A stretch of DNA of 61,676 nucleotides from Candidatus Latescibacterota bacterium. GTDB lineage: Bacteria > Latescibacterota > UBA2968 > UBA8231. Both the position numbers and the translations under genes were made by a program. The notes beneath the pieces were generated by a model. The model saw only the letters and a list, made by a program, of their open reading frames with translations. It searched no databases and was not told where the DNA came from. Within the stretch, counting starts at the first letter, position 1, and each line of letters opens with the position of its first letter. The stretch is taken from positions 1-61,676 of the forward strand of contig CBDBCT010000002.1 in NCBI GenBank assembly GCA_965203355.1, given 5' to 3'. Shown piece after piece: positions 1 to 61,676 of this stretch.

Positions 1-985
1 AAGTCCTTCGTCATCTGATGGTCCGGGCTGACCTCGCCCAAGGCCCCTTGTTTCGGCGGGTTCGCCGTGGCGGGTAGCTGCGAAAAGGGGAATTTTGTGG
101 TATAACCTCATACAGACCATATAGGTCTGGCTTGAGCGATGGGCACATAGTGCTTCAGAGCGAAAGCCAGTTTTACTTCCCGCTGGTGGGCGACAAAACG
201 CCAGTCGGAAGCACGGCACTGAAGGACCAGCAACCCGCGCCGACATTTCCTGCATCAACTGATACTCCGCTTGACGCACACTTTCGCTCTGATTGCGATA
301 GAGGATGTAGCCGTCAGTACCTCACCGTGAGGTACTGCCACCGACTTCAGGCTACCGCCGCCACTCGGCTTGTCGCGAGCAGGAGGAGTGTTCAGGACTC
401 ACTACGACCGCATAGCGGCTTGGCACCCAGCGCATGACCCGCTCGGCAAGGTAGCCATAGCCCAACCGCGGACCCTACCTAACAGAAGAACTCGCCGGCG
501 GCCCGGCTCACCCCCGGCCCCAAAGGCGTCCCACCCGAGGTTTTCGGCTCAGCTCAGGGCCAGCCAACGCCCCCCCATCGCCTAAGCCAATACTTATCCC
601 GCTACCACCTAGAGGCGGCAGTCTCCCGCCAGAAAGGAGATAAAAAAAGCGAGGCAAGCCTCCATCACGGCGAGATCGCCCCACCCAAGGGGAGATCAAT
701 GGCGGAGCCAACACCTCTTAGCAAGAGACCCCCACCTAATCATCACAGGGGCTTGCCCCTGTGAAAGGAGATTACCCTTGGACGACCCTTCACCGCGTCG
801 GCTCACCCTGTTGGCCCGCGTCTGTGACCCCATCGCGGCCCACCCATCCTCATCCAATCAGAACAAGATCACTATTGGTGGTGATCGCATTTAAGTCCCC
901 AAGAAAAAGGGACTTACGTCACTTACAAGCGTCAAACCGGACGCTTAGGCACCGTTTTTTCTTAACAACCACAAGGAGAACTATT

Positions 986-2389
986 ATGTCAAAGAGCATA
1001 TCAAGCAATAAACCCAACTGGGTCAATCGCACTATATGGACCGGCGACAACCTCGACATCATGCGGGGCATGAACAGCGGGTCGGTGGACCTCATCTATC
1101 TGGACCCGCCGTTCAACTCTAACCAGACATACTCAGCACCTATTGGCTCAGAGGCGGCTGGGGCAGCCTTCAAGGACACGTGGAGCCTGTCTGATGTTGA
1201 CGAAGCATGGCATGGCGAGATAGCCGAGGCTGAGCCTGCTCTATACACGGTCATTGATGCGGCGGGTATCGCCCATGGTAAGGGCATGAAGTCGTACCTG
1301 ATTATGATGGCACCCCGCCTGCTAGAGATGCGTCGCCTGCTCAAGGACAAAGGCAGCCTCTACCTGCACTGCGACGACACGGCCGGCCACTACCTCAAGG
1401 TCATCTGCGATGCGATCTTCGGGCCGAAGAAATTCCAGAGCGATATTAAATGGAAGAGAGTCTTCGCCCACAACGATTCCAAGTCTTTTGGGCGGGTTAC
1501 AGACTCGATCCTTTTTTATGGCCATCCCATCCATAAAGATGCGGTGCGCGTCCCCTTGGATCCTAAATATATCAAGAGTAATTATCGGCATAACGACCCT
1601 CAGCGAGGGCTCTATCGCGAGGCTCCCTTGACAGCTAAGGGGCTTTCAGGCCGTGGATACTATTATGACTTCCATGGCCATCCCGGCCCTTGGCGTTATC
1701 CCGAGACACGGATGCTTGAGCTGGAGGCAGATGGCCGCATCCATCTGCCTAAGAAAGAGAATGGGGTCCCGTGTCTCAGGCGTTTTTTAAGCGAGAACAA
1801 GGGGCAGGTGCCATCTAGCCTATGGACAGACATATCCCCGGTGCAGGGTAGTTCAAGGGAGCGTACAGGCTACCCCACGCAGAAGCCCTTGGCCTTGCTC
1901 AACCGCATCATTAAGGCGAGCAGTAATCCCGGCGACGTGGTGCTCGACCCGTTCTGCGGCTGCGCCACCGCCTGTATAGCGGCTGAGCAGAATGGCCGTG
2001 AGTGGGTCGGCATCGACCTGAGCGGCAAGGCGGCTGAGCTGATCAGGGTGCGTGCAGACAAAGAACTAGGGGGTGCTCCGGGTGGTCAGACGCTCTTCAA
2101 GCTGACGCACCGGACAGACACACCTAAGCGCACGGACCAAGGCAAGCTGCCACACTACCGGACGCATAAGCAGATACTGTTTGGGCACCAGGAGGGGCAC
2201 TGTAACGGCTGCCGCTTTGTGTTCCCGTTCCATACCTTCCACGTGGACCATGTCATACCACGCTCTAAGGGAGGAACTGACCACATAGACAACCTACAGC
2301 TACTCTGCGCGTCCTGTAACAGCCTCAAAGGCAGCCACCCCCATGAGTGGCTCATAGCTGAGCTAAAGAAGCAAGGCATAAGATACTGA
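986..2389 (+). CDS. Amino-DNA methyltransferase (beta class) fused to C-terminal HNH endonuclease
   Basis: DLIYLDPPF motif IV, YPTQKP, VVLDPFCGCAT SAM motif, then CNGC...VDHVIPRSKGGTDHIDNLQLLCASCN HNH. Start moved to ATG 986 after AAGGAGA RBS. Confidence 0.88.
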   Translation: MSKSISSNKPNWVNRTIWTGDNLDIMRGMNSGSVDLIYLDPPFNSNQTYSAPIGSEAAGAAFKDTWSLSDVDEAWHGEIAEAEPALYTVIDAAGIAHGKGMKSYLIMMAPRLLEMRRLLKDKGSLYLHCDDTAGHYLKVICDAIFGPKKFQSDIKWKRVFAHNDSKSFGRVTDSILFYGHPIHKDAVRVPLDPKYIKSNYRHNDPQRGLYREAPLTAKGLSGRGYYYDFHGHPGPWRYPETRMLELEADGRIHLPKKENGVPCLRRFLSENKGQVPSSLWTDISPVQGSSRERTGYPTQKPLALLNRIIKASSNPGDVVLDPFCGCATACIAAEQNGREWVGIDLSGKAAELIRVRADKELGGAPGGQTLFKLTHRTDTPKRTDQGKLPHYRTHKQILFGHQEGHCNGCRFVFPFHTFHVDHVIPRSKGGTDHIDNLQLLCASCNSLKGSHPHEWLIAELKKQGIRY

Positions 2390-2401
2390 GCACTAGCTTT
2401 G

Positions 2402-2432
2402 ACGGGGACGCCCGACCTAACAGCGTCCCCGT
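2402..2432 (+). terminator. Hairpin just after the MTase-HNH stop
   Basis: acggggacgc / gcgtccccgt 10-bp perfect inverted repeat; no strong U-tail. Confidence 0.35.
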
Positions 2433-2495
2433 TACGCCTCGTAAGCCCGCATCGAGCCATTCATACTTGTAGGTGAACTGAATAACCGCCAACCA

Positions 2496-2589
2496 AGGGC
2501 CTTGGACGCTTGCTATGACCGGCCTGCCCCTGTCTGTCCTCCGTCAAACAGGGGCGGGCACCAGGATAGAAGGCATCGTCCAAGGCCCT
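2496..2589. other. Nested long stem-loop (candidate structured RNA or miniature element)
   Basis: agggccttggacg (2496-2508) pairs with cgtccaaggccct (2577-2589); inner gcctgcccctgtctg pairs imperfectly with caaacaggggcgggc. Confidence 0.5.
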
Positions 2590-2639
2590 AACTACCAGGA
2601 GCGTGGACCGACGCCCTCGTCTCTAGCTATTTAGATTGG

Positions 2640-2727
2640 GTGTTGCCTGCTCACGTGGGGACCGGGTTCTGTCAGGGGCATCCCTGCATGTGGGGCGTGT
2701 GTTCCCCGCCCACATGGGCATGAACCG
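2640..2727 (+). CRISPR. Type I-E-like mini-array or solitary repeat
   Basis: 29-nt GTGTTCCCCGCCCACATGGGCATGAACCG (2699-2727) fits the I-E pattern GTGTTCCCCGC..GGGGATGAACCG; degenerate copy GTGTTGCCTGCTCACGTGGGGACC starts 59 nt upstream. No I-E cas genes in the window. Confidence 0.55.
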
Positions 2728-2896
2728 TGCCAAGCAGTACCGCTAGACCAACGCCCGCTAATACTAGTATTTTTTTGATTATAAACATATTCAAGTAATG
2801 CCACCGAGTAATGAAGGACTCGGCTTTACCTTCTCCCGCTCTATCCCAAAGGCCGCGGTGAATAGTCGCTTCAAAAAAGCATCTCTGCACCGGGCA

Positions 2897-3544
2897 TTAC
2901 TCATCAAGGTAGCCCACGAGGTCGTTGAAGTGTATGGCACCCCACTCGCGGCTGTCGGCCCCCTGGGCGTGGGTACGGGCCGCGTCCGGGTCGGCCAGGG
3001 TAGCCCGCGTCAGGGCATGGACCATGAAGAGGCTGTCGCCTATGACCGGGGCGGCGTCCCACTCGGACAGCTTGAGCGTGACCTCGCTGATGTCATCGTA
3101 GCTGGTCAGGTCGCTGACCGCTGCCAGGGTCGTCCCCTCCGGGGGGTGCTCGTCCCGGAAGAAGATGACCGTGTCCTCGACGACCGAGAAGAAAGCCCAC
3201 TTACTGTCGGTGCAGTGCAGGTAAGCAGGGTCGGCCTCCAGCTCCTTATGGCCGGGCAGGGCGACCACCTGCCGTAGGACACGCTGTCCCCCCTGCGTCA
3301 GCAGGACGGTCGTACCCACCCCTATCGCACTGATCGAGTCGGCCGGTGTCAGCGTCAGGGACGCCCCCTGAGCATGGTCGGGCGCCATGGAGCCGTCCGG
3401 GACGGTGAACGCCAGGACGCCCGCCCGCTCGTCGGCCCATGACGTGTCGGTGAGTGCCCGGCTAGTGAAGTCAAACTGAGCGGCGGCGGGGGCGGCCATA
3501 GCCAACTCCGCCCCTATGAGCAGTGATAATATAACCCTCATCAT
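2897..3544 (-). CDS. Hypothetical secreted protein
   Basis: Signal-peptide-like N-terminus MMRVILSLLIGAELAMAAPAAAQF; GC3-biased ORF. Start trimmed from the 300-aa ORF. Confidence 0.55.
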   Translation of the reverse strand: MMRVILSLLIGAELAMAAPAAAQFDFTSRALTDTSWADERAGVLAFTVPDGSMAPDHAQGASLTLTPADSISAIGVGTTVLLTQGGQRVLRQVVALPGHKELEADPAYLHCTDSKWAFFSVVEDTVIFFRDEHPPEGTTLAAVSDLTSYDDISEVTLKLSEWDAAPVIGDSLFMVHALTRATLADPDAARTHAQGADSREWGAIHFNDLVGYLDE

Positions 3545-3600
3545 ACTCACCGGCTGAAGAGCTTGTGGCTTGAGGCTTGAGTTATGATAGTTTTCTTTAT

Positions 3601-3918
3601 TTATCGGTGCGCTCGTTGGTGCGCTCGTTCCGCTGCTTCGTAAGCACTGTCGTGCGGTCCGACAGCTATTGCCCGACCTATGCCGTTCTCCATCGCCATG
3701 AAGACGAAGCGAAAATTTCGGCTCAAACGCACGGAGTACAGATGATTGCCGACTCTTAGTTGCTCTAAGTTCCGTCCGGGCGATAAATCGCCAGCGCATA
3801 GTTCGTCGATAACTCGTTCCAGATTTTCTTTCATTCTTTGATCTAAACGCTTGACCATTCTATTGAACTTGCGGCTCGGTGCTTCAAACCTGGTAATTCG
3901 CACCTGTCGTGGGGGCAT
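3601..3918 (-). CDS. RelE/ParE-superfamily toxin-like protein
   Basis: 105 aa, basic, F-x-R-x-x-K-R-L helix, LYSVRLSRNFRFVF strands, C-terminal VGPHDSAY. Confidence 0.7.
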   Translation of the reverse strand: MPPRQVRITRFEAPSRKFNRMVKRLDQRMKENLERVIDELCAGDLSPGRNLEQLRVGNHLYSVRLSRNFRFVFMAMENGIGRAIAVGPHDSAYEAAERAHQRAHR

Positions 3919-3921
3919 GGC

Positions 3922-4503
3922 CTATGAATCTTTCATGGCAGCCATGAATTCTGAGCCACTGGCGCATGTTCCACCCGTGCTTGGAGCGAGTGTCCCGTCG
4001 TGGATCATTATGGCCCAGCGCTGATCTTGCAGCGACGTAACGAGATATTCAAACAGCGTATCCAGGCGTTCCAGTGCTACAAAGACCTCGGCTCCGTGTG
4101 CTTCTACACCCCCGGTCCGCTGCAAGACATCCCGAATACCACGCAGTGCTTCTCTTTCCTCGCGGAAGTATGCCTCGCTTTTCTCCAATTCCGGCACGGC
4201 GATGTCGTCCGGATCCATTTCTCGGCTTGGAGAGAAATTTTTAGCCGCTTTTTGGATTCTCTCTTGAAAGGCGTTATAGACATTGACTACCGCATCGTGC
4301 CGCGCACGAAAGCTGTCGGTTAAGGTCTCTATTGCCTCTCGCCATTGGTCCCTGTTCTGGCTAGAGAGCGGGTCGGCAAGCCAATTCCGGCTTAGCTCCT
4401 CTAATGGTTCGGGAGGCCGCGCTAGCCAGATCAATGTTCCGGCGACATTGCGGACCGTTTCGCTGCTGAATTCAGCCATTTTCTCTTGAACGACCATGCA
4501 CAA
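3922..4503 (-). CDS. Acidic helical protein, putative antitoxin
   Basis: Ends 3 bp upstream of the RelE-like gene on the same strand; acidic and all-alpha. Confidence 0.5.
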   Translation of the reverse strand: MCMVVQEKMAEFSSETVRNVAGTLIWLARPPEPLEELSRNWLADPLSSQNRDQWREAIETLTDSFRARHDAVVNVYNAFQERIQKAAKNFSPSREMDPDDIAVPELEKSEAYFREEREALRGIRDVLQRTGGVEAHGAEVFVALERLDTLFEYLVTSLQDQRWAIMIHDGTLAPSTGGTCASGSEFMAAMKDS

Positions 4504-4584
4504 ACTCGCTTTCCGAAATCCACGATTTCATCTTTCAAGCTAAATTAACGGCGCAAGATGTTAGTGCAAATATATAGTCCAACT

Positions 4585-5400
4585 TCATACCGCAATGGCC
4601 TCCTCCCGAATTTGCTCGGTGTCGCGCAGGTCGGGGTCTGGCTCGTACTCCACTACGGCGGGCTGGCCGTTGACGGTGGCCGCGAACAAGCCGTGCAATG
4701 GATCGGCCTCTGTACCTTTCTTGTGGATCTTCTTGATGATGGGGGGTGCTGTCTCGCTGCGCTCGCCGCCTTCCCGCAGCTTCTTGATCTCGGCGACTTT
4801 GTACGCGCGGTTGGGGTCGGCTCCGGCGATCCGCAGGGGCCGCTCGACCGTTACTTTATGGTAGCCGAAGGCGGCGTTGTCGAAGGTCTTGCTCTGTTCG
4901 CTCTGCTCAAAGGTGAGAAAGGTGTCGCAGATGCGCTGGATGTCGTCCTCGCCGAGCACGCAGTTCTTCTTGCCGAGGTTCTTGCGCAGCGGCCGGTGCC
5001 ATTCGGTGGCGTCGATCAACTGCACCTTGCCTTGGCGATGCGCGGGCTTGCGGTTGGTGAGCACCCAGATGTAAGTGGCGATGCCGGTGTTGTAGAACAG
5101 GTTGAGCGGCAGGGCGACGATGGCCTCCAGCCAGTCGTTCTCGAGGATCCAGCGGCGGATGTTGCTCTCGCCCTGCCCGGCGTCGCCGGTGAACAGGGCA
5201 CTGCCGTTGTGGACCTCGGCGATGCGGCTGCCCAGCGGCGTGTCCCGCTTCATCTTCGAGAGCTTGTTGGCGAGGAAGAGCATCTGGCCGTCGCTGGAAC
5301 GGGTGACCAGCGAGTACTCTGGATCGCCAGCGTGCTCAATGACGAAGCGCGGATCGCGCATTTCCTTCTTGCCGCCCATGCGCTCTAAGTCGGTCTTCCA
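4585..5400 (-). pseudogene. hsdM: Type I R-M HsdM C-terminal fragment
   Basis: SDGQMLFL, EVHNGSALFTGDAGQGESNIRRWILENDWLEAIVALPLNLFYNTGIATY; N-terminal half including NPP motif absent; C-end truncated after DTEQI. Confidence 0.82.
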
Positions 5401-5412
5401 ACGCTCCGGGGG

Positions 5413-5570
5413 CCAAGCCGCTGGTGTGGAAAGCCGATGACTTCTGGAGTCGGTGGCCTTACTATCCGAGGCGGCCTACGAGTTATTCATCGCGGCGGTG
5501 TGCCGGACCGCTGGCCCGGCGATGAGGTTATGCCACAATTCTTGATGCCGAAAGGCGTTGAGCACTTCTG
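5413..5570 (+). repeat. Dispersed repeat with an inverted copy at 60614-60738
   Basis: ccaagccgctggtgtggaaagccgatgacttctggagtcggtggcc...gatgccgaaaggcgttgagc recurs as reverse complement near 60.6 kb with two short deletions. Confidence 0.85.
5530..5565 (+). CRISPR. Solitary type I-B/Myxan-like CRISPR repeat
   Basis: 36-nt ATGCCACAATTCTTGATGCCGAAAGGCGTTGAGCAC; the TTGATGCCG..AGGCGTTGAGCAC 3' end is typical of Leptospira/Myxococcus/cyanobacterial I-B repeats. Confidence 0.65.
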
Positions 5571-6178
5571 GTTATAAACCACTGACCGTGCCCCAGGCCC
5601 TACCACCGCACCCGCTAGCCGCGCTCCGTCCGTCCCCACGTTCCACCATCCCACCACCGAGGCCCTTGAAATCGCGCCCTAAGAACTAGTATTTAACTCG
5701 TGCAAATCACTCCATATATTTTCCAATAAGCGCACTGATTGGAGCCGAACAGACCGACCCACTAAAAAGGCCGCGGCGATGCAGCAACATCGCCGCGGCC
5801 GAGCGGCCCCTATTCACTACCTTGCGACAGGGGCTAGGGACCATGGCAGAAGCTACGCTTCCTCCCCCCGCGTTGGCAACCGCCAACGCCCCGCAGCACC
5901 CCCGAAGTTTCCCCCCCATCATCAACTGAGCAGACAGTGGCCTGCTCCGCTTTGCTGCGCGAGCAGCTAGCCCAACGCTGTGAGGCCACCGCCGACGAGC
6001 TAGCCGCCGATTGGGATGGCCGCGTGGACCACCTCCGCGCTCAGCCAGCAGGCACACCATGACCGCCGTCGTGATCCTGTACGCCTACTGGGCCGTCATG
6101 CTCTTCGTCGGGATTATGGGTGCGATCCGCCGCAGGCCCAAACGATGAATTCACCCCTCACCATACAGGAGTAAACCC

Positions 6179-6856
6179 ATGTCAGAGTTAGCTCCCATCC
6201 CTAACGACCGACCGCGCAAACGCCGCGTTGTCAAGTACGACCCCAACGACCGCCTTGAACGCTTGGGGCCTATGGCCGTCAAGGACACCGAGCTATTGGG
6301 CTACGCCATCGGCAACCCAGAACGCGCCGAGATGATCCTAGCCGACTATCCAAAGGAGATTTTGGTGGACATGACCCTAGAGCAACTCGTCGCCATCAAG
6401 GGCGTATCGCGCACGAAGGCCAAGAGCCTAATCGCCGCCTTCGAGTTCGCCCGCCGAGCTTTGCACAAGGGCTTAGGCGTCCGGCCCGTCATCTCGGCCC
6501 CAGGCGATTCGCTGTCCTATGTCATGGACATCAAAGACCAACAGCGCGAGCACTTCAAGACGCTGTTCCTGAACGCTCGCAATCAGGTCGTCCACGCGGA
6601 GCTAACGTCAATAGGCAGCTTGTCGTCTGCCATCGTCCACCCCCGCGAGGTGTTCCAGTGGGCCATCCAGTATCACGCCGCATCGGTGATCTTGGCCCAC
6701 AACCACCCCTCTGGCGACGTGTCTCCCTCACAGGATGACATCAACCTAACGCGCCGCCTGGTACAGGCAGGCGAGATCCTAGGGATTGACGTGTTAGACC
6801 ACATCATCGTAGGAGCCGACGACTTCATCAGCATGAAGGAGCGCGGACTGATCTAG
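6179..6856 (+). CDS. radC: RadC-family JAB domain protein
   Basis: HhH region, VHPREVF, LAHNHPSGDVSPSQDD, VLDHIIVG; AGGAG RBS. Confidence 0.93.
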   Translation: MSELAPIPNDRPRKRRVVKYDPNDRLERLGPMAVKDTELLGYAIGNPERAEMILADYPKEILVDMTLEQLVAIKGVSRTKAKSLIAAFEFARRALHKGLGVRPVISAPGDSLSYVMDIKDQQREHFKTLFLNARNQVVHAELTSIGSLSSAIVHPREVFQWAIQYHAASVILAHNHPSGDVSPSQDDINLTRRLVQAGEILGIDVLDHIIVGADDFISMKERGLI

Positions 6857-7117
6857 GTGATGGGCGTGGCCAGTTCGCCCACCGGCCCGACGACACCCGC
6901 TTTTGCCCGCCAGCGTTCCCAAAGGCGGCCCTGTCCGCTGCTCGTTATATTGAACTCATTGAGCAGGGCGTGATCCCGTGCCCTTGCTCGCAGATGGACA
7001 CCCCCGGCAGCGGAGGCCCACACAAGCCTATCCGGGCCGTGCGGCGTTTGGTTTCGCGCGGCCCCCAAGCCCCTAGCTGGTACGCATCACCCGATTCACT
7101 CTCATGGAGGGAGCCAC

Positions 7118-8119
7118 ATGCGCACATCAGACACCAACCAGCTCGTTACCACCGCGGCCCGCGGCCCGCTGGCCGTGCCCCTGAGCGAAGGTGCCCATCG
7201 ACTGATGGAAATATCTATATCGACCAACACCCGTAAAGCCTACACCGCCGCGCTGGATCGGCTGGACCGCTATCTCGAAAGCCTGCCCGATTCCACGCTG
7301 ACCGACGAGGCCCTGGCCAACTATCTGGCCCTGCTCCACGAGTACGGTCACCCTACCCAACTCGCCGACCACCAGCCGCGTCCCCTCTCGCCGCCAAGCC
7401 TAGCCTTGATCGTTCAAGCCGTCCGCTTCGTCGAAAGGCTGCAACAGCGGCCCTCGTCCGTGGTCGGCCCCTTGACCGAGCGCATCCTAGCCGGAGCCAG
7501 GCGCGCCGGCAAAGAGCGCGGCCGCGGCCAAGTGGCCGCCATCACCCGCGAATATCTGGCCATCATGGTCCGCGACGCTGAGCGCAAAGACACGCTGGCC
7601 GGTGCCCGCGCCGCCGCCCTGTTCCGCGTCATGTCAGACGGCCTGCTGCGCATCTCTGAGGCCGTGAGCATCAACTGTGAGGACATAACCGACGAAGCCG
7701 ACAGCTCCGGCCGCTTGCTCATTCGCACCAGCAAGACCGACCAAGAGGGCAAGGGCGCGGTGCTCTATCTCAAGCCCAACACCCTCCGCGCTATCCGACA
7801 CTACATGGACCGCGCCGAGATTGCAGAAGGACCGCTGTTTCGCCGGATGCAGAAAGGCGACCGGCTCGACCTCAACAGACGGCTGACGGCTGACGGCGCA
7901 CGCCTGATCATCAAAGCCGCCGCCCGCGCCGCCGACATCGAAGGCGCATCCGGCCATTCCTTCCGCGTGGGCACGGCCCAGTCCCTTTCCCAAAGCGGGG
8001 CCTCTCTCGTGGATCTACAAAACGCCGGCCGCTGGAAATCGCCCGACATGCCCGCCCACTACACCCGCCGCCAAGAAGCCGGCAAGGGAGCCGTCGCCCG
8101 CCTGCTCAAAGATGTTTGA
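7118..8119 (+). CDS. Cre-like tyrosine recombinase
   Basis: LLRISEA, SKTDQ, SGHSFRVG, AGRWKS...AHY catalytic set. Confidence 0.92.
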   Translation: MRTSDTNQLVTTAARGPLAVPLSEGAHRLMEISISTNTRKAYTAALDRLDRYLESLPDSTLTDEALANYLALLHEYGHPTQLADHQPRPLSPPSLALIVQAVRFVERLQQRPSSVVGPLTERILAGARRAGKERGRGQVAAITREYLAIMVRDAERKDTLAGARAAALFRVMSDGLLRISEAVSINCEDITDEADSSGRLLIRTSKTDQEGKGAVLYLKPNTLRAIRHYMDRAEIAEGPLFRRMQKGDRLDLNRRLTADGARLIIKAAARAADIEGASGHSFRVGTAQSLSQSGASLVDLQNAGRWKSPDMPAHYTRRQEAGKGAVARLLKDV

Positions 8120-8211
8120 GGAAACCATCCACATCATCGCCGAAGATGGGCGCATCGTGGATGTCGTCAGCCCATAGCAACCCTGCACTCCACGCCGACC
8201 CCGCGCCGGTT

Positions 8212-8385
8212 TCATCTATCCTCGTCAAAGTACTGGGCGTGTTTTAAGACGAGCTGGTCGCGTAGTCGCGCTAGCTGCTTGAACGCCTCGTCGATGGCGT
8301 GCCGGTCGCGGGCGTCGATCTTCTGGCCGTCGATCGTCACGTAGGGTATGCCCTCGTCGTCGTCGCGCTTTTGTCGCTTACACAT
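8212..8385 (-). CDS. Small hypothetical protein (57 aa)
   Basis: GGAGAGAGG RBS before ATG 8385; protein-like composition. Confidence 0.4.
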   Translation of the reverse strand: MCKRQKRDDDEGIPYVTIDGQKIDARDRHAIDEAFKQLARLRDQLVLKHAQYFDEDR

Positions 8386-8533
8386 AGAACCTCTCTCCAG
8401 TGTCTGAACCATGCCATGCCGACAGCAAGGCATAGGTCCGCTCGTTGCCTTTATCGGCACGGGAATTTCAAACGGATACACTAGCTAAAATTTAAGTCTC
8501 TTTCCTTTTTACCCCATACAAGGAGTACCCCTT

Positions 8534-8767
8534 ATGAAGGCAAAATTCATCACCGTAGTGCTGATCTACGCGGTCTCCCTCATCATCATCACCATGACCC
8601 TGCTGAGGACGATAGACCTGATCAAGGCGGTCGACCTGAGCACACAGCGTATGGATGTCTTGGCCGATGAGGTGAGTCATGCCCGCCAGGAGATAGGCGA
8701 CACGCTGGCGGAGCACACGCACCCGGTCCCCGAGCACGACCACTCCGTCCCTGAGCACACGCACTAG
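8534..8767 (+). CDS. Small membrane-anchored protein with His-rich tail
   Basis: AAGGAG RBS, N-terminal TM helix, C-terminal EHTH/EHDH/EHTH repeats. Confidence 0.55.
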   Translation: MKAKFITVVLIYAVSLIIITMTLLRTIDLIKAVDLSTQRMDVLADEVSHARQEIGDTLAEHTHPVPEHDHSVPEHTH

Positions 8768-9341
8768 CCTGCCCGCAAAAGGCCCCAGATCCACTAGATC
8801 TGCTAAGGGAGCCTACCACGACATACCAACAGGTAGTACCTAAGCACCCGGTCCTGAGCAGGCTGGCGGTGCTGCTTGAATCTCTACAGGCTCTATGGGA
8901 TGGTAGAACGCCATCCCGCAGCGGTCTTTGCTTTTACAGTGGAAAGGGACAGGGGGAGCATCTTAGTGAGGCTCCCCCTGTTACCTGTATATGTTTGGAC
9001 CGCTGGCGAGGTTATCAGGCTCGCCAGCGGTCTTTGCTTTTACTTGGCTAGGTTCTTGAGAAGCCTCAAGAACCTTGATGATAACGTACTACAACCTAAA
9101 AGCTGTAGTTACTACTATCGTAGCAAACTCCTTTCTGGTTAAAGGTGAGTGGGATGCGATAACGTTCTCAAGAGAACTCATCGCCAGAGTTATCCCAGAC
9201 GCCCTCAGGACCAGATAGAGAAAGCAAAAGCTGGTATACTAAATTGCCCAAAGAAGTTCAATTTTTTTTAGCCCCGAACAGTCATTATGGTTGGGGAGCG
9301 TACCCGGCGTCGGCTGATACAAGCCCCCGAAACGACGCGGG

Positions 9342-10601
9342 CTACTTGATATAGAGCAAGGGGCGCGTCTGCCGCCCGCCCGGATAGGAAAGCCGCGTCA
9401 TATAGTAGCCGGTGGCCACCCCCGCCCCCTGCCCGTCGCGGGCGTCCCAAGCTACTTGGTATTCCCCGGCGTCCTGATCCTGATTCACCAGTGTACGCAC
9501 CAACTGCCCCAAGGCGTTGTAGATGTCCAGTCGCACCAAGCCGGGGGCGGCTAACTGGTAGGCCAGTTGGGTGCGGCTGTTGAAGGGATTGGGGTAGTTG
9601 GGCAGCAGGGCGGTCTGGGTCGGCAAAGGCGCCGCCGCGGCAACGGCTGTCGGGGTCGCGGCGGGGATATAGGTGGCCACGTCCCACAGCCGAACCGTGT
9701 CGTCGTCGCTGGCACTGGCCAGGGTCAGCCCATCCGGCGAAAACGACACCGAATAGACTCTATCCGTATGGCCTTCGAGGACAGCCTGTTGCTGCCCGGT
9801 CGCCACATCCCATAGCCGAACCGTTGAGTCCAGACTGGCACTAGCCAGGGTCAGCCCATCCGGCGAAAACGACACCGAAAAGACGGCAGACGTATGGTCT
9901 TCAAGGACGGCCTTTTGCTGCCTGGTCGCCACATCCCACAGCCGAACCGTGCCGTCCTCACTGGCACTGGCCAGGGTCAGCCCATCCGGCGAAAACGACA
10001 CCGAAAAGACGGCAGACGTATGGTCTTCAAGGACGGCCTTTTGCTGCCTGGTCGCCACATCCCACAGCCGAACCGTGCCGTCCTCACTGGCACTGGCGAG
10101 GGTCCATCCATCTGGCGAAAAGGACACCGAACGGACGGCATCCCTATGGCCTTCAAGGATGGCCTTTTGCTGCCCGGTGGCCACGTCCCATAGCCGAACC
10201 GTTGAGTCCCCATCCCAAATACTACCACCGCCACTGGCCAAGGTCTGACCATCCGGCGAAAAGGACACCGAATTGACCCCACTCGTATGGCCTTCGAGGA
10301 GGGCGACCTCGGCCCCGGTCGCGGCATCGTATAGCCAGATACCAATGTCGCTGCCGACCGCCAGCCGCGTACCGTCCGGCGAATAGGCCACCACACGTTC
10401 ACCCTGGCCGAGCTCGCCTTTGCCCAGACGAGCGAGCGCACCGTCGGGCAAGCCCAAGCGGGTGTAATCCTCGGCGCGACTGTCCTGCACAAACAAGACG
10501 ACGGGCAACAAGAAGGCGAAGACGAACCACAAACGCTTTTCTATCGAAAATATGCCTGCAAAGACAAGCCCCACTGTCCCAAATGTCCAAGAATGTTTCA
10601 C
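9342..10601 (-). CDS. Secreted WD40-repeat protein with C-terminal FlgD-like Ig domain
   Basis: Repeated GHT..V.SVSFSPDG.TLASAS.DGTVRLWDV (126-bp units); NYPNPFN...IYNALGQLVRTLV...WDARD domain; AGGAGG RBS. Confidence 0.92.
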   Translation of the reverse strand: MKHSWTFGTVGLVFAGIFSIEKRLWFVFAFLLPVVLFVQDSRAEDYTRLGLPDGALARLGKGELGQGERVVAYSPDGTRLAVGSDIGIWLYDAATGAEVALLEGHTSGVNSVSFSPDGQTLASGGGSIWDGDSTVRLWDVATGQQKAILEGHRDAVRSVSFSPDGWTLASASEDGTVRLWDVATRQQKAVLEDHTSAVFSVSFSPDGLTLASASEDGTVRLWDVATRQQKAVLEDHTSAVFSVSFSPDGLTLASASLDSTVRLWDVATGQQQAVLEGHTDRVYSVSFSPDGLTLASASDDDTVRLWDVATYIPAATPTAVAAAAPLPTQTALLPNYPNPFNSRTQLAYQLAAPGLVRLDIYNALGQLVRTLVNQDQDAGEYQVAWDARDGQGAGVATGYYMTRLSYPGGRQTRPLLYIK

Positions 10602-10649
10602 GGGGTTCTTCCCTCCTGAAGGTGGTTGTCGGCTCCCCCTTGGGAGCCG

Positions 10650-11187
10650 GGTTGCGGTAGGGCGGGTTCATAATCGCTACATGGAAGCGCGGGCAATCCT
10701 TGGGGGTGAGAAGGCCCCCATGGACCAAATTAGCAGCGGTGAGGATGAAGTTCTCTTGGCGCAACTCACCAGTGAATCGGATGCCGGCCTCGCGGCATAG
10801 GGTGCAGCAGTGCTCAAAGGCATGATCCAATTCCGCGGCGAGCAATTCATCAATCTCCCAGACCGTGGCATGTAGGGCTTGGGGTCGCCTGCTCCTTGAC
10901 CGGGCGCAAAACTCAGCGACGACGGCCGCCGTGAGAACGCCGCTGCCGCCGCCAGCGTCGAGGATACGTAGCTCCTTGGGGGGATTAGGAACCTCCAACA
11001 TGGTGGCCATAAAGTGGGCCACGTTTGCCGGCGTGAAAAACTGTCCGAGGGTAGTACGCCGCTTCGGGTTGGCAGCAAGGCGGTGGGAGATCGCCAACCG
11101 CTCAAGGTCGAGACGCTCAAGAAGATGCGCCGCAGCGCCAGCCACGTGGGTATCTTGGCTCTGGAGTTGAGCGTCGTATTCGGTCAT
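10650..11187 (-). pseudogene. BsuBI/PstI/Eco57I-like adenine methyltransferase, N-terminal fragment
   Basis: LGQFFTP, ILDAGGGSG and MNPPYR motifs; homology stops right after NPPY where the WD40 gene's upstream region begins. Confidence 0.8.
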
Positions 11188-11338
11188 CGTCGAGCGTATC
11201 CTTCTATTGATCAGTACTGCTCTGTCGGGGTAGTGAGTTAGGCTGAAAATAGACCTACGTGCCGACGTGACTGGCATGGGGGCTTACTCTACGGCCACCC
11301 GTATTTTTAGTAGTACGACCTAAGACACTACCGGCCAT

Positions 11339-11743
11339 TCACTTGGGCACCGGGAAAGGCAACGCCATCTGACTCAACACCTCGTCCATTTTTTTGGTTC
11401 CCTTGCGCCGATTACAGGGCGCACAAACGGCCTGAATATTGCTCGCGTCGTCTGTTCCGCCTCGTGAACTGGGGGTCTTGTGATCAATATGACTTTGCCC
11501 TTTGCCTTGGGGTATGGCCTCCCCGCAGATTGTGCAGCGGCCTTGTTGCTCGGCCAGCTTGTCGGGCAGATGCCGCCGGCGCAGGGGCGTGGTGCCTCGC
11601 ACGCGCTGGTGTGCCAACAGACGGGCTCGATACTCCGGATCGCTCTGGTATCGGTCTCGCAGTCGGGCGTTACGATGCGCTCGACACCGAACCTGCTTGT
11701 CTTCTCTGGGGGCCGAGCAGCCTGACTCGATGCAAATGCTCAT
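11339..11743 (-). CDS. HNH endonuclease with N-terminal Cys/His motif
   Basis: CTICG...HIDHKTPSSRGGTDDASNIQAVCAPCNRRKG. Confidence 0.85.
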   Translation of the reverse strand: MSICIESGCSAPREDKQVRCRAHRNARLRDRYQSDPEYRARLLAHQRVRGTTPLRRRHLPDKLAEQQGRCTICGEAIPQGKGQSHIDHKTPSSRGGTDDASNIQAVCAPCNRRKGTKKMDEVLSQMALPFPVPK

Positions 11744-11900
11744 GTACGTCTTTCAGCGCGTTGACGGCGGCGCAGCGTGTTACTCAGATTTTGCTTGTGG
11801 CGCCGCGAGGGCTCTGGTGAGCAGGTGATCGTCTTCGGGCTAAGCAGTCGGGCTTTGGGGCCACCATGGGCAAGGGCTCCTTCTGCGGAAGTTGCATGGC

Positions 11901-11925
11901 ATGGAATACCGCGACGGTATTCCAT
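11901..11925. promoter_or_regulatory. 25-bp palindrome ATGGAATACCG-NNN-CGGTATTCCAT, copy 1 (spacer CGA)
   Basis: Perfect 11-bp arms; four copies in the window; function inferred. Confidence 0.6.
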
Positions 11926-12631
11926 ACTCAGCATCAATAGGGCGCAGGACGGCTGGCCACCTGCGCCCCCACATACAGCACCTCTCTTTCCCAAGATATA
12001 GTAAAGCAGCCCCATAGAATCAGGTCAAGAAGTCGTCAACCGCGTCGTCAACCGCATTCTTTTAGCAAGCTCGTTTTCTGTTTCTCAATTCGATCTTGCG
12101 CTGGTCTGGTGAACGGCTGGCTATCCATCAGAGCGACTGAGCCAGCCGGGGGACCATACGGTCGCGGTCATCGTCCTAGGCGTGCTGCTTATGAAGGCGG
12201 CGGACCGCATGACGGACCGCCACCCTGAACAGAGGCCCTCTGGGTATCTCCATACCCTTACCCCCACTTACCGCGCTTGAGGAAGTGAAGGACCAGCCAG
12301 CCGAACAGCCCTATGGCCAGGATGAGGCGGCCTAGGGTTACTCATCGACGGGCTCATAGTATCCTCATCCTTTCCAGTCTCCATCAAGGTCAAACACTAC
12401 GAAGTGATGACGGTCAAAGCATGCCACCAAGGAATACTTCTTCAGGCGGTTGGTGAGGCTCTGTCGCGTCGTTCCACTACTGTCCTTATCCTTGTAGTGA
12501 TTGAGAGAGCTACAGCGGCGGAGACCGTAAGAGACCAATGGAGAATGTCATAGGACCATGGAGAGGACAGACCACGAGCCGCCCAACTCGCGCCTTGTCG
12601 GTACCAACTCCGACCCTTTGCTGGAGCAAAG

Positions 12632-12656
12632 ATGGAATACCGACCCGGTATTCCAT
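12632..12656. promoter_or_regulatory. 25-bp palindrome, copy 2 (spacer ACC)
   Basis: Identical arms; 34 bp upstream of the zinc-finger ORF. Confidence 0.6.
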
Positions 12657-12690
12657 TCTCGCAACTTTGCCTAAAGAGAGCTGGTTCCTC

Positions 12691-12864
12691 ATGGCCACCT
12701 CGCCCCCCGTCCGTCATTGTGTAATCTGCCAGCAGGAGATTCCCACAGCTCGGCTCCAAGTCAGTCCGAACACGATTACCTGTTCGCCAGAGCATTCGCG
12801 ACGCCACAAGCAAAACCTGATTAATGCGCTGCGCCGCCGTCAACGTGCTGAAAGGCGTCTATGA
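12691..12864 (+). CDS. Small TraR/DksA-like zinc-finger protein
   Basis: CVICQQEIPTARLQVSPNTITCSPEH; stop overlaps a truncated HNH start (MKTCIKAGCSAPR); degenerate inverted copy at about 11740-11860. Confidence 0.6.
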   Translation: MATSPPVRHCVICQQEIPTARLQVSPNTITCSPEHSRRHKQNLINALRRRQRAERRL

Positions 12865-13054
12865 AAACTTGCATCAAGGCCGGGTGCTCGGCCCCTAGAA
12901 TCGTCTTTTTATTTATGTTAGGTAGTATGTATAGTAGTTCCTGAGGATGAAACCAACGAACCGGGCCGGCATTATAGGAGCCGGCACTGGGATTCGGCGA
13001 TTCTTGTATTGGCCGAGCGTCGGATGCGCGAACTCTTGATCGGGGTTGCCCCGG

Positions 13055-13110
13055 ACCTCTTCGACTTCTTCAAAGCGTTTGAAATTGCGCACGGTGAGTC
13101 TGGTGAGCAT
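13055..13110 (-). pseudogene. N-terminal stub of an AAA/SMC-like ATPase
   Basis: MLTRLTVRNFKRFEEV is a typical first strand; no Walker A follows. Confidence 0.5.
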
Positions 13111-13345
13111 CAGGTGTTTCCTCGACCGGAACCGAACTGGACGCGGATTTCGCCGGAGATGAGCTTGGGGAGGAGGGTGTCGCGGGTTTGGGCGAGGATG
13201 GAGGTCTCGTGAATGTTCGCCTCTAGGCGATCAAGCAGCGGCTTTACGACCCCCTGAAAAGCGCAAGCAACCCGCTTCGATGGCAAGCACATCTTGAATT
13301 GCGCCATTGTATTCCAGCTTGTGCGTGGCATCTTGATACCGGTCG
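13110..13345 (-). pseudogene. hsdS: Type I R-M HsdS C-terminal fragment
   Basis: TGIKMPRTSW...LAQTRDTLLPKLISGEIRV. Confidence 0.85.
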
Positions 13346-13395
13346 ATTAACTAATCAGCGTTTTGAGGTTTTTGAAAAAGCATGGGAGGACTCCG

Positions 13396-16300
13396 ATGCA
13401 ATCAAAAAACAGGACGATAGCCCTTTTCTTGGGCGTCCTGAGCTATACATCCCTTTGGGGACAGAACATAGACTTCTCCCCACCTGACAAACCCGCCGGC
13501 CCGGCCAAGCTAGAAAGTGCGTTGTGGGCCTTGGCCGCACCCCGAGCCGGCAAGCCGGTTAGCGCTGTACAGGATACGGTCGTCGTCATCTTGGTTCCAC
13601 ATCTTGGTCAAGGGTCGGCTTCGATTGATACGTCGGCACTGGCGGCACGGGGCGGGACGGTGCGCGCCCAGTCCAAGAGTCTGATGCGGGTTTCGGTTCC
13701 GGCGGCGGCACTGCGGGCGGTTTCCGAGCTACCGGGGGTTCGCTTTGTTCGCCGGCCGCGTCGGCCGCATCCGAACCAGACTGTCAGCGAAGGGGTGCAA
13801 GTCACCAAAGCGTATGATAATCACCGCAATGGTGTGAGTGGCCAAGGGGTCAAGGTGGCGATTGTTGATGTCGCATTTAAGGGGGCGGATCAATTAGGCT
13901 CAGACCTGCCGACGGATGTGAAGAATTTCGACTTTACCGGGGACGGGATGGACGCCTACGACGGTCCTGAACGCTTTTTTGCCCACGGCACCGCTTGTGC
14001 CGAGGTCGTCCACGATATGGCTCCTGAAGCCGAACTCACGCTGCTGAAGACAGGCGATTTAGTTGACCTTGAGAATGCCAAAGACTTTTGCATACGAGAG
14101 GGAATTGACATAATCAATCATTCCATAACTTGGCCTGATGGCTTTGGCGACGGCCGTGGGCCGGTCTGCGACATTGTAAATGACGCGGCCGACAACGGCA
14201 TTCTCTGGGTCAATGCGGCGGGCAATGAGGCCGAGAAACATTACGAAGGGGTATGGTCTGATCCCGATGGGGATCGTTGGCACAACTTTAGTAGCCAAGA
14301 AGACGAGACACTGTCGTTTAAAGCCGAGGCCGGGGATGATATATCTGTTTACTTGACTTGGGATGATTGGCCCACCTCCTACCAAGACTACGACCTGTAT
14401 CTCTATTTTGAAAAAGCCGACGGCACTTTAGAACGAGTCACCTACAGTACCACTACTCAACACGGTTCCGGTGGCACGCCTTATGAACGTATCGAAATAA
14501 AGGCACCAAAATCGGGGGACTATGGCATAGGGGTTTATTTGGACGATAATGTGAGTGCCCAGCCTATGAAGCTAAAGATATTTTCTGATGTCGATTTGGC
14601 AGAGTATGCGGTTGCCAAGAGCAGTATCCAGCCTCCTGGAGACGCCAGAGGGGCTATGACCGTTGGCGCGATCCATTATAACGATTACGACCTAGGTCGG
14701 GTTCAAGATGAGAGTTCCCGAGGGCCTACGACCGATGGTCGCATCAAGCCCGACCTCGTCGCACCTATTGGAGTATCGACCGTTACTTATGGTGCCGGTG
14801 GCTTTTGGGGGACTTCCGTGGCGACTCCCCACGTGGCTGGCGCGGCAGCACTGATCAAGTCGGCGAATCCATCGTACTCGCGCACTCAGTTGTGGGATGC
14901 CCTGCTCGCGGCAACGGTTGACATAGGAACCTCGGGGCAGGACAACGACAGCGGATACGGCAAACTCGTGCTGCCGATTACGAATTCCGCGCCCACCAAC
15001 GATGCGCCGCCCACCAATGATGCACCGCCTACCAATGATGCACCGCCTACCAATGATGAGCCGATCTCTTACGATGAGCCGATCTCTTACGATGAAACGC
15101 TGAGCGAGAACATCATCCTGTCGGTGCGTCCGAGTGAGATCAAAGAGGACGCGGGGGAAACAACGGTTACGGTGACAGGTACGTTAGACGGCCAGGGGCT
15201 CGACGCGGATGCGACCCTCACGTTGGTCTTGGATCACGCCTCGGACCTGGCGGCGACGCGCGATGTGGACTATCTGGCGCAGCTAACGACGCTGACGATT
15301 CCGCGCGGTTCGGTGTCCGGGACGGCGACGATTGCGATCACCCCGCTCCCCGATGGGCAAGCCGACACCCACGAGACGATCACGCTAACGCTGTTGACCG
15401 ACGACCTCAAAAACCAAGCCGGCGCGACCCTCGCGGTCCGTACCGCAACGATCACGCTGATCGATGGCGCGACTATGACGGATGCGGATGCGGATGCGCC
15501 CGCCGACCTCGGCCAGCCTCGCTTCGCCGCGGGCCCGTTAGCCTTAGCCTTTGAAGCGACGATGGGGCGGGCATTTAGTGCGGTGTTGCCCGCCGCCACC
15601 GGCGAAGGGACGCTGACGTATAGCGTCTCGTCCGGGCTGCCGGCCGGGCTGGCGTTTGACCCGGCCACGCGGACGATTTCCGGGACGCCGACCGCCGTGG
15701 GTATGGCTACGCTCGTCTATACGGTGCTCGATAGCGACGGCGACCGCGCCGCCCGAACCGTCACCCTCACGGTTCGGGAAGCCCAGCCGGTCGTGGGGGT
15801 CGCCCGGGTGATGGCTTCGCCAGCGGTCGTGCGCGAAAACGGCGAGCCGACCGAAATCCGCGTTACGGCGACGTTGGTGGGGGCGGCCCCGACGGCGGAG
15901 ACGGTCCGCTTCACGCTTGTGCCGCCGGCCAGCGGGACGATGGCCACCCGCAACGTGGATTACACCGCGACATGGGCGGGAACCGTCACCATCGCGGCCG
16001 GGGAGACGATGGGTTCGACGACGCTTTTCCTGTCGCCGATCGACAACGCTTTGGCCGATGGTCATAAGCACTTGGGTATTCGGGCGGCGGCTTCGGGCGG
16101 TTGGGGGCAAGTGGACCTGCGGATTTCCGACGACGAGACGGCCAGCACGGCTCTGGTGGTGTCGGTGATGCCGAGCGCGATTAGCGAGTCGGCGGAATGG
16201 ACGGAAGTGATGGTCATGGCCGCGCTGGACGGCCAGCCCTTGGCCACGGATGCGACGGTCGCCATCTCGATTGACGCGGCTTCGAGTGCCACGCGCGGTA

Positions 16301-16878
16301 CAGACTACTCGGCCCGGTTCGATCCAGCCGTTACCATTGCGGCCGGTTCGCTTAGGGGTTCGACGCGCTTTTGGATTGACCCGGTCGCCGATGGCTTGGC
16401 CGAAGGCGACGAGACGATCGTCCTCCACGCGAGGGGTTCGGGCTTGACGGCGGGTTCGGCGACGCTGGTGCTGACGGACGTGGATAGCGGCATAATGGAC
16501 GGCGATGAGGAGAAGACGCTCTCCTTGGCTTTCGTCGAGGGAGCTTCGGTCTCTGCACACACCTACACGGCGGGCACGGCGATTACGCCGTTGGTCCTGC
16601 CTGCGGCGCGGGGCGGCGAGGGAGCCATCACGTATAGCGTGTCGGATTTGCCAGCCGGGCTGTCGTTTAACGCGACCACCCGGACGATTTCCGGGACGCC
16701 GGACGCAGCGACCGATGGGGCCGTTGAGGTCACCTACACGGCGACGGCTGGCGCCGAAAGCGTCTCGCTGACGTTCACAATCACGGTCAACCCGATGCTG
16801 GACTTGGGCGACCTGAGCACGTTGTTCGAGGTGTTCAACAGCGGATCCGGCAAGCCGGTGCCGTCTTTGGGAGAATAG
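13396..16878 (+). CDS. Secreted S8 subtilisin-like peptidase with Ig-like (He_PIG/Calx-like) repeats
   Basis: Signal peptide; VAIVD, AHGTACA, NAAGN, GTSVATPHVAG; LPAGLAFDPATRTISGTP-type motif twice; GGAGGA RBS before ATG 13396. Confidence 0.9.
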   Translation: MQSKNRTIALFLGVLSYTSLWGQNIDFSPPDKPAGPAKLESALWALAAPRAGKPVSAVQDTVVVILVPHLGQGSASIDTSALAARGGTVRAQSKSLMRVSVPAAALRAVSELPGVRFVRRPRRPHPNQTVSEGVQVTKAYDNHRNGVSGQGVKVAIVDVAFKGADQLGSDLPTDVKNFDFTGDGMDAYDGPERFFAHGTACAEVVHDMAPEAELTLLKTGDLVDLENAKDFCIREGIDIINHSITWPDGFGDGRGPVCDIVNDAADNGILWVNAAGNEAEKHYEGVWSDPDGDRWHNFSSQEDETLSFKAEAGDDISVYLTWDDWPTSYQDYDLYLYFEKADGTLERVTYSTTTQHGSGGTPYERIEIKAPKSGDYGIGVYLDDNVSAQPMKLKIFSDVDLAEYAVAKSSIQPPGDARGAMTVGAIHYNDYDLGRVQDESSRGPTTDGRIKPDLVAPIGVSTVTYGAGGFWGTSVATPHVAGAAALIKSANPSYSRTQLWDALLAATVDIGTSGQDNDSGYGKLVLPITNSAPTNDAPPTNDAPPTNDAPPTNDEPISYDEPISYDETLSENIILSVRPSEIKEDAGETTVTVTGTLDGQGLDADATLTLVLDHASDLAATRDVDYLAQLTTLTIPRGSVSGTATIAITPLPDGQADTHETITLTLLTDDLKNQAGATLAVRTATITLIDGATMTDADADAPADLGQPRFAAGPLALAFEATMGRAFSAVLPAATGEGTLTYSVSSGLPAGLAFDPATRTISGTPTAVGMATLVYTVLDSDGDRAARTVTLTVREAQPVVGVARVMASPAVVRENGEPTEIRVTATLVGAAPTAETVRFTLVPPASGTMATRNVDYTATWAGTVTIAAGETMGSTTLFLSPIDNALADGHKHLGIRAAASGGWGQVDLRISDDETASTALVVSVMPSAISESAEWTEVMVMAALDGQPLATDATVAISIDAASSATRGTDYSARFDPAVTIAAGSLRGSTRFWIDPVADGLAEGDETIVLHARGSGLTAGSATLVLTDVDSGIMDGDEEKTLSLAFVEGASVSAHTYTAGTAITPLVLPAARGGEGAITYSVSDLPAGLSFNATTRTISGTPDAATDGAVEVTYTATAGAESVSLTFTITVNPMLDLGDLSTLFEVFNSGSGKPVPSLGE
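14989..15096 (+). repeat. In-frame 18-bp tandem repeats forming a linker
   Basis: (PPTNDA) about 3-4 times, then (DEPISY) twice. Confidence 0.85.
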
Positions 16879-17261
16879 GTCGCATCGTTGACCTCAGTGA
16901 CCTCCCCTAGCTTTACCTCGCGCCAATTACTCCTCTCGACCTCCGCCCTCTCCCTCTCCACCAACACCACATGCTCCCGCTCCATCTGCTTGCGAAACGA
17001 GTCCGGCACTTCGTCCCACACAAACAAGTCCACCCGAAACGGCACGTTGCTTTCCTCAAACGCCTCCCGGAGATCGGACACGGCACGCTGCTGGCCGGGC
17101 GTGGCAAACACCACCAAGTCCAGATCGGAATGCGGGCGGGATGTCCATTTTGCGCGGGAGCCATAGACCCAAGCGGCCGTTCCGGGCAGATGGCGTTGCA
17201 ACAGTGCTAAGACCGTCTCGCGCTGTTTAGCCGACAGGTCGATAGTGTGCTCTACTGCCAT
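16865..17261 (-). pseudogene. Minimal nucleotidyltransferase (MNT) fused to an HsdS N-terminus, truncated
   Basis: VYGSRA...SDLDLVV...RVDL, then NWREVKLGEV HsdS start, cut by the S8 gene. Confidence 0.8.
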
Positions 17262-17497
17262 GTTGCACCGCTCATGGTCTCGTAGAGATCGCTGGCGGCG
17301 GCGATGAAGGCCGGCACGAGTTCCAGACAGGCCGCGGCTTTCTCACCATCAAAGCTGGCCGGGCAGCGCGACCATGCAGTCCACCAGATCGGCCTCGATC
17401 AGATTCTTTCTGATGTCGCCCTCGCCCGACGGGTTGGACGACATAGAGCCATTGGCCAACACAAAGCCCGCCGCGCCAGAGGGCGCAAGATGGTGGA
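17252..17497 (-). pseudogene. Joined remnants of an HsdM mid-fragment and an HI0074-like HEPN C-terminus
   Basis: Manual translation: [48 protein letters not shown], then in another frame DGEKAAACLELVPAFIAAASDLYETMSGATWQ* overlapping the MNT start. Confidence 0.7.
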
Positions 17498-17516
17498 TGC
17501 TATGGCAGTCCCTGAC

Positions 17517-17699
17517 CTAGCTGTGGTCCTCGCTTATAGCCATCTCGCAGAGGATAGCCAGCAGCCGCATGCGGACGATCTCCTCGAAGGTCATACCCGT
17601 CTCCTGGAGCGCCGACCGTAGGCCCGCCGCCACCTTGTCGCCCATGTAGAGACGGACGACGGTGGGGTCGTCCGCCGCCTTGGACGGGTGGACCGACAT
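17517..17699 (-). CDS. Small hypothetical protein, possible ribbon-helix-helix
   Basis: VVRLYM...LQETGMTFEEIVR pattern. Confidence 0.3.
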   Translation of the reverse strand: MSVHPSKAADDPTVVRLYMGDKVAAGLRSALQETGMTFEEIVRMRLLAILCEMAISEDHS

Positions 17700-18140
17700 C
17701 CAGAACGCACACCGCCGATCATGGTCGGGCGGTATCTAATCGTCCATGCGTTCGTTGACCTCGTCGGGTATGGACGAGAGCGGCAACAGTATCAGTTGCG
17801 CCGTAGACCAGTCGTCGACCAAGGGCATGAGAAAGCCTCCTTTATTATGGGTTGGGTAAGGTAAGCAAGGGAAGGTGAAAAAGGCAAGGTTTTGCTCCTC
17901 TTCTACATTTTTCGTAGCCTGCCTCGCGCGTCCCTCTTAGTGAGAACGATCGGCCTCTTGTGCGGGTACATCATCAAAAAGGCTACGATTTGAGGAGGCG
18001 GCGAGGACGCACACAAGGGCGGCCTTCTCGCCGTCCGTTTATCGCCCTTTTGTGGTATAAAATAGTACTCAGGAGAAACCGCCGACCGGTTGCATAGGGC
18101 GGCTTGTGTTGGCTTCTCCATAACCCGAAAGGGGTTTTTT

Positions 18141-18439
18141 ATGAATCGTATTCTGTTGAGTGCAGGGGTGGCGGTGGCTTCGGCGGCGGCCATCCAGCTG
18201 TCGCGCTGGGCCAGCAACCGGCACAAGGGCACCGTGTCGGCCCGCCAGGTGGCCGAGGACGGCGGCGGCGTCCCGGTGGTGGGTATGGGCGTGGGCATGG
18301 TCGGCCTACACGGGGCGGCTACTACGACCCGGGCAAGGGTCGTATCGCCCCCCAAGCGTCCGAGTCGAATGGCATGGGCGACGTGGCAGCGGCCGCCCAC
18401 GAGGCAACCCATGTGGCTCAGGCCGGGGAGGGCGCCTAG
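18141..18439 (+). pseudogene. Frameshifted YugP-like zinc metallopeptidase remnant
   Basis: Hydrophobic N-terminus in one frame; YYDP...VAAAAHEATH (HExxH) in another. Confidence 0.5.
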
Positions 18440-18449
18440 CACATGCGGG

Positions 18450-18642
18450 GGCGGACGTAGTCCTTGGGCAGCACATCCTTTAGGGTGGGGTTGGCACGTT
18501 CAATACCGGCCATAGCCTCGTCCACGACTTGGCCGATAGTGGGTTGCCGTGTCTGTTCCTTGAGACGAGACCATCGGGCCTCGATAGGCACCCAGAAAAT
18601 GTTCTCGGCGTGGTACTCATCTGGATCCTCGGGATCGGCCCC
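18450..18642 (-). pseudogene. hsdM: Type I R-M HsdM N-terminal-domain fragment
   Basis: [21 protein letters not shown]...[20 protein letters not shown]. Confidence 0.8.
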
Positions 18643-18646
18643 TAGG

Positions 18647-18818
18647 TCGGTGGGTGTCCAAGAGCCAATCAACACTAAGAATTAGGTTGACACGCCTTGG
18701 GGCTGTCGTGATGGCTAGTTGCTCTACCTACAAGACCAGAGGCCGCACCGGTTCGTGCCACCCCCGACGACCCAGAATTACTCAAATACCAAGATGATTA
18801 TTTACTCAAATACTCAAT
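18647..18818 (+). repeat. About 170-bp dispersed repeat, copy 1 (copy 2 at 25203-25372)
   Basis: Shared gtgtccaagagccaatcaacactaagaat..gttgacacgccttggggctgtcgtgat...tactcaaatactca. Confidence 0.85.
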
Positions 18819-18892
18819 CCGATGGTCAGAATTCTCATTCGCCGACCCCGCCGCTTCTTTAGCGAGGTTTTCGTCTATGGATGTTGGCATTT

Positions 18893-21757
18893 TTAGTTCG
18901 CATTCTCAGCGAACAGATCGGCCTGCCCGGCGTCGGTCGCGCGTCTTTCCCGTGCCAAGCGCATGATCTCCGGCCAGCTTTGCACCAATCCGTTGTAGGA
19001 CAGCGCTTCGGCGGCTCGTTTCTTGCGCTCGCACAAGGTGTAGAGCCGATAGCACAGTTCGCGCGCGACATCTGCGTCTGAGCCGAGCTTTTCCACGAGT
19101 TCAGCGGCGGCATTTTCGCCGTTTGCTTCCAGCACTTGAATGAGGTGATGCACCATTTCCCAAGCGGTCAGCCGCACGTCCGTGGTCGGGTCCCAATCCA
19201 GCGGCAGCTCATCCGGCCTGAGCAGGCGCACCTTGCCGGCTTTTGCGGCGAGGATGCCGGCGGCGACCAGCCCGGCGACACTCGTGTTCTTGGCTTTTGA
19301 CAGGGTCTCGGCGCGGCCGAACTCGCCCGCGTCAAATCCGTGTTGCTCAAACCAAGCCAGCGCCCAGCGGCTGTCCGCGTCAAAGTCGCCTTCCTGCTCG
19401 GCGAGCACTTCGTCGAGCATCTGATTGATGAGCGCGAGGGCTTGGCGCACCGTCATCGGCTGGCCGGATGCGTCTAGCACTCGGGCGTAGCGCGTGTATA
19501 TGGCCATGCCCGGGCCGATGGCGGCTTGCGCGAGATCGACCGGGGCGACGTTGCCCGATTGCATCTGAGCGACTGCGGGCGCAAGCGCGTCTCGCAGCGC
19601 GGCCACAAATTCGCGGCGGGTGGCGGCGGGCGCGTCGGCCGGACGGCGACGGCAGACGAGGACGATGCTGGAGGCGAGGGCACTGGTGCCCATGCCCACC
19701 ATGCGATTGCTGAGTTCGGTCCGCATCGGCCATGTTCCGGTGACTGCGAACCCGGAACGGATCACGGCGTCGAGGAACGTTTCCCAGCCGGTGCTCGCTT
19801 CGCCGCCCTCGCCTTTTTTCTCCGACTGTTTGAAGGCGTAGTAAATGGTGACCGGAAAGCCGGGATGCGCTTGGGTCGCCAAGCGTTGCATCGCCTGCGT
19901 CATGCCATCGAGAAAGAATCGCTCAGCCTTGTCCTTGCTGCCATGACGGTGAGGCGTGGCGACCAGTTCTTCTGCTTTGGGCACGGCAAGCGTAGCGAAT
20001 AAATCGGGAAAAATGGAACGCAGGGAACGGCGGAGCCAGACGTAGAAGAAGTCCGAGAGGTCGGCGTAGCCGATGTTGTCGTAGTACGGGGGGTCGGTGG
20101 AAATCACTCGCGAGAACGACTTCAGCCCACTCGTTGCATCCGCTTGTCGGCCAGTCCCCTTGCTTTCAAGTGATAGCGAAGTAGCGAGAGGATCAGCTAC
20201 ACAGGTCATTGCAGCATCAACGCTACCAGTTGCCGTGCCAAGAAGATTCGGATCGGCGTAATCCCACACCATCGGCAGAGCTTGACGTCCAAAGCAGTGC
20301 TGAGCCTTTTGGCCGACCGGGTTCCATCGAACAAGGCTGTTCGCGGTCATTGCCAATCGATCCACCGCAAACGCCAAATACACCCCCACCGCCTCCGCAT
20401 ACGCCTTCGCTCCGTCAGCGGTCAAACCAGCGGCAGCCGCGTCCCTTCGGATGCGTTCCATTGCTTCCCCGACCAAGTCGGAAAAGGTCGTCAGCGCGAC
20501 GAGTTGGCGGTCAGTGAAGAGATCGCCGAGATTGTCCAGTCCATAGACGGGACCTTGGAAATTGCGGTGCTTCTTGGGCATCTCGCAATCCGGCTTCCAC
20601 GTCGGATTCGCCTCGCCAGCGATGGCCTCATGTTCTGCCGAGGGCGAGAAATACACCCGTCCCCGATCTCCCTCGGCAACGACCGCCATCAGCCGCTGAC
20701 CCAAACGCCCGGCTTTGCCCTCTGTTCGCACGTGATCATACGGCAGAGGAACTCCTGACATCAAGCAGCGAAACGCACGTCGCTTGCCGGCTGATGTTCC
20801 CACCTTCGCCGCTTCGAGATCAAGCGGCGTACCCGCCCGCACCTCAAACCGATACCCGCGTCCTTCAATCACCGGCGCGACATACGCCTCCTTGCCCTTC
20901 TTCGTGGAAAGCATGAACGTGGAAGCCAGCGGCACATCCACATCCGCAAAAGCCGGGTTCGGACTCTTCACCGTCCGCGCCCACAACCACGCAATCACCG
21001 TCAGCTTGCGCCCGGCGTACCGCTGCAAATCAGGCCGCGCCCGCACCATTTCCGCCGTAACTTCCACTTGCGGATACAAATGCCCAATCCGCTTCTCGGC
21101 CTCGCCCCGCATCCACGCACCGTAGCGCCGCACATCCTCGGCCAGCCCCTGCGCCCCTTTCCACTCGCGGCCAAACAATTCCTCGTCGGCCCGAACCGTT
21201 GGATTCACCGGCGGCTTCTCGGCGAATTTCGGCGGAATCTCGATCATCGCCTTGTTGATGAGCACCGCCACCGGATTCAGATCGCTGGCATGAGCCGCCA
21301 AACCCAACCGCTGCGCCTCCAGCGGCAACGCCCCACCGCCCGCAAACGGATCGTGAAAAGCCGGCAACTGCTCCGGATCAAACAACTCGGCGGCACGCGG
21401 ATGATCCGCATGATCCGCGCACGTCCGCCGCCAGCTCCGGCGAATCTCAGCCCGCGCCTCGCCGAGCACCTTTTCGTTGCCGGTGTTTTCCCAAAGCACC
21501 AGTTCCCGCAAGATACCAAACAACCGCTCGCGCTCAGCCGCCTGCGCCGCCAGCGTCGGAAACTCCTCGGGCACCTCCGCCGGATCATCCACCATCTGCG
21601 CGAAAATCACCGCCCGAGCCGTAGCCAGCGGTCGCCGCGCCCACCACAAATGCAGCGTCGAAGGATGCCCGTGGCGAATGGATTTTTCCCGCGCCGCCGC
21701 CGCGTTAATCGCATCAAGCGGCAGCGCAACTTCAATTAACTTTTTCTTCATTTTCAT
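18893..21757 (-). CDS. DUF1156-family adenine DNA methylase
   Basis: KKLIEVALPL...SIRHGHPSTLHLWWARRPL, DPFAGGG, STDPPYYDN. Confidence 0.92.
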   Translation of the reverse strand: MKMKKKLIEVALPLDAINAAAAREKSIRHGHPSTLHLWWARRPLATARAVIFAQMVDDPAEVPEEFPTLAAQAAERERLFGILRELVLWENTGNEKVLGEARAEIRRSWRRTCADHADHPRAAELFDPEQLPAFHDPFAGGGALPLEAQRLGLAAHASDLNPVAVLINKAMIEIPPKFAEKPPVNPTVRADEELFGREWKGAQGLAEDVRRYGAWMRGEAEKRIGHLYPQVEVTAEMVRARPDLQRYAGRKLTVIAWLWARTVKSPNPAFADVDVPLASTFMLSTKKGKEAYVAPVIEGRGYRFEVRAGTPLDLEAAKVGTSAGKRRAFRCLMSGVPLPYDHVRTEGKAGRLGQRLMAVVAEGDRGRVYFSPSAEHEAIAGEANPTWKPDCEMPKKHRNFQGPVYGLDNLGDLFTDRQLVALTTFSDLVGEAMERIRRDAAAAGLTADGAKAYAEAVGVYLAFAVDRLAMTANSLVRWNPVGQKAQHCFGRQALPMVWDYADPNLLGTATGSVDAAMTCVADPLATSLSLESKGTGRQADATSGLKSFSRVISTDPPYYDNIGYADLSDFFYVWLRRSLRSIFPDLFATLAVPKAEELVATPHRHGSKDKAERFFLDGMTQAMQRLATQAHPGFPVTIYYAFKQSEKKGEGGEASTGWETFLDAVIRSGFAVTGTWPMRTELSNRMVGMGTSALASSIVLVCRRRPADAPAATRREFVAALRDALAPAVAQMQSGNVAPVDLAQAAIGPGMAIYTRYARVLDASGQPMTVRQALALINQMLDEVLAEQEGDFDADSRWALAWFEQHGFDAGEFGRAETLSKAKNTSVAGLVAAGILAAKAGKVRLLRPDELPLDWDPTTDVRLTAWEMVHHLIQVLEANGENAAAELVEKLGSDADVARELCYRLYTLCERKKRAAEALSYNGLVQSWPEIMRLARERRATDAGQADLFAENAN

Positions 21758-21833
21758 GGTTTCGGAATAGAGAGACGAGGCGGGGGCTGAACCGCATTGA
21801 CAACCGACCAACGTAGAGCGGACGAGAACGCGC

Positions 21834-22502
21834 TTATTTTATGAGTAAGGTCTCTGACATAGCCGCGCCCTCTTCTAGCCATCGAGTGACATAGGCAGAA
21901 AGGTGCGGATGGTCAAAGGCCAAAAAATTGCCAACAGATGTAAGAAGACCTGGGCCAAAAAAGTAATCAATAGAAAACATGAATGGGTAAACGGCTGATT
22001 CAATATAGCCCAAGCCGGTCGTACTTTCGATAGAAGGAGCTATCACCAGACGAAAGACCAGAATATATAATACAGTCGCCAATACTATATACGACCCATA
22101 GAGCCAAATTTTAGGAACAAAAATCGATCGCCAAAATACAATAATAATAAAACGCCTCCATATATTCTCGCCTTGCGCTATATATTCCCTCAAGTTGTAT
22201 CTATGATTCTTCAAAAATTTAATGAACCCCCAAATTCTTTGAGACCATCTAAAGAAGAAATGAATTATTATTGAAAAATAGACACTAAAGACGATATAAC
22301 GGGTTGTTCCTGGCGTTGCAAACCATGGTACAACTATGGCTGCGAGACTTAACAAGACGATATTGACAACGAGGGGTATGCAATAGTCTCTAAATCTCTT
22401 TTCTATTTTATCTTTTGCTTCATCTTTTATGTAATCCATCAATCTCTCAAGAACTACTTTACCGACAAAAAGGCCAATAGGACCAAGAAATGGTAGAGCC
22501 AT
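21834..22502 (-). CDS. Low-GC multi-pass membrane protein
   Basis: Several hydrophobic helices; markedly AT-rich versus flanks; AGAGGA RBS. Confidence 0.7.
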   Translation of the reverse strand: MALPFLGPIGLFVGKVVLERLMDYIKDEAKDKIEKRFRDYCIPLVVNIVLLSLAAIVVPWFATPGTTRYIVFSVYFSIIIHFFFRWSQRIWGFIKFLKNHRYNLREYIAQGENIWRRFIIIVFWRSIFVPKIWLYGSYIVLATVLYILVFRLVIAPSIESTTGLGYIESAVYPFMFSIDYFFGPGLLTSVGNFLAFDHPHLSAYVTRWLEEGAAMSETLLIK

Positions 22503-22526
22503 TTTTGTTTAATCCTCTGTATAAAT

Positions 22527-22676
22527 TTACGCTATTACTAACTGAGATACGTACTGCGGGTCTTCTGCTGCACAACAGAATATAAGGGCTCTCTCGACGC
22601 CTTCCTTTCCCGCAGTCTTTGCAGACTTGGCTAGCTTTCCCCAGAAACTGCTGGCTGAGTATTTCTTGCTCATCAT
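22527..22676 (-). pseudogene. YkvA/DUF1232-like N-terminal remnant
   Basis: Manual translation MMSKKYSASSFWGKLAKSAKTAGKEGVERALIFCCAAEDP, then truncates. Confidence 0.5.
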
Positions 22677-22927
22677 AGACCTTCCGCTCTGAGTGGGGGG
22701 GTCGATGCTTGTAGGCCCCGAAGGGCCGGGCAGTTGTCCTAACTCACGCAGATGGGTGCGGGCGACTCCATCTATTAGCTATTCCGTCCTTTGACAGGCT
22801 CTTGTACTCAGCAGGCTACCCGACGAGCGGGAAGCACGAGTTAGGACGAGGGGTAAAATAAACATGGATTTAAGAGAGTAGAGCAAATTCTTTTCGCAAA
22901 GAGCATAAGACAGACAGAGAGGACAGG

Positions 22928-23024
22928 CGGTTCCTCCTCACACGGGCGGGGAACCCTCTCACCAAGGGATGCCACCACGTAAGGCTGGCTTCAATAAGGC
23001 CGGGGCGAAGAAACCCAGGAAATA
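22928..23024 (-). CRISPR. Hybrid mini-array: I-G repeat, 31 nt, I-E-like repeat
   Basis: Minus strand: TATTTCCTGGGTTTCTTCGCCCCGGCCTTATTGAAGC (33/37 to array repeat), then 31 nt, then 29-nt GGGTTCCCCGCCCGTGTGAGGAGGAACCG. Confidence 0.7.
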
Positions 23025-23129
23025 ATAAGCATTCGGTTTATTCGTTGTCGTTGGCTCCCTGTCAAGCAAGAGCTTGGCGATCTAGATCGCGCTCGCGACT
23101 GGCAGCACTTTTCCCTTCGCGCACGGCCT

Positions 23130-23378
23130 TTAGCCCGGCAAGCGCAGCAGGATGAGCGAACCGAGGGCCAGCAAGGTCGTTAGCTGGATGCCCACTACCC
23201 AACGAAAGTCTCGGCGGTGCTCTTGCCGCAGCTCGCGGCCTTGCTCTTCGATGGCTTGCTCAATGCGGTCTAAGCGGGCGTTGGTCTGGCGGTTTTGTTC
23301 GGCCTGTTGCTCGGCGAGTCCTTCCAGCTGTCCAATACGGCGGTCATGGTCTTGCGCTTGGGTGATAGGCTCGCTCAT
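23130..23378 (-). CDS. Coiled-coil protein with C-terminal TM anchor, paralogue 1 (82 aa)
   Basis: MSEP.TQAQDHDRRIG.LEG...RRDFRW.VGIQLTTLLALG.LIL.RLPG. Confidence 0.75.
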   Translation of the reverse strand: MSEPITQAQDHDRRIGQLEGLAEQQAEQNRQTNARLDRIEQAIEEQGRELRQEHRRDFRWVVGIQLTTLLALGSLILLRLPG

Positions 23379-23631
23379 AGCACACCGTCCTTTGTCTTGC
23401 GCTGGGCGGCCTCAAGGCGCGGCAAGCCCGAAGCCACACAGCGGCGCAATACCTCGGAGATCGACAGCCCGTAGCGGTCAGCCAGCGCTTCCACGCACGC
23501 TTTGGCTTCAACGTCCAGCTTAACGCCCATCTGCTGGGCATAGTGCGCTTGGCACCGTGCTTTGCGGTGGCCTAAAGCATCTCGTTAGACAGCGGCATTA
23601 TTCTCTAGTATTGGCTAGCGAACGCTCGTGA

Positions 23632-23802
23632 TCAGGGTATGAGGATGAGCCCGAGGAGGACGAGCAGGGCCACGATGAGGTAGGCCAGCGGGGGCCAGCC
23701 CGGCGAGGTCGGCCGCGGCGTCCGCCGGGCCATACGGGTCAAGCGGACCACCACGGCGGTGCCGAGGGAGGCGATGAGCAGCAGGGCACCGAGCAGCTCC
23801 AC
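23632..23802 (-). CDS. Small two-TM membrane protein (56 aa), copy 1
   Basis: GTG-start ORF with two hydrophobic segments; differences from copy 2 appear synonymous. Confidence 0.5.
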   Translation of the reverse strand: MELLGALLLIASLGTAVVVRLTRMARRTPRPTSPGWPPLAYLIVALLVLLGLILIP

Positions 23803-23986
23803 GGGCTAGGGCCCCGTCGCCCTGAGCAGGATGCTGACCCTGTCGTGCTTGAAGTCCATGTCAACACTCATTGAAAACTCCCCCTACTCAAAATTTGGGG
23901 GATGGCCTCGGGCACTGGCGGCTGCTATCCGCTGAGTGCCCTTCTTTTTTAACTGACACTATTTCTCTTTGATTGTCAATCAGAAA

Positions 23987-24032
23987 GCCAAGAAAAAGGG
24001 CTTTTTTTGACTTCCTGGCCCTTTTTCTTGGC
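23987..24032. terminator. 15-bp inverted repeat downstream of the cassette operon
   Basis: gccaagaaaaagggc / gccctttttcttggc; near copy at 29202-29247. Confidence 0.5.
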
Positions 24033-24085
24033 CTCGGGCGAACTTTCGAGTTAAAACGGGCGGCGGCGCATCAACCGGCACACCT

Positions 24086-24253
24086 TCAACTTCGCGGGCG
24101 TCCAGCCCTTCGGCGCGGGCGGTGCTGTTGCCATACTAGGCGCAGCCCTTCGCGCAAGGCCGCAACCGGCGACAAGCCTTCTTCTTTTAGCGCGTCCAGT
24201 CGCTCCACTTCGGCGGGCGAAAGCGGTACGGGGATCGTCTTGGTGGTGCGCAC
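24086..24253 (-). CDS. Small CopG/RHH-like protein
   Basis: TKTIPVPLSPAEVERLDALKEEGLSPVAALREGL; decayed copies at about 29300-29448 and 30620-30742. Confidence 0.5.
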   Translation of the reverse strand: MRTTKTIPVPLSPAEVERLDALKEEGLSPVAALREGLRLVWQQHRPRRRAGRPRS

Positions 24254-24258
24254 GGCCT

Positions 24259-24495
24259 TTAACCCGGCAAGCGCGCCAAAATGAGCGTACCAAGGGCTAG
24301 CAGGGTTGTAAGCTGAACACCAATCAGCCAACGGAAGTCACGGCGGTGCTCTTGGCGTAGCGCGTCAATGGCTTGCCGAAGTTCGGCAACGGCGCGCTCA
24401 AGGCTGTCCAAGCGGTGCGTGAGTTGCTCGGCGATACCTTCCAGCCGTCCAATACGGCGGTCATGGTCTTGGGCTTGCGTTACAGGTTCGCTCAT
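24259..24495 (-). CDS. Coiled-coil TM protein, paralogue 2 (78 aa)
   Basis: Same family as 23130-23378. Confidence 0.75.
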   Translation of the reverse strand: MSEPVTQAQDHDRRIGRLEGIAEQLTHRLDSLERAVAELRQAIDALRQEHRRDFRWLIGVQLTTLLALGTLILARLPG

Positions 24496-24719
24496 AGCAC
24501 CCCTTCCTTTGTCTTGCGCAGCGCGTCTTTAACACGCGGCAAGCCCGAAGCGACACAGCGGCGCAAGACCTCGGCGATAGACAGCCCGTAGCGGTCGGCC
24601 AGTGCTTCCACGCGGGCTTTGGCCTCAGCGTCCAGCTTAACGCCCATCTGCTGGGCATAGTGCGCTTGGCGGCGTGCTTTGCGGCGGCCTAAAGCGTCTC
24701 GTTCCGTCCTTGCATCCAT
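24492..24719 (-). CDS. CopG/RHH-like regulator
   Basis: MGVKLD...LADRYGLSIAEVLRRCV; 4-bp overlap with the downstream paralogue; TTGACA-17-GATACT at 24766-24794. Confidence 0.7.
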   Translation of the reverse strand: MDARTERDALGRRKARRQAHYAQQMGVKLDAEAKARVEALADRYGLSIAEVLRRCVASGLPRVKDALRKTKEGVL

Positions 24720-24829
24720 TGAAAAACTCCCTTGTTTGCGGCGGCGAAAGTGCCAGCCTAAAGAGAGTATCTACAAGGCGCGTATCATTGTCAAGTATAG
24801 CTTCATACTCACTATCACTATAAGGGGCA

Positions 24830-25042
24830 ATATTGGCACAAGTGCTGCCAGTCGAGTCTTGCGCCATAGGCCGCTGTCTTGTGGGGATGCGAATGGTAAA
24901 CTCAACGAAGGGATCGCGCGGCCTCTTGGAGATGATGGTTGCGCCACCGACTTGCACATATGCTAAGGCCTTCAATTTCGACAACGCCTAGCACCCTGTT
25001 CATGCGGAAAAGGGCGTCGGGCCGGTGCTGCCAGTCACGAGC
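24830..25042 (-). pseudogene. Decayed internal fragment of the Rep-like gene at 32209
   Basis: RDWQH.PDALFRMN..LG.V.I.GL and YVQV.GAT.I.K.P.DPFVEFTIRIP across a frameshift. Confidence 0.85.
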
Positions 25043-25068
25043 AAGGATCGCCTTTTGCTGGAGCCAAG

Positions 25069-25093
25069 ATGGAATACCGGCCCGGTATTCCAT
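25069..25093. promoter_or_regulatory. 25-bp palindrome, copy 3 (spacer GCC)
   Basis: Identical arms; flanks homologous to copy 2. Confidence 0.6.
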
Positions 25094-25202
25094 GCACACG
25101 ACTTTCGTAAAGATATTCTGTTCCTCATGGCCGCCTTGCCGGCCCCTAGAAGCGGTCGCGCCGTTTCCCTTCTGCGTTGTCGTCCTTGTGTTCAATCTGT
25201 AA

Positions 25203-25372
25203 GTCGGTGGTGTCCAAGAGCCAATCAACACTAAGAATCGGGTTGACACGCCTTGGGGCTGTCGTGATAGCTAGTTGATCTACCTACAAGACCAGAAGCC
25301 GCACCGTTTCGTGCCACCCCCGGCGACCATATTTACTCAGATACTAAAATGATTATCTACTCAAATACTCAT
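25203..25372 (+). repeat. About 170-bp dispersed repeat, copy 2, with TACTCA motifs (candidate parS)
   Basis: Directly downstream of parG; TACTCA(A/G) motifs also cluster upstream of parA (26173-26215). Confidence 0.7.
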
Positions 25373-25553
25373 TTATCAATTCCCGGACGATCTCACTGAC
25401 AGTAGTCTCCCGCTCGACAGCGTGCATTTTGAGCTGGCGCATGGTGCTTTTGGGTATATCCAAGTTCAGCCGCACCTTTTCCGCCTCGCTCAAGGCCTCT
25501 AACGCCTCTTGCTTGCCCTCGGACGTGCGCGTGGACTTCTTAGCTTGCAGCAT
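25353..25553 (-). CDS. ParG-like RHH partition protein
   Basis: VRLNLDIP..TMRQLK..AVERETTVSEIVRELI; overlaps the parA end. Confidence 0.85.
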   Translation of the reverse strand: MLQAKKSTRTSEGKQEALEALSEAEKVRLNLDIPKSTMRQLKMHAVERETTVSEIVRELINEYLSR

Positions 25554-26166
25554 GGCCCCAAACCTCCTTCAGTTCGTTTTTAATCGCTTGGATCTCGTCG
25601 GGAAAGGTCGCCAGGACGGTGGCTCCCTCGCTGGCGGCGGTGGGATAGGCGACTCGCTGGGTAGTTCCTGATTGGAACACGGGCAGGCCGTAGTCGGCCA
25701 CGGCCGCGCCGACTGCTTGGCTTAGTCGGGTGTTCTTAATCGCCCTCGACACGACAAAATAGGCCGGAGGCCGACCGCCCGTAACCTCCTGGCGCGCCTC
25801 AACCATCTCGACCAGATCGGCGCAGGCCCACACGTCAAAAGGCGACGGCTGAACCGGGATCAGAACCAAATCGGCCACCTTCACGGCCACCGCGGACAGC
25901 TTGGCTATTTGGGGCGCGCCGTCGATTAGGACCCAATCGTAGGACCCCACCACTTTCAGATCCCGCGCCAGAGTCTCCCGATCTAGCCCTACCACCGGCA
26001 AGACAGCCCCCCCATTGGCTTCGTGCCAATCCCGAACCGAGCCCTGGGGGTCTGCATCCACCAACAGGACGCTTTCCCCATCCTGTTGGAGCGCATGGGC
26101 CAAGTTGATCGCCAAGGTGGTCTTCCCGCTGCCGCCCTTCTGATTCAGTACGGCGACTATCGGCAT
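25540..26166 (-). CDS. parA: ParA/ParF type Ib partition ATPase
   Basis: NQKGGSGKTT, VDADPQGS, IDGAP, IPVQPSPFD. Confidence 0.95.
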   Translation of the reverse strand: MPIVAVLNQKGGSGKTTLAINLAHALQQDGESVLLVDADPQGSVRDWHEANGGAVLPVVGLDRETLARDLKVVGSYDWVLIDGAPQIAKLSAVAVKVADLVLIPVQPSPFDVWACADLVEMVEARQEVTGGRPPAYFVVSRAIKNTRLSQAVGAAVADYGLPVFQSGTTQRVAYPTAASEGATVLATFPDEIQAIKNELKEVWGHAAS

Positions 26167-27018
26167 AAGCTATATCCTCAAATACTCAGGAACTCATTTG
26201 TGTCTCTACTCAAATATAGAGCGTTGTCCCTTTATCGCCAGTACTCTTTTTACTTCGCCACCAAGGCGCATTCCGACCCGCTTGGCACCAACTCGCGGTG
26301 TGGACTGCGGGTGAAGCGTAGGGCACCAAACGATACTGAATAGGCGAGTAGCAAAGAACAAGTCCTCGCTGGCTTTCGGGCGGCAAGCGAAACGCAAAGC
26401 CTATGGTGTCGTTTAGCCCCTTGCCGGTGGCATACTCGACAAAGAAGGGCCGATACCAGCCCCCCTATCGCCACAATCAAAGACAAGGGCGTTCACGGCC
26501 CTTAGCGCGGCGTCCTGTCGCTGGGCTTGCCGGTGCGAAAAGTTCTTCGCGTCGCTATTGCTCCAGTCCTCGTACAAAACGCGGCGGGGTATGGGGAAGG
26601 TGCGGCGGTGGCCAGCGCGGGCGTCGGTGCGTATCGACAAGAGCAGCTCTAGTGTGAACAGCGCGGCCAGCGGCGCAGAGCCTTGCTTGGCTGGCTGTTG
26701 CGCGACCACTTGGTGGATCTTGCGCTCTATAGGTCTTGCGTTAGCGTCCCCTGCGCTGTATTATTCCTGCTGCTGGCGGGGTCGCTCCCCGCTGGGCTGA
26801 AATGTGGTGTGAGATTACCACATCTCCTGCTGTGCTCCCCGCGTGTTGATTAGGACGCGCTGGTGGATGCTGCGTGAGCGGTACGCTCGCCTAGTAGGTT
26901 TTTCTCTGTGCTGGCTGGCTCTCTCGGCCTGTCCAGCTTTTGGCGTCCGTACACGCAAAAACGCCCGCTGCCGTTAGTAGAGAGCTAACAGCAACGGGCT
27001 AAAGGTTGTTCGCGGCTC

Positions 27019-27969
27019 GTGCCCGCGCCTACCCCTACATCTAATTTAATCCCTCGACGCCTTCAGGGTCAAGCTGAGTATGATCGGCTTCTTTTTTTGG
27101 ATCGTGCTCTAGATCCCTTGACTCGCCGTGTTGTCCGTGCGGAGATGTCCCGTTGTCCTTCCCGCTCGCCTTCTGCTCTGCGGTCGGCCGTTCTGCGCCG
27201 GATGTATGGCTACGCCCCGTCTCTGAACCGCTCTTACGGCTCGCCGCTGGGTCCTAAGCACCTGGTCGAGGCCGTTGATCACTCGGTCAATAATCGCATT
27301 AATCGGCCCTCGCCGCTGCCGGGCTATCCTTCGGATGTGTCCGGCTTCGTTTGGCAGTGGAAACGGGATGCTCGGCAAATAAAGCGCATACATGCCGGTG
27401 CTTCTCCCGAAGAGATCGCCTTTCGGATACGCAAGCAAGGCAAAGACCTTTTGCTTCGCTGCGGTCTTACTCAAGCGGATATACCCAGCTATAACCAAGT
27501 GCTGGCTTCGGTGCTGGCTGTTTGGCCGGCGCGGTATTCGTTACAAGCGTGTGCGCGTGGTTGTGTGAACTCGCATAAGGTCACGGCCGCTCGTGCTGAT
27601 AAGTGTGCAGTCAAGGCGTTTATTCTCAAGCTGACTCCGGGCTTGTCCGGTCGTGCTGTCGCTAGAGTGATGGGCAAGCCAAAGTCAACCGTCCATGATT
27701 GGCTAAAGCGCCCGGTGCTCTCTCAAGTGCTGGCTGCTCTTGAGGCGATGGGTTCGCCGTTGGCTCTTGCCGCGGTCCGCGGCTGGCTGGCTTCTCGGTG
27801 CTCACTCGCCGTGCCTTCGCCGTCGGCTGTCGAGGCCAAAGTAGAGGCGTTGCGGTCCTATCGCCGGGTGCTCTGGTCTATCGGTGACACCTTTCGGCCT
27901 ATGCCCAACACTGGTTTTCAGCTATGGGACCGCTCGCTCTTGGCTTCTCCGCGCGGTTCGCCGCCTTAG
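27019..27969 (+). CDS. Basic protein with C-terminal HTH, possible small-replicon Rep
   Basis: LSGRAVARVMGKPKSTVHDWL HTH; divergent from parA; T-ending codon bias; hairpin at 26963-26999. Confidence 0.5.
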   Translation: MPAPTPTSNLIPRRLQGQAEYDRLLFLDRALDPLTRRVVRAEMSRCPSRSPSALRSAVLRRMYGYAPSLNRSYGSPLGPKHLVEAVDHSVNNRINRPSPLPGYPSDVSGFVWQWKRDARQIKRIHAGASPEEIAFRIRKQGKDLLLRCGLTQADIPSYNQVLASVLAVWPARYSLQACARGCVNSHKVTAARADKCAVKAFILKLTPGLSGRAVARVMGKPKSTVHDWLKRPVLSQVLAALEAMGSPLALAAVRGWLASRCSLAVPSPSAVEAKVEALRSYRRVLWSIGDTFRPMPNTGFQLWDRSLLASPRGSPP

Positions 27970-28559
27970 CCTTCTTCCTCTACAAGCTCGCCTCACCCGT
28001 TACAAGCCGTTTGACGGCCTCTGACGGCGTTCTCTGTCTGCGTCGCCGTCTCCCGGTGCTCGTTTGCTCTGTCGATGGCCTTTTCTGGCCCTTCTCGCCG
28101 GTGCTGTCCAGCTCTCGGCTGTTTTCGCGGTGTCCGTGCCTTCGCCAGTGCTGTCCAGCTACTGGCTGGCTAGTCGATAGGCTCAATTTTGGCCTTCTGG
28201 TGTGCTCTCGGTGCTCGTTTCCCTATGAAGAATAGTGTCCGGTTTGCTATTGTGTTCGCTTTTACCACGCAATCCGTACTAGTCGCTCGCCGTTTTCTGC
28301 CTGGCGTTGAGCTTGGCGCAAGGCCAAGCGGTCGCTCTGTCGGTCCTTCTCCCCGCGGCCTTCGTCCTTCCTTCTCGGTGCTCGCTCGCCGTCCGTGTCC
28401 GGTGCTGCCGACGTCCTGCCTTCGCCGCTGGCCCTCGCTCGCCGGGCCTTCGGCCGCGGTCGCCGCACGGTCGTTGTCTAGCTCTGATCTCTCGGTTCTG
28501 TCTGTTCCAGCTTCGCGGCTGGCTGGGACGTCGGCGTTGGCTATGTCCGCCGGCTTTAA

Positions 28560-29067
28560 TCAGTTCGCGTAAGCACCCTTGTAACGTGGCAGTACGCAAT
28601 CTTTATCGCGGCTCATAACGTCCTTCTCGCGCTGAAGGTCTATGAAGCTGTTAAGCACGGAGCAGTCGAACTGCCATACCTCGTCGTCGAAGCAGGCTAC
28701 ATGGAGCCGCTTGAACGTCTGGTAGTGGGCCTTAGCGAAGGCTGGGTCATCGGTGGCGTCCAGCAGGATAGCCAAGGCTAGCTGAGACGGCCCAGAGCCG
28801 CTGTAGCCCCACGCGAAGCCGGTGGGGGAGTGGTCATGTATAGCCCGCGACCGGTTGGGCGTCAGGGGCTTCCACGAGGGCGTATAGACCTCGGGATAGA
28901 GACGCCCCGGGACAAGATGGGCGGCCCGGCCGCGGTAGGCAGGCGCCCCGGCCGCGGTAGGCGGGCGCCCCGGCCCGCCAGCCCTTGGCCCATTCTACCC
29001 GGCTACGAGGCACGACCGAGGGGCTCCTCGTCCACTCCGCCAGCCATTCCGTATAGCGATCAGGCAT
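28560..29067 (-). pseudogene. DUF6166-like gene frameshifted by a 22-bp tandem duplication
   Basis: HSPTGFAWGYSGSGPSQLALAIL motif; AGGAGG RBS before ATG 29067; duplication at 28928-28971. Confidence 0.7.
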
Positions 29068-29453
29068 AAGGGGCCTCCTTGTGTTCATCGAGCTCGGGCA
29101 GCTCGAACTCGAACGGCTCGGCCATGCCGTGGGTGTCAAAGCGGGCTGTGAAGCTGGATCACCAACGGTGGGCAGGGCACGTGCGTGGTCTCTTGGTCGC
29201 AGCCAAGAAAAAGGACTTTTTTTGACTTTCTGGCCCTTTTTCTTGGCCTCGGGCGAACTTTCGAGTTAAAACGGGCGGCGGCGCATCAACCGGCACACCT
29301 TCAACTTCGCGGGCGTCCGGCCCTTCGGCGCGGGCGGCGTTGTTGCCATACCAGCCGCAACCGGCGGCCAGCCTTCTTCTTTCAGCGCGGCCAGCCGTTC
29401 CACTTCGGCAGGCGATAGCGGCACGACAATCGTCTTGGTAGTGCGCACGGCTC

Positions 29454-29735
29454 TTAGCCCGGCAAGCGCAGCAGGATGAGCGAACCGAGGGCCAGCAAGG
29501 TCGTTAGCTGGATGCCCACTACCCAACGAAAGTCTCGGCGGTGCTCTTGCCGCAGCTCGCGGCCTTGCTCGGCGACGGCTTGCCGTAGTTGGCGGCCTTG
29601 CTCTTCGATGGCTTGCTCAATGCGGTCTAGGCGGGCGTTGGTCTGGCGGTTTTGTTCGGTGAGCTGTTCGGCGAGTCCTTCCAGCCGTCCAATACGGCGG
29701 TCATGGTCTTGCGCTTGGGTGATAGGCTCGCTCAT
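29454..29735 (-). CDS. Coiled-coil TM protein, paralogue 3 (93 aa)
   Basis: Paralogue 1 plus one extra 11-aa unit. Confidence 0.75.
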   Translation of the reverse strand: MSEPITQAQDHDRRIGRLEGLAEQLTEQNRQTNARLDRIEQAIEEQGRQLRQAVAEQGRELRQEHRRDFRWVVGIQLTTLLALGSLILLRLPG

Positions 29736-29961
29736 AGCACACCGTCCTTTGTCTTGCGCTGGGCGGCCTCAAGGCGCGGCAAGCCCGAAGCCACGCAACG
29801 GCGCACCACCTCGGCGATAGACAGCTCGCAGCGGGCGTCGGCGTCCAGCCCAACGGCTATCTGCGGGGTATAGCGCACGGGGCACCGGGCTTTGCGGCGG
29901 CCTAAAGCATCTCGTTAGACAGCGGCATTATTCTCTAGTATTGGCTAGCGAACGCTCGTGA

Positions 29962-30132
29962 TCAGGGTATGAGGATGAGCCCGAGGAGGACGAGCAGGGC
30001 CACGATGAGGTAGGCCAGCGGGGGCCAGCCCGGCGAGGTCGGCCGCGGCGTCCGCCGGGCCATACGGGTCAAGCGGACCACCACGGCGGTGCCGAGGGAG
30101 GCGATGAGCAGCAGGGCGCCTAGCAACTCCAC
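29962..30132 (-). CDS. Small two-TM membrane protein, copy 2
   Basis: Part of the duplication 23540-23910 / 29870-30243. Confidence 0.5.
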   Translation of the reverse strand: MELLGALLLIASLGTAVVVRLTRMARRTPRPTSPGWPPLAYLIVALLVLLGLILIP

Positions 30133-30313
30133 GGGCTAGGGCCCCGTCGCCCTGAGCAGGATGCTGACCCTGTCGTTCTTGAAGTCCATGTCAATACTCA
30201 TTGAAAACTCCCCCTACTCAAGATTTGGGGGATGGCCTCGGGCGAACTTTCGAGTTAAAACGGGCGGGCGGCGCATCGACGGGCGGGCCTTCAGCGTTGC
30301 GGGCGCACGGCCC

Positions 30314-30616
30314 TTAGCCCGGCAAGCGCGACAAAATGAGCGTACCCAGCGCGAGCAAGGTCGTTAGCTGAATGCCTACCAGCCAGCGAAAGTCACGGCG
30401 GTGTTCTTGTCGCAGCGCGTCCATACGGGCGACGGTTTGGCGGCCTTGCTCTTCGATGGTTTGCCGCAGTTGGCGGCCTTGCTCTTCGATGGTTTGCCGC
30501 AGTTCGGCAACGGTACGCTCTAGGCTGTCCAAGCGGTAGGTGATCTGCTCGGCGATGCCTTCCAGCCGTCCAATACGGCGATCATGGGCTTGCGCTTGGG
30601 TCGTAGGCTCGCTCAT
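30314..30616 (-). CDS. Coiled-coil TM protein, paralogue 4 (100 aa)
   Basis: Contains (LRQTIEEQGRQ) twice. Confidence 0.75.
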   Translation of the reverse strand: MSEPTTQAQAHDRRIGRLEGIAEQITYRLDSLERTVAELRQTIEEQGRQLRQTIEEQGRQTVARMDALRQEHRRDFRWLVGIQLTTLLALGTLILSRLPG

Positions 30617-30747
30617 AGCGTCCCTTCCTTTGCCTTGCGCTGGGCGGTCTCAACCCGCGGCCAGCCCTCTTCTTTCAGCGCGTCCAGCCGCTGCCACTTC
30701 GGCGGGCGATAGTGGCACGGGGCGGGTCTTAGTGGTGCGCACGGCCC

Positions 30748-31017
30748 TTAGCCCGGCAAGCGTGCCAAGATGAGCGTACCCAGCGCGAGCAAGGTCGTTA
30801 GCTGAATGCCCACTAGCCAGCGAAAGTCACGGCGGTGTTCTTGTCGTAGCGCGTCCATACGGGCGGCCGTCTGGCGGCCTTGCTCTTCGATGGCTTGCCG
30901 AACTTCGGCTAGGCCGCGCTCCAGGCTATCCAGTCGGTACGTGAGCTGCTCGGCGATGCCTTCCAGCCGTCCAATACGGCGATCATGGTCTTGCGCTTGG
31001 GTGATAGGCTCGCTCAT
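30748..31017 (-). CDS. Coiled-coil TM protein, paralogue 5 (89 aa)
   Basis: Same family. Confidence 0.75.
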   Translation of the reverse strand: MSEPITQAQDHDRRIGRLEGIAEQLTYRLDSLERGLAEVRQAIEEQGRQTAARMDALRQEHRRDFRWLVGIQLTTLLALGTLILARLPG

Positions 31018-31247
31018 AGCACACCGTCCTTTGCCTTGCGCAGCGCGTCCTTGACCCGCGGCAAGCCCGTTGCCACGCAGCGGCGCAGCACTTCCGAAAC
31101 ACTTAATCCGTAGCCATCGGCCAGCCCTTCCACGCGGGCAAGCGCGTCGGCTTCGAGCTTAACGGCCACTTGGCGGGCGAACTGGGCTTGGCGGCGCGGC
31201 TTGCGGCGACCTAAAGCGTCTCGTTCCGTCCTCTGTTCCATTGACAA
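31014..31247 (-). CDS. CopG/RHH-like regulator
   Basis: Paralogue of 24492-24719. Confidence 0.7.
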   Translation of the reverse strand: MSMEQRTERDALGRRKPRRQAQFARQVAVKLEADALARVEGLADGYGLSVSEVLRRCVATGLPRVKDALRKAKDGVL

Positions 31248-31288
31248 ACTCCCTTGTTTGCGGCGGCGAAAGTGCCAGCCTTAAAGAG

Positions 31289-31317
31289 AGTAAACAACGT
31301 TAATTTATCCGTGTCAA
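31289..31317 (-). promoter_or_regulatory. Sigma70-like promoter of the RHH operon
   Basis: TTGACA-17 nt-TTTACT on the minus strand; same position in the 24.7-kb copy. Confidence 0.55.
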
Positions 31318-31497
31318 GTCAGGCGTTAAGTCAGGCGTTATACTCCCCATAAGTCAATGTAGCGGTAGTCCGCCGGCGTCTTGCCGTATCTGTCTTTGGC
31401 CTTGGCATCCGCTCCATACTTCGTCAAATGTTGCTTTTTGCAACGGCGTATAGCCTTTGCCGGTGCCGGCTGTTTCTAGTGCTACCAGCTCTCCGCG

Positions 31498-31615
31498 GTT
31501 TTCCGTGGTCGTTGGTCTCTAAAATTGTTTGAAATTGAAGGAAATAACACCCCCTTTTTATCACTGCCTAATGGATGCCATTTCCGGGAGTTTTTCGCCT
31601 CGGCCTCATTGAAGC
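31498..31615 (+). CRISPR. Isolated I-G repeat with an upstream degenerate repeat
   Basis: CATTTCCGGGAGTTTTTCGCCTCGGCCTCATTGAAGC (31579-31615), preceded by 37 nt and GTTTTCCGTGGT...ATTGAAGG (31498-31541). Confidence 0.7.
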
Positions 31616-32208
31616 AACGTCGCCATCCCGGATGGAGCGTCCCGGTTCGATACGTCGGGGGCCTCGTGCCCCACACGGCGGCTAGCCCCAGTAGGTTCAC
31701 TAACCTCAACGCCGACCGGCTCACGTGGGACTTCTCCGGGGGCTTGGTGCTGTCGCGGCGCACTAGCGACGGCACGTGTGCCTCAGCCGCGGACCGCGGT
31801 CGCCTACGCTTGATTGACCCGGAACAACGGGCAGTGCGCAAACACCGCGGTAACGGGAGTAGCTCGGAGCAGACGGCGGGTAGCTGCTCTACCGGCGACG
31901 ATTCCGGTCCGGGGCCGCCTAGAGTCGATCAGACCTACAACGAACAGGACAACGAACAGGATCAAAGCGACCCAGACAATACCTAGTCAAGCCATCAGAC
32001 CTCGAAGTCGTCCTCCTCGGCTATACGAGTGGAGTTGAATCGGTATTGTTTCTGCCGGATGGTCAAATCTTCGACAGTGGCGGCATCAGGACAAAACGGT
32101 TTGGTTATGGGATGGGGCAACCGACGGAACGGTTAGCCATGCGCCCGACGGTGATAACGTGTTCGGCAGACAACTCAAGCCGCCAGTATAACAGCGAGGT
32201 CCGCACAC

Positions 32209-33594
32209 ATGAGTAAAGGATCAACGCAACTTCCCGAATCGCTGCCCGAGGACATACGGGCAGCATACGACCGCATGACAGACGCCGAACGCGAGCCGAT
32301 CCACTACTGGCTATGTCACGAGTCCAGCCGGGCTGAAACCCTCATCCAAGAGTACATCAACACCCTTAGCCAGCACCAAGAGCTGTCCGTCTCTGGTACT
32401 GGCGTGGTTGACCAGCACCAAGAGACCGCCGCAGAGTTCTTCTTCCGCGGTGCCGATACACCCGACGAGGTTATTGAACGCCTTGAAGTATTCCTATGGG
32501 ATAGGGATCACCAAGGCAAGCCCCGACCTGACGAGCAAGCCAACTTTTCTAAACTGGGGGCTTTAGCAACAAAGGACACTGATCAAGGCTCTTCAGCGAC
32601 AGCGGACGATCCGCTATACCGCTTCATGGTAGAGCATCTTGAATGGATGCTGACCGACCAGCCTATCGAGACACATCCCGCCGCAGCGCCTATCCGAACG
32701 TGGTGGTCAAAGCCCAAACCCGTTGAGCCGTACCGTCCTCGACCGCGGGCGGTGCTAGCCAACTGGAACACCGACGGTGACAAAGACCGTTTCCTACTGC
32801 AAGCCCGTCAGCCCATGCCTATGCCGGAAGGCGTACAGCTCATGCTTGACTTACCTGAACTGACGCCCAAAGGCTCGGCATCTTGGCTCCTCGACTTATT
32901 TGACCGGGCTGGCGGAAAGACCATGCGGCAAGGGAGGGGGGCACCGTGGGACATGCGTCTTTTTGTCGGTGCTATACTGCACCTCCCGATAGCGAAGCGC
33001 GACGGCCAGTGGCACACCCTCAGCTTGCCGACCAACGAGGTCATCCGTTGGCTACACCCCGATGGTTGGCACAATCAGACACGAGATTGGCAGCACCTGC
33101 CCGACGCCCTTTTTCGGATGAATAAGGAGCTCGGCTTTGTCGCAATCCAAGGCCTAGGGTATGTGCAAGTCGTCGGCGCGACCGTCATCCCCAAGGAGCC
33201 GAGCGATCCCTTTGTTGAGTTTACCATCCGCATCCCCAAGACAGCGGCCTATGGCGCACGACTCGACTGGCAACGCTTGTGCCAATACGGGCAAGTGTCC
33301 GCCGTGCTCTACAGGGCGTACTTAGCCGCCGTAGACTTCATGCACCTATCGGCCGAGCAAGGCAAAGCAGTCGAGCAGGCCGTGAAGGGCAAAGACGGCA
33401 AGCTCCGACCGAACCCCTCAACTCGCTATGTCCGAGGACTGACTAAAGGCGAACTGACCGAGATGATCGGGCTAGACCTGAACAGACGGAATAATCCGGG
33501 TAGGGCAATAGATGCCTTTGAACGCTTGGCCGACGATGGAGTCATTGAGCTCGTCCGCGAGCACAACTTGTGGCGGATTTTCGGACCTGCGTAG
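32209..33594 (+). CDS. Putative plasmid replication initiator of unrecognised family
   Basis: 461-aa ORF with GAGGT RBS and wHTH-like C-terminus, followed immediately by DnaA boxes and iterons. Confidence 0.65.
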   Translation: MSKGSTQLPESLPEDIRAAYDRMTDAEREPIHYWLCHESSRAETLIQEYINTLSQHQELSVSGTGVVDQHQETAAEFFFRGADTPDEVIERLEVFLWDRDHQGKPRPDEQANFSKLGALATKDTDQGSSATADDPLYRFMVEHLEWMLTDQPIETHPAAAPIRTWWSKPKPVEPYRPRPRAVLANWNTDGDKDRFLLQARQPMPMPEGVQLMLDLPELTPKGSASWLLDLFDRAGGKTMRQGRGAPWDMRLFVGAILHLPIAKRDGQWHTLSLPTNEVIRWLHPDGWHNQTRDWQHLPDALFRMNKELGFVAIQGLGYVQVVGATVIPKEPSDPFVEFTIRIPKTAAYGARLDWQRLCQYGQVSAVLYRAYLAAVDFMHLSAEQGKAVEQAVKGKDGKLRPNPSTRYVRGLTKGELTEMIGLDLNRRNNPGRAIDAFERLADDGVIELVREHNLWRIFGPA

Positions 33595-33597
33595 ACG

Positions 33598-33792
33598 TTA
33601 TCCACATGCCTACTCATGACGGTACACTTTTTATCCACATGCCTACTCATGACGGTACAAATGTCACTCATGACGGTACAAATGTCACTCATGACGGTAC
33701 ACAACGCGCGCGTTTCATTATAGCCCAAAGTACCCAGTACGTACCCAAACCACCGCCCCCCCTAAAACGGTTTTTTTTAAAGAATATTTACT
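33598..33792. other. Plasmid origin: DnaA boxes, iterons and AT-rich tract
   Basis: TTATCCACA at 33598 and 33631; ACTCATGACGGTACA at 33612, 33645, 33666, 33687; AT-rich run about 33763-33790. Confidence 0.85.
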
Positions 33793-33896
33793 CCCTGAAC
33801 TCGGGAATGGGGCTGCTTTACTAAATCTTGGGCAAGAGAGGTGCTGTATGTGGGTGAGCGGGTGGCCAACCAACCTGCGCCCTATTGATGCCGAGT

Positions 33897-33921
33897 ATGG
33901 AATACCGTCGCGGTATTCCAT
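33897..33921. promoter_or_regulatory. 25-bp palindrome, copy 4 (spacer TCG)
   Basis: Identical arms; 33807-33921 is an inverted homologue of 11901-12015. Confidence 0.6.
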
Positions 33922-34401
33922 GTCGTGCAGCCGTCAGCACCGGCGGCGGCTCAACCGCGAGGCCCAGCGGCGGATGGCTGCGAAGTGGGCCGCGCTTCGC
34001 GTTGACGACTATGAGCCAAGCCGTAGCCAGTATTGCACTTCCGGGCTAGAAATAGACGGCGGGCCGCGTCAACGACCGCGGCCGCTATGGCCGCCAATGT
34101 GTCGTGTGCCGCCACAAGCCCGGAAATGGCCCGTACACGCGCCGAAGGCACAAGCCAACCCCCAACCCCTAAGCGAACCGCTCGCGCCCGTCACACGCCA
34201 AAACAGGCCACCAAGCCGCCCGATGAACAAAGAATACTTGGGAGCCGATGGAGAACGGGTCCTGTCCCTGATCGAGTTCACAGGCCGCAAGCTGGTGGAA
34301 AGCGGCTACAGGTATTCCAATCCCTCCCTTCATTTGTTGCCCATCAAGGCAGTTTTAGATAACATCAAAGGCCGATATGCAAGTAACAGGAGATTTAACT
34401 T

Positions 34402-35589
34402 ATGGCCCTTGAGCTACAGACTTTGCAAGATGCGGTTGCCGGAACCGCCGCCGCTTTTCGGTGTACAACCGACTACCAACCGGCCGGTGGCCCCGGCGAC
34501 AAGGTGTTCCCACCGACCTACGAAAACGGGAAATACGCGACAGAAGACCGCATAGACCCGAAGACTGGTGAGGAGTGGCAGTGCGTTCTTTTAGACTCCG
34601 TGCAGTCGCAGGCTAACCGGATGGAGTTGGCATTGCTGGAAGCGCACCGCGGCGGCAAGGTCCAACTGCCTTTGTTGGTGACGCACTTTGACCAAGAGAA
34701 ACTACCTAAGAAATTTGCCATATCCAGCTTGGAAGCTCCGCATCGGATTGCGGACGCGCTGTTTCGCGACAGCTTGTTGGATGGCCTAATGTTCCGCAAA
34801 TCGGACAAAGGAGCCATGCTCAATACCGCTGACATTCGCAACGCCACCGGTCTGTTCGGTCTGTGCCCGACCGCACTGGTATTTGGCTTGTGGGATTCGA
34901 CCGGGCCCCGCGGGGGCCTTGGCTGCAAGTTCCAGCGGGCCTTGGTGTCGGAGATCGTAGGGTATAACGCGGTAGCTGGGGTGAAGACAGCCAGCCGCCT
35001 AGATCCTGCACAAATTGGGAAGGGGGGCGTTACGCTGTACGAGCACCAAGCTGAAAGCGACAATAAGCCACACTGGACTTTAAGCGAGACCAACAAAAAA
35101 TTGAAGAAGAAGGGGACACCCGCGGAGGCCAATCACGGTAATATCCCTCCCAGCATCTCAGACGGCGGCTTCACCCTGTCGAAAGCGCGGCAGACAACCA
35201 CGTTGTCGCTGTCGGTTTTGCGCCGCCTCCGCTTCCCGCTCAACGGCGCATCACATTCCGACGACGCGACCGATCTCGCTGCTCGCACCGTACTGGCGGC
35301 CTTGGGCCTCGCCGCCGGTACCCTAGCGCGCGTTGATGTGGATCTGCGCTCCCGCTGCCAGCTCTTTGCCGAGCAAGAGTCCGTCTGGGAGCTACTCGAT
35401 CGCCCCGGTGAGGAACCGCGACAGTTCGAGCTTGTGCCCGACGCCGCACTCCAACTGCTGAATCAAGCAATCTGCGAGGCTAAGGCCGCGCATCTGCCAT
35501 GGGAGGGCACCATCGAACTGACTCCCGCGGACGATTTAGTCGAATTGGTGCGGAGGAGCCAAGAGTTGGGGGGAGCGGAAGAAGAATAA
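34402..35589 (+). CDS. csb1: Type I-G Cas7 (Csb1)
   Basis: PAGGPGDKVFPPTY, LLDSVQSQANRME, EAPHRIADA, PTALVFGLWDS, DLRSRC. Confidence 0.93.
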   Translation: MALELQTLQDAVAGTAAAFRCTTDYQPAGGPGDKVFPPTYENGKYATEDRIDPKTGEEWQCVLLDSVQSQANRMELALLEAHRGGKVQLPLLVTHFDQEKLPKKFAISSLEAPHRIADALFRDSLLDGLMFRKSDKGAMLNTADIRNATGLFGLCPTALVFGLWDSTGPRGGLGCKFQRALVSEIVGYNAVAGVKTASRLDPAQIGKGGVTLYEHQAESDNKPHWTLSETNKKLKKKGTPAEANHGNIPPSISDGGFTLSKARQTTTLSLSVLRRLRFPLNGASHSDDATDLAARTVLAALGLAAGTLARVDVDLRSRCQLFAEQESVWELLDRPGEEPRQFELVPDAALQLLNQAICEAKAAHLPWEGTIELTPADDLVELVRRSQELGGAEEE

Positions 35590-37940
35590 TGTTCGCTCTT
35601 GGCCTCCACTACCTAAACGGGTGGGCGATGGCCGCTGCGGACGGGGCCAAGAAAGAACGAGCCGAATGGCCGCCGCATCCAGACCGGGTCTTCATGGCGT
35701 TGGCCGCCGCTTGGTTTGAGACCGGCGAAGATCCCGCCGAAGGCGAAGCACTGCGCTGGCTGGAAACGCTGCCGCCCCCTGCGATTGCGGCTTCAGACGC
35801 GGAAAGGCGCGTCGCTGTTGTTAGCTATGTACCCACCAACGACGCATGTGTTAAAAGCACCATGCCCATCAGTGGAGACTTGGGCAAACTAAAGAAGGCT
35901 GGCTTGGACGTACTACCCGAGCATCGGTCGCGCCAGCCTCGTGGTTTCCCAGTCGCCATTCCCCACGACCCAACGGCATATCTGATTTGGCCAGCGGTCG
36001 AGTGGGGTTCGCATCGCGACGCCCTGAAACAGCTAGCCGCCAAAATTACGCATGTGGGGCATTCGGCCTCCTTTGTACAAGCGTGGTTTGAGGATGACTG
36101 CCAGGTCGCCGCTAATTGGAAACCGACCGAAGAAGTTGCCAGACACCGCTTGCGGATTCCGACCACGGGTCGGCTTGATGGACTTATCCGAGCCTGTAAC
36201 CGCGCCGCGTGGATTGAATATCAGGACCTGCGCGGCGCGATCGAGCAAGCTGAAGCGGAACTCAAGGAGATGAAACACCCGCCAAGGGTGGCGTGGGAAG
36301 CATTCGCAGACGTGGTTTTGCTGGCCGGAGAATCCCAGACCAAGCAGCACTCCGCGTATCACGACGCGAAAGCGAGAGGGGACGCCGTGGCCGCGACAAA
36401 TCTCGTCAACAGCTTGGTTGACGAAACCGGGATCGCTGCGGTGGGGACCCTGATTGGCGCGGTCAGCCAAAGCGGAAATCCCATACTGGTAAGCGCACAT
36501 GCTTGGGAAAGCCAAGGTCTCAATGCCATTCCTGCGGCCTTGACGAGACTGCTGAGCGAGTGCTTGGGGTTCCCCCGCGAGACGGCTATTGTACAGACGA
36601 ACATCGTCTCTCACACGGGCGCGGACGGCTATGGTCGCCTGGCTCGTCAGGCTTGCTTTGATGGCCCCATTGAGGCTGGTCGCGAGTATGTGATGGTGGA
36701 TGATTTCGTCGGCCAAGGCGGTACGTTGGCCAACCTGCGCGGTTGGATAGAAAAACAGGGCGGTCTGGTCGTCGGGGCCATTGCGCTGACGGGCAAACCC
36801 TACTCCGCTAAACTAAACCCCTCACAGGAGCAACTACATGAACTCCGACAAAAGCACGGAGCAGACTTTGAGCAATGGTGGAAGGAACACTTCGGCCACG
36901 CATTCGATTGCCTTACTCAGTCGGAGGCTCGGTACCTCGCCCGCTCCCCGGATGTTGACGCGATCCGAGATCGACTTACTGCGGCAAAGCAAGGTGGAGG
37001 TAGATCGAATAGCAGGCGAAGTCCTCGCGAGCAAAGACAGTACATCAAGGAAATGAAGGCGCGGTTGAAAAACCGCTTTCCCAATGGGAGACCGCCGACC
37101 CGGCGTCCGGTGCCCAGCCGCTGGCAGGGATATGATCGATCACCGAAGGACAAAGACCCGGAAGTCCCCGGCTCGATTTTTGACCCTCGACTCATCGTCC
37201 TCGGCATCAAGGGCAAGCGCGTGTCTCTGCCAGCGACGCTCAAGCTCACGGCGGCTCTACGTGGATTGTTGCTGAGCGCGTGTCCCGAACAACCGCCCCC
37301 CGAGTGGTTGAGCGGCCATCGTCGGGACGGAACCCCTACTGCCGAACCGCATCTGGCCTTGATGCCTCTCCCCTTTGTAGGAGCAGAGTATGCGGACGGC
37401 TTGATTATGGGGCTGGCTATGGTCCTGCCGACGGGGGAAGCCGGGCATTGCCTCGAACCGTTCCTGCGCGATCCATCTACCGGATTGCCGCGTGAGTATC
37501 CGCTGTTTGATGGCCAGTGGTTCGAGTGTGCTATTGCGCTGGAAACCCGCGAACGCCCCCCGAAAAACCTCGACTCGGACACTTGGACCCGAAAGTCGCG
37601 CGTTTGGGCAAGCGTGACCCCGGTAGTTCTGAATCGGCATTTTGACGGCAAGGACAAGTGGGAGCGGGCCACCGAGAGCGTGAAGGACATGTGCGAACAC
37701 ATCGGTCTGCCGCGCCCCCGCGCGGTGCGGCTGCATCCGGCCTCGCTAGTCGCAGGCGTACCTCATGCCCGATCCTATCCGCCGTTGACGCGCAAAAGCG
37801 ATGGCGGACGCCGTAGCCACAACCACGTGGTACTCATCTTTGCGGAGCCAGTGTGCGGCCCGGTGCTCGTGGGGGCAGGCCGGTTCCGGGGATATGGACT
37901 ATGCCGCCCGATGGATGAGCAAGGTGCGGACCGTGCCTGA
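35589..37940 (+). CDS. csb2: Type I-G Csb2 (Cas5-Cas6 fusion) with inserted phosphoribosyltransferase domain, 783 aa
   Basis: EWPPHPDRVFMALAAA and YVPTND (Cas5 half); WASVTP and GPVLVGAGRFRGYGLC (Cas6 G-loop); central VMVDDFVGQGGTL PRPP loop. ATG overlaps the csb1 TAA. Confidence 0.9.
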   Translation: MFALGLHYLNGWAMAAADGAKKERAEWPPHPDRVFMALAAAWFETGEDPAEGEALRWLETLPPPAIAASDAERRVAVVSYVPTNDACVKSTMPISGDLGKLKKAGLDVLPEHRSRQPRGFPVAIPHDPTAYLIWPAVEWGSHRDALKQLAAKITHVGHSASFVQAWFEDDCQVAANWKPTEEVARHRLRIPTTGRLDGLIRACNRAAWIEYQDLRGAIEQAEAELKEMKHPPRVAWEAFADVVLLAGESQTKQHSAYHDAKARGDAVAATNLVNSLVDETGIAAVGTLIGAVSQSGNPILVSAHAWESQGLNAIPAALTRLLSECLGFPRETAIVQTNIVSHTGADGYGRLARQACFDGPIEAGREYVMVDDFVGQGGTLANLRGWIEKQGGLVVGAIALTGKPYSAKLNPSQEQLHELRQKHGADFEQWWKEHFGHAFDCLTQSEARYLARSPDVDAIRDRLTAAKQGGGRSNSRRSPREQRQYIKEMKARLKNRFPNGRPPTRRPVPSRWQGYDRSPKDKDPEVPGSIFDPRLIVLGIKGKRVSLPATLKLTAALRGLLLSACPEQPPPEWLSGHRRDGTPTAEPHLALMPLPFVGAEYADGLIMGLAMVLPTGEAGHCLEPFLRDPSTGLPREYPLFDGQWFECAIALETRERPPKNLDSDTWTRKSRVWASVTPVVLNRHFDGKDKWERATESVKDMCEHIGLPRPRAVRLHPASLVAGVPHARSYPPLTRKSDGGRRSHNHVVLIFAEPVCGPVLVGAGRFRGYGLCRPMDEQGADRA

Positions 37941-40878
37941 GCTAAACGCGACAGACTTCGGCCCGTTTTTCCGCGAGTTATGGGATTATCGGCCCTTTGC
38001 TTGGCAGCAAGCCTTGGTCGATAGGGTGCTGGGTTGTCCAGCGAAGCCTTGGCCCGAAGCTATTGCCTTGCCGACAGCAGCGGGCAAGACCGCGTGCTTG
38101 GACATTGCGGTATTCGCGTTAGCAGCTCAGGCGTCTCGGTTGGCCCAGAAGCAACACATCACGGCACCGCGGCGCGTGTTCTTGGTCGTAGATCGGCGCG
38201 TAATCGTGGACCAAGCATACGAGCGGGCCCAGCTGCTAGCTGAACGTCTTGCCGACGCTGAGGTCGGCATCCTCAAGCGCGTGGCCGATGGACTACGTCA
38301 GATCGCCCACGGGGCGGCGGACGGGTTCGAGGAGGCCCGGCCGTTGGCTGCTTATGTATTGCGCGGCGGCATGTACCGTTCGGAGGCTTGGATGAACAGT
38401 CCGCTTCAACCCATGGTGATGGCCTCGACGGTCGATCAGCTCGGCTCCCGCCTGTTGTTTCGCGCCTATGGCCGCGGCCCTAGCACATGGCCGATAGCCG
38501 CGGGGTTGGTCTCCAACGACAGCCTGATTTTGCTCGACGAGGCGCATTGCGCCCAGCCATTCCTGCAAACCTTGCAAGCGGTGCGGTGCTATCAAAATTG
38601 GGGTCGCACTCCGCTCGGGCGACCCTTTTATCCGGTGGTGATGTCAGCGACACCGCCGCCAGGGATGGACCTATTCGAGGACCTATCCGAAGAAAGCCGC
38701 GATCCCGCTCATCTACTTGGCCGACGTTGTCTAGCGCAAAAGCCTGCCATGCTGAAGACCGTCGAAAAGGCCAAGGGAAAGCAGGCCACAAGTATATTGG
38801 CTCGGGCTTTGACCGACGCGGCCTTGGAGCTTGTCGGGGAGAACCGCCGCGCTATCGCAGTGTTCGTCAACCGCGTCGCCACGGCGCGAGCGACCTATTG
38901 TCTGCTCTACGGCCGGGCGGACCTTGACGCCGTATTGCTAACGGGGCGGATGCGCCCCGTTGATAAGAATGACTTGGTTGAGCAACGCTTGAAACCCCTC
39001 GAATCCGGTCAGTCGGCCCGACGCACACTGGCAAAGCCGGTGATTGTCGTGGCTACCCAAACCCTGGAAGTCGGGGCCGATCTCGATTTCGATGGCTTGG
39101 TGACCGAGTGCGCCAGTCTCGACGCGCTGCGCCAGCGTTTCGGTCGCTTGAACCGCATGGGGCGGGCGATTGACGCACGAGCGATGATACTAGTACGCGG
39201 TGATCAGGCCGATGAGAACAAAAAGCAGGTCGATCCTGTTTACGGAGAGGCCTTGACCCATACTTGGACTTGGCTCAACGAGTGCAAGAACGAAAACGGT
39301 GAGGTGGATTTCGGGATCGCTCCTATCGAGGAGAAGCTGCCAAAGGGCGATACCCTTTCTGCACTCAACGCGCCGTCCGCCGATGCTCCGGTGATGCTTC
39401 CCGCCCACGTCGATTGCTGGGCGCAGACGGCACCGGCACCACAACCTTCGCCCGATGTGGCGTCGTTTCTACATGGGCCTCGCGAAGGCGCAGCCGATGT
39501 GCAGGTCTGCTGGCGTGCTGATTTGGATTTGATCCAAAAAAAGAAGACGGCACTGGAACGTCTGGCCTTGTGCCCGCCTAGCAGCGGCGAAGTGCTACCG
39601 GTGCCGATTGGCGTGTTTAGACGTTGGCTGGCCGGAGAGGACGCCGCAGACGACAGTGCCGATGTGGAAGGGGGCGGAGTAGAGGATGGCTCACGCGAGA
39701 ACGGTGCGTTCCCAGTGGTGCGGTGGCGGGGGGCCGAAACCGAAGTCGAACACATCACCGCAGACCCTAAGGCGATTTGTCCAGGCGACATCATCGTGAT
39801 TCCGACCAGTCATCCGGGGCCGCCCAGTCAACTCGGCGACCTGCCGCCGGATGCCCCGCTAGACGTAGGCGACCGGGCCTACCGTCTTGGGCGGGCTAAG
39901 CCCATCCTGCGTCTACACCCGGCTCTGGTGGATGCCTGGCCGGATTCCGTTAAAGAGACCGCTCGTGAGTTATTGAAAGACTTGGAGCAAAAGTACGAGG
40001 ACGACGAGCTTGACGATGCCTTGCGCGATCTTCTAACAGTGCTTTCCGATTTGCCCGAACCGCTTTGGCTAGCGGAAGTTGCCAGCGAACTCTGCCAGGA
40101 GTTTTCTAGGGCGAGACTTCAATCTCACCTAGTCGGAGGCAATAGTTTGGTGCTCGTTGGCCGCCGCATACCGCAACTGGCCGCTCAAGCCGACAACTTC
40201 AGCGATGAGGACGACGTCAGTGCGTCGGGTATTTCGCACCGCAATGGGCGTCCTGTCAAGCTGCGGCGGCACCTTTGCGGCGTCGAAGAAATGGCTCGTC
40301 GCCATGCCGCGGCCAGCGGCTTGCCCGAGGATTTAGTCGAAGCCATCGCCTGCGCTGGCCTGTTGCACGATTTGGGCAAAGCCGATCCTCGATTTCAGTC
40401 TTTGTTGCAGGGCGGCACTCGCTGGTTGGGCGGAGAGTATCTCGCTAAATCCGCCCAGATGCCCAAGACCCACGCGGCCCGCAATCGCGCCTATGCGGAC
40501 GCTGGGTACCCTAAGGGAGGTCGGCACGAACTGCTTTCGGTGCGTCTAGCCGAAAGCGCGGCAGAGCTTTTGCCGACAAGGGACGATCTGCGCGACTTGG
40601 TCCTCCATTTGATTGCCAGCCATCACGGCCGCTGTCGGCCGTTTGCGCCGGTGATATTTGACGAGCCGGGCGTGGATGTAGATTTCGAGTTGTATAGCCA
40701 GCGGCTGCACTGGTCTGGCTCTACTAATCTTGAACGCCTCGACTCTGGCGTGGCGGATCGCTACTGGCGGTTGGTTCGACGCTATGGTTGGTGGGGGCTG
40801 GCTTGGCTCGAAGCGCTGCTGCGCCTCGCCGATTGGCAGCAGAGCGAATGGGAGGAGACGCGCAATGACGGCCAGTAA
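37933..40878 (+). CDS. cas3: Type I-G Cas3 (helicase with C-terminal HD nuclease)
   Basis: LPTAAGKT, LDEAH, MSAT, QRFGRLNR, HDLGKAD, RHELLS, SHHG. Confidence 0.94.
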   Translation: MPELNATDFGPFFRELWDYRPFAWQQALVDRVLGCPAKPWPEAIALPTAAGKTACLDIAVFALAAQASRLAQKQHITAPRRVFLVVDRRVIVDQAYERAQLLAERLADAEVGILKRVADGLRQIAHGAADGFEEARPLAAYVLRGGMYRSEAWMNSPLQPMVMASTVDQLGSRLLFRAYGRGPSTWPIAAGLVSNDSLILLDEAHCAQPFLQTLQAVRCYQNWGRTPLGRPFYPVVMSATPPPGMDLFEDLSEESRDPAHLLGRRCLAQKPAMLKTVEKAKGKQATSILARALTDAALELVGENRRAIAVFVNRVATARATYCLLYGRADLDAVLLTGRMRPVDKNDLVEQRLKPLESGQSARRTLAKPVIVVATQTLEVGADLDFDGLVTECASLDALRQRFGRLNRMGRAIDARAMILVRGDQADENKKQVDPVYGEALTHTWTWLNECKNENGEVDFGIAPIEEKLPKGDTLSALNAPSADAPVMLPAHVDCWAQTAPAPQPSPDVASFLHGPREGAADVQVCWRADLDLIQKKKTALERLALCPPSSGEVLPVPIGVFRRWLAGEDAADDSADVEGGGVEDGSRENGAFPVVRWRGAETEVEHITADPKAICPGDIIVIPTSHPGPPSQLGDLPPDAPLDVGDRAYRLGRAKPILRLHPALVDAWPDSVKETARELLKDLEQKYEDDELDDALRDLLTVLSDLPEPLWLAEVASELCQEFSRARLQSHLVGGNSLVLVGRRIPQLAAQADNFSDEDDVSASGISHRNGRPVKLRRHLCGVEEMARRHAAASGLPEDLVEAIACAGLLHDLGKADPRFQSLLQGGTRWLGGEYLAKSAQMPKTHAARNRAYADAGYPKGGRHELLSVRLAESAAELLPTRDDLRDLVLHLIASHHGRCRPFAPVIFDEPGVDVDFELYSQRLHWSGSTNLERLDSGVADRYWRLVRRYGWWGLAWLEALLRLADWQQSEWEETRNDGQ

Positions 40879-41773
40879 ATCCCTGCTCCTGAACGGTCTG
40901 GATGGAAGCAATCCTCTCGGCTTTCTCGCGGCGATCGGCACGTTGAGGAGTGCTACCCGTGCAGATTCCTCTGCCGAGTGGAAGCTAAGTTGGCAAATAC
41001 ATGGCGGGACTTGGTCGCCTGCGCTCCATGGAAGTGTGCCGCTAACAGCGGATAGCTTGATCGAACTCCTGATGCCTGCCTTAAAGAAGATGGATGGCGA
41101 TCCAGCCTTGAATTTTGACCTTGATCTGACGCTGACTCGCGAACAGTTCCGGTGCGTGGCTCAAGATGCCCACGACAAGGCGACTTTCGCTGACCGGCAC
41201 TATGCAGATTTTATTGCCGCCTTTGGTTGCGATAGCCTTTCTATATCCGATCAGGATCCAAAAATTCAGGACACTGCTCTACGAACCATGAGCGGAGCGG
41301 GACATCAACACTTCATCGGTTCCATGCAGGAACTCGCGAAAAATACCGAATCAGATCATCTGCATAGCTCGCTGTTCGAGCTATGGCAATATCCAGATCC
41401 CAAGCCGAGTCTTCGCTGGGATCCAGCAGATGATCGCCGACATGCTTTGCGTTGGAAGGCTCCTAAAGACGACCCGGTGCAGACGATGCGTGGTGCTAAC
41501 CGTCTCGCCGTAGAAGCACTGCCCCTTTTTCCCACCGCACCTGTAGAACGGCAACTACATACGACTGGCTTTAGTGATGTGCGGTTTTCGTGGCCAATCT
41601 GGGAAGGAGCTTTGAACCTTGAAGTCGTGCGGTCCCTGCTCAGCTTGGCCGAGTTGCAAAAACCCCGACCAGACCGCAAGCGTCTTTTAGCGTTAGGCGT
41701 TGTCGAGATTTACCGGAGTCAACGAATTACTAGGGACAAATATCGCAACTTCACGCTTGCTATACCTGCATGA
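40865..41773 (+). CDS. cas8g: Type I-G short large subunit Cas8g (Csb3/Cas8u2-like)
   Basis: GLDGSNPLGFLAAIG, LRWDP, GANRLAVEALP, FSWPIW; located after cas3. Confidence 0.8.
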   Translation: MTASKSLLLNGLDGSNPLGFLAAIGTLRSATRADSSAEWKLSWQIHGGTWSPALHGSVPLTADSLIELLMPALKKMDGDPALNFDLDLTLTREQFRCVAQDAHDKATFADRHYADFIAAFGCDSLSISDQDPKIQDTALRTMSGAGHQHFIGSMQELAKNTESDHLHSSLFELWQYPDPKPSLRWDPADDRRHALRWKAPKDDPVQTMRGANRLAVEALPLFPTAPVERQLHTTGFSDVRFSWPIWEGALNLEVVRSLLSLAELQKPRPDRKRLLALGVVEIYRSQRITRDKYRNFTLAIPA

Positions 41774-41896
41774 CCCATGACCGCCAGTGCTCCTTGGAAG
41801 TGCCTAGGTTGCCCGCGCCCAAGACGCCCGTTAGCTACTAGGCATTGAGGCGAGGACCTATACTCGTCAGCGACTGGATACCTCAAAGGCGACTCC

Positions 41897-43597
41897 ATGA
41901 CTCGCGCCCGCCAACTCCTCCTCCCCTTACCACCCCCGCCAGCTAACGCGAACACCCCGCTCGTCCCGGCCCGCATGATCAACGAGTGGGTCTATTGCCC
42001 GCGGCTTGCCTATTTGGAATGGGTGGAAGGAGAGTGGGCCGAGAGCGGGGACACGGCCGAGGGACGGCGTGCCCATGTCGGAGTGGATGCGGGCGGGGGC
42101 CGCTTGCCGGTGCCTGACGAGCTGGGCGAGGAAGTGGCTCGGGCCCGAGCGGTTACTATGTCCTCGGAGCGCCTCGGGGTCATTGCCAAGATGGATGTCG
42201 TGGAGGCCGCTGGGGGAATCGCCATGCCCGTGGATTTTAAGAAGGGCAAACGGCCCCACGTTGCTATGGGGGCATACGAACCGGAGCGCGTCCAGATTTG
42301 CACCCAAGCCATGATCTTGGAAGACAACGGCTACAAGGTCGAGCAGGGGGTGCTTTGGTACGCCGGCTCTCGCGAGCGGGTGCCGGTTGTGCTCGACGAT
42401 GAACTCCGCGCCCAGACCTTGGAGGCGATTGCCGGCCTGCGCTCTGCTGCGGCTAGTGGTCGTCGGCCAAGGCCGCTCGAGAATAGTCCCAAGTGCCCGC
42501 GCTGTTCGCTGGCTGGAATCTGCCTGCCGGACGAGACCAACCTGTTCCGCAAGGGCTATCCGCCGCGCCCGCTGAACCCGTCCGACGATCCAGCCCTGCC
42601 GCTCTACGTGCAGACGCCGGGGGCGCGGCTGCGCAAAAGTGGCGAGTGCTTGGTTGTGGAGACCAAAGAAGAAACCGTAGAAGTGCCCCTGATCGACGTT
42701 TCCCAAGTCGCCCTATTCGGCCCAGTCTCGGTGACCACGCCGGCCTTACACGCACTGATGCGTGCCGAAGTTCCAGTGTCGTGGTTTTCCACCGGCGGCT
42801 GGTTCCTCGGCCACACCGTGGGGACTGGCCATGGCAATGTGGCGGTGCGCGAGGCCCAGTACCGGGCGGCCTTTGACGAGCGCAGCCGCCTCGCATTTGC
42901 GCGGGACTTGGTGGTGGCCAAGGTGCGTAATTCGCGCACGATGTTGCGTCGCAACTGGCGCGTTAGTGGGGACGCGGAGGCCAAAAATGGAGCTTTGGCT
43001 CGGTTAAAGCGAATTGCCCAGCGGGTGCCTCGCGCCCAAGATAGCCAACAACTGCTGGGGATTGAAGGCGAGGCCGCGGCGATTTATTTTACTTGCTTTG
43101 AGAACATGATCGCCGCGGACTTGGCGGGGTTTTCTTTTTCCACGCGCAATCGGCGTCCGCCCACCGATCCGGTGAATGCGATGTTGTCGCTGGCCTATGC
43201 CTTGTTGACCCGGGTTTTCACGACCGCGATTTCGGCGACCGGCCTAGATCCCTACATGGGCCTCTACCATCGCCCGCGCCACTGCCGCCCGGCCTTAGCC
43301 CTCGATTTGATGGAGCCCTTTCGGCCCATTGTCGCCGATTCCTGCGTAATCCAAGCGGTCAACAATGGTGAGGTCAAACCGGGTGACTTTGTGTTCAACG
43401 GCCCGGCTTGCTCGCTCAAGACCGGCGGGCGCAAGGCGTTCATCGCCGCATTCGAGCGTCGCATGGAGCAGGAAACCACGCATCCACTTTTTGGCTATCG
43501 CGTCTCCATGCGGCGGCTAATTGAGGTGCAGGCTCGATTGCTCGCACGGCATTTGCAGGGCGAAATTGTCCCCTACCCGCATTATCTTCCTCGATAG
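41897..43597 (+). CDS. cas4/cas1: Cas4-Cas1 fusion
   Basis: VYCPR, DFKKG, CPRCSLAGIC; GIEGEAA, NRRPPTDPVNAMLS, ALDLMEPFR. Confidence 0.95.
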   Translation: MTRARQLLLPLPPPPANANTPLVPARMINEWVYCPRLAYLEWVEGEWAESGDTAEGRRAHVGVDAGGGRLPVPDELGEEVARARAVTMSSERLGVIAKMDVVEAAGGIAMPVDFKKGKRPHVAMGAYEPERVQICTQAMILEDNGYKVEQGVLWYAGSRERVPVVLDDELRAQTLEAIAGLRSAAASGRRPRPLENSPKCPRCSLAGICLPDETNLFRKGYPPRPLNPSDDPALPLYVQTPGARLRKSGECLVVETKEETVEVPLIDVSQVALFGPVSVTTPALHALMRAEVPVSWFSTGGWFLGHTVGTGHGNVAVREAQYRAAFDERSRLAFARDLVVAKVRNSRTMLRRNWRVSGDAEAKNGALARLKRIAQRVPRAQDSQQLLGIEGEAAAIYFTCFENMIAADLAGFSFSTRNRRPPTDPVNAMLSLAYALLTRVFTTAISATGLDPYMGLYHRPRHCRPALALDLMEPFRPIVADSCVIQAVNNGEVKPGDFVFNGPACSLKTGGRKAFIAAFERRMEQETTHPLFGYRVSMRRLIEVQARLLARHLQGEIVPYPHYLPR

Positions 43598-43602
43598 CGA
43601 AT

Positions 43603-43896
43603 ATGGCCAACGAGCGTCTTTATATTGTCGCATACGACATTGCCGAGCCCAAGCGTTGGCGGCGTGTGTTCAAAGTGATGAAAGGCTATGGGCACTGGCT
43701 ACAGTTGTCGGTTTTCCAGTGTCGGCTGACGGCCCGGCGACGCGCCGAGATGACCGTGCGGTTGGAAGATTCGATCAAATTGGCGGAGGATCACATCTTA
43801 ATCGTGGACTTGGGGCCTGCTGACCGAGTTGATCCCTTGGTAGAAAGTCTGGGCAAGACATACCAAGTGCCAAGTCGGCAAGCGACAATTGTTTAG
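43603..43896 (+). CDS. cas2: Cas2
   Basis: YIVAYDI, LQLSVFQC. Confidence 0.96.
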   Translation: MANERLYIVAYDIAEPKRWRRVFKVMKGYGHWLQLSVFQCRLTARRRAEMTVRLEDSIKLAEDHILIVDLGPADRVDPLVESLGKTYQVPSRQATIV

Positions 43897-44105
43897 CGGA
43901 GCATCTGCCGTGTCTCCTGCGAGTGCTACAGTAGGGGGCAAAAGGCCGGTAGCCCTCGCATTGAGTTTTCTATTTGATTATTAAAGAGATAGGTCGTATT
44001 ATGCTATGTGTTTGGAGAATCCTTCGGAGGCCTGATAGACCACAGCGTCGAGTGCTCGCAAAGTGTGGGATAAACTCAAGCCGCACAAGAGGTTCCGAAG
44101 GGGAA
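43897..44105 (+). promoter_or_regulatory. CRISPR leader
   Basis: Non-coding, partly AT-rich segment between cas2 and the first repeat. Confidence 0.75.
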
Positions 44106-46548
44106 GTTTTCCGGGGTTTCTTCGCCCCGGCCTCATTGAAGCCCGGACACGCGGCCAACCGCGCCGGGTGGATCGGCCCACCGTTTTCCGGGGTTTCTTC
44201 GCCCCGGCCTCATTGAAGCACGAGGTCCTCACGCAGATAGGAGACTGATCATGGCCGTTTTCCGGGGTTTCTTCGCCCCGGCCTCATTGAAGCTGGCGTG
44301 TCCCAGCGGCCTATCCGTGTGTGCCCGTGGTTTTCCGGGGTTTCTTCGCCCCGGCCTCATTGAAGCATCATGACCCAATTGGATCTACAATTTGCCGGGG
44401 GTTTTCCGGGGTTTCTTCGCCCCGGCCTCATTGAAGCGGCCTTTGAGCCGTTAGGCTCAATCAGAGTGTTGAAGTTTTCCGGGGTTTCTTCGCCCCGGCC
44501 TCATTGAAGCGACCGGTAGTTGAGTTTGATGCGAACCAATCACGCAAGTTTTCCGGGGTTTCTTCGCCCCGGCCTCATTGAAGCATTTGTTAGATTATGT
44601 TGTGCGCTTGGGAATTGGCCGTTTTCCGGGGTTTCTTCGCCCCGGCCTCATTGAAGCCGGCGTCAAGCCCGGGGTGCGCCAGGAGGCCACTAACCTGGTT
44701 TTCCGGGGTTTCTTCGCCCCGGCCTCATTGAAGCCTGATAGACAAGGTTCCAAACGGCATGTCGGTCATGGTTTTCCGGGGTTTCTTCGCCCCGGCCTCA
44801 TTGAAGCAAACTGTACGAGTTGCCGACAGAAACTTTGCCGGCTGCCGTTTTCCGGGGTTTCTTCGCCCCGGCCTCATTGAAGCGGAGTAGCCAAGCTCCG
44901 AGAGGACGCTTTCGACCAGCCGTTTTCCGGGGTTTCTTCGCCCCGGCCTCATTGAAGCGGTTGCCTTCGCTTCGGTTCCCTTCGCTTCGTCCAGCTACGT
45001 TTTCCGGGGTTTCTTCGCCCCGGCCTCATTGAAGCCAGTACCGGCTGGCCGTCTCGTACTGCTCGGTTATCGTTTTCCGGGGTTTCTTCGCCCCGGCCTC
45101 ATTGAAGCTAAGTGGTTCAATTCATAAAGCGTACGGAATTGTAACAGTTTTCCGGGGTTTCTTCGCCCCGGCCTCATTGAAGCATTTGTAATGTCGATTC
45201 TCTGACCCCTGGCCCACTGCGTTTTCCGGGGTTTCTTCGCCCCGGCCTCATTGAAGCGACCTTCGCGTCCTTCAAGAGCCCTTGCAGGCGGGTGATGTTT
45301 TCCGGGGTTTCTTCGCCCCGGCCTCATTGAAGCGTTTGTCGTTTTGCTAAAGTTTGACATGGATTTCTCCTGTTTTCCGGGGTTTCTTCGCCCCGGCCTC
45401 ATTGAAGCCTGGTCTGGGCGGAAATAGCGCAACTCGAATTGCTTGTTTTCCGGGGTTTCTTCGCCCCGGCCTCATTGAAGCATCGTCGGAGGGCTACCGT
45501 ATCCGCGAGCAGTTCGCCCGTTTTCCGGGGTTTCTTCGCCCCGGCCTCATTGAAGCGGTTGCTTACGTACCAAAGCAAAGCCGAAAATGACCACGTTTTC
45601 CGGGGTTTCTTCGCCCCGGCCTCATTGAAGCACTGGCCTGTGGATTTGTCGCTATATCGGCCCCGCTGTTTTCCGGGGTTTCTTCGCCCCGGCCTCATTG
45701 AAGCACCCGGTAGGGATGGCTCGCTATCTGACGACCGCGCAGTTTTCCGGGGTTTCTTCGCCCCGGCCTCATTGAAGCTACTCACGCCACAATCGCGCCA
45801 CAAACGCGGCAAACCGCCGTTTTCCGGGGTTTCTTCGCCCCGGCCTCATTGAAGCCCTGAGTAGGTCGGCGATGCGCCGGTAGCATTTGGCGGTTTTCCG
45901 GGGTTTCTTCGCCCCGGCCTCATTGAAGCCCCTTGCCTTGCCTTGCCGCTTGCCGCCTTGCCGCCTGTTTTCCGGGGTTTCTTCGCCCCGGCCTCATTGA
46001 AGCTTTGAGTTAGTCGCTTACGATCTCTAGTTCGGCGGCGGTTTTCCGGGGTTTCTTCGCCCCGGCCTCATTGAAGCGGTCACGGGCAACGCCTGCGCGC
46101 CGTTGCGGCGTAGCGGTTTTCCGGGGTTTCTTCGCCCCGGCCTCATTGAAGCTTGTTGAAGGCGGACGTCACCGCCGAGGGCAGTGAAGTTTTCCGGGGT
46201 TTCTTCGCCCCGGCCTCATTGAAGCGACAAGCAGCCGTTGACCCGTGCCGCCCCGTGGGGTCATTTCCGGGGGTTTTTCGCCCCGGCCTCATTGGAGGAA
46301 GCACTGAAGTAAGTCTATAGACCCCAATGTTCAGTATCGTGTTTCTGGCACTTCCGGGGGGTTGCCTCGGCCTCATTTCAGCTCCGAGGGGGTGTGACAA
46401 AGGGTGTATAATTTTGTTAGTAGTGTGCTATTTCCGGTTTTTCTTGCCTCGTCTTCATAGGGGAATCGAGTGGCGCGATAAAAGGCGAAGTGCTCCGTTA
46501 GTTAGCACAGCGCTATTTCCGCCTTTTTTGCCTCGGCCTCATTGCAGC
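44106..46548 (+). CRISPR. Type I-G array: 29 perfect 37-nt repeats plus 4 degenerate trailer repeats
   Basis: GTTTTCCGGGGTTTCTTCGCCCCGGCCTCATTGAAGC from 44106 to 46225, spacers 34-40 nt; degenerate units at 46262, 46349, 46429, 46514. Confidence 0.98.
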
Positions 46549-46638
46549 AACGTCGCCGTCAAAATCAGGCATTGTTAATACGGCTCGAAGAGTTCGGACG
46601 CTACAGGGATGGAAAGGGTCGGAGCGTTCGGCCGGGCC

Positions 46639-49600
46639 TTAAACCTCGTCGAGGTCTGGTCGCTCGCCGCGGGTCAGTTGGTCGTAGGCGCGGAGGACGT
46701 AGCGTTGGGTGCGGTACTCGCCGAACTCCTGGGTCTCGTTGCGTTTGAGGGCCGGGAAGGATGCGCTCGGCGCGGGCGCGTCTAAAATCCATTCGAGATC
46801 GGCGCGGTCTAGCTGGTATAGGTGCGCGAAAAGGGCGTCGAGTTCGCACTTGAGGCGGTGGCGGCGGTCGTCGTCGTAGGAAAAGGGCGGCCCGTCGTAG
46901 CCCAAGTCGCGGGCAAACCCTTCGAGGTCGGCGGCGGTGTAGGTCAGTTCCAAGACGCGGGGGACGATGAGTTCGACGTATCGGAGGCCGGGGAGCACCT
47001 CTTCGAGATAGGCTTCGGGCGGCAGGACGGGAAGTTGTTTGACGATGAAAAAGGCCATATTGACACCCCCTATCGACGAGCGGGTAGCCCAGTCGAGGGG
47101 AAGGCTGTTCATGTTCGCCAAGACCAACGCAGAAGCGATTGCTCGCGCCTGATCGTAATCCACAACCGCAGAGCTATGACCCACGGCACCCCGGAGAATA
47201 TTCCCGGAGACAATAGTCCGCTCATTCGTGGCGTTGGTGATGTTGCGGAAAACCTGAAGCCACTTTGAGTAGTCGATATGCAAGAGAGGTGCTTTATGGT
47301 TCATAGCTGAGATTCCCGTTGCTACCGTAAAGATGGCTGTCCGCTGGTTGGTTGGGCCGGAAATGTCGCGGAAGACAAGCCGCCAACGCTGATGGTCGTT
47401 CCCGAATCGCCCAGACCAAAATACGGCATCACGGCGAAGATTCCCGTCCGCTCGTTGGTCGCGTTGGTAATTTTCCTGAGAGCGAGCTGCGAGCCAATTC
47501 GGTAAGCATAGAGAGCGTGCGTGCGTGCGTGCGTGACGCAATCAGTGGGATCACTTCGGTTTTATTAAGTCTTTTTTCGACTTCTTCCGCCGGCACCCAA
47601 TAGCGGGGGAGCGGCACGGCCTGCGCGTCGGCTTTTTCCGCGGCCGTCATGGGCCGGGCGTTGCCGCCTTTGAGGTCTTTGGCCGCAACGCCTTCAAACG
47701 TGGCAAAGCGATGATCGTACTGGTGGAACAGCTTCGCTTCGTACAGGGGGAGAAAGCATTCCGGCTCGGCGTCCCCACGCACGAACACATTGCCCACAAG
47801 CTGCCAGCCCGCTTCTTCCAACTGCTCGCGGGTGCGAAAGAGGCCAGAGTCATTGGACATGTGGAACATACTGGAAAACTTCACGCCCCACGGGTTCACC
47901 TCCGGCTCGGCCCCTTTCGCCTCCTTCCAGAGCACCCCGGCGCGGCCGTACATCTTGCGGGCAATTTCCATGTCGCGCCGCGTGCGAAAGATGGGGCACG
48001 TGCGGGTGTTGGGATTGAACAGGGCAAAATCCTCAGCCGACAGGGTGAACCGCCGCGCTGAATCGCGCAGTTGCTCGGCTTGGTACAGGAAGAAGGCGAA
48101 CTCGGCCGGGGAAACAGGGCACTCGGCGCCGGTCAGCGTGAGCAGGCAGAATTTGATGCGGCTGTCTATGCTTGGGAAAACCTTTTCCCGATTTTCAAAA
48201 TCGTAGAGACTAACGAGCCGCTGGCTGGCGACCATTTTGTCGAAAAACGCTTTGGTCGAATTGTCGGTGGCAATGCCGGTCGGCACAATCAGGCCGGCGC
48301 GCCCGCGCGGCCCAATCAACGCAAAGAACAGCTCGGCAAACACCGCATACGTGTTGACATCGCCGACGCCCGCCAGCGGGAATCTACCTCCCGTGCGGAC
48401 AAACTGACTGGTGGCCTCGGCTTGCCGTTGTGCCACTTGGAACTCGGCAAAAAGGGCCTTTTCGTCCGGCCGGGCGTCCTCGCGGACCAACTGCTTGATG
48501 AGGCGGGCGCGGGCGGCTTTGTTGGGTGCTTGCGCGATGTCAGGCGACCGCGCCGCGAAAAATTCCTGCTCCTGCAACTTGATGCGTTCCCACGGCGGAT
48601 TCCCCAACACCACGTCAAACCCCCCATCCTGCATAATCTCGGCAAAGGCCAGATGCCAATGAAAAAAGCCGTGCTGCTCGGCGAGTTCGCACGCCGCCTC
48701 GCCGACGCCGGGCCGCATGACCAAACCGGCCTGGAGGCGATTGAAGTCCTCAGCAAACGGCACGGCGTCTGCGCTGCTCGGCGTCTTGGGCGCAAAATAC
48801 GCCCCGACAAACAGATCGGCCCGCAGTTTCTCTTGGCGGCGATCGATGGCCGCATATGCCGTGCGCTTGCGATCTACATCCTCAATCGTTTCCTCGGGCA
48901 TATCGTCGAGGTCTAGAGTCGCCACCGCCACTTCCAACAAGCTGTCTGAGTCAAACAAATCGCCCTGCACCGCATCGCCCACTTGGCGATTGCGCTTCCT
49001 AAGCTCGGCACAGACTTCCTTGTCATCGCCTTTCAAGGGCTTGTACGCGGCCGGCGGAATGCCGTTGGCCATGCTCTGCGGGTCGAGTACGCCGACGAGG
49101 CTGTCGCCGTGCCGAATGTGCGCGTGGAGAAAGGTCAGCGGCTTGCCCGGCTGCACCGCCTCGATCCACAAAGCGGTCTGGCACAACTCAACCGCCAGCC
49201 GATTGCGGTCCACGCCATAGATGCAATGCTGCACCACGGACCGCAGGGCTTGCTGATGAGCGGCCTCGCCGCTTGCCGCTTCGCAGCGGACTATTTCGGC
49301 CGCCATGCGCCGGGCGGCCGCCAAGAGGAAATGACCCGAGCCGCAGGCCGGATCGATGACCCGCAAGGCGAGAATTGCTTTGCGCGGATTTTCAGGATGC
49401 TCGGCGACCGCTGCGGCCAGCACCGGCTCCAACGTCGATTTGATCAGCTCGTTGACGAGGGACGCGGGCGTGTAGTACGAACCGGTGAGCTTGCGCTCGG
49501 AGCCTTTGCCCTTTTCGCGGCTGAGGCCATCGCCAACAAAGCCAAAAGTCCAAGGCGTCGCGTTCACATCTACCACCGGCTGAAGCTCCAACAGGCTTTC

Positions 49601-50845
49601 GTACACCGAGCCCAGCTCTTCCACGCCCATGTCGCGGTAATTGACGCGGGCGAGGGCTTCGTCGGTGCGGAAGAAAGCCAGCTTTCGCACCGCCTCTAAA
49701 AGGAACCTGTTGGCCAAGGTCGCCTCCGCCAAATCCGGGCACTGATCCGCCCGAAACAAGCCCCCTAAAGCCGGCAAGCCCAGGGCCGGCACCCCTTGGT
49801 CGAGCGCACCAAAGGTAATCCGCAGGCCCTCGTACAGATCGTGGTGGTGGTCAAAATGGCGGCGGCGCGAGGCGCGTTCGCGCAATCGTGCGACAGAATA
49901 CCCCTCGGCAAACAGGGTGCGTTGTTGGGCGGTGGCTCCGGGTACATGCAGCAGCTCGCGCTCTTCGGCTGTAAAGAGAAACAACAAGCGGTAGATAAAT
50001 CGCAGTAGCTGCTGAAAATAGGCCTCGGGCGAGAGCTGCCCGGCGGACAGGGCCTGGCGCAGGGCTGCGTTGTCCGGGTGTTGTAGGAAGCCATTGCCGA
50101 GCTGCCGCAGGGCTTGGGTGACGCCGTCGCGGAGGTTGTCTAAGGCGCGTTCGCCGGTCTGATGGGCTTGGCTGCGCCAGCTTTCGATGATACAACTGGC
50201 CGGCTGGCCATTGGTTGGCTGCAAACGGCTGGCGTGGACGGTGAGCCAAAGCGCCGCAAAATCCGCGTAGAGTCCCTCCGCGAACATCCGGTCCAAATCG
50301 GCCTCAATGCAGGCGCGCCGGGTCAGGCTGGAGTTGTCGCGGAGGAGGCGCAGTTTTGAGCCGTTGGCAACGATCCCCCACAAAGAAGCATCCTCGGCAT
50401 TGAGGTACTCTTGCATCAATTCGTGCGGTGTTTGCCGACGTCCCTCGTCGCCAAAACGCCGCTCGGCCTGGTCGAGTTCAAAGTCGCGCGTGGTCAAAAG
50501 CAGGGGCACCCGCTCACTACAAGCGCGATGAGTTAGCGCAAAACGCCGCTCGCCCAGCACGACGCGCTCAGCCGCGGTCATATCGTCATAGCCGAGGATG
50601 TCGCACAACAAAGGTCTCAGCCATTCGTCCACGCTGGTCTGACGGCCTTTGGCGTACAGATCGTTGGCGATGCGCCAGTAGCGGGCCATTTCCTCCTTGA
50701 GCGCGAGGGACTGAGAGAGGCCGTAGTCAGCGCCGGTCTGGCTGGGGGCCTTTAGGGCGGCGATGGTCTGTAGGAACTCAGGCGGCAAAATGCCGCCTTC
50801 GGCCCTAAGAGCCGTGAATCCATGCTCTTTTCGTGTGCGTGCCAT
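46639..50845 (-). CDS. Eco57I/type IIG-like adenine methyltransferase, currently frameshifted at an (ACGC)5 tract
   Basis: LGSVYESLLE, GSYYTP, IDPACGSGHF, GNPPW, LPLYEAK; C-terminal part (NSLPLDW, VKQLPVL, LELTYT, GEYRT) lies in ORF 46639-47541. Confidence 0.88.
47515..47534 (-). repeat. Tetranucleotide repeat (ACGC)5
   Basis: gcgt five times on the + strand, exactly at the frame break. Confidence 0.9.
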
Positions 50846-50951
50846 TTTTGCTTTTTATCGCCCGTTTTCCGCTCAATTATAGGGATTGTTGTGCTTCTGG
50901 TTGGTGGTGCCGTGCGCACGGGCGACGATGTGATCTATGTGGAAGTCGACC

Positions 50952-51776
50952 TCACGCTAAGTCTCCTTCGGTTAGGTTAAGTGTTGGATCTGGCCATAGC
51001 CATTGGCCACACTGGAACAGCCGATCTACCGTATGATCTCCATTCCAGAAATGCTCGGCGTCCACCTCGAATACCCAGCGTTTCTCGTGGCCTACTTCGT
51101 CAATAAAATCGCGCTTCTTCCGATTGGTGCTGTTGACCTCGATGACAAAGTGGTCCGTGTTTTTGGGTTCAGGCATACGATCCAAGCAGGATTTGGAGAT
51201 CGGGTTTTTGCGGCTTTCCTTGACGAGCCTGTCAACAACCGCCCCCGTTAGGTTTTCAATGATCCCAAATTGACTGTTAGGGGTTGGAAGGTCATCGGTG
51301 TCAGGAGGAAGCCCAATCCCGATCAGTTTTTCTTCTCGGCTAACCTGAGCTTCATAAAAAGGCTCTGTCGCCCTAAAGTGTGTGTCAAACATGTGCCACA
51401 GAATGAACTGTTCTAGCGTGTGAGGGTCGTTGAACGCTTTTTCATAATTGAACACGTCCAACATGTCATCGCGCCGGTCAATAGGGGCCATGTCTTGGAA
51501 GCAACTTTTTATCCTGTCTACGAGATCGGGCAAGATGATAATGTCCGCCTTGATGTCATACCTTCTCTTGTTATCCGGGTTGTGATTCTCACGGCTAACC
51601 CCTGTAAACGTGACATGTTCGGGAATGACCAAGTCTGAGTGCCGAGGAAAGGTATAAGACCACCCCAACACAAAGTTGTGGTCTTCCTCCCACCGCTTTT
51701 TGGCCAAGTCTATTCTCCGATTAAACTCATCGAAAATCCACTCTTGTACTTGGTTGTGGAGTTTGCTAGGACTCAT
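50952..51776 (-). CDS. Hypothetical protein, possible PD-(D/E)XK-like nuclease
   Basis: 274 aa with GGAGA RBS, lower GC; ADIII...VIEV motifs are only suggestive. Confidence 0.55.
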   Translation of the reverse strand: MSPSKLHNQVQEWIFDEFNRRIDLAKKRWEEDHNFVLGWSYTFPRHSDLVIPEHVTFTGVSRENHNPDNKRRYDIKADIIILPDLVDRIKSCFQDMAPIDRRDDMLDVFNYEKAFNDPHTLEQFILWHMFDTHFRATEPFYEAQVSREEKLIGIGLPPDTDDLPTPNSQFGIIENLTGAVVDRLVKESRKNPISKSCLDRMPEPKNTDHFVIEVNSTNRKKRDFIDEVGHEKRWVFEVDAEHFWNGDHTVDRLFQCGQWLWPDPTLNLTEGDLA

Positions 51777-51885
51777 GCCTTCTCCTCTCGTGGTGTCTTA
51801 CCACTGTGTTAATAAGACCTCTTCAACCTCGTCTCCCGCGTCCGCCTTGAAGCCGTCGTCGTCGTCCGAGTAGGGTCTTGCCGGT

Positions 51886-52098
51886 TCATGGTTTATTAAC
51901 CTTCTCCAGTTGACCAGCGAGGTTCAAAAGCAGGGTGTGCATGTCACACGCATAGCGACCTGCGTCTCGAAACACTTCTTGCCGCTCAGCGTCGTTTTTG
52001 GCACGGTTATAGGCGGCGATCAGCAAGTCAGGGGTGCCGCCTTGTTTGGCACATAGGCCCAGGCTTGCCAGCACTTTTTGCTCCTTAGGGTTGTTCAT
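51886..52098 (-). CDS. Small hypothetical protein (70 aa)
   Basis: MNNPKEQK... ORF downstream of the SNF2 gene. Confidence 0.45.
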   Translation of the reverse strand: MNNPKEQKVLASLGLCAKQGGTPDLLIAAYNRAKNDAERQEVFRDAGRYACDMHTLLLNLAGQLEKVNKP

Positions 52099-52129
52099 CT
52101 TCAAGGTCCTGATCTGACTCCTAACCGCT

Positions 52130-54976
52130 TCACAAGCGCGCCATGGGCATAAAAACATAGACCCCGATTGTATCAACCGGCAGTGCCGGGGTCGCGTCGT
52201 ACCGCAGGCCCTTAGCATCGCTGGCGTCGCGGATGCGCCGGTGATCGGCCAACAACGTCCGGGCGCGCTCGTGGGCGAGGCGAGTAAAGGTATCTGCTAG
52301 GGTAGGGCTGGGGAGGGCTTCCCGAATTAGGCGGGTTTTCTGGCCGTCTGCCATGTTGCGACCCGGCTCTAAGGATAGGAGCGACAGGGCCTCTTCCTGG
52401 GGCAATAGTTCAGGGTCGTTACCCCCGCGTACCGCCACGCCAAGACACTCCTCGGTCAGCAGGGACTTCAGCAGCGCGTACTGGCCGTCGGCCCCGCGCT
52501 GCTCCACTTGAAGCTGACTGCGCAGACGCAACAGGTAGAGCACGGTGCGGGTGTGAATACCTCGTGCGAACATGGCACTGGCCCGGGCCCCGAGGTCGGG
52601 TTGCCCCGCGTCGAGGGCCTGTTCGGCCACGTAATCGGCCAGTGTTGCAACCAGCGGATGGGCCCGGTGGATGTAGGTTGCCCCGGTTGGCGCGGGTTGG
52701 GCAAAGGCGAGTCTAGCGGTCGCGCCGAAGCCGAGGGCCTCAAGGCGGTCTTGCAGCGGTTTGGGTAGGTGGGCAACGGCTAAGCGACTGTACCCGTTCC
52801 GTTGGTCCAGCGGTGCCTCCAAGCGGTCGGCAGCCAAGCGGACAAAACGCGCCACGTCCTCCGGCCCGCCGAGTACAGAAACCGCCTTCCGCCATTCCGG
52901 TAGCACATCGTCGGGCCTTAGTCGCCGCTGGGCAAACACCGTGCGGGTGATCTGCCCTTGGGCCGTTTCCCACGCTTGGTCCACTTCAGCCTCGGTCTCG
53001 CCAAAATCGAGGCGTGCCTGCGCGGTGCGGAAACTACCGACGCCTTGCAGGAGAACGGCTTGCATGATGGCATCGACGACCTTGTCGTTGTCGGCAGGCA
53101 AAGGCACCGCCACGCCCAGCTCGGTGCGAATTTTCTCGGCCTTGCGCAGGATCACGCGGAGCATGGCCCCGTCAACCGGATTGTCCTCGCCGTAGAGCAT
53201 CAAGGTGCGCACCGTCGGTGCTGCCTGCCCAAAGCGGTCGGCCCGGCCCTCGCGCTGCTCGTGGCGGGTCGGATTCCAAGCGAGATCGTAGTGTACTACT
53301 GCATTGAAGTGCCGTTGTAGGTTGATGCCTTCGGAGAGGCAGTCGGTGGCCACGAGGACCGGCACGATGTCTTCGCCTAAAGTGCCGAGCTCCTCCACTT
53401 GCTGTTCGCGCTGGTACGAGGTCAACTCGCCAGAAATGGCCGCGATGCGGGTTTTCTCCGCCGGTAGAGCGCGTTTTAGGTACTCGCCGAGGTAGTGGGC
53501 CGTGGCGATGTAGCGGCAGAACACCACCGGCTTGAAGCCCGCGGCGATGAGCTTTTGCACTTCAGCGATAAGGGTCTTCAGCTTGGGGTCTTGCTGGGGA
53601 CCGCGGAGCGCGTCCGCTCGCCTAATGAGCCGACGCAGCGCCTCGGCATCCTCGGGTGCTTCGAGGGTGCCAGCCGGTACGCTCTCGTCGAGCGTCAGCG
53701 CATCGTCGGCCCCGGCATCGAGGACCGTTTCGCTTGCCGCTTGGTCCAATTCGGTCTCGCTCTCGGCCGCTTGAAGTCGCGTCCGCAGTGCCAGCACGGC
53801 GGCGGCCGGGCTAGAAGAAACGCATCGTAGCAGGGCCAAGGCCGCCCACCAAGACATGCGCTGCTGTAGCTTAGTGCCGTCCTTGGCCTGCTCAACCATG
53901 GTCCGCGCATAGGAAAGCACATCGTCGAAGATCTGCCCCCAGTCGCCGGTCAACCGGTACGTAGCTTCCCGGCGCGCGCGGACGGGAAAGCCGGTCGTAT
54001 CTTTCCACTCGGCAATATCGCCGCGCCGCCGTTGGACAAAATGGTTGGCTAGTTCATCGCGCAGCAATCTACGCTCCTCGCCTTCGGGCATCTCGGCCAA
54101 CTGCGCGAACCTCGGGTCCAACAGGCCCAAGAGGTTGTGAAAAGCGGCCTCGTCGCCCGAGTGCGGAGTGGCGGTGAGGAATACCATACTGCGTTTAGGC
54201 TCGCGCTCGGCGAGGCCCTTGAGCAGCCGATAGCGCTGATGGCGGGCGGCGGTATTGGACTGAACGCAGGTGTGGGCCTCGTCCACTAGGACCAATTCCG
54301 GGCAAGCGCGCAGGAAGTCACTCCGCCGCTGATCGGATTTGATGTAGTCAAGGGAGACAACCGTATGAGGATAGACCTCAAAAATGGACTCGTCCGGTCG
54401 CAGGCCGCGTTCAAGGCGGGCCGCTGTACCCGTGCGGACGACCTCCGCCTCGATACTGAACTTTTCGGCCAGCTCTTGCTGCCACTGCTCGCATAGATGC
54501 GGCGGACAGAGCACCGCAAGCTGTTTGATCTCGCCGCGATCGATAAGCTCTCGTGCTATCAGACCGGCCTCAATGGTCTTGCCAATACCAACATCGTCGG
54601 CGATCAGGAGGCGGATGGTGTCCAGCTTGAGTGCCATAAGCAATGGCACGAGTTGATAGGCGCGCGGTTCGACATTGATGTTGCCGAAACTGCGAAAGGG
54701 ACCCGCCCCGGCCCGCAGTTTCAGGCGCAGGGCATCCCGCAAGAGCAGCGCGGCTTCTTGCGCGCCCGGCTTGTTGGGATCGGGCGGGGGAAAAGTCGCT
54801 TGGGTCGGCGGTTTAGGCTCTATGGGCAAATAGATGAGCGTAGCATCGTCTTCGGCTCCGCCGAGCGGTCGGAGTTTCAGCCAGTCGGCGTCCCGTTCGG
54901 GCAGCACGACCCATTCGCGCCCCCGCACTCTAACCAAATCTCCCGGATTGGGTTTGAACTCAACGACTGACTCCAT
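52130..54976 (-). CDS. SNF2-like helicase (DrmD-like)
   Basis: ADDVGIGKT, VDEAH, TATPH, EGINLQ, WNPTRHEQREGR. Confidence 0.9.
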   Translation of the reverse strand: MESVVEFKPNPGDLVRVRGREWVVLPERDADWLKLRPLGGAEDDATLIYLPIEPKPPTQATFPPPDPNKPGAQEAALLLRDALRLKLRAGAGPFRSFGNINVEPRAYQLVPLLMALKLDTIRLLIADDVGIGKTIEAGLIARELIDRGEIKQLAVLCPPHLCEQWQQELAEKFSIEAEVVRTGTAARLERGLRPDESIFEVYPHTVVSLDYIKSDQRRSDFLRACPELVLVDEAHTCVQSNTAARHQRYRLLKGLAEREPKRSMVFLTATPHSGDEAAFHNLLGLLDPRFAQLAEMPEGEERRLLRDELANHFVQRRRGDIAEWKDTTGFPVRARREATYRLTGDWGQIFDDVLSYARTMVEQAKDGTKLQQRMSWWAALALLRCVSSSPAAAVLALRTRLQAAESETELDQAASETVLDAGADDALTLDESVPAGTLEAPEDAEALRRLIRRADALRGPQQDPKLKTLIAEVQKLIAAGFKPVVFCRYIATAHYLGEYLKRALPAEKTRIAAISGELTSYQREQQVEELGTLGEDIVPVLVATDCLSEGINLQRHFNAVVHYDLAWNPTRHEQREGRADRFGQAAPTVRTLMLYGEDNPVDGAMLRVILRKAEKIRTELGVAVPLPADNDKVVDAIMQAVLLQGVGSFRTAQARLDFGETEAEVDQAWETAQGQITRTVFAQRRLRPDDVLPEWRKAVSVLGGPEDVARFVRLAADRLEAPLDQRNGYSRLAVAHLPKPLQDRLEALGFGATARLAFAQPAPTGATYIHRAHPLVATLADYVAEQALDAGQPDLGARASAMFARGIHTRTVLYLLRLRSQLQVEQRGADGQYALLKSLLTEECLGVAVRGGNDPELLPQEEALSLLSLEPGRNMADGQKTRLIREALPSPTLADTFTRLAHERARTLLADHRRIRDASDAKGLRYDATPALPVDTIGVYVFMPMARL

Positions 54977-55068
54977 CGCAGCAATGCCTTATCGTTTAGA
55001 ACCTGTTTGAAAACCGCACTCATCCCCGGCGCCCGCGGTGCCTAGCGGAACGATTCGCCGGCCAATCC

Positions 55069-58000
55069 CTACGCTCGGCCCTTGCCCGGTCCGAAAACCC
55101 AAGCGTATTCCTCTACAATGTGGCCCCACAATGCTCGGTTTGCCGGGAACCGCACGACCGTGAATCCCGCGTCCTCAAGACGCTGGGTTATCTCAGCATC
55201 GCGGCTTGTGTAGTACTCTTTGCTACCCTCGCTGACGGTTTGTCCTTCAACGTGCTGTTTCGTCTGGCCCTGCCCACCGTGGTGAGGGCCGTCGATATAG
55301 ATCAGCGTTTGCTGGTCGGCGTAGGCAAAATCGGGACGGGTACTGAACGCTTCTAAGTAGGGCTGCGCCCGATTAGGCAAGCGGTATCCATTCGTTTTAA
55401 GGTAGTTGAGCCACGCCTGCTCTAGGCTCGAAGTCGATGCGTTCATCAGGCTATTAAAGCTATCGTTAGCCTCTGATACAGAGGCGGATGTCTCGCGCTC
55501 GCTCCGGGTCAGGCGACAGAGGAGGTTGAGCATGGCTTCGTTGCGCCGGTCCATGTTGGCGTGGTCTGGCTGGTTGTAATAGCTCAGTAAGCAGCGGTAG
55601 CAACCCGCCTCACAGTCCGGGGCCTGATCCGCCAGATCGCTGAAATCGGTCCAAGCACCGGATTTTGAGGTGAAATGGCAAATGTCTAGGGCTTGGCGGG
55701 CGACCCGGGCTAGCGCGGTGGGATCATTGGTAAGACGGGTGAGGACGCCGGCACCGCCTTCGGCGGCCTCGTAAAAAAGGATGGCCGTGCGGTTGTGTTG
55801 GTCGGGCAGTGGCTCGGCCGCCAGCTCGATCTCTTCTAATTGAAATTCCTGTTCAATGCCGCGTTTGAGCGCGTACTGCAACGAGGTAATCGCTTCGATT
55901 GGCAGATTGGCCAGTGGTTGAACCACGAGGACGTTGCGAGTGTCTTCGACAAAGGGCGTGATGCGCTCAATGGTTTTGCCGTCTTGCACCCCATCGTCTT
56001 CTACATCCGTAGGGTCTTGTGCGTCTTTGGTCCACTCGCCGGTATGAGCATCGACACTGAAACCGTAAATGGACTTCTGCTCGCGCCGCCGCCAGCCCAA
56101 ATTAATGCGCCAAATCGTCGCGGCCGGGCCGTATTTGAGTTGCAAGAGCGGCTCGCCTTGCTCCTGCACCTCGATGCCCGCAAAGCACGGCTTGCCGTTT
56201 TCTTCGGCAAAGCGCAGTGCCGTAATCATCTCGTATCCTTGCCGTTGTCTTTCTTCCTCGTCCGAGGTGATGCGCGTGGCGCGTCGCGTGGCGACCTGTT
56301 CGATGCGATAGAGATTGACGACGCTACGCCCGCCGGTGAGGAGCGCATCGCAGTTGGCACAGCGTTCAGAGTCCTTCTGCTTGCCAAAATGCCCGTAGCC
56401 GCAGGCTGGGCAGATGCGTACCGCTTGTACCGGCAACTGGGTCGAGGGGATGGCGGAAGCCTCGTCGCGCACGGTGAGAATAATGCGCCGCACGCGATAG
56501 GTGCTGCCTTCGTGGTAGATAATGGATTGCGGACCAAACTCGGAAAGCCCCAAAAACCGGGGCCGGCTCAAAAACGAGTCCCGCACTACTTTCTCGTTGC
56601 GTCCCGGGATAAAGGCCATAAGCGGCAAGCGCGGAAAGTTGTACCCCGGCAAAAAGCCCTCGGCCGCAAGGTAGCGATAGGTATGAAAATCTGAGTTAGC
56701 CGTCCGCCGGCTGGCGAGGAGTAGATTCTGCTGGGTGTAGGCTTCGTCGTAGCGCGTCTTAGCCTCGCGGCGGTCCTGTTCGGTCGCGGCGGCGTTGTTG
56801 ATGATGTCACTGGCGGATTTTAGCTGACTGGCGGTAGCCCGATAAAGAGAGCGCCAGCGGCCAAAGGCTTCGTCAAAACAGCGTCTTACCGAATTCATCG
56901 CACTGCCCAACCACGTTTCCGTGTACCAAGGGGCGGCTCCCTTAGCCAGGTCGTCAGCGAGCATGGCGAGCAGGCGCTGCGCCCGCTGTTGGGCTTGGCT
57001 CAACGCTCTGGCACTGCCGATGGATTCGGCGAGATGTTCGTGCAAAGGGAGTGCGGTCGGTTCTTCTCGGTTGATAACATCGCACACGGAAGTGCCTAGC
57101 ATAACGCCGGTCTCGGCCAGCCAGACCGCGTGTAGATGGCTGCGGATGAGGTCTTCATTCGCTAGATCAACAGTCGGCGGATTGACCGCACCCGAGACCA
57201 TGCGCGTTGGTTCGGAAAAAAAGTACTGGTCGTGCGGCGACAAAGCCGCGCAGTACGTGATAACCAAGGCCGGTTGGCCGCTGCGCCCAGCACGTCCACT
57301 GCGCTGCACGTAATTGGCTGGCGTGGGCGGCACGTTCCGCATATAGACCGCGTTGAGTGCCGCAATATCCACCCCGAGTTCCATGGTCGGCGAGCAGAAT
57401 AGAATCGGCAAGCCGGCCGGCTCCTCTTTACCTTCGACGATGCGTTCGGGCTCAAGCCCCCGGCGGAAGCGGGCCTCCCGTTCGGCGCGAACCTCGGAAT
57501 CCACTTGGGCGGTATGCTCGCGGGCTTCGAGCTGGTGCAGGAAACAGTCATCGCCTTCTAACAGCCGGGCGACATTCCTGTACAGATCGCAGAAGAACGG
57601 ATTGGCCGACTTGCTCGGCGCCGCAGATAGATGCCATTCAAGTGCCGAGCTATCAATCCGATAGCCGAAGCGGCCGCCGTCCAACTCGGTGGGCTCCACA
57701 TAGCCATAGACAGTCAGAACGCGCAAAATGTCGTCGATGACACGGTTGTAAACATGCTCATCGAACTTGACCGGATAATGAGGATTGTCGTGGCCCCACA
57801 CGGCCTGAGACTTGAGCCACCGCCCGAAGGCGGAGCGATGAGACATGTGCAATAGATAGTCCTGCTGGCGGGCTTTGGACCTTGGGCGCGGAACCATGAA
57901 GGTGTGCGAGGAAAGTTTTTCGTCTTCGGACAGCCCCCAGGGTTCTTTCAGATCGTTGAAGCTCCGGTTGCGGAGCTGCTCTTGGAAACTCAGGTCGAGA

Positions 58001-60366
58001 TAGATGGTCTTGATGCAGAGTGATTTGCGCATCTGGTCGAGGAGCTTAGCGACGATGTCAGATCGACGCGACGGCTCTATTGCCCCGAGCAGCGGATGAC
58101 CCTGCCGCCATTCTTGCTCATCTTCGCAACAAGTCTCCAAGTCCCGGTATCCAATATCTAGCAGCCCGAGCTGATCCAAGTTGGGATTGTTGATGCGCCA
58201 ACCCCGCTTTAAGTCGAAATAGAGGCGATAACCCAGCACGTCGCGCAGGGTTTTAAGGGTGTTCTGCGCCCGGATGCCCTTGGTGCCGGGATTGGCGGCG
58301 TAGTCAACGGGCTCCAAGTGCAGGTGCTCGAACACCCGTTGGGTCAGGATGTCGTCGGTAAGTTCCCCATCCTTTTGTATGGCAGCTAGCAGCGCACCCC
58401 GCAGCAAAAGCGTTTGAATGAAATCGTTGAAGTGCCCCGCTTGGAGGCTGGCGTCTTGTCGATTGTCGGTAAAGGCAAGCAACTTTTTGGTGTTCGCATC
58501 GAGGCTGGTGCCGATCAGATGCCTTAGAGCGGACAGAGCCAGCATGGTTGTGGCCGAACTGCGACCTTCGCTGGACAGGCTGGCGAGCTTGCTTAGGTCG
58601 CTGCGCTTGCTGCCGTCGTAGTACGCATCGCAGTCCGCGTTGAGACAGAAGCGAAACAAGCCAGGTATGAACCATGCCGGTAGCCCGTGGGCGGCGATCT
58701 CGCCGAGCGTATCCACGCAAACGGGAATGGGACAATAGCGTTTGTAGTAGGGCTTGAGACGTGGCTCCCCCTGGTGAAATTCCAGCCAATCTTCGGGGTA
58801 ATGGCCTTCTATATCCGTCGAGTCAAAGGTCCCCTCGCTGTCCGGCATGAGATAGCCGTAGCAGGTCGCCTCTTCCGCCTCTTCTTTGTTTAATCGTTCG
58901 GAAAGTTGGCGGGGGCTGAAAGCCGTGGGCGACTTAGCCTCTATTGTCGCCCAGACCGGGAAGTACTCCTGACCACACTGGCGGCAAAAAGAAAGGTTGA
59001 ACAAGAGGCGACTGCGGTCCCCCGGTTTGAATTGCTGGCCCGCTAAGGTGATAAAACGCTGCCTAGGTACTTCTAGGGTGGCATACGCATTTGCGGGACT
59101 ACTGATGAACTGATGGAGTCGGAAGGAGAAAAAATTGCGGCCGCTATCGCTCTGGCTTTGATAGGCCGCAGTTAGGAACTTCACGAGGTATTCTCGGCAA
59201 AGCGGCTCCGGCAAGCCGCTATCTTGGGCGAGTAATTTTCCCGCTTCAACAACCGTTTGCGGGCGGGCGATGCGGACGATCTGGCCGTCCTGATCTTCTA
59301 AACCGAGCTTGCGCTCTACCCAAGCTGCCACCGGATGGCTTGACAATTCAGCGTGCGTTGCGCTGTCGGCCACCCCCATCTCAATGGCTTGTCGCAGACA
59401 GGCGGAATCAGTAGAGATGTCGTTGTTGGTAACTGGCTCAAGCGTTTCGGTGATGATGTGGTCCGCGCTGACCCGAGCACCAAATAGCCGACTGGCGATG
59501 TTGGCAACAATCTCATTCCGCTGCTGGGCCGACCCCGCTGAGGCTATGGTGGCAGAGGTGCCGATACAGAGGAGATGTTCGTTGAACCGTTCCCGCACCC
59601 GCCGGATCAACAAAGCCACATCAGCACCCTGTCGCCCCCGGTAGGTGTGCAACTCGTCCAAAACCAGAAACCGCAGCCCGGCGGCGTGTTGCCGCACCGC
59701 TTTATCGGTCTCGACGAATCGCGTCATGAGCAGTTCGAGCATGACGTAGTTCGTCAGGAGAATATCCGGGGGATTTTTCGCAATGTGCGCGCGCTCTTCG
59801 TTGGTTTCTTGGCCGGTATAGCGGGCAAAAGTCACCGGTTGGTTGCCCGCGTCGTAGCCGCGGCGCAGAAACTTTTCCAGCTCCTCAAACTGGCTGTTGC
59901 ACAGCGCATTCATCGGATAGACAACAATGGCAGAGATGCCTTTGCAAGGATCGCCAGACTTCTTCCGCCGCAATACGTCATTGACAATGGGGATGAAGTA
60001 ACTGAGCGATTTGCCGGAGCCTGTACCCGTCGTCAAGACATAGCTCTCGCCCCGGCTAGCGATAGCGATGGCTTCGGCTTGGTGTTTGTGCAACACCAGC
60101 GGTTGGGCCGGAAGAGCGGTTGGGGGCTTGATGCGAAAGATGTGGGCGCATTCCGCATCGAGCGTGCCGTTTGCCACAAACGCTTCAATAGACCCACCCG
60201 GCACGAAATTGGGGTTCAACTGGATGAGGGGAGCAGGCCAGAAACGGCCACTGTCATACGCCTCATCAACAACCGCGCGAATGTCGGCTGCCCGGATACG
60301 GATGAAGCTACGTGAGAAGCGTTCGTACTCTGAAACGAGTTCCTCGCGGAATGCGAAGACGTCCAT
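55069..60366 (-). CDS. Large DEAD/DEAH helicase with DUF1998-like region and C-terminal Vsr/DUF559-like nuclease
   Basis: TGTGSGKS, YPMNAL, LDELH, MELGVDI, QRSGRAGR; CEAGCYRCLLSYYNQ; RPDF..IYIDGPHH..RD..GFTVVRF. Confidence 0.9.
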   Translation of the reverse strand: MDVFAFREELVSEYERFSRSFIRIRAADIRAVVDEAYDSGRFWPAPLIQLNPNFVPGGSIEAFVANGTLDAECAHIFRIKPPTALPAQPLVLHKHQAEAIAIASRGESYVLTTGTGSGKSLSYFIPIVNDVLRRKKSGDPCKGISAIVVYPMNALCNSQFEELEKFLRRGYDAGNQPVTFARYTGQETNEERAHIAKNPPDILLTNYVMLELLMTRFVETDKAVRQHAAGLRFLVLDELHTYRGRQGADVALLIRRVRERFNEHLLCIGTSATIASAGSAQQRNEIVANIASRLFGARVSADHIITETLEPVTNNDISTDSACLRQAIEMGVADSATHAELSSHPVAAWVERKLGLEDQDGQIVRIARPQTVVEAGKLLAQDSGLPEPLCREYLVKFLTAAYQSQSDSGRNFFSFRLHQFISSPANAYATLEVPRQRFITLAGQQFKPGDRSRLLFNLSFCRQCGQEYFPVWATIEAKSPTAFSPRQLSERLNKEEAEEATCYGYLMPDSEGTFDSTDIEGHYPEDWLEFHQGEPRLKPYYKRYCPIPVCVDTLGEIAAHGLPAWFIPGLFRFCLNADCDAYYDGSKRSDLSKLASLSSEGRSSATTMLALSALRHLIGTSLDANTKKLLAFTDNRQDASLQAGHFNDFIQTLLLRGALLAAIQKDGELTDDILTQRVFEHLHLEPVDYAANPGTKGIRAQNTLKTLRDVLGYRLYFDLKRGWRINNPNLDQLGLLDIGYRDLETCCEDEQEWRQGHPLLGAIEPSRRSDIVAKLLDQMRKSLCIKTIYLDLSFQEQLRNRSFNDLKEPWGLSEDEKLSSHTFMVPRPRSKARQQDYLLHMSHRSAFGRWLKSQAVWGHDNPHYPVKFDEHVYNRVIDDILRVLTVYGYVEPTELDGGRFGYRIDSSALEWHLSAAPSKSANPFFCDLYRNVARLLEGDDCFLHQLEAREHTAQVDSEVRAEREARFRRGLEPERIVEGKEEPAGLPILFCSPTMELGVDIAALNAVYMRNVPPTPANYVQRSGRAGRSGQPALVITYCAALSPHDQYFFSEPTRMVSGAVNPPTVDLANEDLIRSHLHAVWLAETGVMLGTSVCDVINREEPTALPLHEHLAESIGSARALSQAQQRAQRLLAMLADDLAKGAAPWYTETWLGSAMNSVRRCFDEAFGRWRSLYRATASQLKSASDIINNAAATEQDRREAKTRYDEAYTQQNLLLASRRTANSDFHTYRYLAAEGFLPGYNFPRLPLMAFIPGRNEKVVRDSFLSRPRFLGLSEFGPQSIIYHEGSTYRVRRIILTVRDEASAIPSTQLPVQAVRICPACGYGHFGKQKDSERCANCDALLTGGRSVVNLYRIEQVATRRATRITSDEEERQRQGYEMITALRFAEENGKPCFAGIEVQEQGEPLLQLKYGPAATIWRINLGWRRREQKSIYGFSVDAHTGEWTKDAQDPTDVEDDGVQDGKTIERITPFVEDTRNVLVVQPLANLPIEAITSLQYALKRGIEQEFQLEEIELAAEPLPDQHNRTAILFYEAAEGGAGVLTRLTNDPTALARVARQALDICHFTSKSGAWTDFSDLADQAPDCEAGCYRCLLSYYNQPDHANMDRRNEAMLNLLCRLTRSERETSASVSEANDSFNSLMNASTSSLEQAWLNYLKTNGYRLPNRAQPYLEAFSTRPDFAYADQQTLIYIDGPHHGGQGQTKQHVEGQTVSEGSKEYYTSRDAEITQRLEDAGFTVVRFPANRALWGHIVEEYAWVFGPGKGRA

Positions 60367-60440
60367 TGGATTCCTTCCTGTTGCCCGGACAGATTAATTG
60401 CAGTCGTTATCGTCTGCTGCTTACTATCGGTCTGCTCGGG

Positions 60441-60466
60441 GTCATTCCTGCGAAAACGGGAATCCA
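60441..60466. repeat. REP-like palindrome
   Basis: gtcattcctgcgaaaacgggaatcca resembles the widespread GTCATTCCCGCG..GCGGGAATCCA element. Confidence 0.5.
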
Positions 60467-60613
60467 GTCAGTATGAGCCCGGGCCGCAGATGGGCCTTTC
60501 TCGATGCCTGCTTGTGCGGGTAAAAAAAGCTGCGCAACGTTAGTTAATAACTTCAACTAGGTCAATCAACAGCGGCATCGCGCCTTCAAGACAGGGACGC
60601 CTCCCCAATGCCT

Positions 60614-60738
60614 CCAGAGCTCAACGCCTTTCGGCATCCAACCTCATCGCCGGGCCAGCGGTCCGGCACCCCGCCGCGATGTATAACTCGTAGGCCACCG
60701 ACTCCAGAAGTCATCGGCTTTCCACACCAGCGGCTTGG
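60614..60738 (-). repeat. Inverted copy of 5413-5570 with a truncated I-B-like repeat
   Basis: GAGCTCAACGCCTTTCGGCATC at 60617-60638. Confidence 0.8.
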
Positions 60739-61203
60739 GCTGTTAGCGGGCCCGCCTTGGCTGGCCGACTCGGCAAGGCGGCCATATCCCAGCCTATTCG
60801 TGCCTTGCCTATACCGTAGAGGGACCTCGCTGGCGGGAGGTGTGCTCGGAACGACGCCATACCATGCTCCGTGCGTGGCCGGTCCATCGCCCAGCCGAAC
60901 CGTACCCCGCTGCCAGCCCAAGCCGTCCGTATCACAGGAGCGATGGGGACAAACGCTGGACTTAGGACGAGTGGCTGCTAGAAATAACGGCTAAGCGCTA
61001 GGAAAAATGCTAAAAAAAAGACTAATTCATTATGTCGCAGGGCATTTCCCTCCTTAGGTTGTAAATTTATTTGTACGTCTCGTCGTGCGTTTGTTAGCCG
61101 TCGTCGCCCTGGTCTTGACCGGTGTGATCCTCTTCGGCAATGGTGCCCGTGGCCGTTCTTATCCCGCTGATGGCTCAAGCTGTCCGTACCACAGGAGCCC
61201 GCT

Positions 61204-61639
61204 ATGACAGCTTTCCAACCGTGGGCCCCACCTCCGCGGCCGTTAGTCTCGACACGGCCCGCATCAGACTGAACCCCTAGCTGATTACTTAGGTGCCCTA
61301 CACGCGAAAGGGCTTTCCCCAGCTTCTAGTGCCGTCGTGGTCCAAGCCGTGCGATTCGTAGAGAAACGGCAAGACCAACCATCAAGCGTGGGGCCACTCG
61401 TAAGCCGCACACTGGCCGGAGTCCGCCGTGCAGGGCCAAGGGGCACACTACGCAGCCGCGACGTAGAGCGTATGGCTACCGCGGCCGGCTTGCGCGACGC
61501 GGCCCTATTCCGGCGGATGTCCGATTGTCTCTTGCGAGTCTCTGAAGGGGTAGCCGTTGATTGCGAGCATGTCCAGTTTGAAGAGGATGGAACGGGTTTG
61601 CTCTATATCCCCCGCAGCAAGACCGACCAAGAGAGGTGA
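61204..61639 (+). pseudogene. Decayed paralogue of the 7118-8119 recombinase
   Basis: VQAVRFVE, VGPL, AALFR.MSD.LLR.SE, SKTDQE, with internal deletions and a premature stop. Confidence 0.85.
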
Positions 61640-61676
61640 GGAGCCTACCAAGCGTTCGGATCGCCGACCGCCCAAG

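Follow-up and report, generated by a model that had tools for sequence, protein, structure and literature searches.

Within the window, by which we mean the whole 61,676-nt stretch of DNA analysed, csb2 lies in a type I-G CRISPR operon. Profile and repeat searches recovered csb1/cas7g, cas3g, a fused cas4-cas1 gene, cas2 and a CRISPR array alongside it. The features of the locus, all on the + strand, are as follows:

34402..35589, +, csb1/cas7g (TIGR02570, E 8.8e-20; PF09617, E 2.2e-52)
35589..37940, +, csb2 with an inserted phosphoribosyltransferase (PRT) domain, 783 aa (TIGR02165, E 2e-87, match split in two)
35589..36200, +, Cas5-like N-terminal half of Csb2, aa 1-204 (PF09609; aligns with canonical Csb2)
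36201..36269, +, ascending helix of the native Csb2 hairpin, aa 205-227 (predicted; canonical Csb2, which lacks the insert, has the homologous helix)
36270..37022, +, inserted ComFC-like PRT-fold domain, aa about 228-478, about 250 aa
36690..36728, +, PRPP-loop signature VMVDDFVGQGGTL, residues 368-380 (aligned to that of Thermus APRT 5zgo)
37023..37076, +, descending helix of the hairpin, aa 479-496 (predicted; a homologous one exists in canonical Csb2)
37179..37937, +, Cas6 C-terminal half of Csb2, aa about 531-783 (second TIGR02165 stretch; lowest dN/dS of the gene, 0.12)
37915..40878, +, cas3g helicase-nuclease (start at 37894 or 37915, ORF open from 37801; TIGR02621, E 3.5e-218, profile 1-854)
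40865..41773, +, gene in the cas8g position, "Cas3-extension family" (ORF open from TTG at 40730; NF049934, E 1.4e-79, profile 1-298 of 299)
41897..43597, +, cas4g/cas1g fusion (NF049935, E 5.1e-231)
43603..43896, +, cas2 (PF09827, E 4.1e-18)
44106..46298, +, CRISPR array, about 30 copies of a 37-nt repeat (repeat search, families D1-D4)

The csb1 stop and the csb2 start share one nucleotide (TAATG, 35587-35591), and the cas3g frame overlaps the 3′ end of csb2, in agreement with the first-pass annotation, which had described csb2 as coupled to both neighbours. That annotation had also called the locus intact. Profile matches to csb1, cas3g, cas4g/cas1g and cas2 are full-length, with an HD domain at the Cas3g C-terminus, and the locus as a whole seems complete; the gene taken for cas8g, however, matches the NF049934 Cas3-extension family, and neither a Csx17 nor a Cas8g2 model was among the matches listed for it. 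The last repeat copy of the array is degenerate, and further decayed copies lie near 46353 and 46519. Within the window, the surroundings of csb2 form a defence island.

Profile search of the 783-aa protein returned the type I-G Csb2 family TIGR02165 at 294.4 bits, against a cut-off of 45. The insert breaks this match into two stretches, starting at profile 1-238, which together cover both Csb2 halves. Alignment with canonical Csb2 likewise upholds the view that the insert lies between intact Cas5 and Cas6 halves, and the same split TIGR02165 pattern recurs in relatives from a Latescibacterota survey. The PF09609 match spans aa 47-230 of P0001, whose start is 30 aa upstream of that of P0009. 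All sequence motifs named at the outset are where they had been placed, including, besides the PRPP-loop signature, AKARGD (260-265), NAIP (312-315) and HTGADGYGRL (342-351). The interval first given for the domain, 36279-36998, covers most of it, but alignment with canonical Csb2 fits about 36270-37022 better.

The insert is bracketed by YQDLRGAIEQAEAELKEMK (211-229) and REQRQYIKEMKARLKNRF (479-496). The full-length model predicts helices at 205-227 and 479-496, so that the two charged flanking helices proposed earlier do appear, yet they are not new: canonical Csb2 natively has the same hairpin. Low pLDDT at 468-475 and 506-524 in the same model points to flexible linkers. Canonical type I-G Csb2 (formerly I-U; TIGR02165) has the same RAMP halves, connecting helical hairpin, operon partners and array, but bears no PRT domain at the hairpin tip, and its relatives measure 494-568 aa rather than 783 aa.

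Structure prediction by AF2 modelled the insert with a pLDDT of 94.5 and a pTM of 0.91, and the best 50 Foldseek matches listed from the PDB were all of PRT fold, headed by Helicobacter pylori ComF (7p0h_A, E 1.1e-5). The PRPP-loop signature is present, YVMVDDFVGQGGT aligning with VAIVDDVVSTGST of Thermus APRT 5zgo. This loop has Gln where a Thr/Ser normally precedes the glycines. The insert scores 17.8 bits alone, and 15.8 bits within the whole protein, against the Pfam PF00156 gathering score of 26.3 bits; the relative P0130 clears that score at 29.8 bits. An NCBIfam match to XopC/Rsp1239 (residues 354-451, E 0.0032) was rejected: it reached 15.7 bits against a cut-off of 1000 and was put down to PRPP-loop similarity.

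Conservation analysis of 32 Csb2 sequences, compared at 66-79% identity, revealed that D371, D372, G375-T379, H342-T343, N312 and I314-P315 are invariant and A313 nearly so. Across 27 members of the wider family, the invariant residues are K31, E77, N82, Q106, D141, D142, T149, T213 and E216 (domain numbering), the last pair lying in the C-terminal helical "hood" of the domain. R120 is nearly invariant, although it may not be the arginine meant in PMC5512222. Judged from sequence alone, the conserved AHAxE..N.IP and VQxN.V.HTG...RLA motifs would occupy the places expected of the PPi loop and the flexible loop. Fold and sequence identify the insert as a PRT domain whose PRPP-loop signature is intact.

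The kinship with PRTases of polyvalent mobile-element proteins suggested at the outset was borne out, since the insert hits the phrog_22413 profile at E 1.8e-61 (positions 11-235 of 242) and 2074 cluster representatives match the insert at E ≤ 0.001. These relatives include solo proteins of about 240 aa, MuF fusions and polyvalent proteins of 2000-4700 aa, bearing Phage_Mu_F or LPD37/LPD39 domains. The PRTase section of Iyer et al. 2017 (PMC5512222) describes this PRTase group of polyvalent proteins, with a conserved arginine after the second strand that is shared with ComFC. The phage and plasmid copies belong to the same sequence family as the insert, with the DD motif and the family-specific conserved residues, but they sit in an injected protein of the invader, whereas the I-G copy resides in a Cascade subunit of the host or forms a cas-operon gene. 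Phylogenetic analysis of the domain placed the I-G PRT copies in a clade of their own, nested among mobile-element copies, in a tree from which 41 of 169 candidates with fewer than 200 model positions were dropped and whose SH-aLRT values come from a quick rather than a full search.

The Csb2-PRT architecture is not a singleton. Among the matches listed, 119 other clusters share it (724-814 aa, 91-100% of Csb2 covered), as do 33 full-length genomic loci carrying at least eight phylum- or class-level labels, including Latescibacterota, Binatia, Nitrospirota, Acidobacteriota, Alpha- and Gammaproteobacteria and Myxococcota; many of these loci lie on long-read chromosomes of 3-7 Mb. Over 301 pairs, the insert had a dN/dS of 0.17, against 0.18 in the Cas5 half and 0.12 in the Cas6 half, which indicates purifying selection on the insert rather than neutral evolution. 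Both this comparison and the Csb2 backbone tree omit L007 (internal stop), L019 (near-duplicate of L018) and the truncated loci L022, L035-L038 and L053. There is little doubt that the feature is a type I-G Csb2 with a PRT-fold domain of about 250 aa from a mobile-element family inserted at the tip of its Cas5/Cas6 hairpin, and that it defines a widespread, horizontally spread I-G subclade under purifying selection.

Natural variants were also recovered. In-frame deletions in the fused domain leave the Csb2 frame open in L039 (586 aa) and in the second locus of G002 (677-aa frame), and the L007 copy carries a nonsense codon; the module is therefore dispensable in some lineages. The backbone tree, built without the insert, requires at least three gains or losses (starred branches force two; quick SH-aLRT), so that a single gain followed by losses and several gains fit it equally.

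Related copies occur as separate genes in other operons. In L047 and L051, a 257-aa solo PRT (68-70% identical) opens a different I-G operon, ordered PRT-cas3g-cas8g2-csb1-csb2, and lies immediately 5′ of cas3g. In the domain tree, these solo copies group inside the Csb2-insert clade (15 rows, SH-aLRT 99). A decayed PRT copy heads the same operon in L086, a Latescibacterota genome, and none of the five Latescibacterota genomes with an L047-type operon retains an intact solo PRT. The clean operon-head PRT genes are thus L047 and L051 only, plus the L086 remnant. Elsewhere, a close solo copy in L063 adjoins a 990-aa ResIII helicase that also has a TnsA-like nuclease domain, a 988-aa ORF takes the same divergent position beside the copy in L064, and in L048 a close PRT copy sits between two AAA ATPases. 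The tblastn matches in L050 and L048 (query 218-513 and 233-501, respectively) extend into the hairpin helices of Csb2; these apparently solo copies may be relics of insert-bearing csb2 genes and were therefore left out as independent solo genes.

We tentatively favour the reading that the PRT domain is a PRPP/nucleotide-binding, ComFC-like module working with the Cas3g helicase-nuclease. Because the PRPP-loop signature and, as far as the fold match indicates, the surrounding pocket are kept, the domain is proposed to bind PRPP or a 5-phosphoribosyl nucleotide. By analogy with ComFC, it may act as a ligand-dependent nucleic-acid-handling partner of a helicase. The stalk would place it at the Csb2 (3′) end of Cascade, where it could engage Cas3g or the displaced or unwound single strand, and the outcome would be aid to loading, processivity or ssDNA hand-over. 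In the operons with a separate PRT gene, that gene is encoded just 5′ of cas3g, which fits a Cas3g partnership.

This preference draws on the comparison with known PRT-fold proteins. The closest solved structure is ComFC, not a metabolic PRTase, and therefore binding and DNA handling with Cas3g are at least as likely as catalysis. According to the accessible portion of PMC9005727, ComFC binds ssDNA, PRPP and NMPs and has the ComFA ATPase and DprA as partners; its PRPP site is required for DNA transport, and its four-cysteine zinc finger is essential for function in vivo. The PRT fold and PRPP loop appear, from the model, to be common to ComFC (H. pylori ComF, PDB 7p0h) and the insert. At 16% identity, however, the two differ in several respects: the insert has three scattered cysteines and no CxxC pair in place of the N-terminal four-cysteine zinc finger, it carries extra N-terminal helices and a C-terminal helical bundle, and it belongs to a cas operon in a defence island rather than to a competence-gene context. 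Against a ComFC-like module stand the absence of this zinc finger, together with the fact that the ssDNA-binding domain of ComFC is left unsettled in that portion of PMC9005727, as well as the facultative nature of the solo PRT gene, the deletion and nonsense variants of the fused domain and the PF00156 score below gathering. Complex prediction of the insert with Cas3g residues 1-745, run without controls, scored 0.00 in both runs and is neutral on binding.

The main rival to a ComFC-like module is an enzymatic effector, the reading offered at the outset, in which a tethered PRTase, active on target engagement, would consume PRPP, make or destroy a nucleotide-like molecule or phosphoribosylate a substrate, and so supplement Cas3g cleavage with a metabolic, signalling or modification arm; we consider this possible but doubtful. 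The PRPP-loop signature is both intact and invariant, and about a dozen further polar residues are invariant family-wide, some of them in the hood, the usual second-substrate site. From their conservation, those beyond the PRPP loop (T213 and E216 in the hood) would fit an enzyme with a second substrate better than a mere binder. Iyer et al., in the same PRTase section (PMC5512222), propose nucleotide production or sensing for the family, and ShosT, the toxin of ShosTA (PDB 8zvc), is presented in the available part of PMC11961720 as a PRT-fold protein of anti-phage defence that binds PRPP and acts catalytically on metabolism. ShosT, however, has an N-terminal pyrophosphatase domain and a DprA-like antitoxin gene, neither of which is present in Csb2 or its neighbours; profile scans found no pyrophosphatase partner or antitoxin-like gene in the locus, and PADLOC defence models gave no hit to either the insert or the solo protein P0281. 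Nor does the sequence reveal a mechanism coupling catalysis to target binding, and for ComFC, the closest structure, the accessible portion of PMC9005727 reports no enzymatic activity. That a whole I-G Cascade branch carries a working PRTase, its chemistry coupled to crRNA-guided target recognition, is in our judgement rather unlikely; such chemistry may take the form of PRPP-dependent modification of invader DNA or a nucleobase, or of local production or destruction of a nucleotide signal. Binding without turnover, as in PurR and PyrR, would instead let the nucleotide pool, for example during phage takeover, gate Cascade or Cas3g. Such co-option is discussed in the ComFC paper (PMC9005727, accessible portion) and the binding loops are conserved, but the stalk-tip position and flexible linkers offer no obvious signal route to the RAMP core, allostery is without support, and phage and plasmid relatives are improbable regulators of a host Cascade; we regard a ligand sensor as quite unlikely.

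Nesting of the I-G clade among mobile-element copies, the delivery of its MuF and polyvalent relatives by phages and plasmids, and the defence-island setting all accord with counter-counter-defence, in which the Cascade-borne copy would be a decoy or competitor for the ligand or target of an invader PRTase, or bait for an anti-CRISPR. A decoy would not need a strictly conserved PRPP site, however, and the idea is purely inferential, with no known invader partner, so that we judge it very unlikely. Even less credit can be given to a tolerated passenger, a domain lodged in a permissive surface loop with no role in CRISPR immunity. The in-frame deletions, the L007 nonsense codon and the repeated gains or losses on the backbone tree speak for it, but the insert has the same dN/dS as the Cas5 half, its binding-site residues are invariant in the 32 Csb2 sequences, the architecture is kept in 33 full-length loci under many taxonomic labels, and the same subclade recurs as a separate gene heading another I-G operon; we find it highly improbable. 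An assembly chimera or mis-joined contig can be ruled out. Unitig branch points do fall inside csb2 at 36606/36612 and 37163, and depth is higher in the interval between, but contigs from three runs in two studies bridge both junctions: X1 record 1 and X2 record 9 cover 35589-36641, X4 record 15 covers 36156-36345, and X1 record 7, X2 record 11 and X4 record 16 extend to 37163. The recurrence of the architecture in the 119 clusters and 33 loci argues likewise.

Type I-G is, to our knowledge, the least understood type I system. In HNH-Cascade variants, a type I effector subunit carries an added nuclease domain of obvious role. The likeness lies in an accessory catalytic-type domain on an effector subunit, which here has a nucleotide-sugar-binding fold without a known CRISPR role. 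We found no published description of a Csb2-PRTase fusion in the open literature; subscription classification papers or supplementary tables may list the architecture. The PRTase section of PMC5512222 does not mention CRISPR, and the words "insert" and "insertion" are absent from the text of the Thioalkalivibrio sulfidiphilus I-G paper (PMC9638904), the available part of which treats what the Cas5-like half of Csb2 does, and the place of Csb2 in the complex, as open questions.

A selected, widespread Csb2 variant, together with a solo gene beside cas3g, points to an undescribed accessory Cascade activity. It also offers a tractable handle on the MuF/polyvalent PRTase family, functionally enigmatic since 2017, for which the CRISPR setting provides a clear read-out (interference, Cas3 processing, adaptation) and natural deletion mutants. 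Should the domain be catalytic, it would represent a new kind of CRISPR effector chemistry, and if it is indeed a working PRTase, type I CRISPR would gain a second, non-nuclease effector activity taken from the arsenal of invaders. If instead the domain handles DNA, CRISPR interference would be mechanistically tied to the ComFA/ComFC/DprA machinery of natural transformation.

Profile searches around csb2 in the window recovered a type I-G locus that looks complete:

35589-37940, + strand: csb2 open reading frame, 783 aa, stop-free translation
36690-36728, + strand: PRPP-loop signature VMVDDFVGQGGTL, read in the csb2 translation
44106-46298: CRISPR array, ~30 copies of a 37-nt repeat
cas locus: Csb1/Cas7g gene, profile match
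cas locus: Cas3g gene, TIGR02621, E = 3.5e-218, full profile
cas locus: gene in the cas8g position, NF049934, 'Cas3-extension family'
cas locus: Cas4g/Cas1g gene, E = 5.1e-231
cas locus: Cas2 gene, profile match

The Csb2 equivalog model TIGR02165 (NCBIfam; E = 2e-87) matched the protein in two stretches with the insert between them, and Pfam PF09609 matched the Cas5-like N-terminal half, in agreement with the first-pass annotation, which had described an uninterrupted frame in which a phosphoribosyltransferase (PRT) domain splits Csb2. The motifs that it listed (the PRPP-loop signature, AKARGD, NAIP and HTGADGYGRL) all occur in the translation. The proposed coupling was borne out: the csb1 stop and csb2 start overlap by one base (TAATG), and cas3g overlaps the csb2 end. 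Its description of the locus as intact stands for cas3, cas4/1, cas2 and the array, and is qualified for cas8g, whose position is held by the 'Cas3-extension family' gene.

A 461-aa ORF (32209-33594) precedes csb1 by roughly 800 nt and shares its strand; it has no significant family in Pfam, NCBIfam or PADLOC. The cas locus sits within a defence island (regions 761-2389, 7118-8119, 18893-21811, 47429-60366) encoding an N6_N4 methylase-HNH fusion, a phage-type integrase, an HmaB-like adenine methylase (PADLOC, 1508.7 bits), a DrmMI / type IIG-like methylase, a DpdE/DrmD-like SNF2 helicase (E = 1.4e-204) and a 1765-aa DruE-like helicase with an MrfA Zn-binding domain.

Alignment of 24 insert-bearing Csb2 sequences (including the deletion variant L039) with 13 canonical ones (494-568 aa) revealed that canonical Csb2 already carries a helix-turn-helix hairpin between its Cas5-like and Cas6 halves, whose turn is replaced by ~250 extra residues (aa ~228-478; window ~36270-37022). 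Both stalk helices annotated beside the insert are thus present, but they are native to the canonical hairpin rather than new. In the full-length AF2 model (pLDDT 75.6), helices 205-227 and 479-496 border a compact domain modelled with confidence. Two linkers, 468-475 and 506-524, score low, and at a pTM of only 0.46 the model does not fix relative domain orientation. In three canonical proteins of 558-568 aa (L049, L054, L055), the hairpin is extended by ~35 aa at the position that the PRT domain occupies elsewhere. From these alignments, the hairpin tip appears tolerant of length changes.

The insert scored below threshold against the Pfam PRTase model (17.8 vs 26.3 bits), and its top PDB sequence matches were two Thermus APRTs (E = 0.003, PRPP loop only). 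Its match to phrog_22413, a family of phage proteins of unknown function, was strong (E = 1.8e-61, positions 11-235 of the 242-position profile). When 1.84 billion representatives were searched exhaustively, 2074 relatives came up (E <= 0.001): solo proteins of ~240 aa, proteins of 500-900 aa in which the domain is C-terminal, and giants of 1000-4700 aa. Pfam analysis of a sample revealed fusions of Phage_Mu_F with PRT and a polyvalent protein that has LPD37 and LPD39 domains. Moraxella phage Mcat8 has the domain at the end of a 579-aa protein whose gene immediately follows the portal gene. The insert belongs to the 'PRTase of invasive elements' of Iyer et al. 2017 (PMC5512222), a family whose role that paper calls 'somewhat enigmatic' and for which it notes a conserved arginine in common with ComFC.

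Structure prediction from an alignment of 26 solo relatives gave a confident model (pLDDT 94.5, pTM 0.91), and Foldseek returned PRT-fold proteins throughout among the matches listed (ranks 1-50), upholding the annotated fold. Across 32 Csb2 sequences (66-79% identity), D371-D372, the G375-T379 turn, H342-T343 and, within NAIP, N312 and I314-P315 are invariant, A313 nearly so; the C-terminal SEARYL.RSPD block is mostly invariant, except Q444, A451 and its variable position. Among 27 family members (37-69% identity), K31, E77, N82, Q106, F127, D141, D142, T149, T213 and E216 are invariant. The ligand site therefore looks intact. The translated insert contains no four-cysteine zinc finger and is therefore not a ComFC.

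A word-indexed protein search (1512 proteins at E <= 0.001 among 8000 scored candidates) placed at least 119 other 90%-identity clusters (724-814 aa) over 91-100% of the window Csb2 at 66-79% identity, few of them named, and then only 'type I-U Csb2' or 'Cas5/Cas6'. We further gathered 74 loci from one-genome-per-species contigs and classified them ourselves.

Table. Classes of the 74 loci.
Full-length insert-bearing genes: 33
Truncated or contig-cut insert-bearing genes: 6
In-frame deletion variant: 1
Canonical genes: 19
Solo-domain loci: 9
Fragments: 6

The insert is thus no singleton. The full-length genes carry labels of Latescibacterota, Binatia, Nitrospirota, Acidobacteriota, Alphaproteobacteria, Gammaproteobacteria and Myxococcota, many on 3-7-Mb long-read chromosomes; one contig-cut copy is labelled Dehalococcoidia. 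Csb2 occurs in 24 of 167 genomes of Latescibacterota (the phylum of comparison locus L003), and by our reading of the table, seven of these 24 have a split TIGR02165-type match in a 788-813-aa frame.

Table. dN/dS of Csb2 regions (Nei-Gojobori; 301 of 496 pairs, 0.05 < dS < 1.5).
Cas5 half: 0.18
Insert: 0.17
Linker: 0.32
Cas6 half: 0.12

Insert-bearing Csb2 is under purifying selection, and the value for the insert itself argues against neutral evolution. Contigs assembled in two studies (three runs) span both junctions in the window's own gene; with the clusters and loci, this rules out an assembly chimera.

In contigs from these runs, the assembly graph forks at 36606/36612 and 37163, depth over 36606-37163 is 1.4-5x that of the flanks, and other contigs run on from there into different sequence; one loose end resembles the decayed CRISPR repeat at window 46353-46385. 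Within these communities, part of the PRT region seems to have a second genomic setting. In two decayed loci of Gammaproteobacteria MAGs (L035, L037), csb2 begins at query residue 294 or 332, within the PRT domain and close to the branch point at 36606 (residue 340), and cas3 fragments adjoin it.

A domain-only tree (128 of 169 candidate rows kept, quick search) placed all nine sampled Csb2 inserts in one 15-row clade (SH-aLRT 99) with three cas-linked solo copies, locus L048, protein P0129 and one truncated Csb2, nested among solo and polyvalent mobile-element copies. In a second tree, a Csb2 tree built without the columns of the hairpin and the insert, 30 of the 33 insert rows grouped together (SH-aLRT 83), L018/L030 and L029 fell beside canonical genes, and at least three insert-state changes were needed. 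The history may be either one gain with losses or several gains. This backbone tree is at odds with organismal taxonomy, and the locus therefore moves horizontally.

Natural variants demonstrate that the PRT module can be lost. L039 (Latescibacterota), the window's nearest relative (84%) in the backbone tree, has lost ~197 aa in frame; its 586-aa protein lacks the bulk of the PRT domain and retains both helices as well as the two RAMP halves. The Binatia genome G002 has, at a second locus, a window-type csb2 lacking aa ~287-391, DD pair included, in a 677-aa open frame adjoining a different I-G effector set. The csb2 of L007 (8001-10355) bears the insert and is intact apart from an in-frame stop exactly at the Gln of the VGQGGT loop, which may reflect either a sequencing error or a true knockout.

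A second, independent link to type I-G emerged in two Binatia genomes (L047, L051), where a 257-aa solo PRT protein, 68-70% identical to the insert, is encoded first in a different I-G operon, PRT-cas3g-cas8g2-csb1-csb2, 14-63 nt from cas3g. Their Csb2 has no insert and carries an extra C-terminal RAMP-like region:

L047, 13463-15628: csb2 variant, 721-726 aa with its L051 counterpart
L051, 13475-15655: csb2 variant, 721-726 aa with its L047 counterpart

In these proteins the initial ~490 aa or so already account for the whole TIGR02165 profile; ~230 aa follow, the last part being a second glycine-rich RAMP-like motif, a pattern also seen in five Latescibacterota genomes. At the head of L047-type operons, one Latescibacterota genome retains a decayed PRT gene remnant and four other genomes have no PRT gene. 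Locus L087 (G002:C1:990000-1006000) is a hybrid, with a complete L047-type effector set (cas3g, cas8g2, csb1, csb2), immediately after it an N-terminally truncated window-type csb2 with partly deleted PRT domain, then window-type cas4/1 and cas2.

Of the other close solo copies, that in L063 adjoins a DNA methylase and a 990-aa ResIII helicase that also has a TnsA-like nuclease domain, that in L048 is flanked by two AAA ATPases, and that in L062 has a DUF2779 protein and a Mu transposase nearby. In L063 (5038-8729), the PRT gene is divergent to its ~990-aa neighbour, a type III restriction enzyme by PADLOC (E = 1.3e-24); in L064 (261-3945), it is divergent to a 988-aa ORF in the same position, helicase/nuclease domains being read in L063 only.

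In the literature searched, we found no description of a PRT domain in Csb2 or a cas operon, which supplementary tables and subscription-only classification papers may list; the I-G structural paper PMC9638904 describes neither. Csb2 and the mobile-element PRTase family are known parts. Their combination appears to be new, as does the recurrence of the PRT domain in the form of a cas gene.

The main rival to the proposal made below takes the insert for a catalytic effector. A precedent is ShosT, a PRTase that acts on purine metabolism in defence (PMC11961720), and the many invariant polar residues of the family suggest a defined second substrate; we nevertheless consider this rather unlikely. 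Less likely readings are a PurR/PyrR-like sensor, a decoy against invader PRTases, or a passenger that Csb2 tolerates.

Fusion in one variant and adjacency in another argue that the PRT domain works with I-G machinery, and its recurrent placement beside SF2-type helicase-nucleases points to Cas3g. According to PMC9005727, ComFC takes PRPP and nucleoside monophosphates as ligands, binds single-stranded but not double-stranded DNA, shields ssDNA from nuclease, and partners with the ComFA ATPase and DprA; its PRPP site is required for DNA transport. By analogy, and building on the PRT fold, intact PRPP-loop signature, stalk-tip location, purifying selection and linkage to I-G and cas3g, we tentatively propose, as possible rather than probable, that the Csb2 PRT domain would be a ligand-dependent module cooperating with Cas3g on single-stranded DNA.

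Follow-up and report, generated by a model that had tools for sequence, protein, structure and literature searches.

Most of what is known about phase-variable methyltransferases comes from host-adapted pathogens and from systems of types I, III and IIG. In phasevarions, intragenic non-triplet repeats such as tetra- and pentanucleotides switch the adenine methyltransferases of type III mod and type I hsd genes via slipped-strand mispairing, usually on and off from a position near the 5' end (PMC5909438, PMC7383803). Cj0031 of Campylobacter jejuni NCTC11168 (cj0031/cj0032), a type IIG enzyme, carries a G9 tract at nucleotide 2573 of 3732 (PMC4889913), and in Helicobacter canadensis late repeats alter the C-terminal sequence and do not abolish the protein (PMC2823697). 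The 3' part of DrmMI-like genes of class 1 DISARM is diversified by programmed inversions, in which recombination between inverted repeats gives alternative alleles; the inversion loci include some in which a single CDS has both YprA helicase and DUF1998 domains (PMC9881135). [quoted passage not shown]

We analysed a window, that is, a whole stretch of 61,676 nucleotides from contig CBDBCT010000002.1 of a Candidatus Latescibacterota bacterium. It contains what is probably a contingency (phase-variable) site in the methyltransferase gene of a class-1-DISARM-like operon, where the number of repeat units would select the C-terminus of the protein. As in Cj0031, the gene encodes a large single-chain Eco57I/MmeI-type adenine methyltransferase, and a tract deep in the gene, with conserved domains on both sides, gives two annotated ORFs when out of frame (PMC4889913). 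The tract of Cj0031 is a homopolymer, whereas the window's clade mostly has repeats with units of four to 11 nt, and module copies in alternative frames, present here, are not described in the passages of PMC4889913 used for this comparison. Cj0031 is a type IIG enzyme that stands alone, from a host-adapted pathogen, and according to the same passages phase variation is perhaps confined to a subset of alleles; the window gene belongs to a helicase-containing DISARM-like operon, and the tract is found in the whole clade.

With phasevarions the gene shares the intragenic non-triplet repeat in an adenine methyltransferase, which in the window lies at codon 1104 of about 1400 and has conserved alternative C-termini behind it. 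Hosts of window-type genes are environmental bacteria of many phyla, unlike the hosts of phasevarions. The H. canadensis tracts are homopolymers in unrelated genes, and the abstract of PMC2823697 shows no selected copy of a motif in an alternative frame. The gene family and operon type are those of the DrmMI inversions; the window has a simple sequence repeat instead, without inverted repeats or a nearby recombinase. The passages of 10.1101/2021.12.28.474362 considered here mention no repeat in the Serratia gene. More generally, we found no description of simple-sequence-repeat switching of DrmMI or DISARM in the full texts searched, a body of text that ends short of subscription journals and bioRxiv supplements.

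Operon and methyltransferase gene

The operon comprises the following features, given by window position.

47429..50845, minus strand: N-terminal ORF of the methyltransferase gene, from the ORF listing (state X, the frame as sequenced; 1138 aa; start at 50845, stop at 47431-47429)
50952..51776, minus strand: 274-aa ORF between helicase and methyltransferase, without a family match in Pfam, PADLOC or NCBIfam
52130..54976, minus strand: SNF2-type helicase (DrmD/DpdE-like), upstream of the methyltransferase in the same orientation
55069..60366, minus strand: 1765-aa DEAD/Helicase_C/MZB(DUF1998) protein, fused DrmA-DrmB-like (DruE-like) according to Pfam and PADLOC

The product of the 1138-aa ORF is predicted to be a DrmMI-like N6-adenine DNA methyltransferase. 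It matched Pfam Eco57I (3.2e-18), together with N6_Mtase and MmeI_Mtase, and PADLOC DrmMI (4.4e-74), with the best stretch at residues 447-753. Pfam revealed no nuclease domain fused to the methyltransferase: only methyltransferase families were matched, at residues 450-760, and residues 1-440 had no match. The PADLOC type IIG models aligned to the methyltransferase and later parts only.

For the SNF2-type helicase, PADLOC DpdE (1.4e-204) scored better than DrmD (4.1e-88), and the NCBIfam DISARM_DrmD score of 334 bits was below the cut-off of 610. This helicase was present in 67 of 75 related loci, a count that excludes the window, whose database slice ended at 52000. The top PADLOC models for the 1765-aa protein were DruE; its DrmA matches were weak (3.4e-14) and NCBIfam DrmA was far under the cut-off. 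DrmA-type helicase and DrmB-type (DUF1998) domains are nevertheless both present, fused within this one chain, which had a counterpart in 62 of those 75 loci (the database slice of the window ended before the gene). The 274-aa ORF had no counterpart in any of the 75 and matched the window itself only. No phospholipase D domain, as expected of DrmC, was detected in the five operon ORFs scanned, a set that stops short of the small ORFs beyond 60366. We describe the operon as class-1-DISARM-like, with the predicted order fused DrmA/DrmB-like helicase, DrmD-like SNF2 helicase, orphan ORF, DrmMI-like methyltransferase. From the Serratia system, as far as the passages considered of 10.1101/2021.12.28.474362 describe it, this differs in the fusion of DrmA and DrmB, the absence of a detected PLD protein (DrmC) and the missed NCBIfam DrmD cut-off.

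Repeat tract and reading frames

Frames behind the tract are named X (as sequenced, module-less), Y (module A) and Z (full length). The relevant features are the following.

47515..47534, minus strand: (ACGC)5 tetranucleotide tract, beginning in codon 1104 of about 1400
47391..47501, minus strand: module A (RIGSQLALRKITNATNERTGIFAVMPYF...), frame Y, read at n = 3 or 6; HMM 54.1 bits
47322..47324, minus strand: frame Y stop codon TAG, the end of the module-A isoform, 63 codons past the tract
47284..47394, minus strand: module B (WRLVFRDISGPTNQRTAIFTVATGI...), frame Z; HMM 47.2 bits
47161..47271, minus strand: module C (WLQVFRNITNATNERTIVSGNILRG...), frame Z; HMM 56.0 bits
46639..47160, minus strand: C-terminal domain (NSLPLDW ... 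GEYRTQRYVLRAYD), frame Z, conserved and intact; stop at 46641-46639

Tandem Repeats Finder placed the tract at 47515-47535 (period 4, 5.2 copies, 100% matches), its sole row between 46600 and 51000, and tetranucleotide runs of at least five units did not occur in 200 mononucleotide shuffles of the window. The stop of the 1138-aa ORF falls within the DNA of module A, 3' of the repeat. When the number of units was changed in silico, n = 4 and 7 gave proteins of 1400 and 1404 aa in which modules B and C precede the C-terminal domain, n = 3 and 6 gave 1171 and 1175 aa with module A alone, and n = 2, 5 and 8 gave 1134, 1138 and 1142 aa without any module. Frame Z is open for 291 codons past the tract in the window, out of frame with the N-terminus. 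These results bear out an earlier note on this DNA, which had described an ORF broken at (ACGC)5 that n = 4 would join to the full C-terminus, and a first module in the third frame that n = 6 would reach before a stop. The tract is a putative hypermutable frame selector.

The conserved module has the consensus W..FRDITNATNERT... and a length of about 37 aa. That three homologous copies lie in tandem, as the earlier note had also proposed, is borne out by the HMM scores, obtained in two frames with limits near the starts given there. At the DNA level, the copies share repeat family D1, three 34-nt stretches at 47216, 47339 and 47446 that are 71-79% alike and spaced by 123 and 107 nt. The AGCGGAC that the note saw in all three is indeed present in each, as codons for (E/Q)-R-T. 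The module cores have 45-54% DNA identity and, over 28 residues, 32-36% protein identity. Read in frame Z, the DNA of module A is a stop-free, unconstrained linker.

C-terminal domain and structural models

The C-terminal domain was detected by tblastn in 67 of 76 sources and is also represented in alignment A4. Neither Pfam (E<=10) nor NCBIfam returned a family for the C-terminal 214-300 aa. The A4 profile of module and C-terminal domain (29 sequences) had no PDB match at E<=10, phmmer returned no solved relative of P0016, and the A2 profile gave only marginal matches to methyltransferase cores (E 0.2-0.5) among solved structures. Atlas leads for the region, MmeI_TRD and DUF7008, were weak (scores 0.91-0.92, 120-138 shared features) and were kept out of the evidence. 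The earlier placement of the module segment in a target-recognition region thus found no confirmation in Pfam, the PDB or these leads. AlphaFold2 models were obtained for P0003, with a natural full-length tail (A2, 23 sequences; mean pLDDT 53.4), and for P0025, a natural homologue ending in module A (A3, 24 sequences; mean pLDDT 59.4). In both, pLDDT was below 50 across the whole region past the tract, so that the models lend no structural argument for a working module-A isoform.

Tract and frame state in relatives

The anchor region RYWVPEEEV.KRLDK was present in 116 of the best 120 homologues. Directly past it, at least 63 of these 116 had a perfect periodic peptide, with a period of 5 (47 proteins), 7 (9), 8 (2) or 2 (2), and of 4, 11 and 14 in one protein each; such periods imply translated repeats of 4, 5, 7, 8 or 11 nt. 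By frame state, the 116 proteins divided into 51 X-like, 34 Y and 31 Z, counts that are biased toward X because the query carried the X-state tail.

The DNA set of the clade consisted of 12 sources, the window and 11 loci, and all 12 had a tract at the homologous position. Besides (ACGC)5, the tracts were (GCCGA)38, (GCCGA)13, (TCGGG)28, (GAGCC)9, (ACCG)14, a 10-mer repeated nine times, an 8-mer repeated 18 times, G9, C11, C10 and an imperfect 29-nt unit in two copies. Five sources were in state X, three ended in a module and four were full length; in seven of the eight out-of-frame sources the C-terminal frame was open for 258-318 codons. L002 with (GCCGA)38 and L003 with (GCCGA)13 have similar flanks, and both tract and frame state vary within pairs of 91-96% identity. 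In the pair P0010 (X) and P0011 (Z), identity is 91% over 1123 aa and the tract is precisely where the two part. Over 305 aa, identity is 92.8% between P0002 (Y) and P0003 (Z) and 91% between P0024 (Y) and P0036 (X). Repeat-driven frame switching, as a reading of these sequences, is strongly supported. The three-state, repeat-driven switch suggested earlier therefore gains from the relatives, with non-triplet repeats of many units at the same site and all states among homologues, and from the selection on module A described below.

In all four full-length loci (L001, L003, L008 and L031), the other frame still contains an intact module A. L003 carries (GCCGA)13, and the other three just a homopolymer or the imperfect 29-nt duplication; their tracts may be near-fixed. 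The (ACGC)5 tract of the window is short and may mutate at only a modest rate relative to the 13-38-unit tracts of relatives. Relatives with the same layout come from many bacterial phyla.

Module layout and selection

All 12 clade sources have two or three modules distributed over at least two frames. In the 10 loci with the layout of the window, the spacing from A to B is always 107, 110 or 113 nt, an offset of 2 mod 3 throughout. In L006 and L011, every one of the three frames has a module of its own. The segment had been said to occur normally once, and this holds for the single-module outgroup, in which the module is in frame, without a non-triplet tract, in 52 of 52 loci. A non-triplet tract combined with a multi-frame layout was found in 11 of the 12 clade sources and in none of the 52 outgroup loci. 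This link should be read as one evolutionary origin and not as an independent statistic, since the multi-frame loci form a single clade.

The constant A/B offset could also be explained by a change of frame during transcription or translation, through slippage at the repeat or through programmed ribosomal frameshifting where A meets B, which would yield several isoforms per DNA state, perhaps with A, B and C together. Retention of module A in the four full-length members, three of them with a short homopolymer or imperfect duplication, would fit as well. However, the DNA tracts of close relatives differ greatly in length and unit, as DNA slippage yields, and tetra- and pentanucleotide repeats are not known to be sites of transcriptional slippage. 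We consider this explanation very improbable and retain slippage at the DNA level.

Selection was estimated on an 84-nt block in 10 related loci. For module A, pN/pS was 0.50 in frame Y, 1.93 in frame Z and 0.76 in frame X, where 11 stops occurred; for modules B and C, both in frame Z, it was 0.51 and 0.44. Differences in module A across the codon phases were 0.396, 0.167 and 0.485, and its protein identity was 0.552 in frame Y, 0.400 in Z and 0.385 in X, compared with 0.564 for the N-terminal flank. We conclude that purifying selection evidently acts on module A in frame Y, the alternative frame that encodes it, and is comparable to that on B and C.

The same values speak against a decaying pseudogene, in which the repeat would be an incidental insertion, with A and B as relics of old duplications. 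In favour of decay, the sequenced gene is interrupted, truncated homologues are numerous in the database, and in L004 an extra insertion of about 410 nt breaks the C-terminal frame. Yet all three modules have a pN/pS of 0.44-0.51, the 291-codon downstream frame is free of stops, as are its counterparts in the seven out-of-frame sources mentioned above, the adjoining helicase genes are intact, and gain or loss of one repeat unit gives back a long frame. Decay is thus a very unlikely explanation.

More serious is a plain binary switch, in which the full-length frame alone matters, the truncated products are inert and module A is kept for some other purpose, for example to give a harmless, well-terminated product. 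Type III mod genes and the type IIG gene cj0031 are described as switching on and off by repeats within the gene (PMC4889913), frame X of the window-type clade has no module, and the AlphaFold2 models gave no support to an active module-A isoform. It is difficult, on the other hand, to reconcile irrelevant truncated products with L006 and L011, which place a module in all three frames, or with module A, on which selection in frame Y matches that on B and C whereas the same DNA is unconstrained when read in the full-length frame. A role as a harmless cap would itself mean selection on the Y-state product. We regard a purely binary switch as unlikely, with enough in its favour to be kept in mind. 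The tract is predicted to be a selector of C-termini and not an on/off switch alone.

Relationships among the modules

The earlier note had interpreted the three copies as specificity cassettes, a reservoir from which deletion or recombination, together with slippage, would alter the recognition sequence. Three homologous modules do lie in tandem, and programmed inversions that change specificity are known to act on DrmMI-like genes (PMC9881135). In the homologue P0114, one hybrid module is joined in frame to the C-terminal domain, as if through a deletion between modules. However, relatives normally carry the same modules, with layout and spacing kept in the window and all 11 clade loci, an outcome that the note itself had listed as contrary to a reservoir. 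Paralogous modules have an identity of 0.47-0.50 within a genome and 0.46-0.48 between genomes, and orthologues 0.55-0.67, which indicates that there has been no gene conversion or other exchange between modules. Conversion between A and C, hinted at by the ITNATNERT common to both in the window, was rejected on the same grounds.

Nor does the locus offer substrates or enzymes for recombination. No long identical or inverted repeats were found there, the longest shared DNA being the 34-nt core at 71-79% and inverted repeats not exceeding 12 nt. No recombinase lies near the tract; the window's only integrase, at 7118-8119, lies at a distance of about 39 kb. Among distant single-module relatives, the motif R-D-I-T-N-A-T-N-E-R-T hardly varies and is therefore a poor fit to a specificity determinant. 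A cassette reservoir has very little probability left, and the recombination between modules that it involves did not hold up.

In alignment A4, module C aligns with the sole module of 21 single-module loci, and we take it to be orthologous to the one module that canonical relatives have.

Proposed switch

The selection of C-termini by repeat number would have arisen as follows. In single-module relatives the module occurs once, directly before the C-terminal domain of about 170 aa. In this clade it would have multiplied, with copies staggered across the reading frames behind a non-triplet repeat placed in the linker just ahead of the conserved module of about 37 aa. Slipped-strand changes in repeat number would then choose the C-terminus. 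With n = 1 mod 3 (4, 7), the unconstrained linker would be followed by B, C and the C-terminal domain in a protein of 1400 aa; with n = 0 mod 3 (3, 6), the protein would end soon past module A, at about 1175 aa; and with n = 2 mod 3 (5, the sequenced state), a stop inside the DNA of module A would leave a module-less protein of 1138 aa. We infer that slippage is frequent in living populations. The module-A isoform may have an activity of its own, such as methylation minus the contribution of the C-terminal domain.

Switching could tune or silence the DISARM-like defence. Silencing should be tolerated and the OFF state viable, since the Serratia class 1 system, in the passages considered, showed no autoimmunity when its methylases were lost (10.1101/2021.12.28.474362). 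In its most extended form, which we put forward tentatively as a possibility somewhat short of even, the locus would be a three-position selector in frame-multiplexed DNA. An essential module would be staggered over the frames, dual-coding with the linker, so that most or all phases yield a folded module-bearing protein, one phase with the C-terminal domain and one or two without. The isoforms would differ in activity, for example in methylation with or without coupling to the helicases or restriction, and a clonal population would cycle through defence-competent, methylation-only and silent states. This arrangement would have spread horizontally through at least seven phyla of environmental bacteria.

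The principle of phase-variable methyltransferases is thereby met in a DISARM-like operon, in environmental bacteria of many phyla and with tracts of up to dozens of units. Coding DNA behind the tract has evolved to carry meaning beyond a single frame. Should the truncated isoform with a module be active, the locus would be a compact encoding of several enzyme forms in one gene with stochastic switching, and a handle on the role of the conserved motif and the C-terminal domain in DrmMI-type enzymes. For annotation, the 'partial' methylases of about 1150 and about 1200 aa and the separate ORFs of about 300 aa are best read, from their sequences, as switch states of one gene, and not as different genes or necessarily as pseudogenes.

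Repeat tract and alternative C-termini

The methyltransferase gene carries the tract (ACGC)5 at 47515-47534, the sole tandem repeat reported by TRF within 46600-51000. The window has no other tetranucleotide run, and no such run occurred in 200 shuffles. It is followed by three homologous segments of about 37 aa, here called modules:

47501-47391, minus strand: module A
47394-47284, minus strand: module B
47271-47161, minus strand: module C

As sequenced, the frame from 50845 runs through (ACGC)5 to a stop at 47429 and yields 1138 aa. When the number of units (n) was varied in silico, three products alternated: 1134, 1138 or 1142 aa without a module at n = 2, 5 or 8 (state X), 1171 or 1175 aa with module A alone at n = 3 or 6 (state Y), and, at n = 4 or 7, 1400 or 1404 aa that include both module B and module C plus the C-terminal domain (state Z). 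The frame break at (ACGC)5 and the three homologous modules described in an earlier note are thus borne out by TRF, by in-silico unit variation and by HMM scores (47-56 bits for A, B and C). Three 34-nt cores lie 107 and 123 nt apart, and identity between module cores is 45-54% at the DNA level and 32-36% at the protein level; the modules are genuine paralogues. Alignment A4 identifies module C as orthologous to the one module that canonical relatives carry.

A protein search with residues 760-1138 gave thousands of matches, the best 120 of which (58-100% identity) were examined. Lengths in this set were bi- to trimodal (~1150, ~1200 and 1400-1450 aa), and 116 of the 120 contained a YDHRF...RYWV anchor. 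Directly behind it, 63 of these 116 homologues have a perfect periodic peptide, with a period of 5 aa in 47, 7 in nine, 8 in two, 2 in two, and 4, 11 and 14 in one each. Such peptides match what translated non-triplet DNA repeats would give; the AEPSR peptide corresponds to (GCCGA)n, which the DNA of related loci L002 and L003 confirms. Motif-based classes assigned 51 anchored homologues to state X, 34 to Y and 31 to Z, counts biased towards X by a query that held the X tail.

Probable switching rather than decay

Close relatives occupy different states. Homologues P0010 (X) and P0011 (Z) share 91% identity across 1123 aa and split immediately after ...LLTD, P0002 (Y) and P0003 (Z) share 92.8% across 305 aa, and P0024 (Y) and P0036 (X) share 91%; P0010, P0025 and P0011 represent all three states at 92-96% identity. 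Eight sources have a C-terminal frame that is out of phase with the N-terminus; in seven of them it is still open for 258-318 codons, the exception being L004. That near relatives part exactly at the tract while downstream frames stay open is evidence for probable ongoing switching, not decay.

Module A in its own frame

Module A is not a relic. Its spacing to module B is always 107, 110 or 113 nt (2 mod 3) in the window and nine loci of the same layout. Over the 84-nt core in these 10 sources, pN/pS is 0.50 in its own frame Y (codon-phase differences 0.396, 0.167 and 0.485), 1.93 with zero stops in the full-length frame Z, and 0.76 with 11 stops in frame X; for comparison, modules B and C have values of 0.51 and 0.44 in frame Z. 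The picture is the same in independent sets of proteins. In 25 Y-state proteins the A block is 55.2% identical and its N-terminal flank 56.4%, whereas the A block DNA read in frame Z reaches 40.0% against 60.8% for the flank (23 Z-state proteins), and in frame X 38.5% against 59.9% (44 proteins). The frame-Y pN/pS, the fixed spacing and the protein identities rule out a relic. By its pN/pS per frame and its protein identities, the module A stretch is dual-coding: one frame encodes a module under selection, another just an open linker. The frame-X stop is created by the conserved (A/V)-M-(I/M) codons of module A.

Related loci and origin of the architecture

A scan of genome contigs gave 75 loci and, with the window, 76 sources, of which 68 matched the anchor and 64 had enough downstream sequence. 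In 52 of these 64 a single module lies in frame, 0-456 nt past the anchor, and a conserved tail of ~170 aa comes after it; none of the 52 has a non-triplet tract. The other 12 (the window, L001-L006, L008, L010, L011, L013 and L031) carry two or three modules spread over at least two frames. At the homologous site, 11 of them show a perfect tract: (ACGC)5, (GCCGA)38, (GCCGA)13, (TCGGG)28, (GAGCC)9, (ACCG)14, a 10-mer x9, an 8-mer x18, G9, C11 and C10. L031 has an imperfect 29-nt duplication instead.

In L006 (9282-10400) and L011 (9264-10400), every one of the three post-tract frames holds one module; two frames end 40-104 codons past the tract and the third continues into the C-terminal domain. 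The window differs in having A in one frame and B and C in another. A module in all three frames suggests that the tract is a selector of C-termini, not solely an on/off switch.

A tree built from the 350 aa preceding the tract (63 tips; L012 and L048 excluded for stops) places the twelve multi-module sources in one clade, with L016 as sole additional member (support 0.886) and L066 as sister. The staggered architecture therefore has a single origin, and the tract was replaced many times afterwards. The contig of L016 ends inside the tract, in a run of G, and that of L066 in (AGAC)6, a typical sign of assembly breaks at long repeats; surveys of this family in short-read assemblies would under-count tracts. 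Hosts comprise Alpha- and Gammaproteobacteria, Acidobacteriota, Gemmatimonadota, Verrucomicrobiota, Rhodothermales and Chloroflexota, a range that implies horizontal spread.

The earlier note had also proposed that the modules are a reservoir of specificity cassettes, reshuffled by deletion or recombination. Conservation of the layout among relatives, which the note itself had listed as a refuting observation, refutes the reservoir. Recombination is likewise disfavoured: paralogous modules are as similar within a genome (0.47-0.50) as between genomes (0.46-0.48), against 0.55-0.67 for orthologues. The module region has no long identical or inverted repeats, and no recombinase was found near the methyltransferase. 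The near-invariance of the module C motif RDITNATNERT among distant relatives favours a structural or catalytic role over one in specificity.

P0114 (884 aa) has a single A/B-like hybrid module that continues in the same frame into the last part of module C and the C-terminal domain. This sole case among the best 120 homologues looks like a deletion derivative between modules, in which case such events occurred at least once in evolution. In L004, a ~410-nt insertion between modules B and C (~9640-10090 of the locus) breaks the C-terminal frame; the opposite strand of the inserted DNA holds an open frame.

Possible mechanism and relation to known systems

Slipped-strand mispairing at the tract during replication, the established mechanism for repeats of this kind, with cj0031 (PMC4889913) as one example, would change the state. 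The OFF state may be tolerated, because Serratia class 1 DISARM without methylases was reported to show no autoimmunity (10.1101/2021.12.28.474362). The module and C-terminal domain have no Pfam or PDB match; AlphaFold models were of low confidence and Atlas leads weak. Methyltransferase switching by repeats is already known, and reports describe C-terminal phase variation (PMC2823697) and programmed inversions in DrmMI-like genes (PMC9881135). Full-text literature searches found no account of simple-sequence-repeat switching of DISARM or DrmMI, nor of copies of a motif spread over different frames behind a repeat.

Operon and genomic surroundings

The methyltransferase gene is the last of a defence operon:

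55069-60366, minus strand: 1765-aa DEAD, Helicase_C and MZB/DUF1998 protein
52130-54976, minus strand: 948-aa SNF2 helicase, matching DrmD and, better, DpdE models
50952-51776, minus strand: 274-aa ORF of no family
start 50845, minus strand: methyltransferase (Pfam Eco57I, N6_Mtase, MmeI_Mtase; PADLOC DrmMI, 4.4e-74)

Since no PLD gene was seen in the operon and the SNF2 helicase scores under the curated NCBIfam DrmD cut-off, we name the system class-1-DISARM-like, not DISARM. Of the 75 fetched loci, 62 keep the gene of the 1765-aa protein upstream and 67 that of the SNF2 helicase. Pfam, NCBIfam and PADLOC yield no match for the 274-aa ORF, which is missing from all 75; the 2-kb bin around it has a reduced G+C of 0.552.

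The surroundings look like a defence island:

761-2389, plus strand: N6_N4 methylase-HNH fusion
6179-6856, plus strand: RadC
7118-8119, plus strand: phage-type integrase
18893-21811, minus strand: 972-aa DUF1156 protein with a weak D12 methylase match
44106-46225, plus strand: CRISPR array of 29 identical 37-nt repeats, ending ~400 nt from the 3' end of the methyltransferase gene

Upstream of the array lie GSU0053, GSU0054, cas3 with a C-terminal HD domain, a cas4-cas1 fusion and cas2, and the locus looks type I-U/I-G-like. Degenerate repeat copies continue to ~46550, within ~100 nt of the methyltransferase stop codon, and the spacer at 45930-45966 is of low complexity (CCTTG/CCGCTTG-like short repeats). 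The sole other short tandem repeat in the window at the thresholds used is (CGGATG)3 at 15479-15496, an in-frame hexanucleotide repeat within a 1171-aa S8 peptidase/He_PIG gene.
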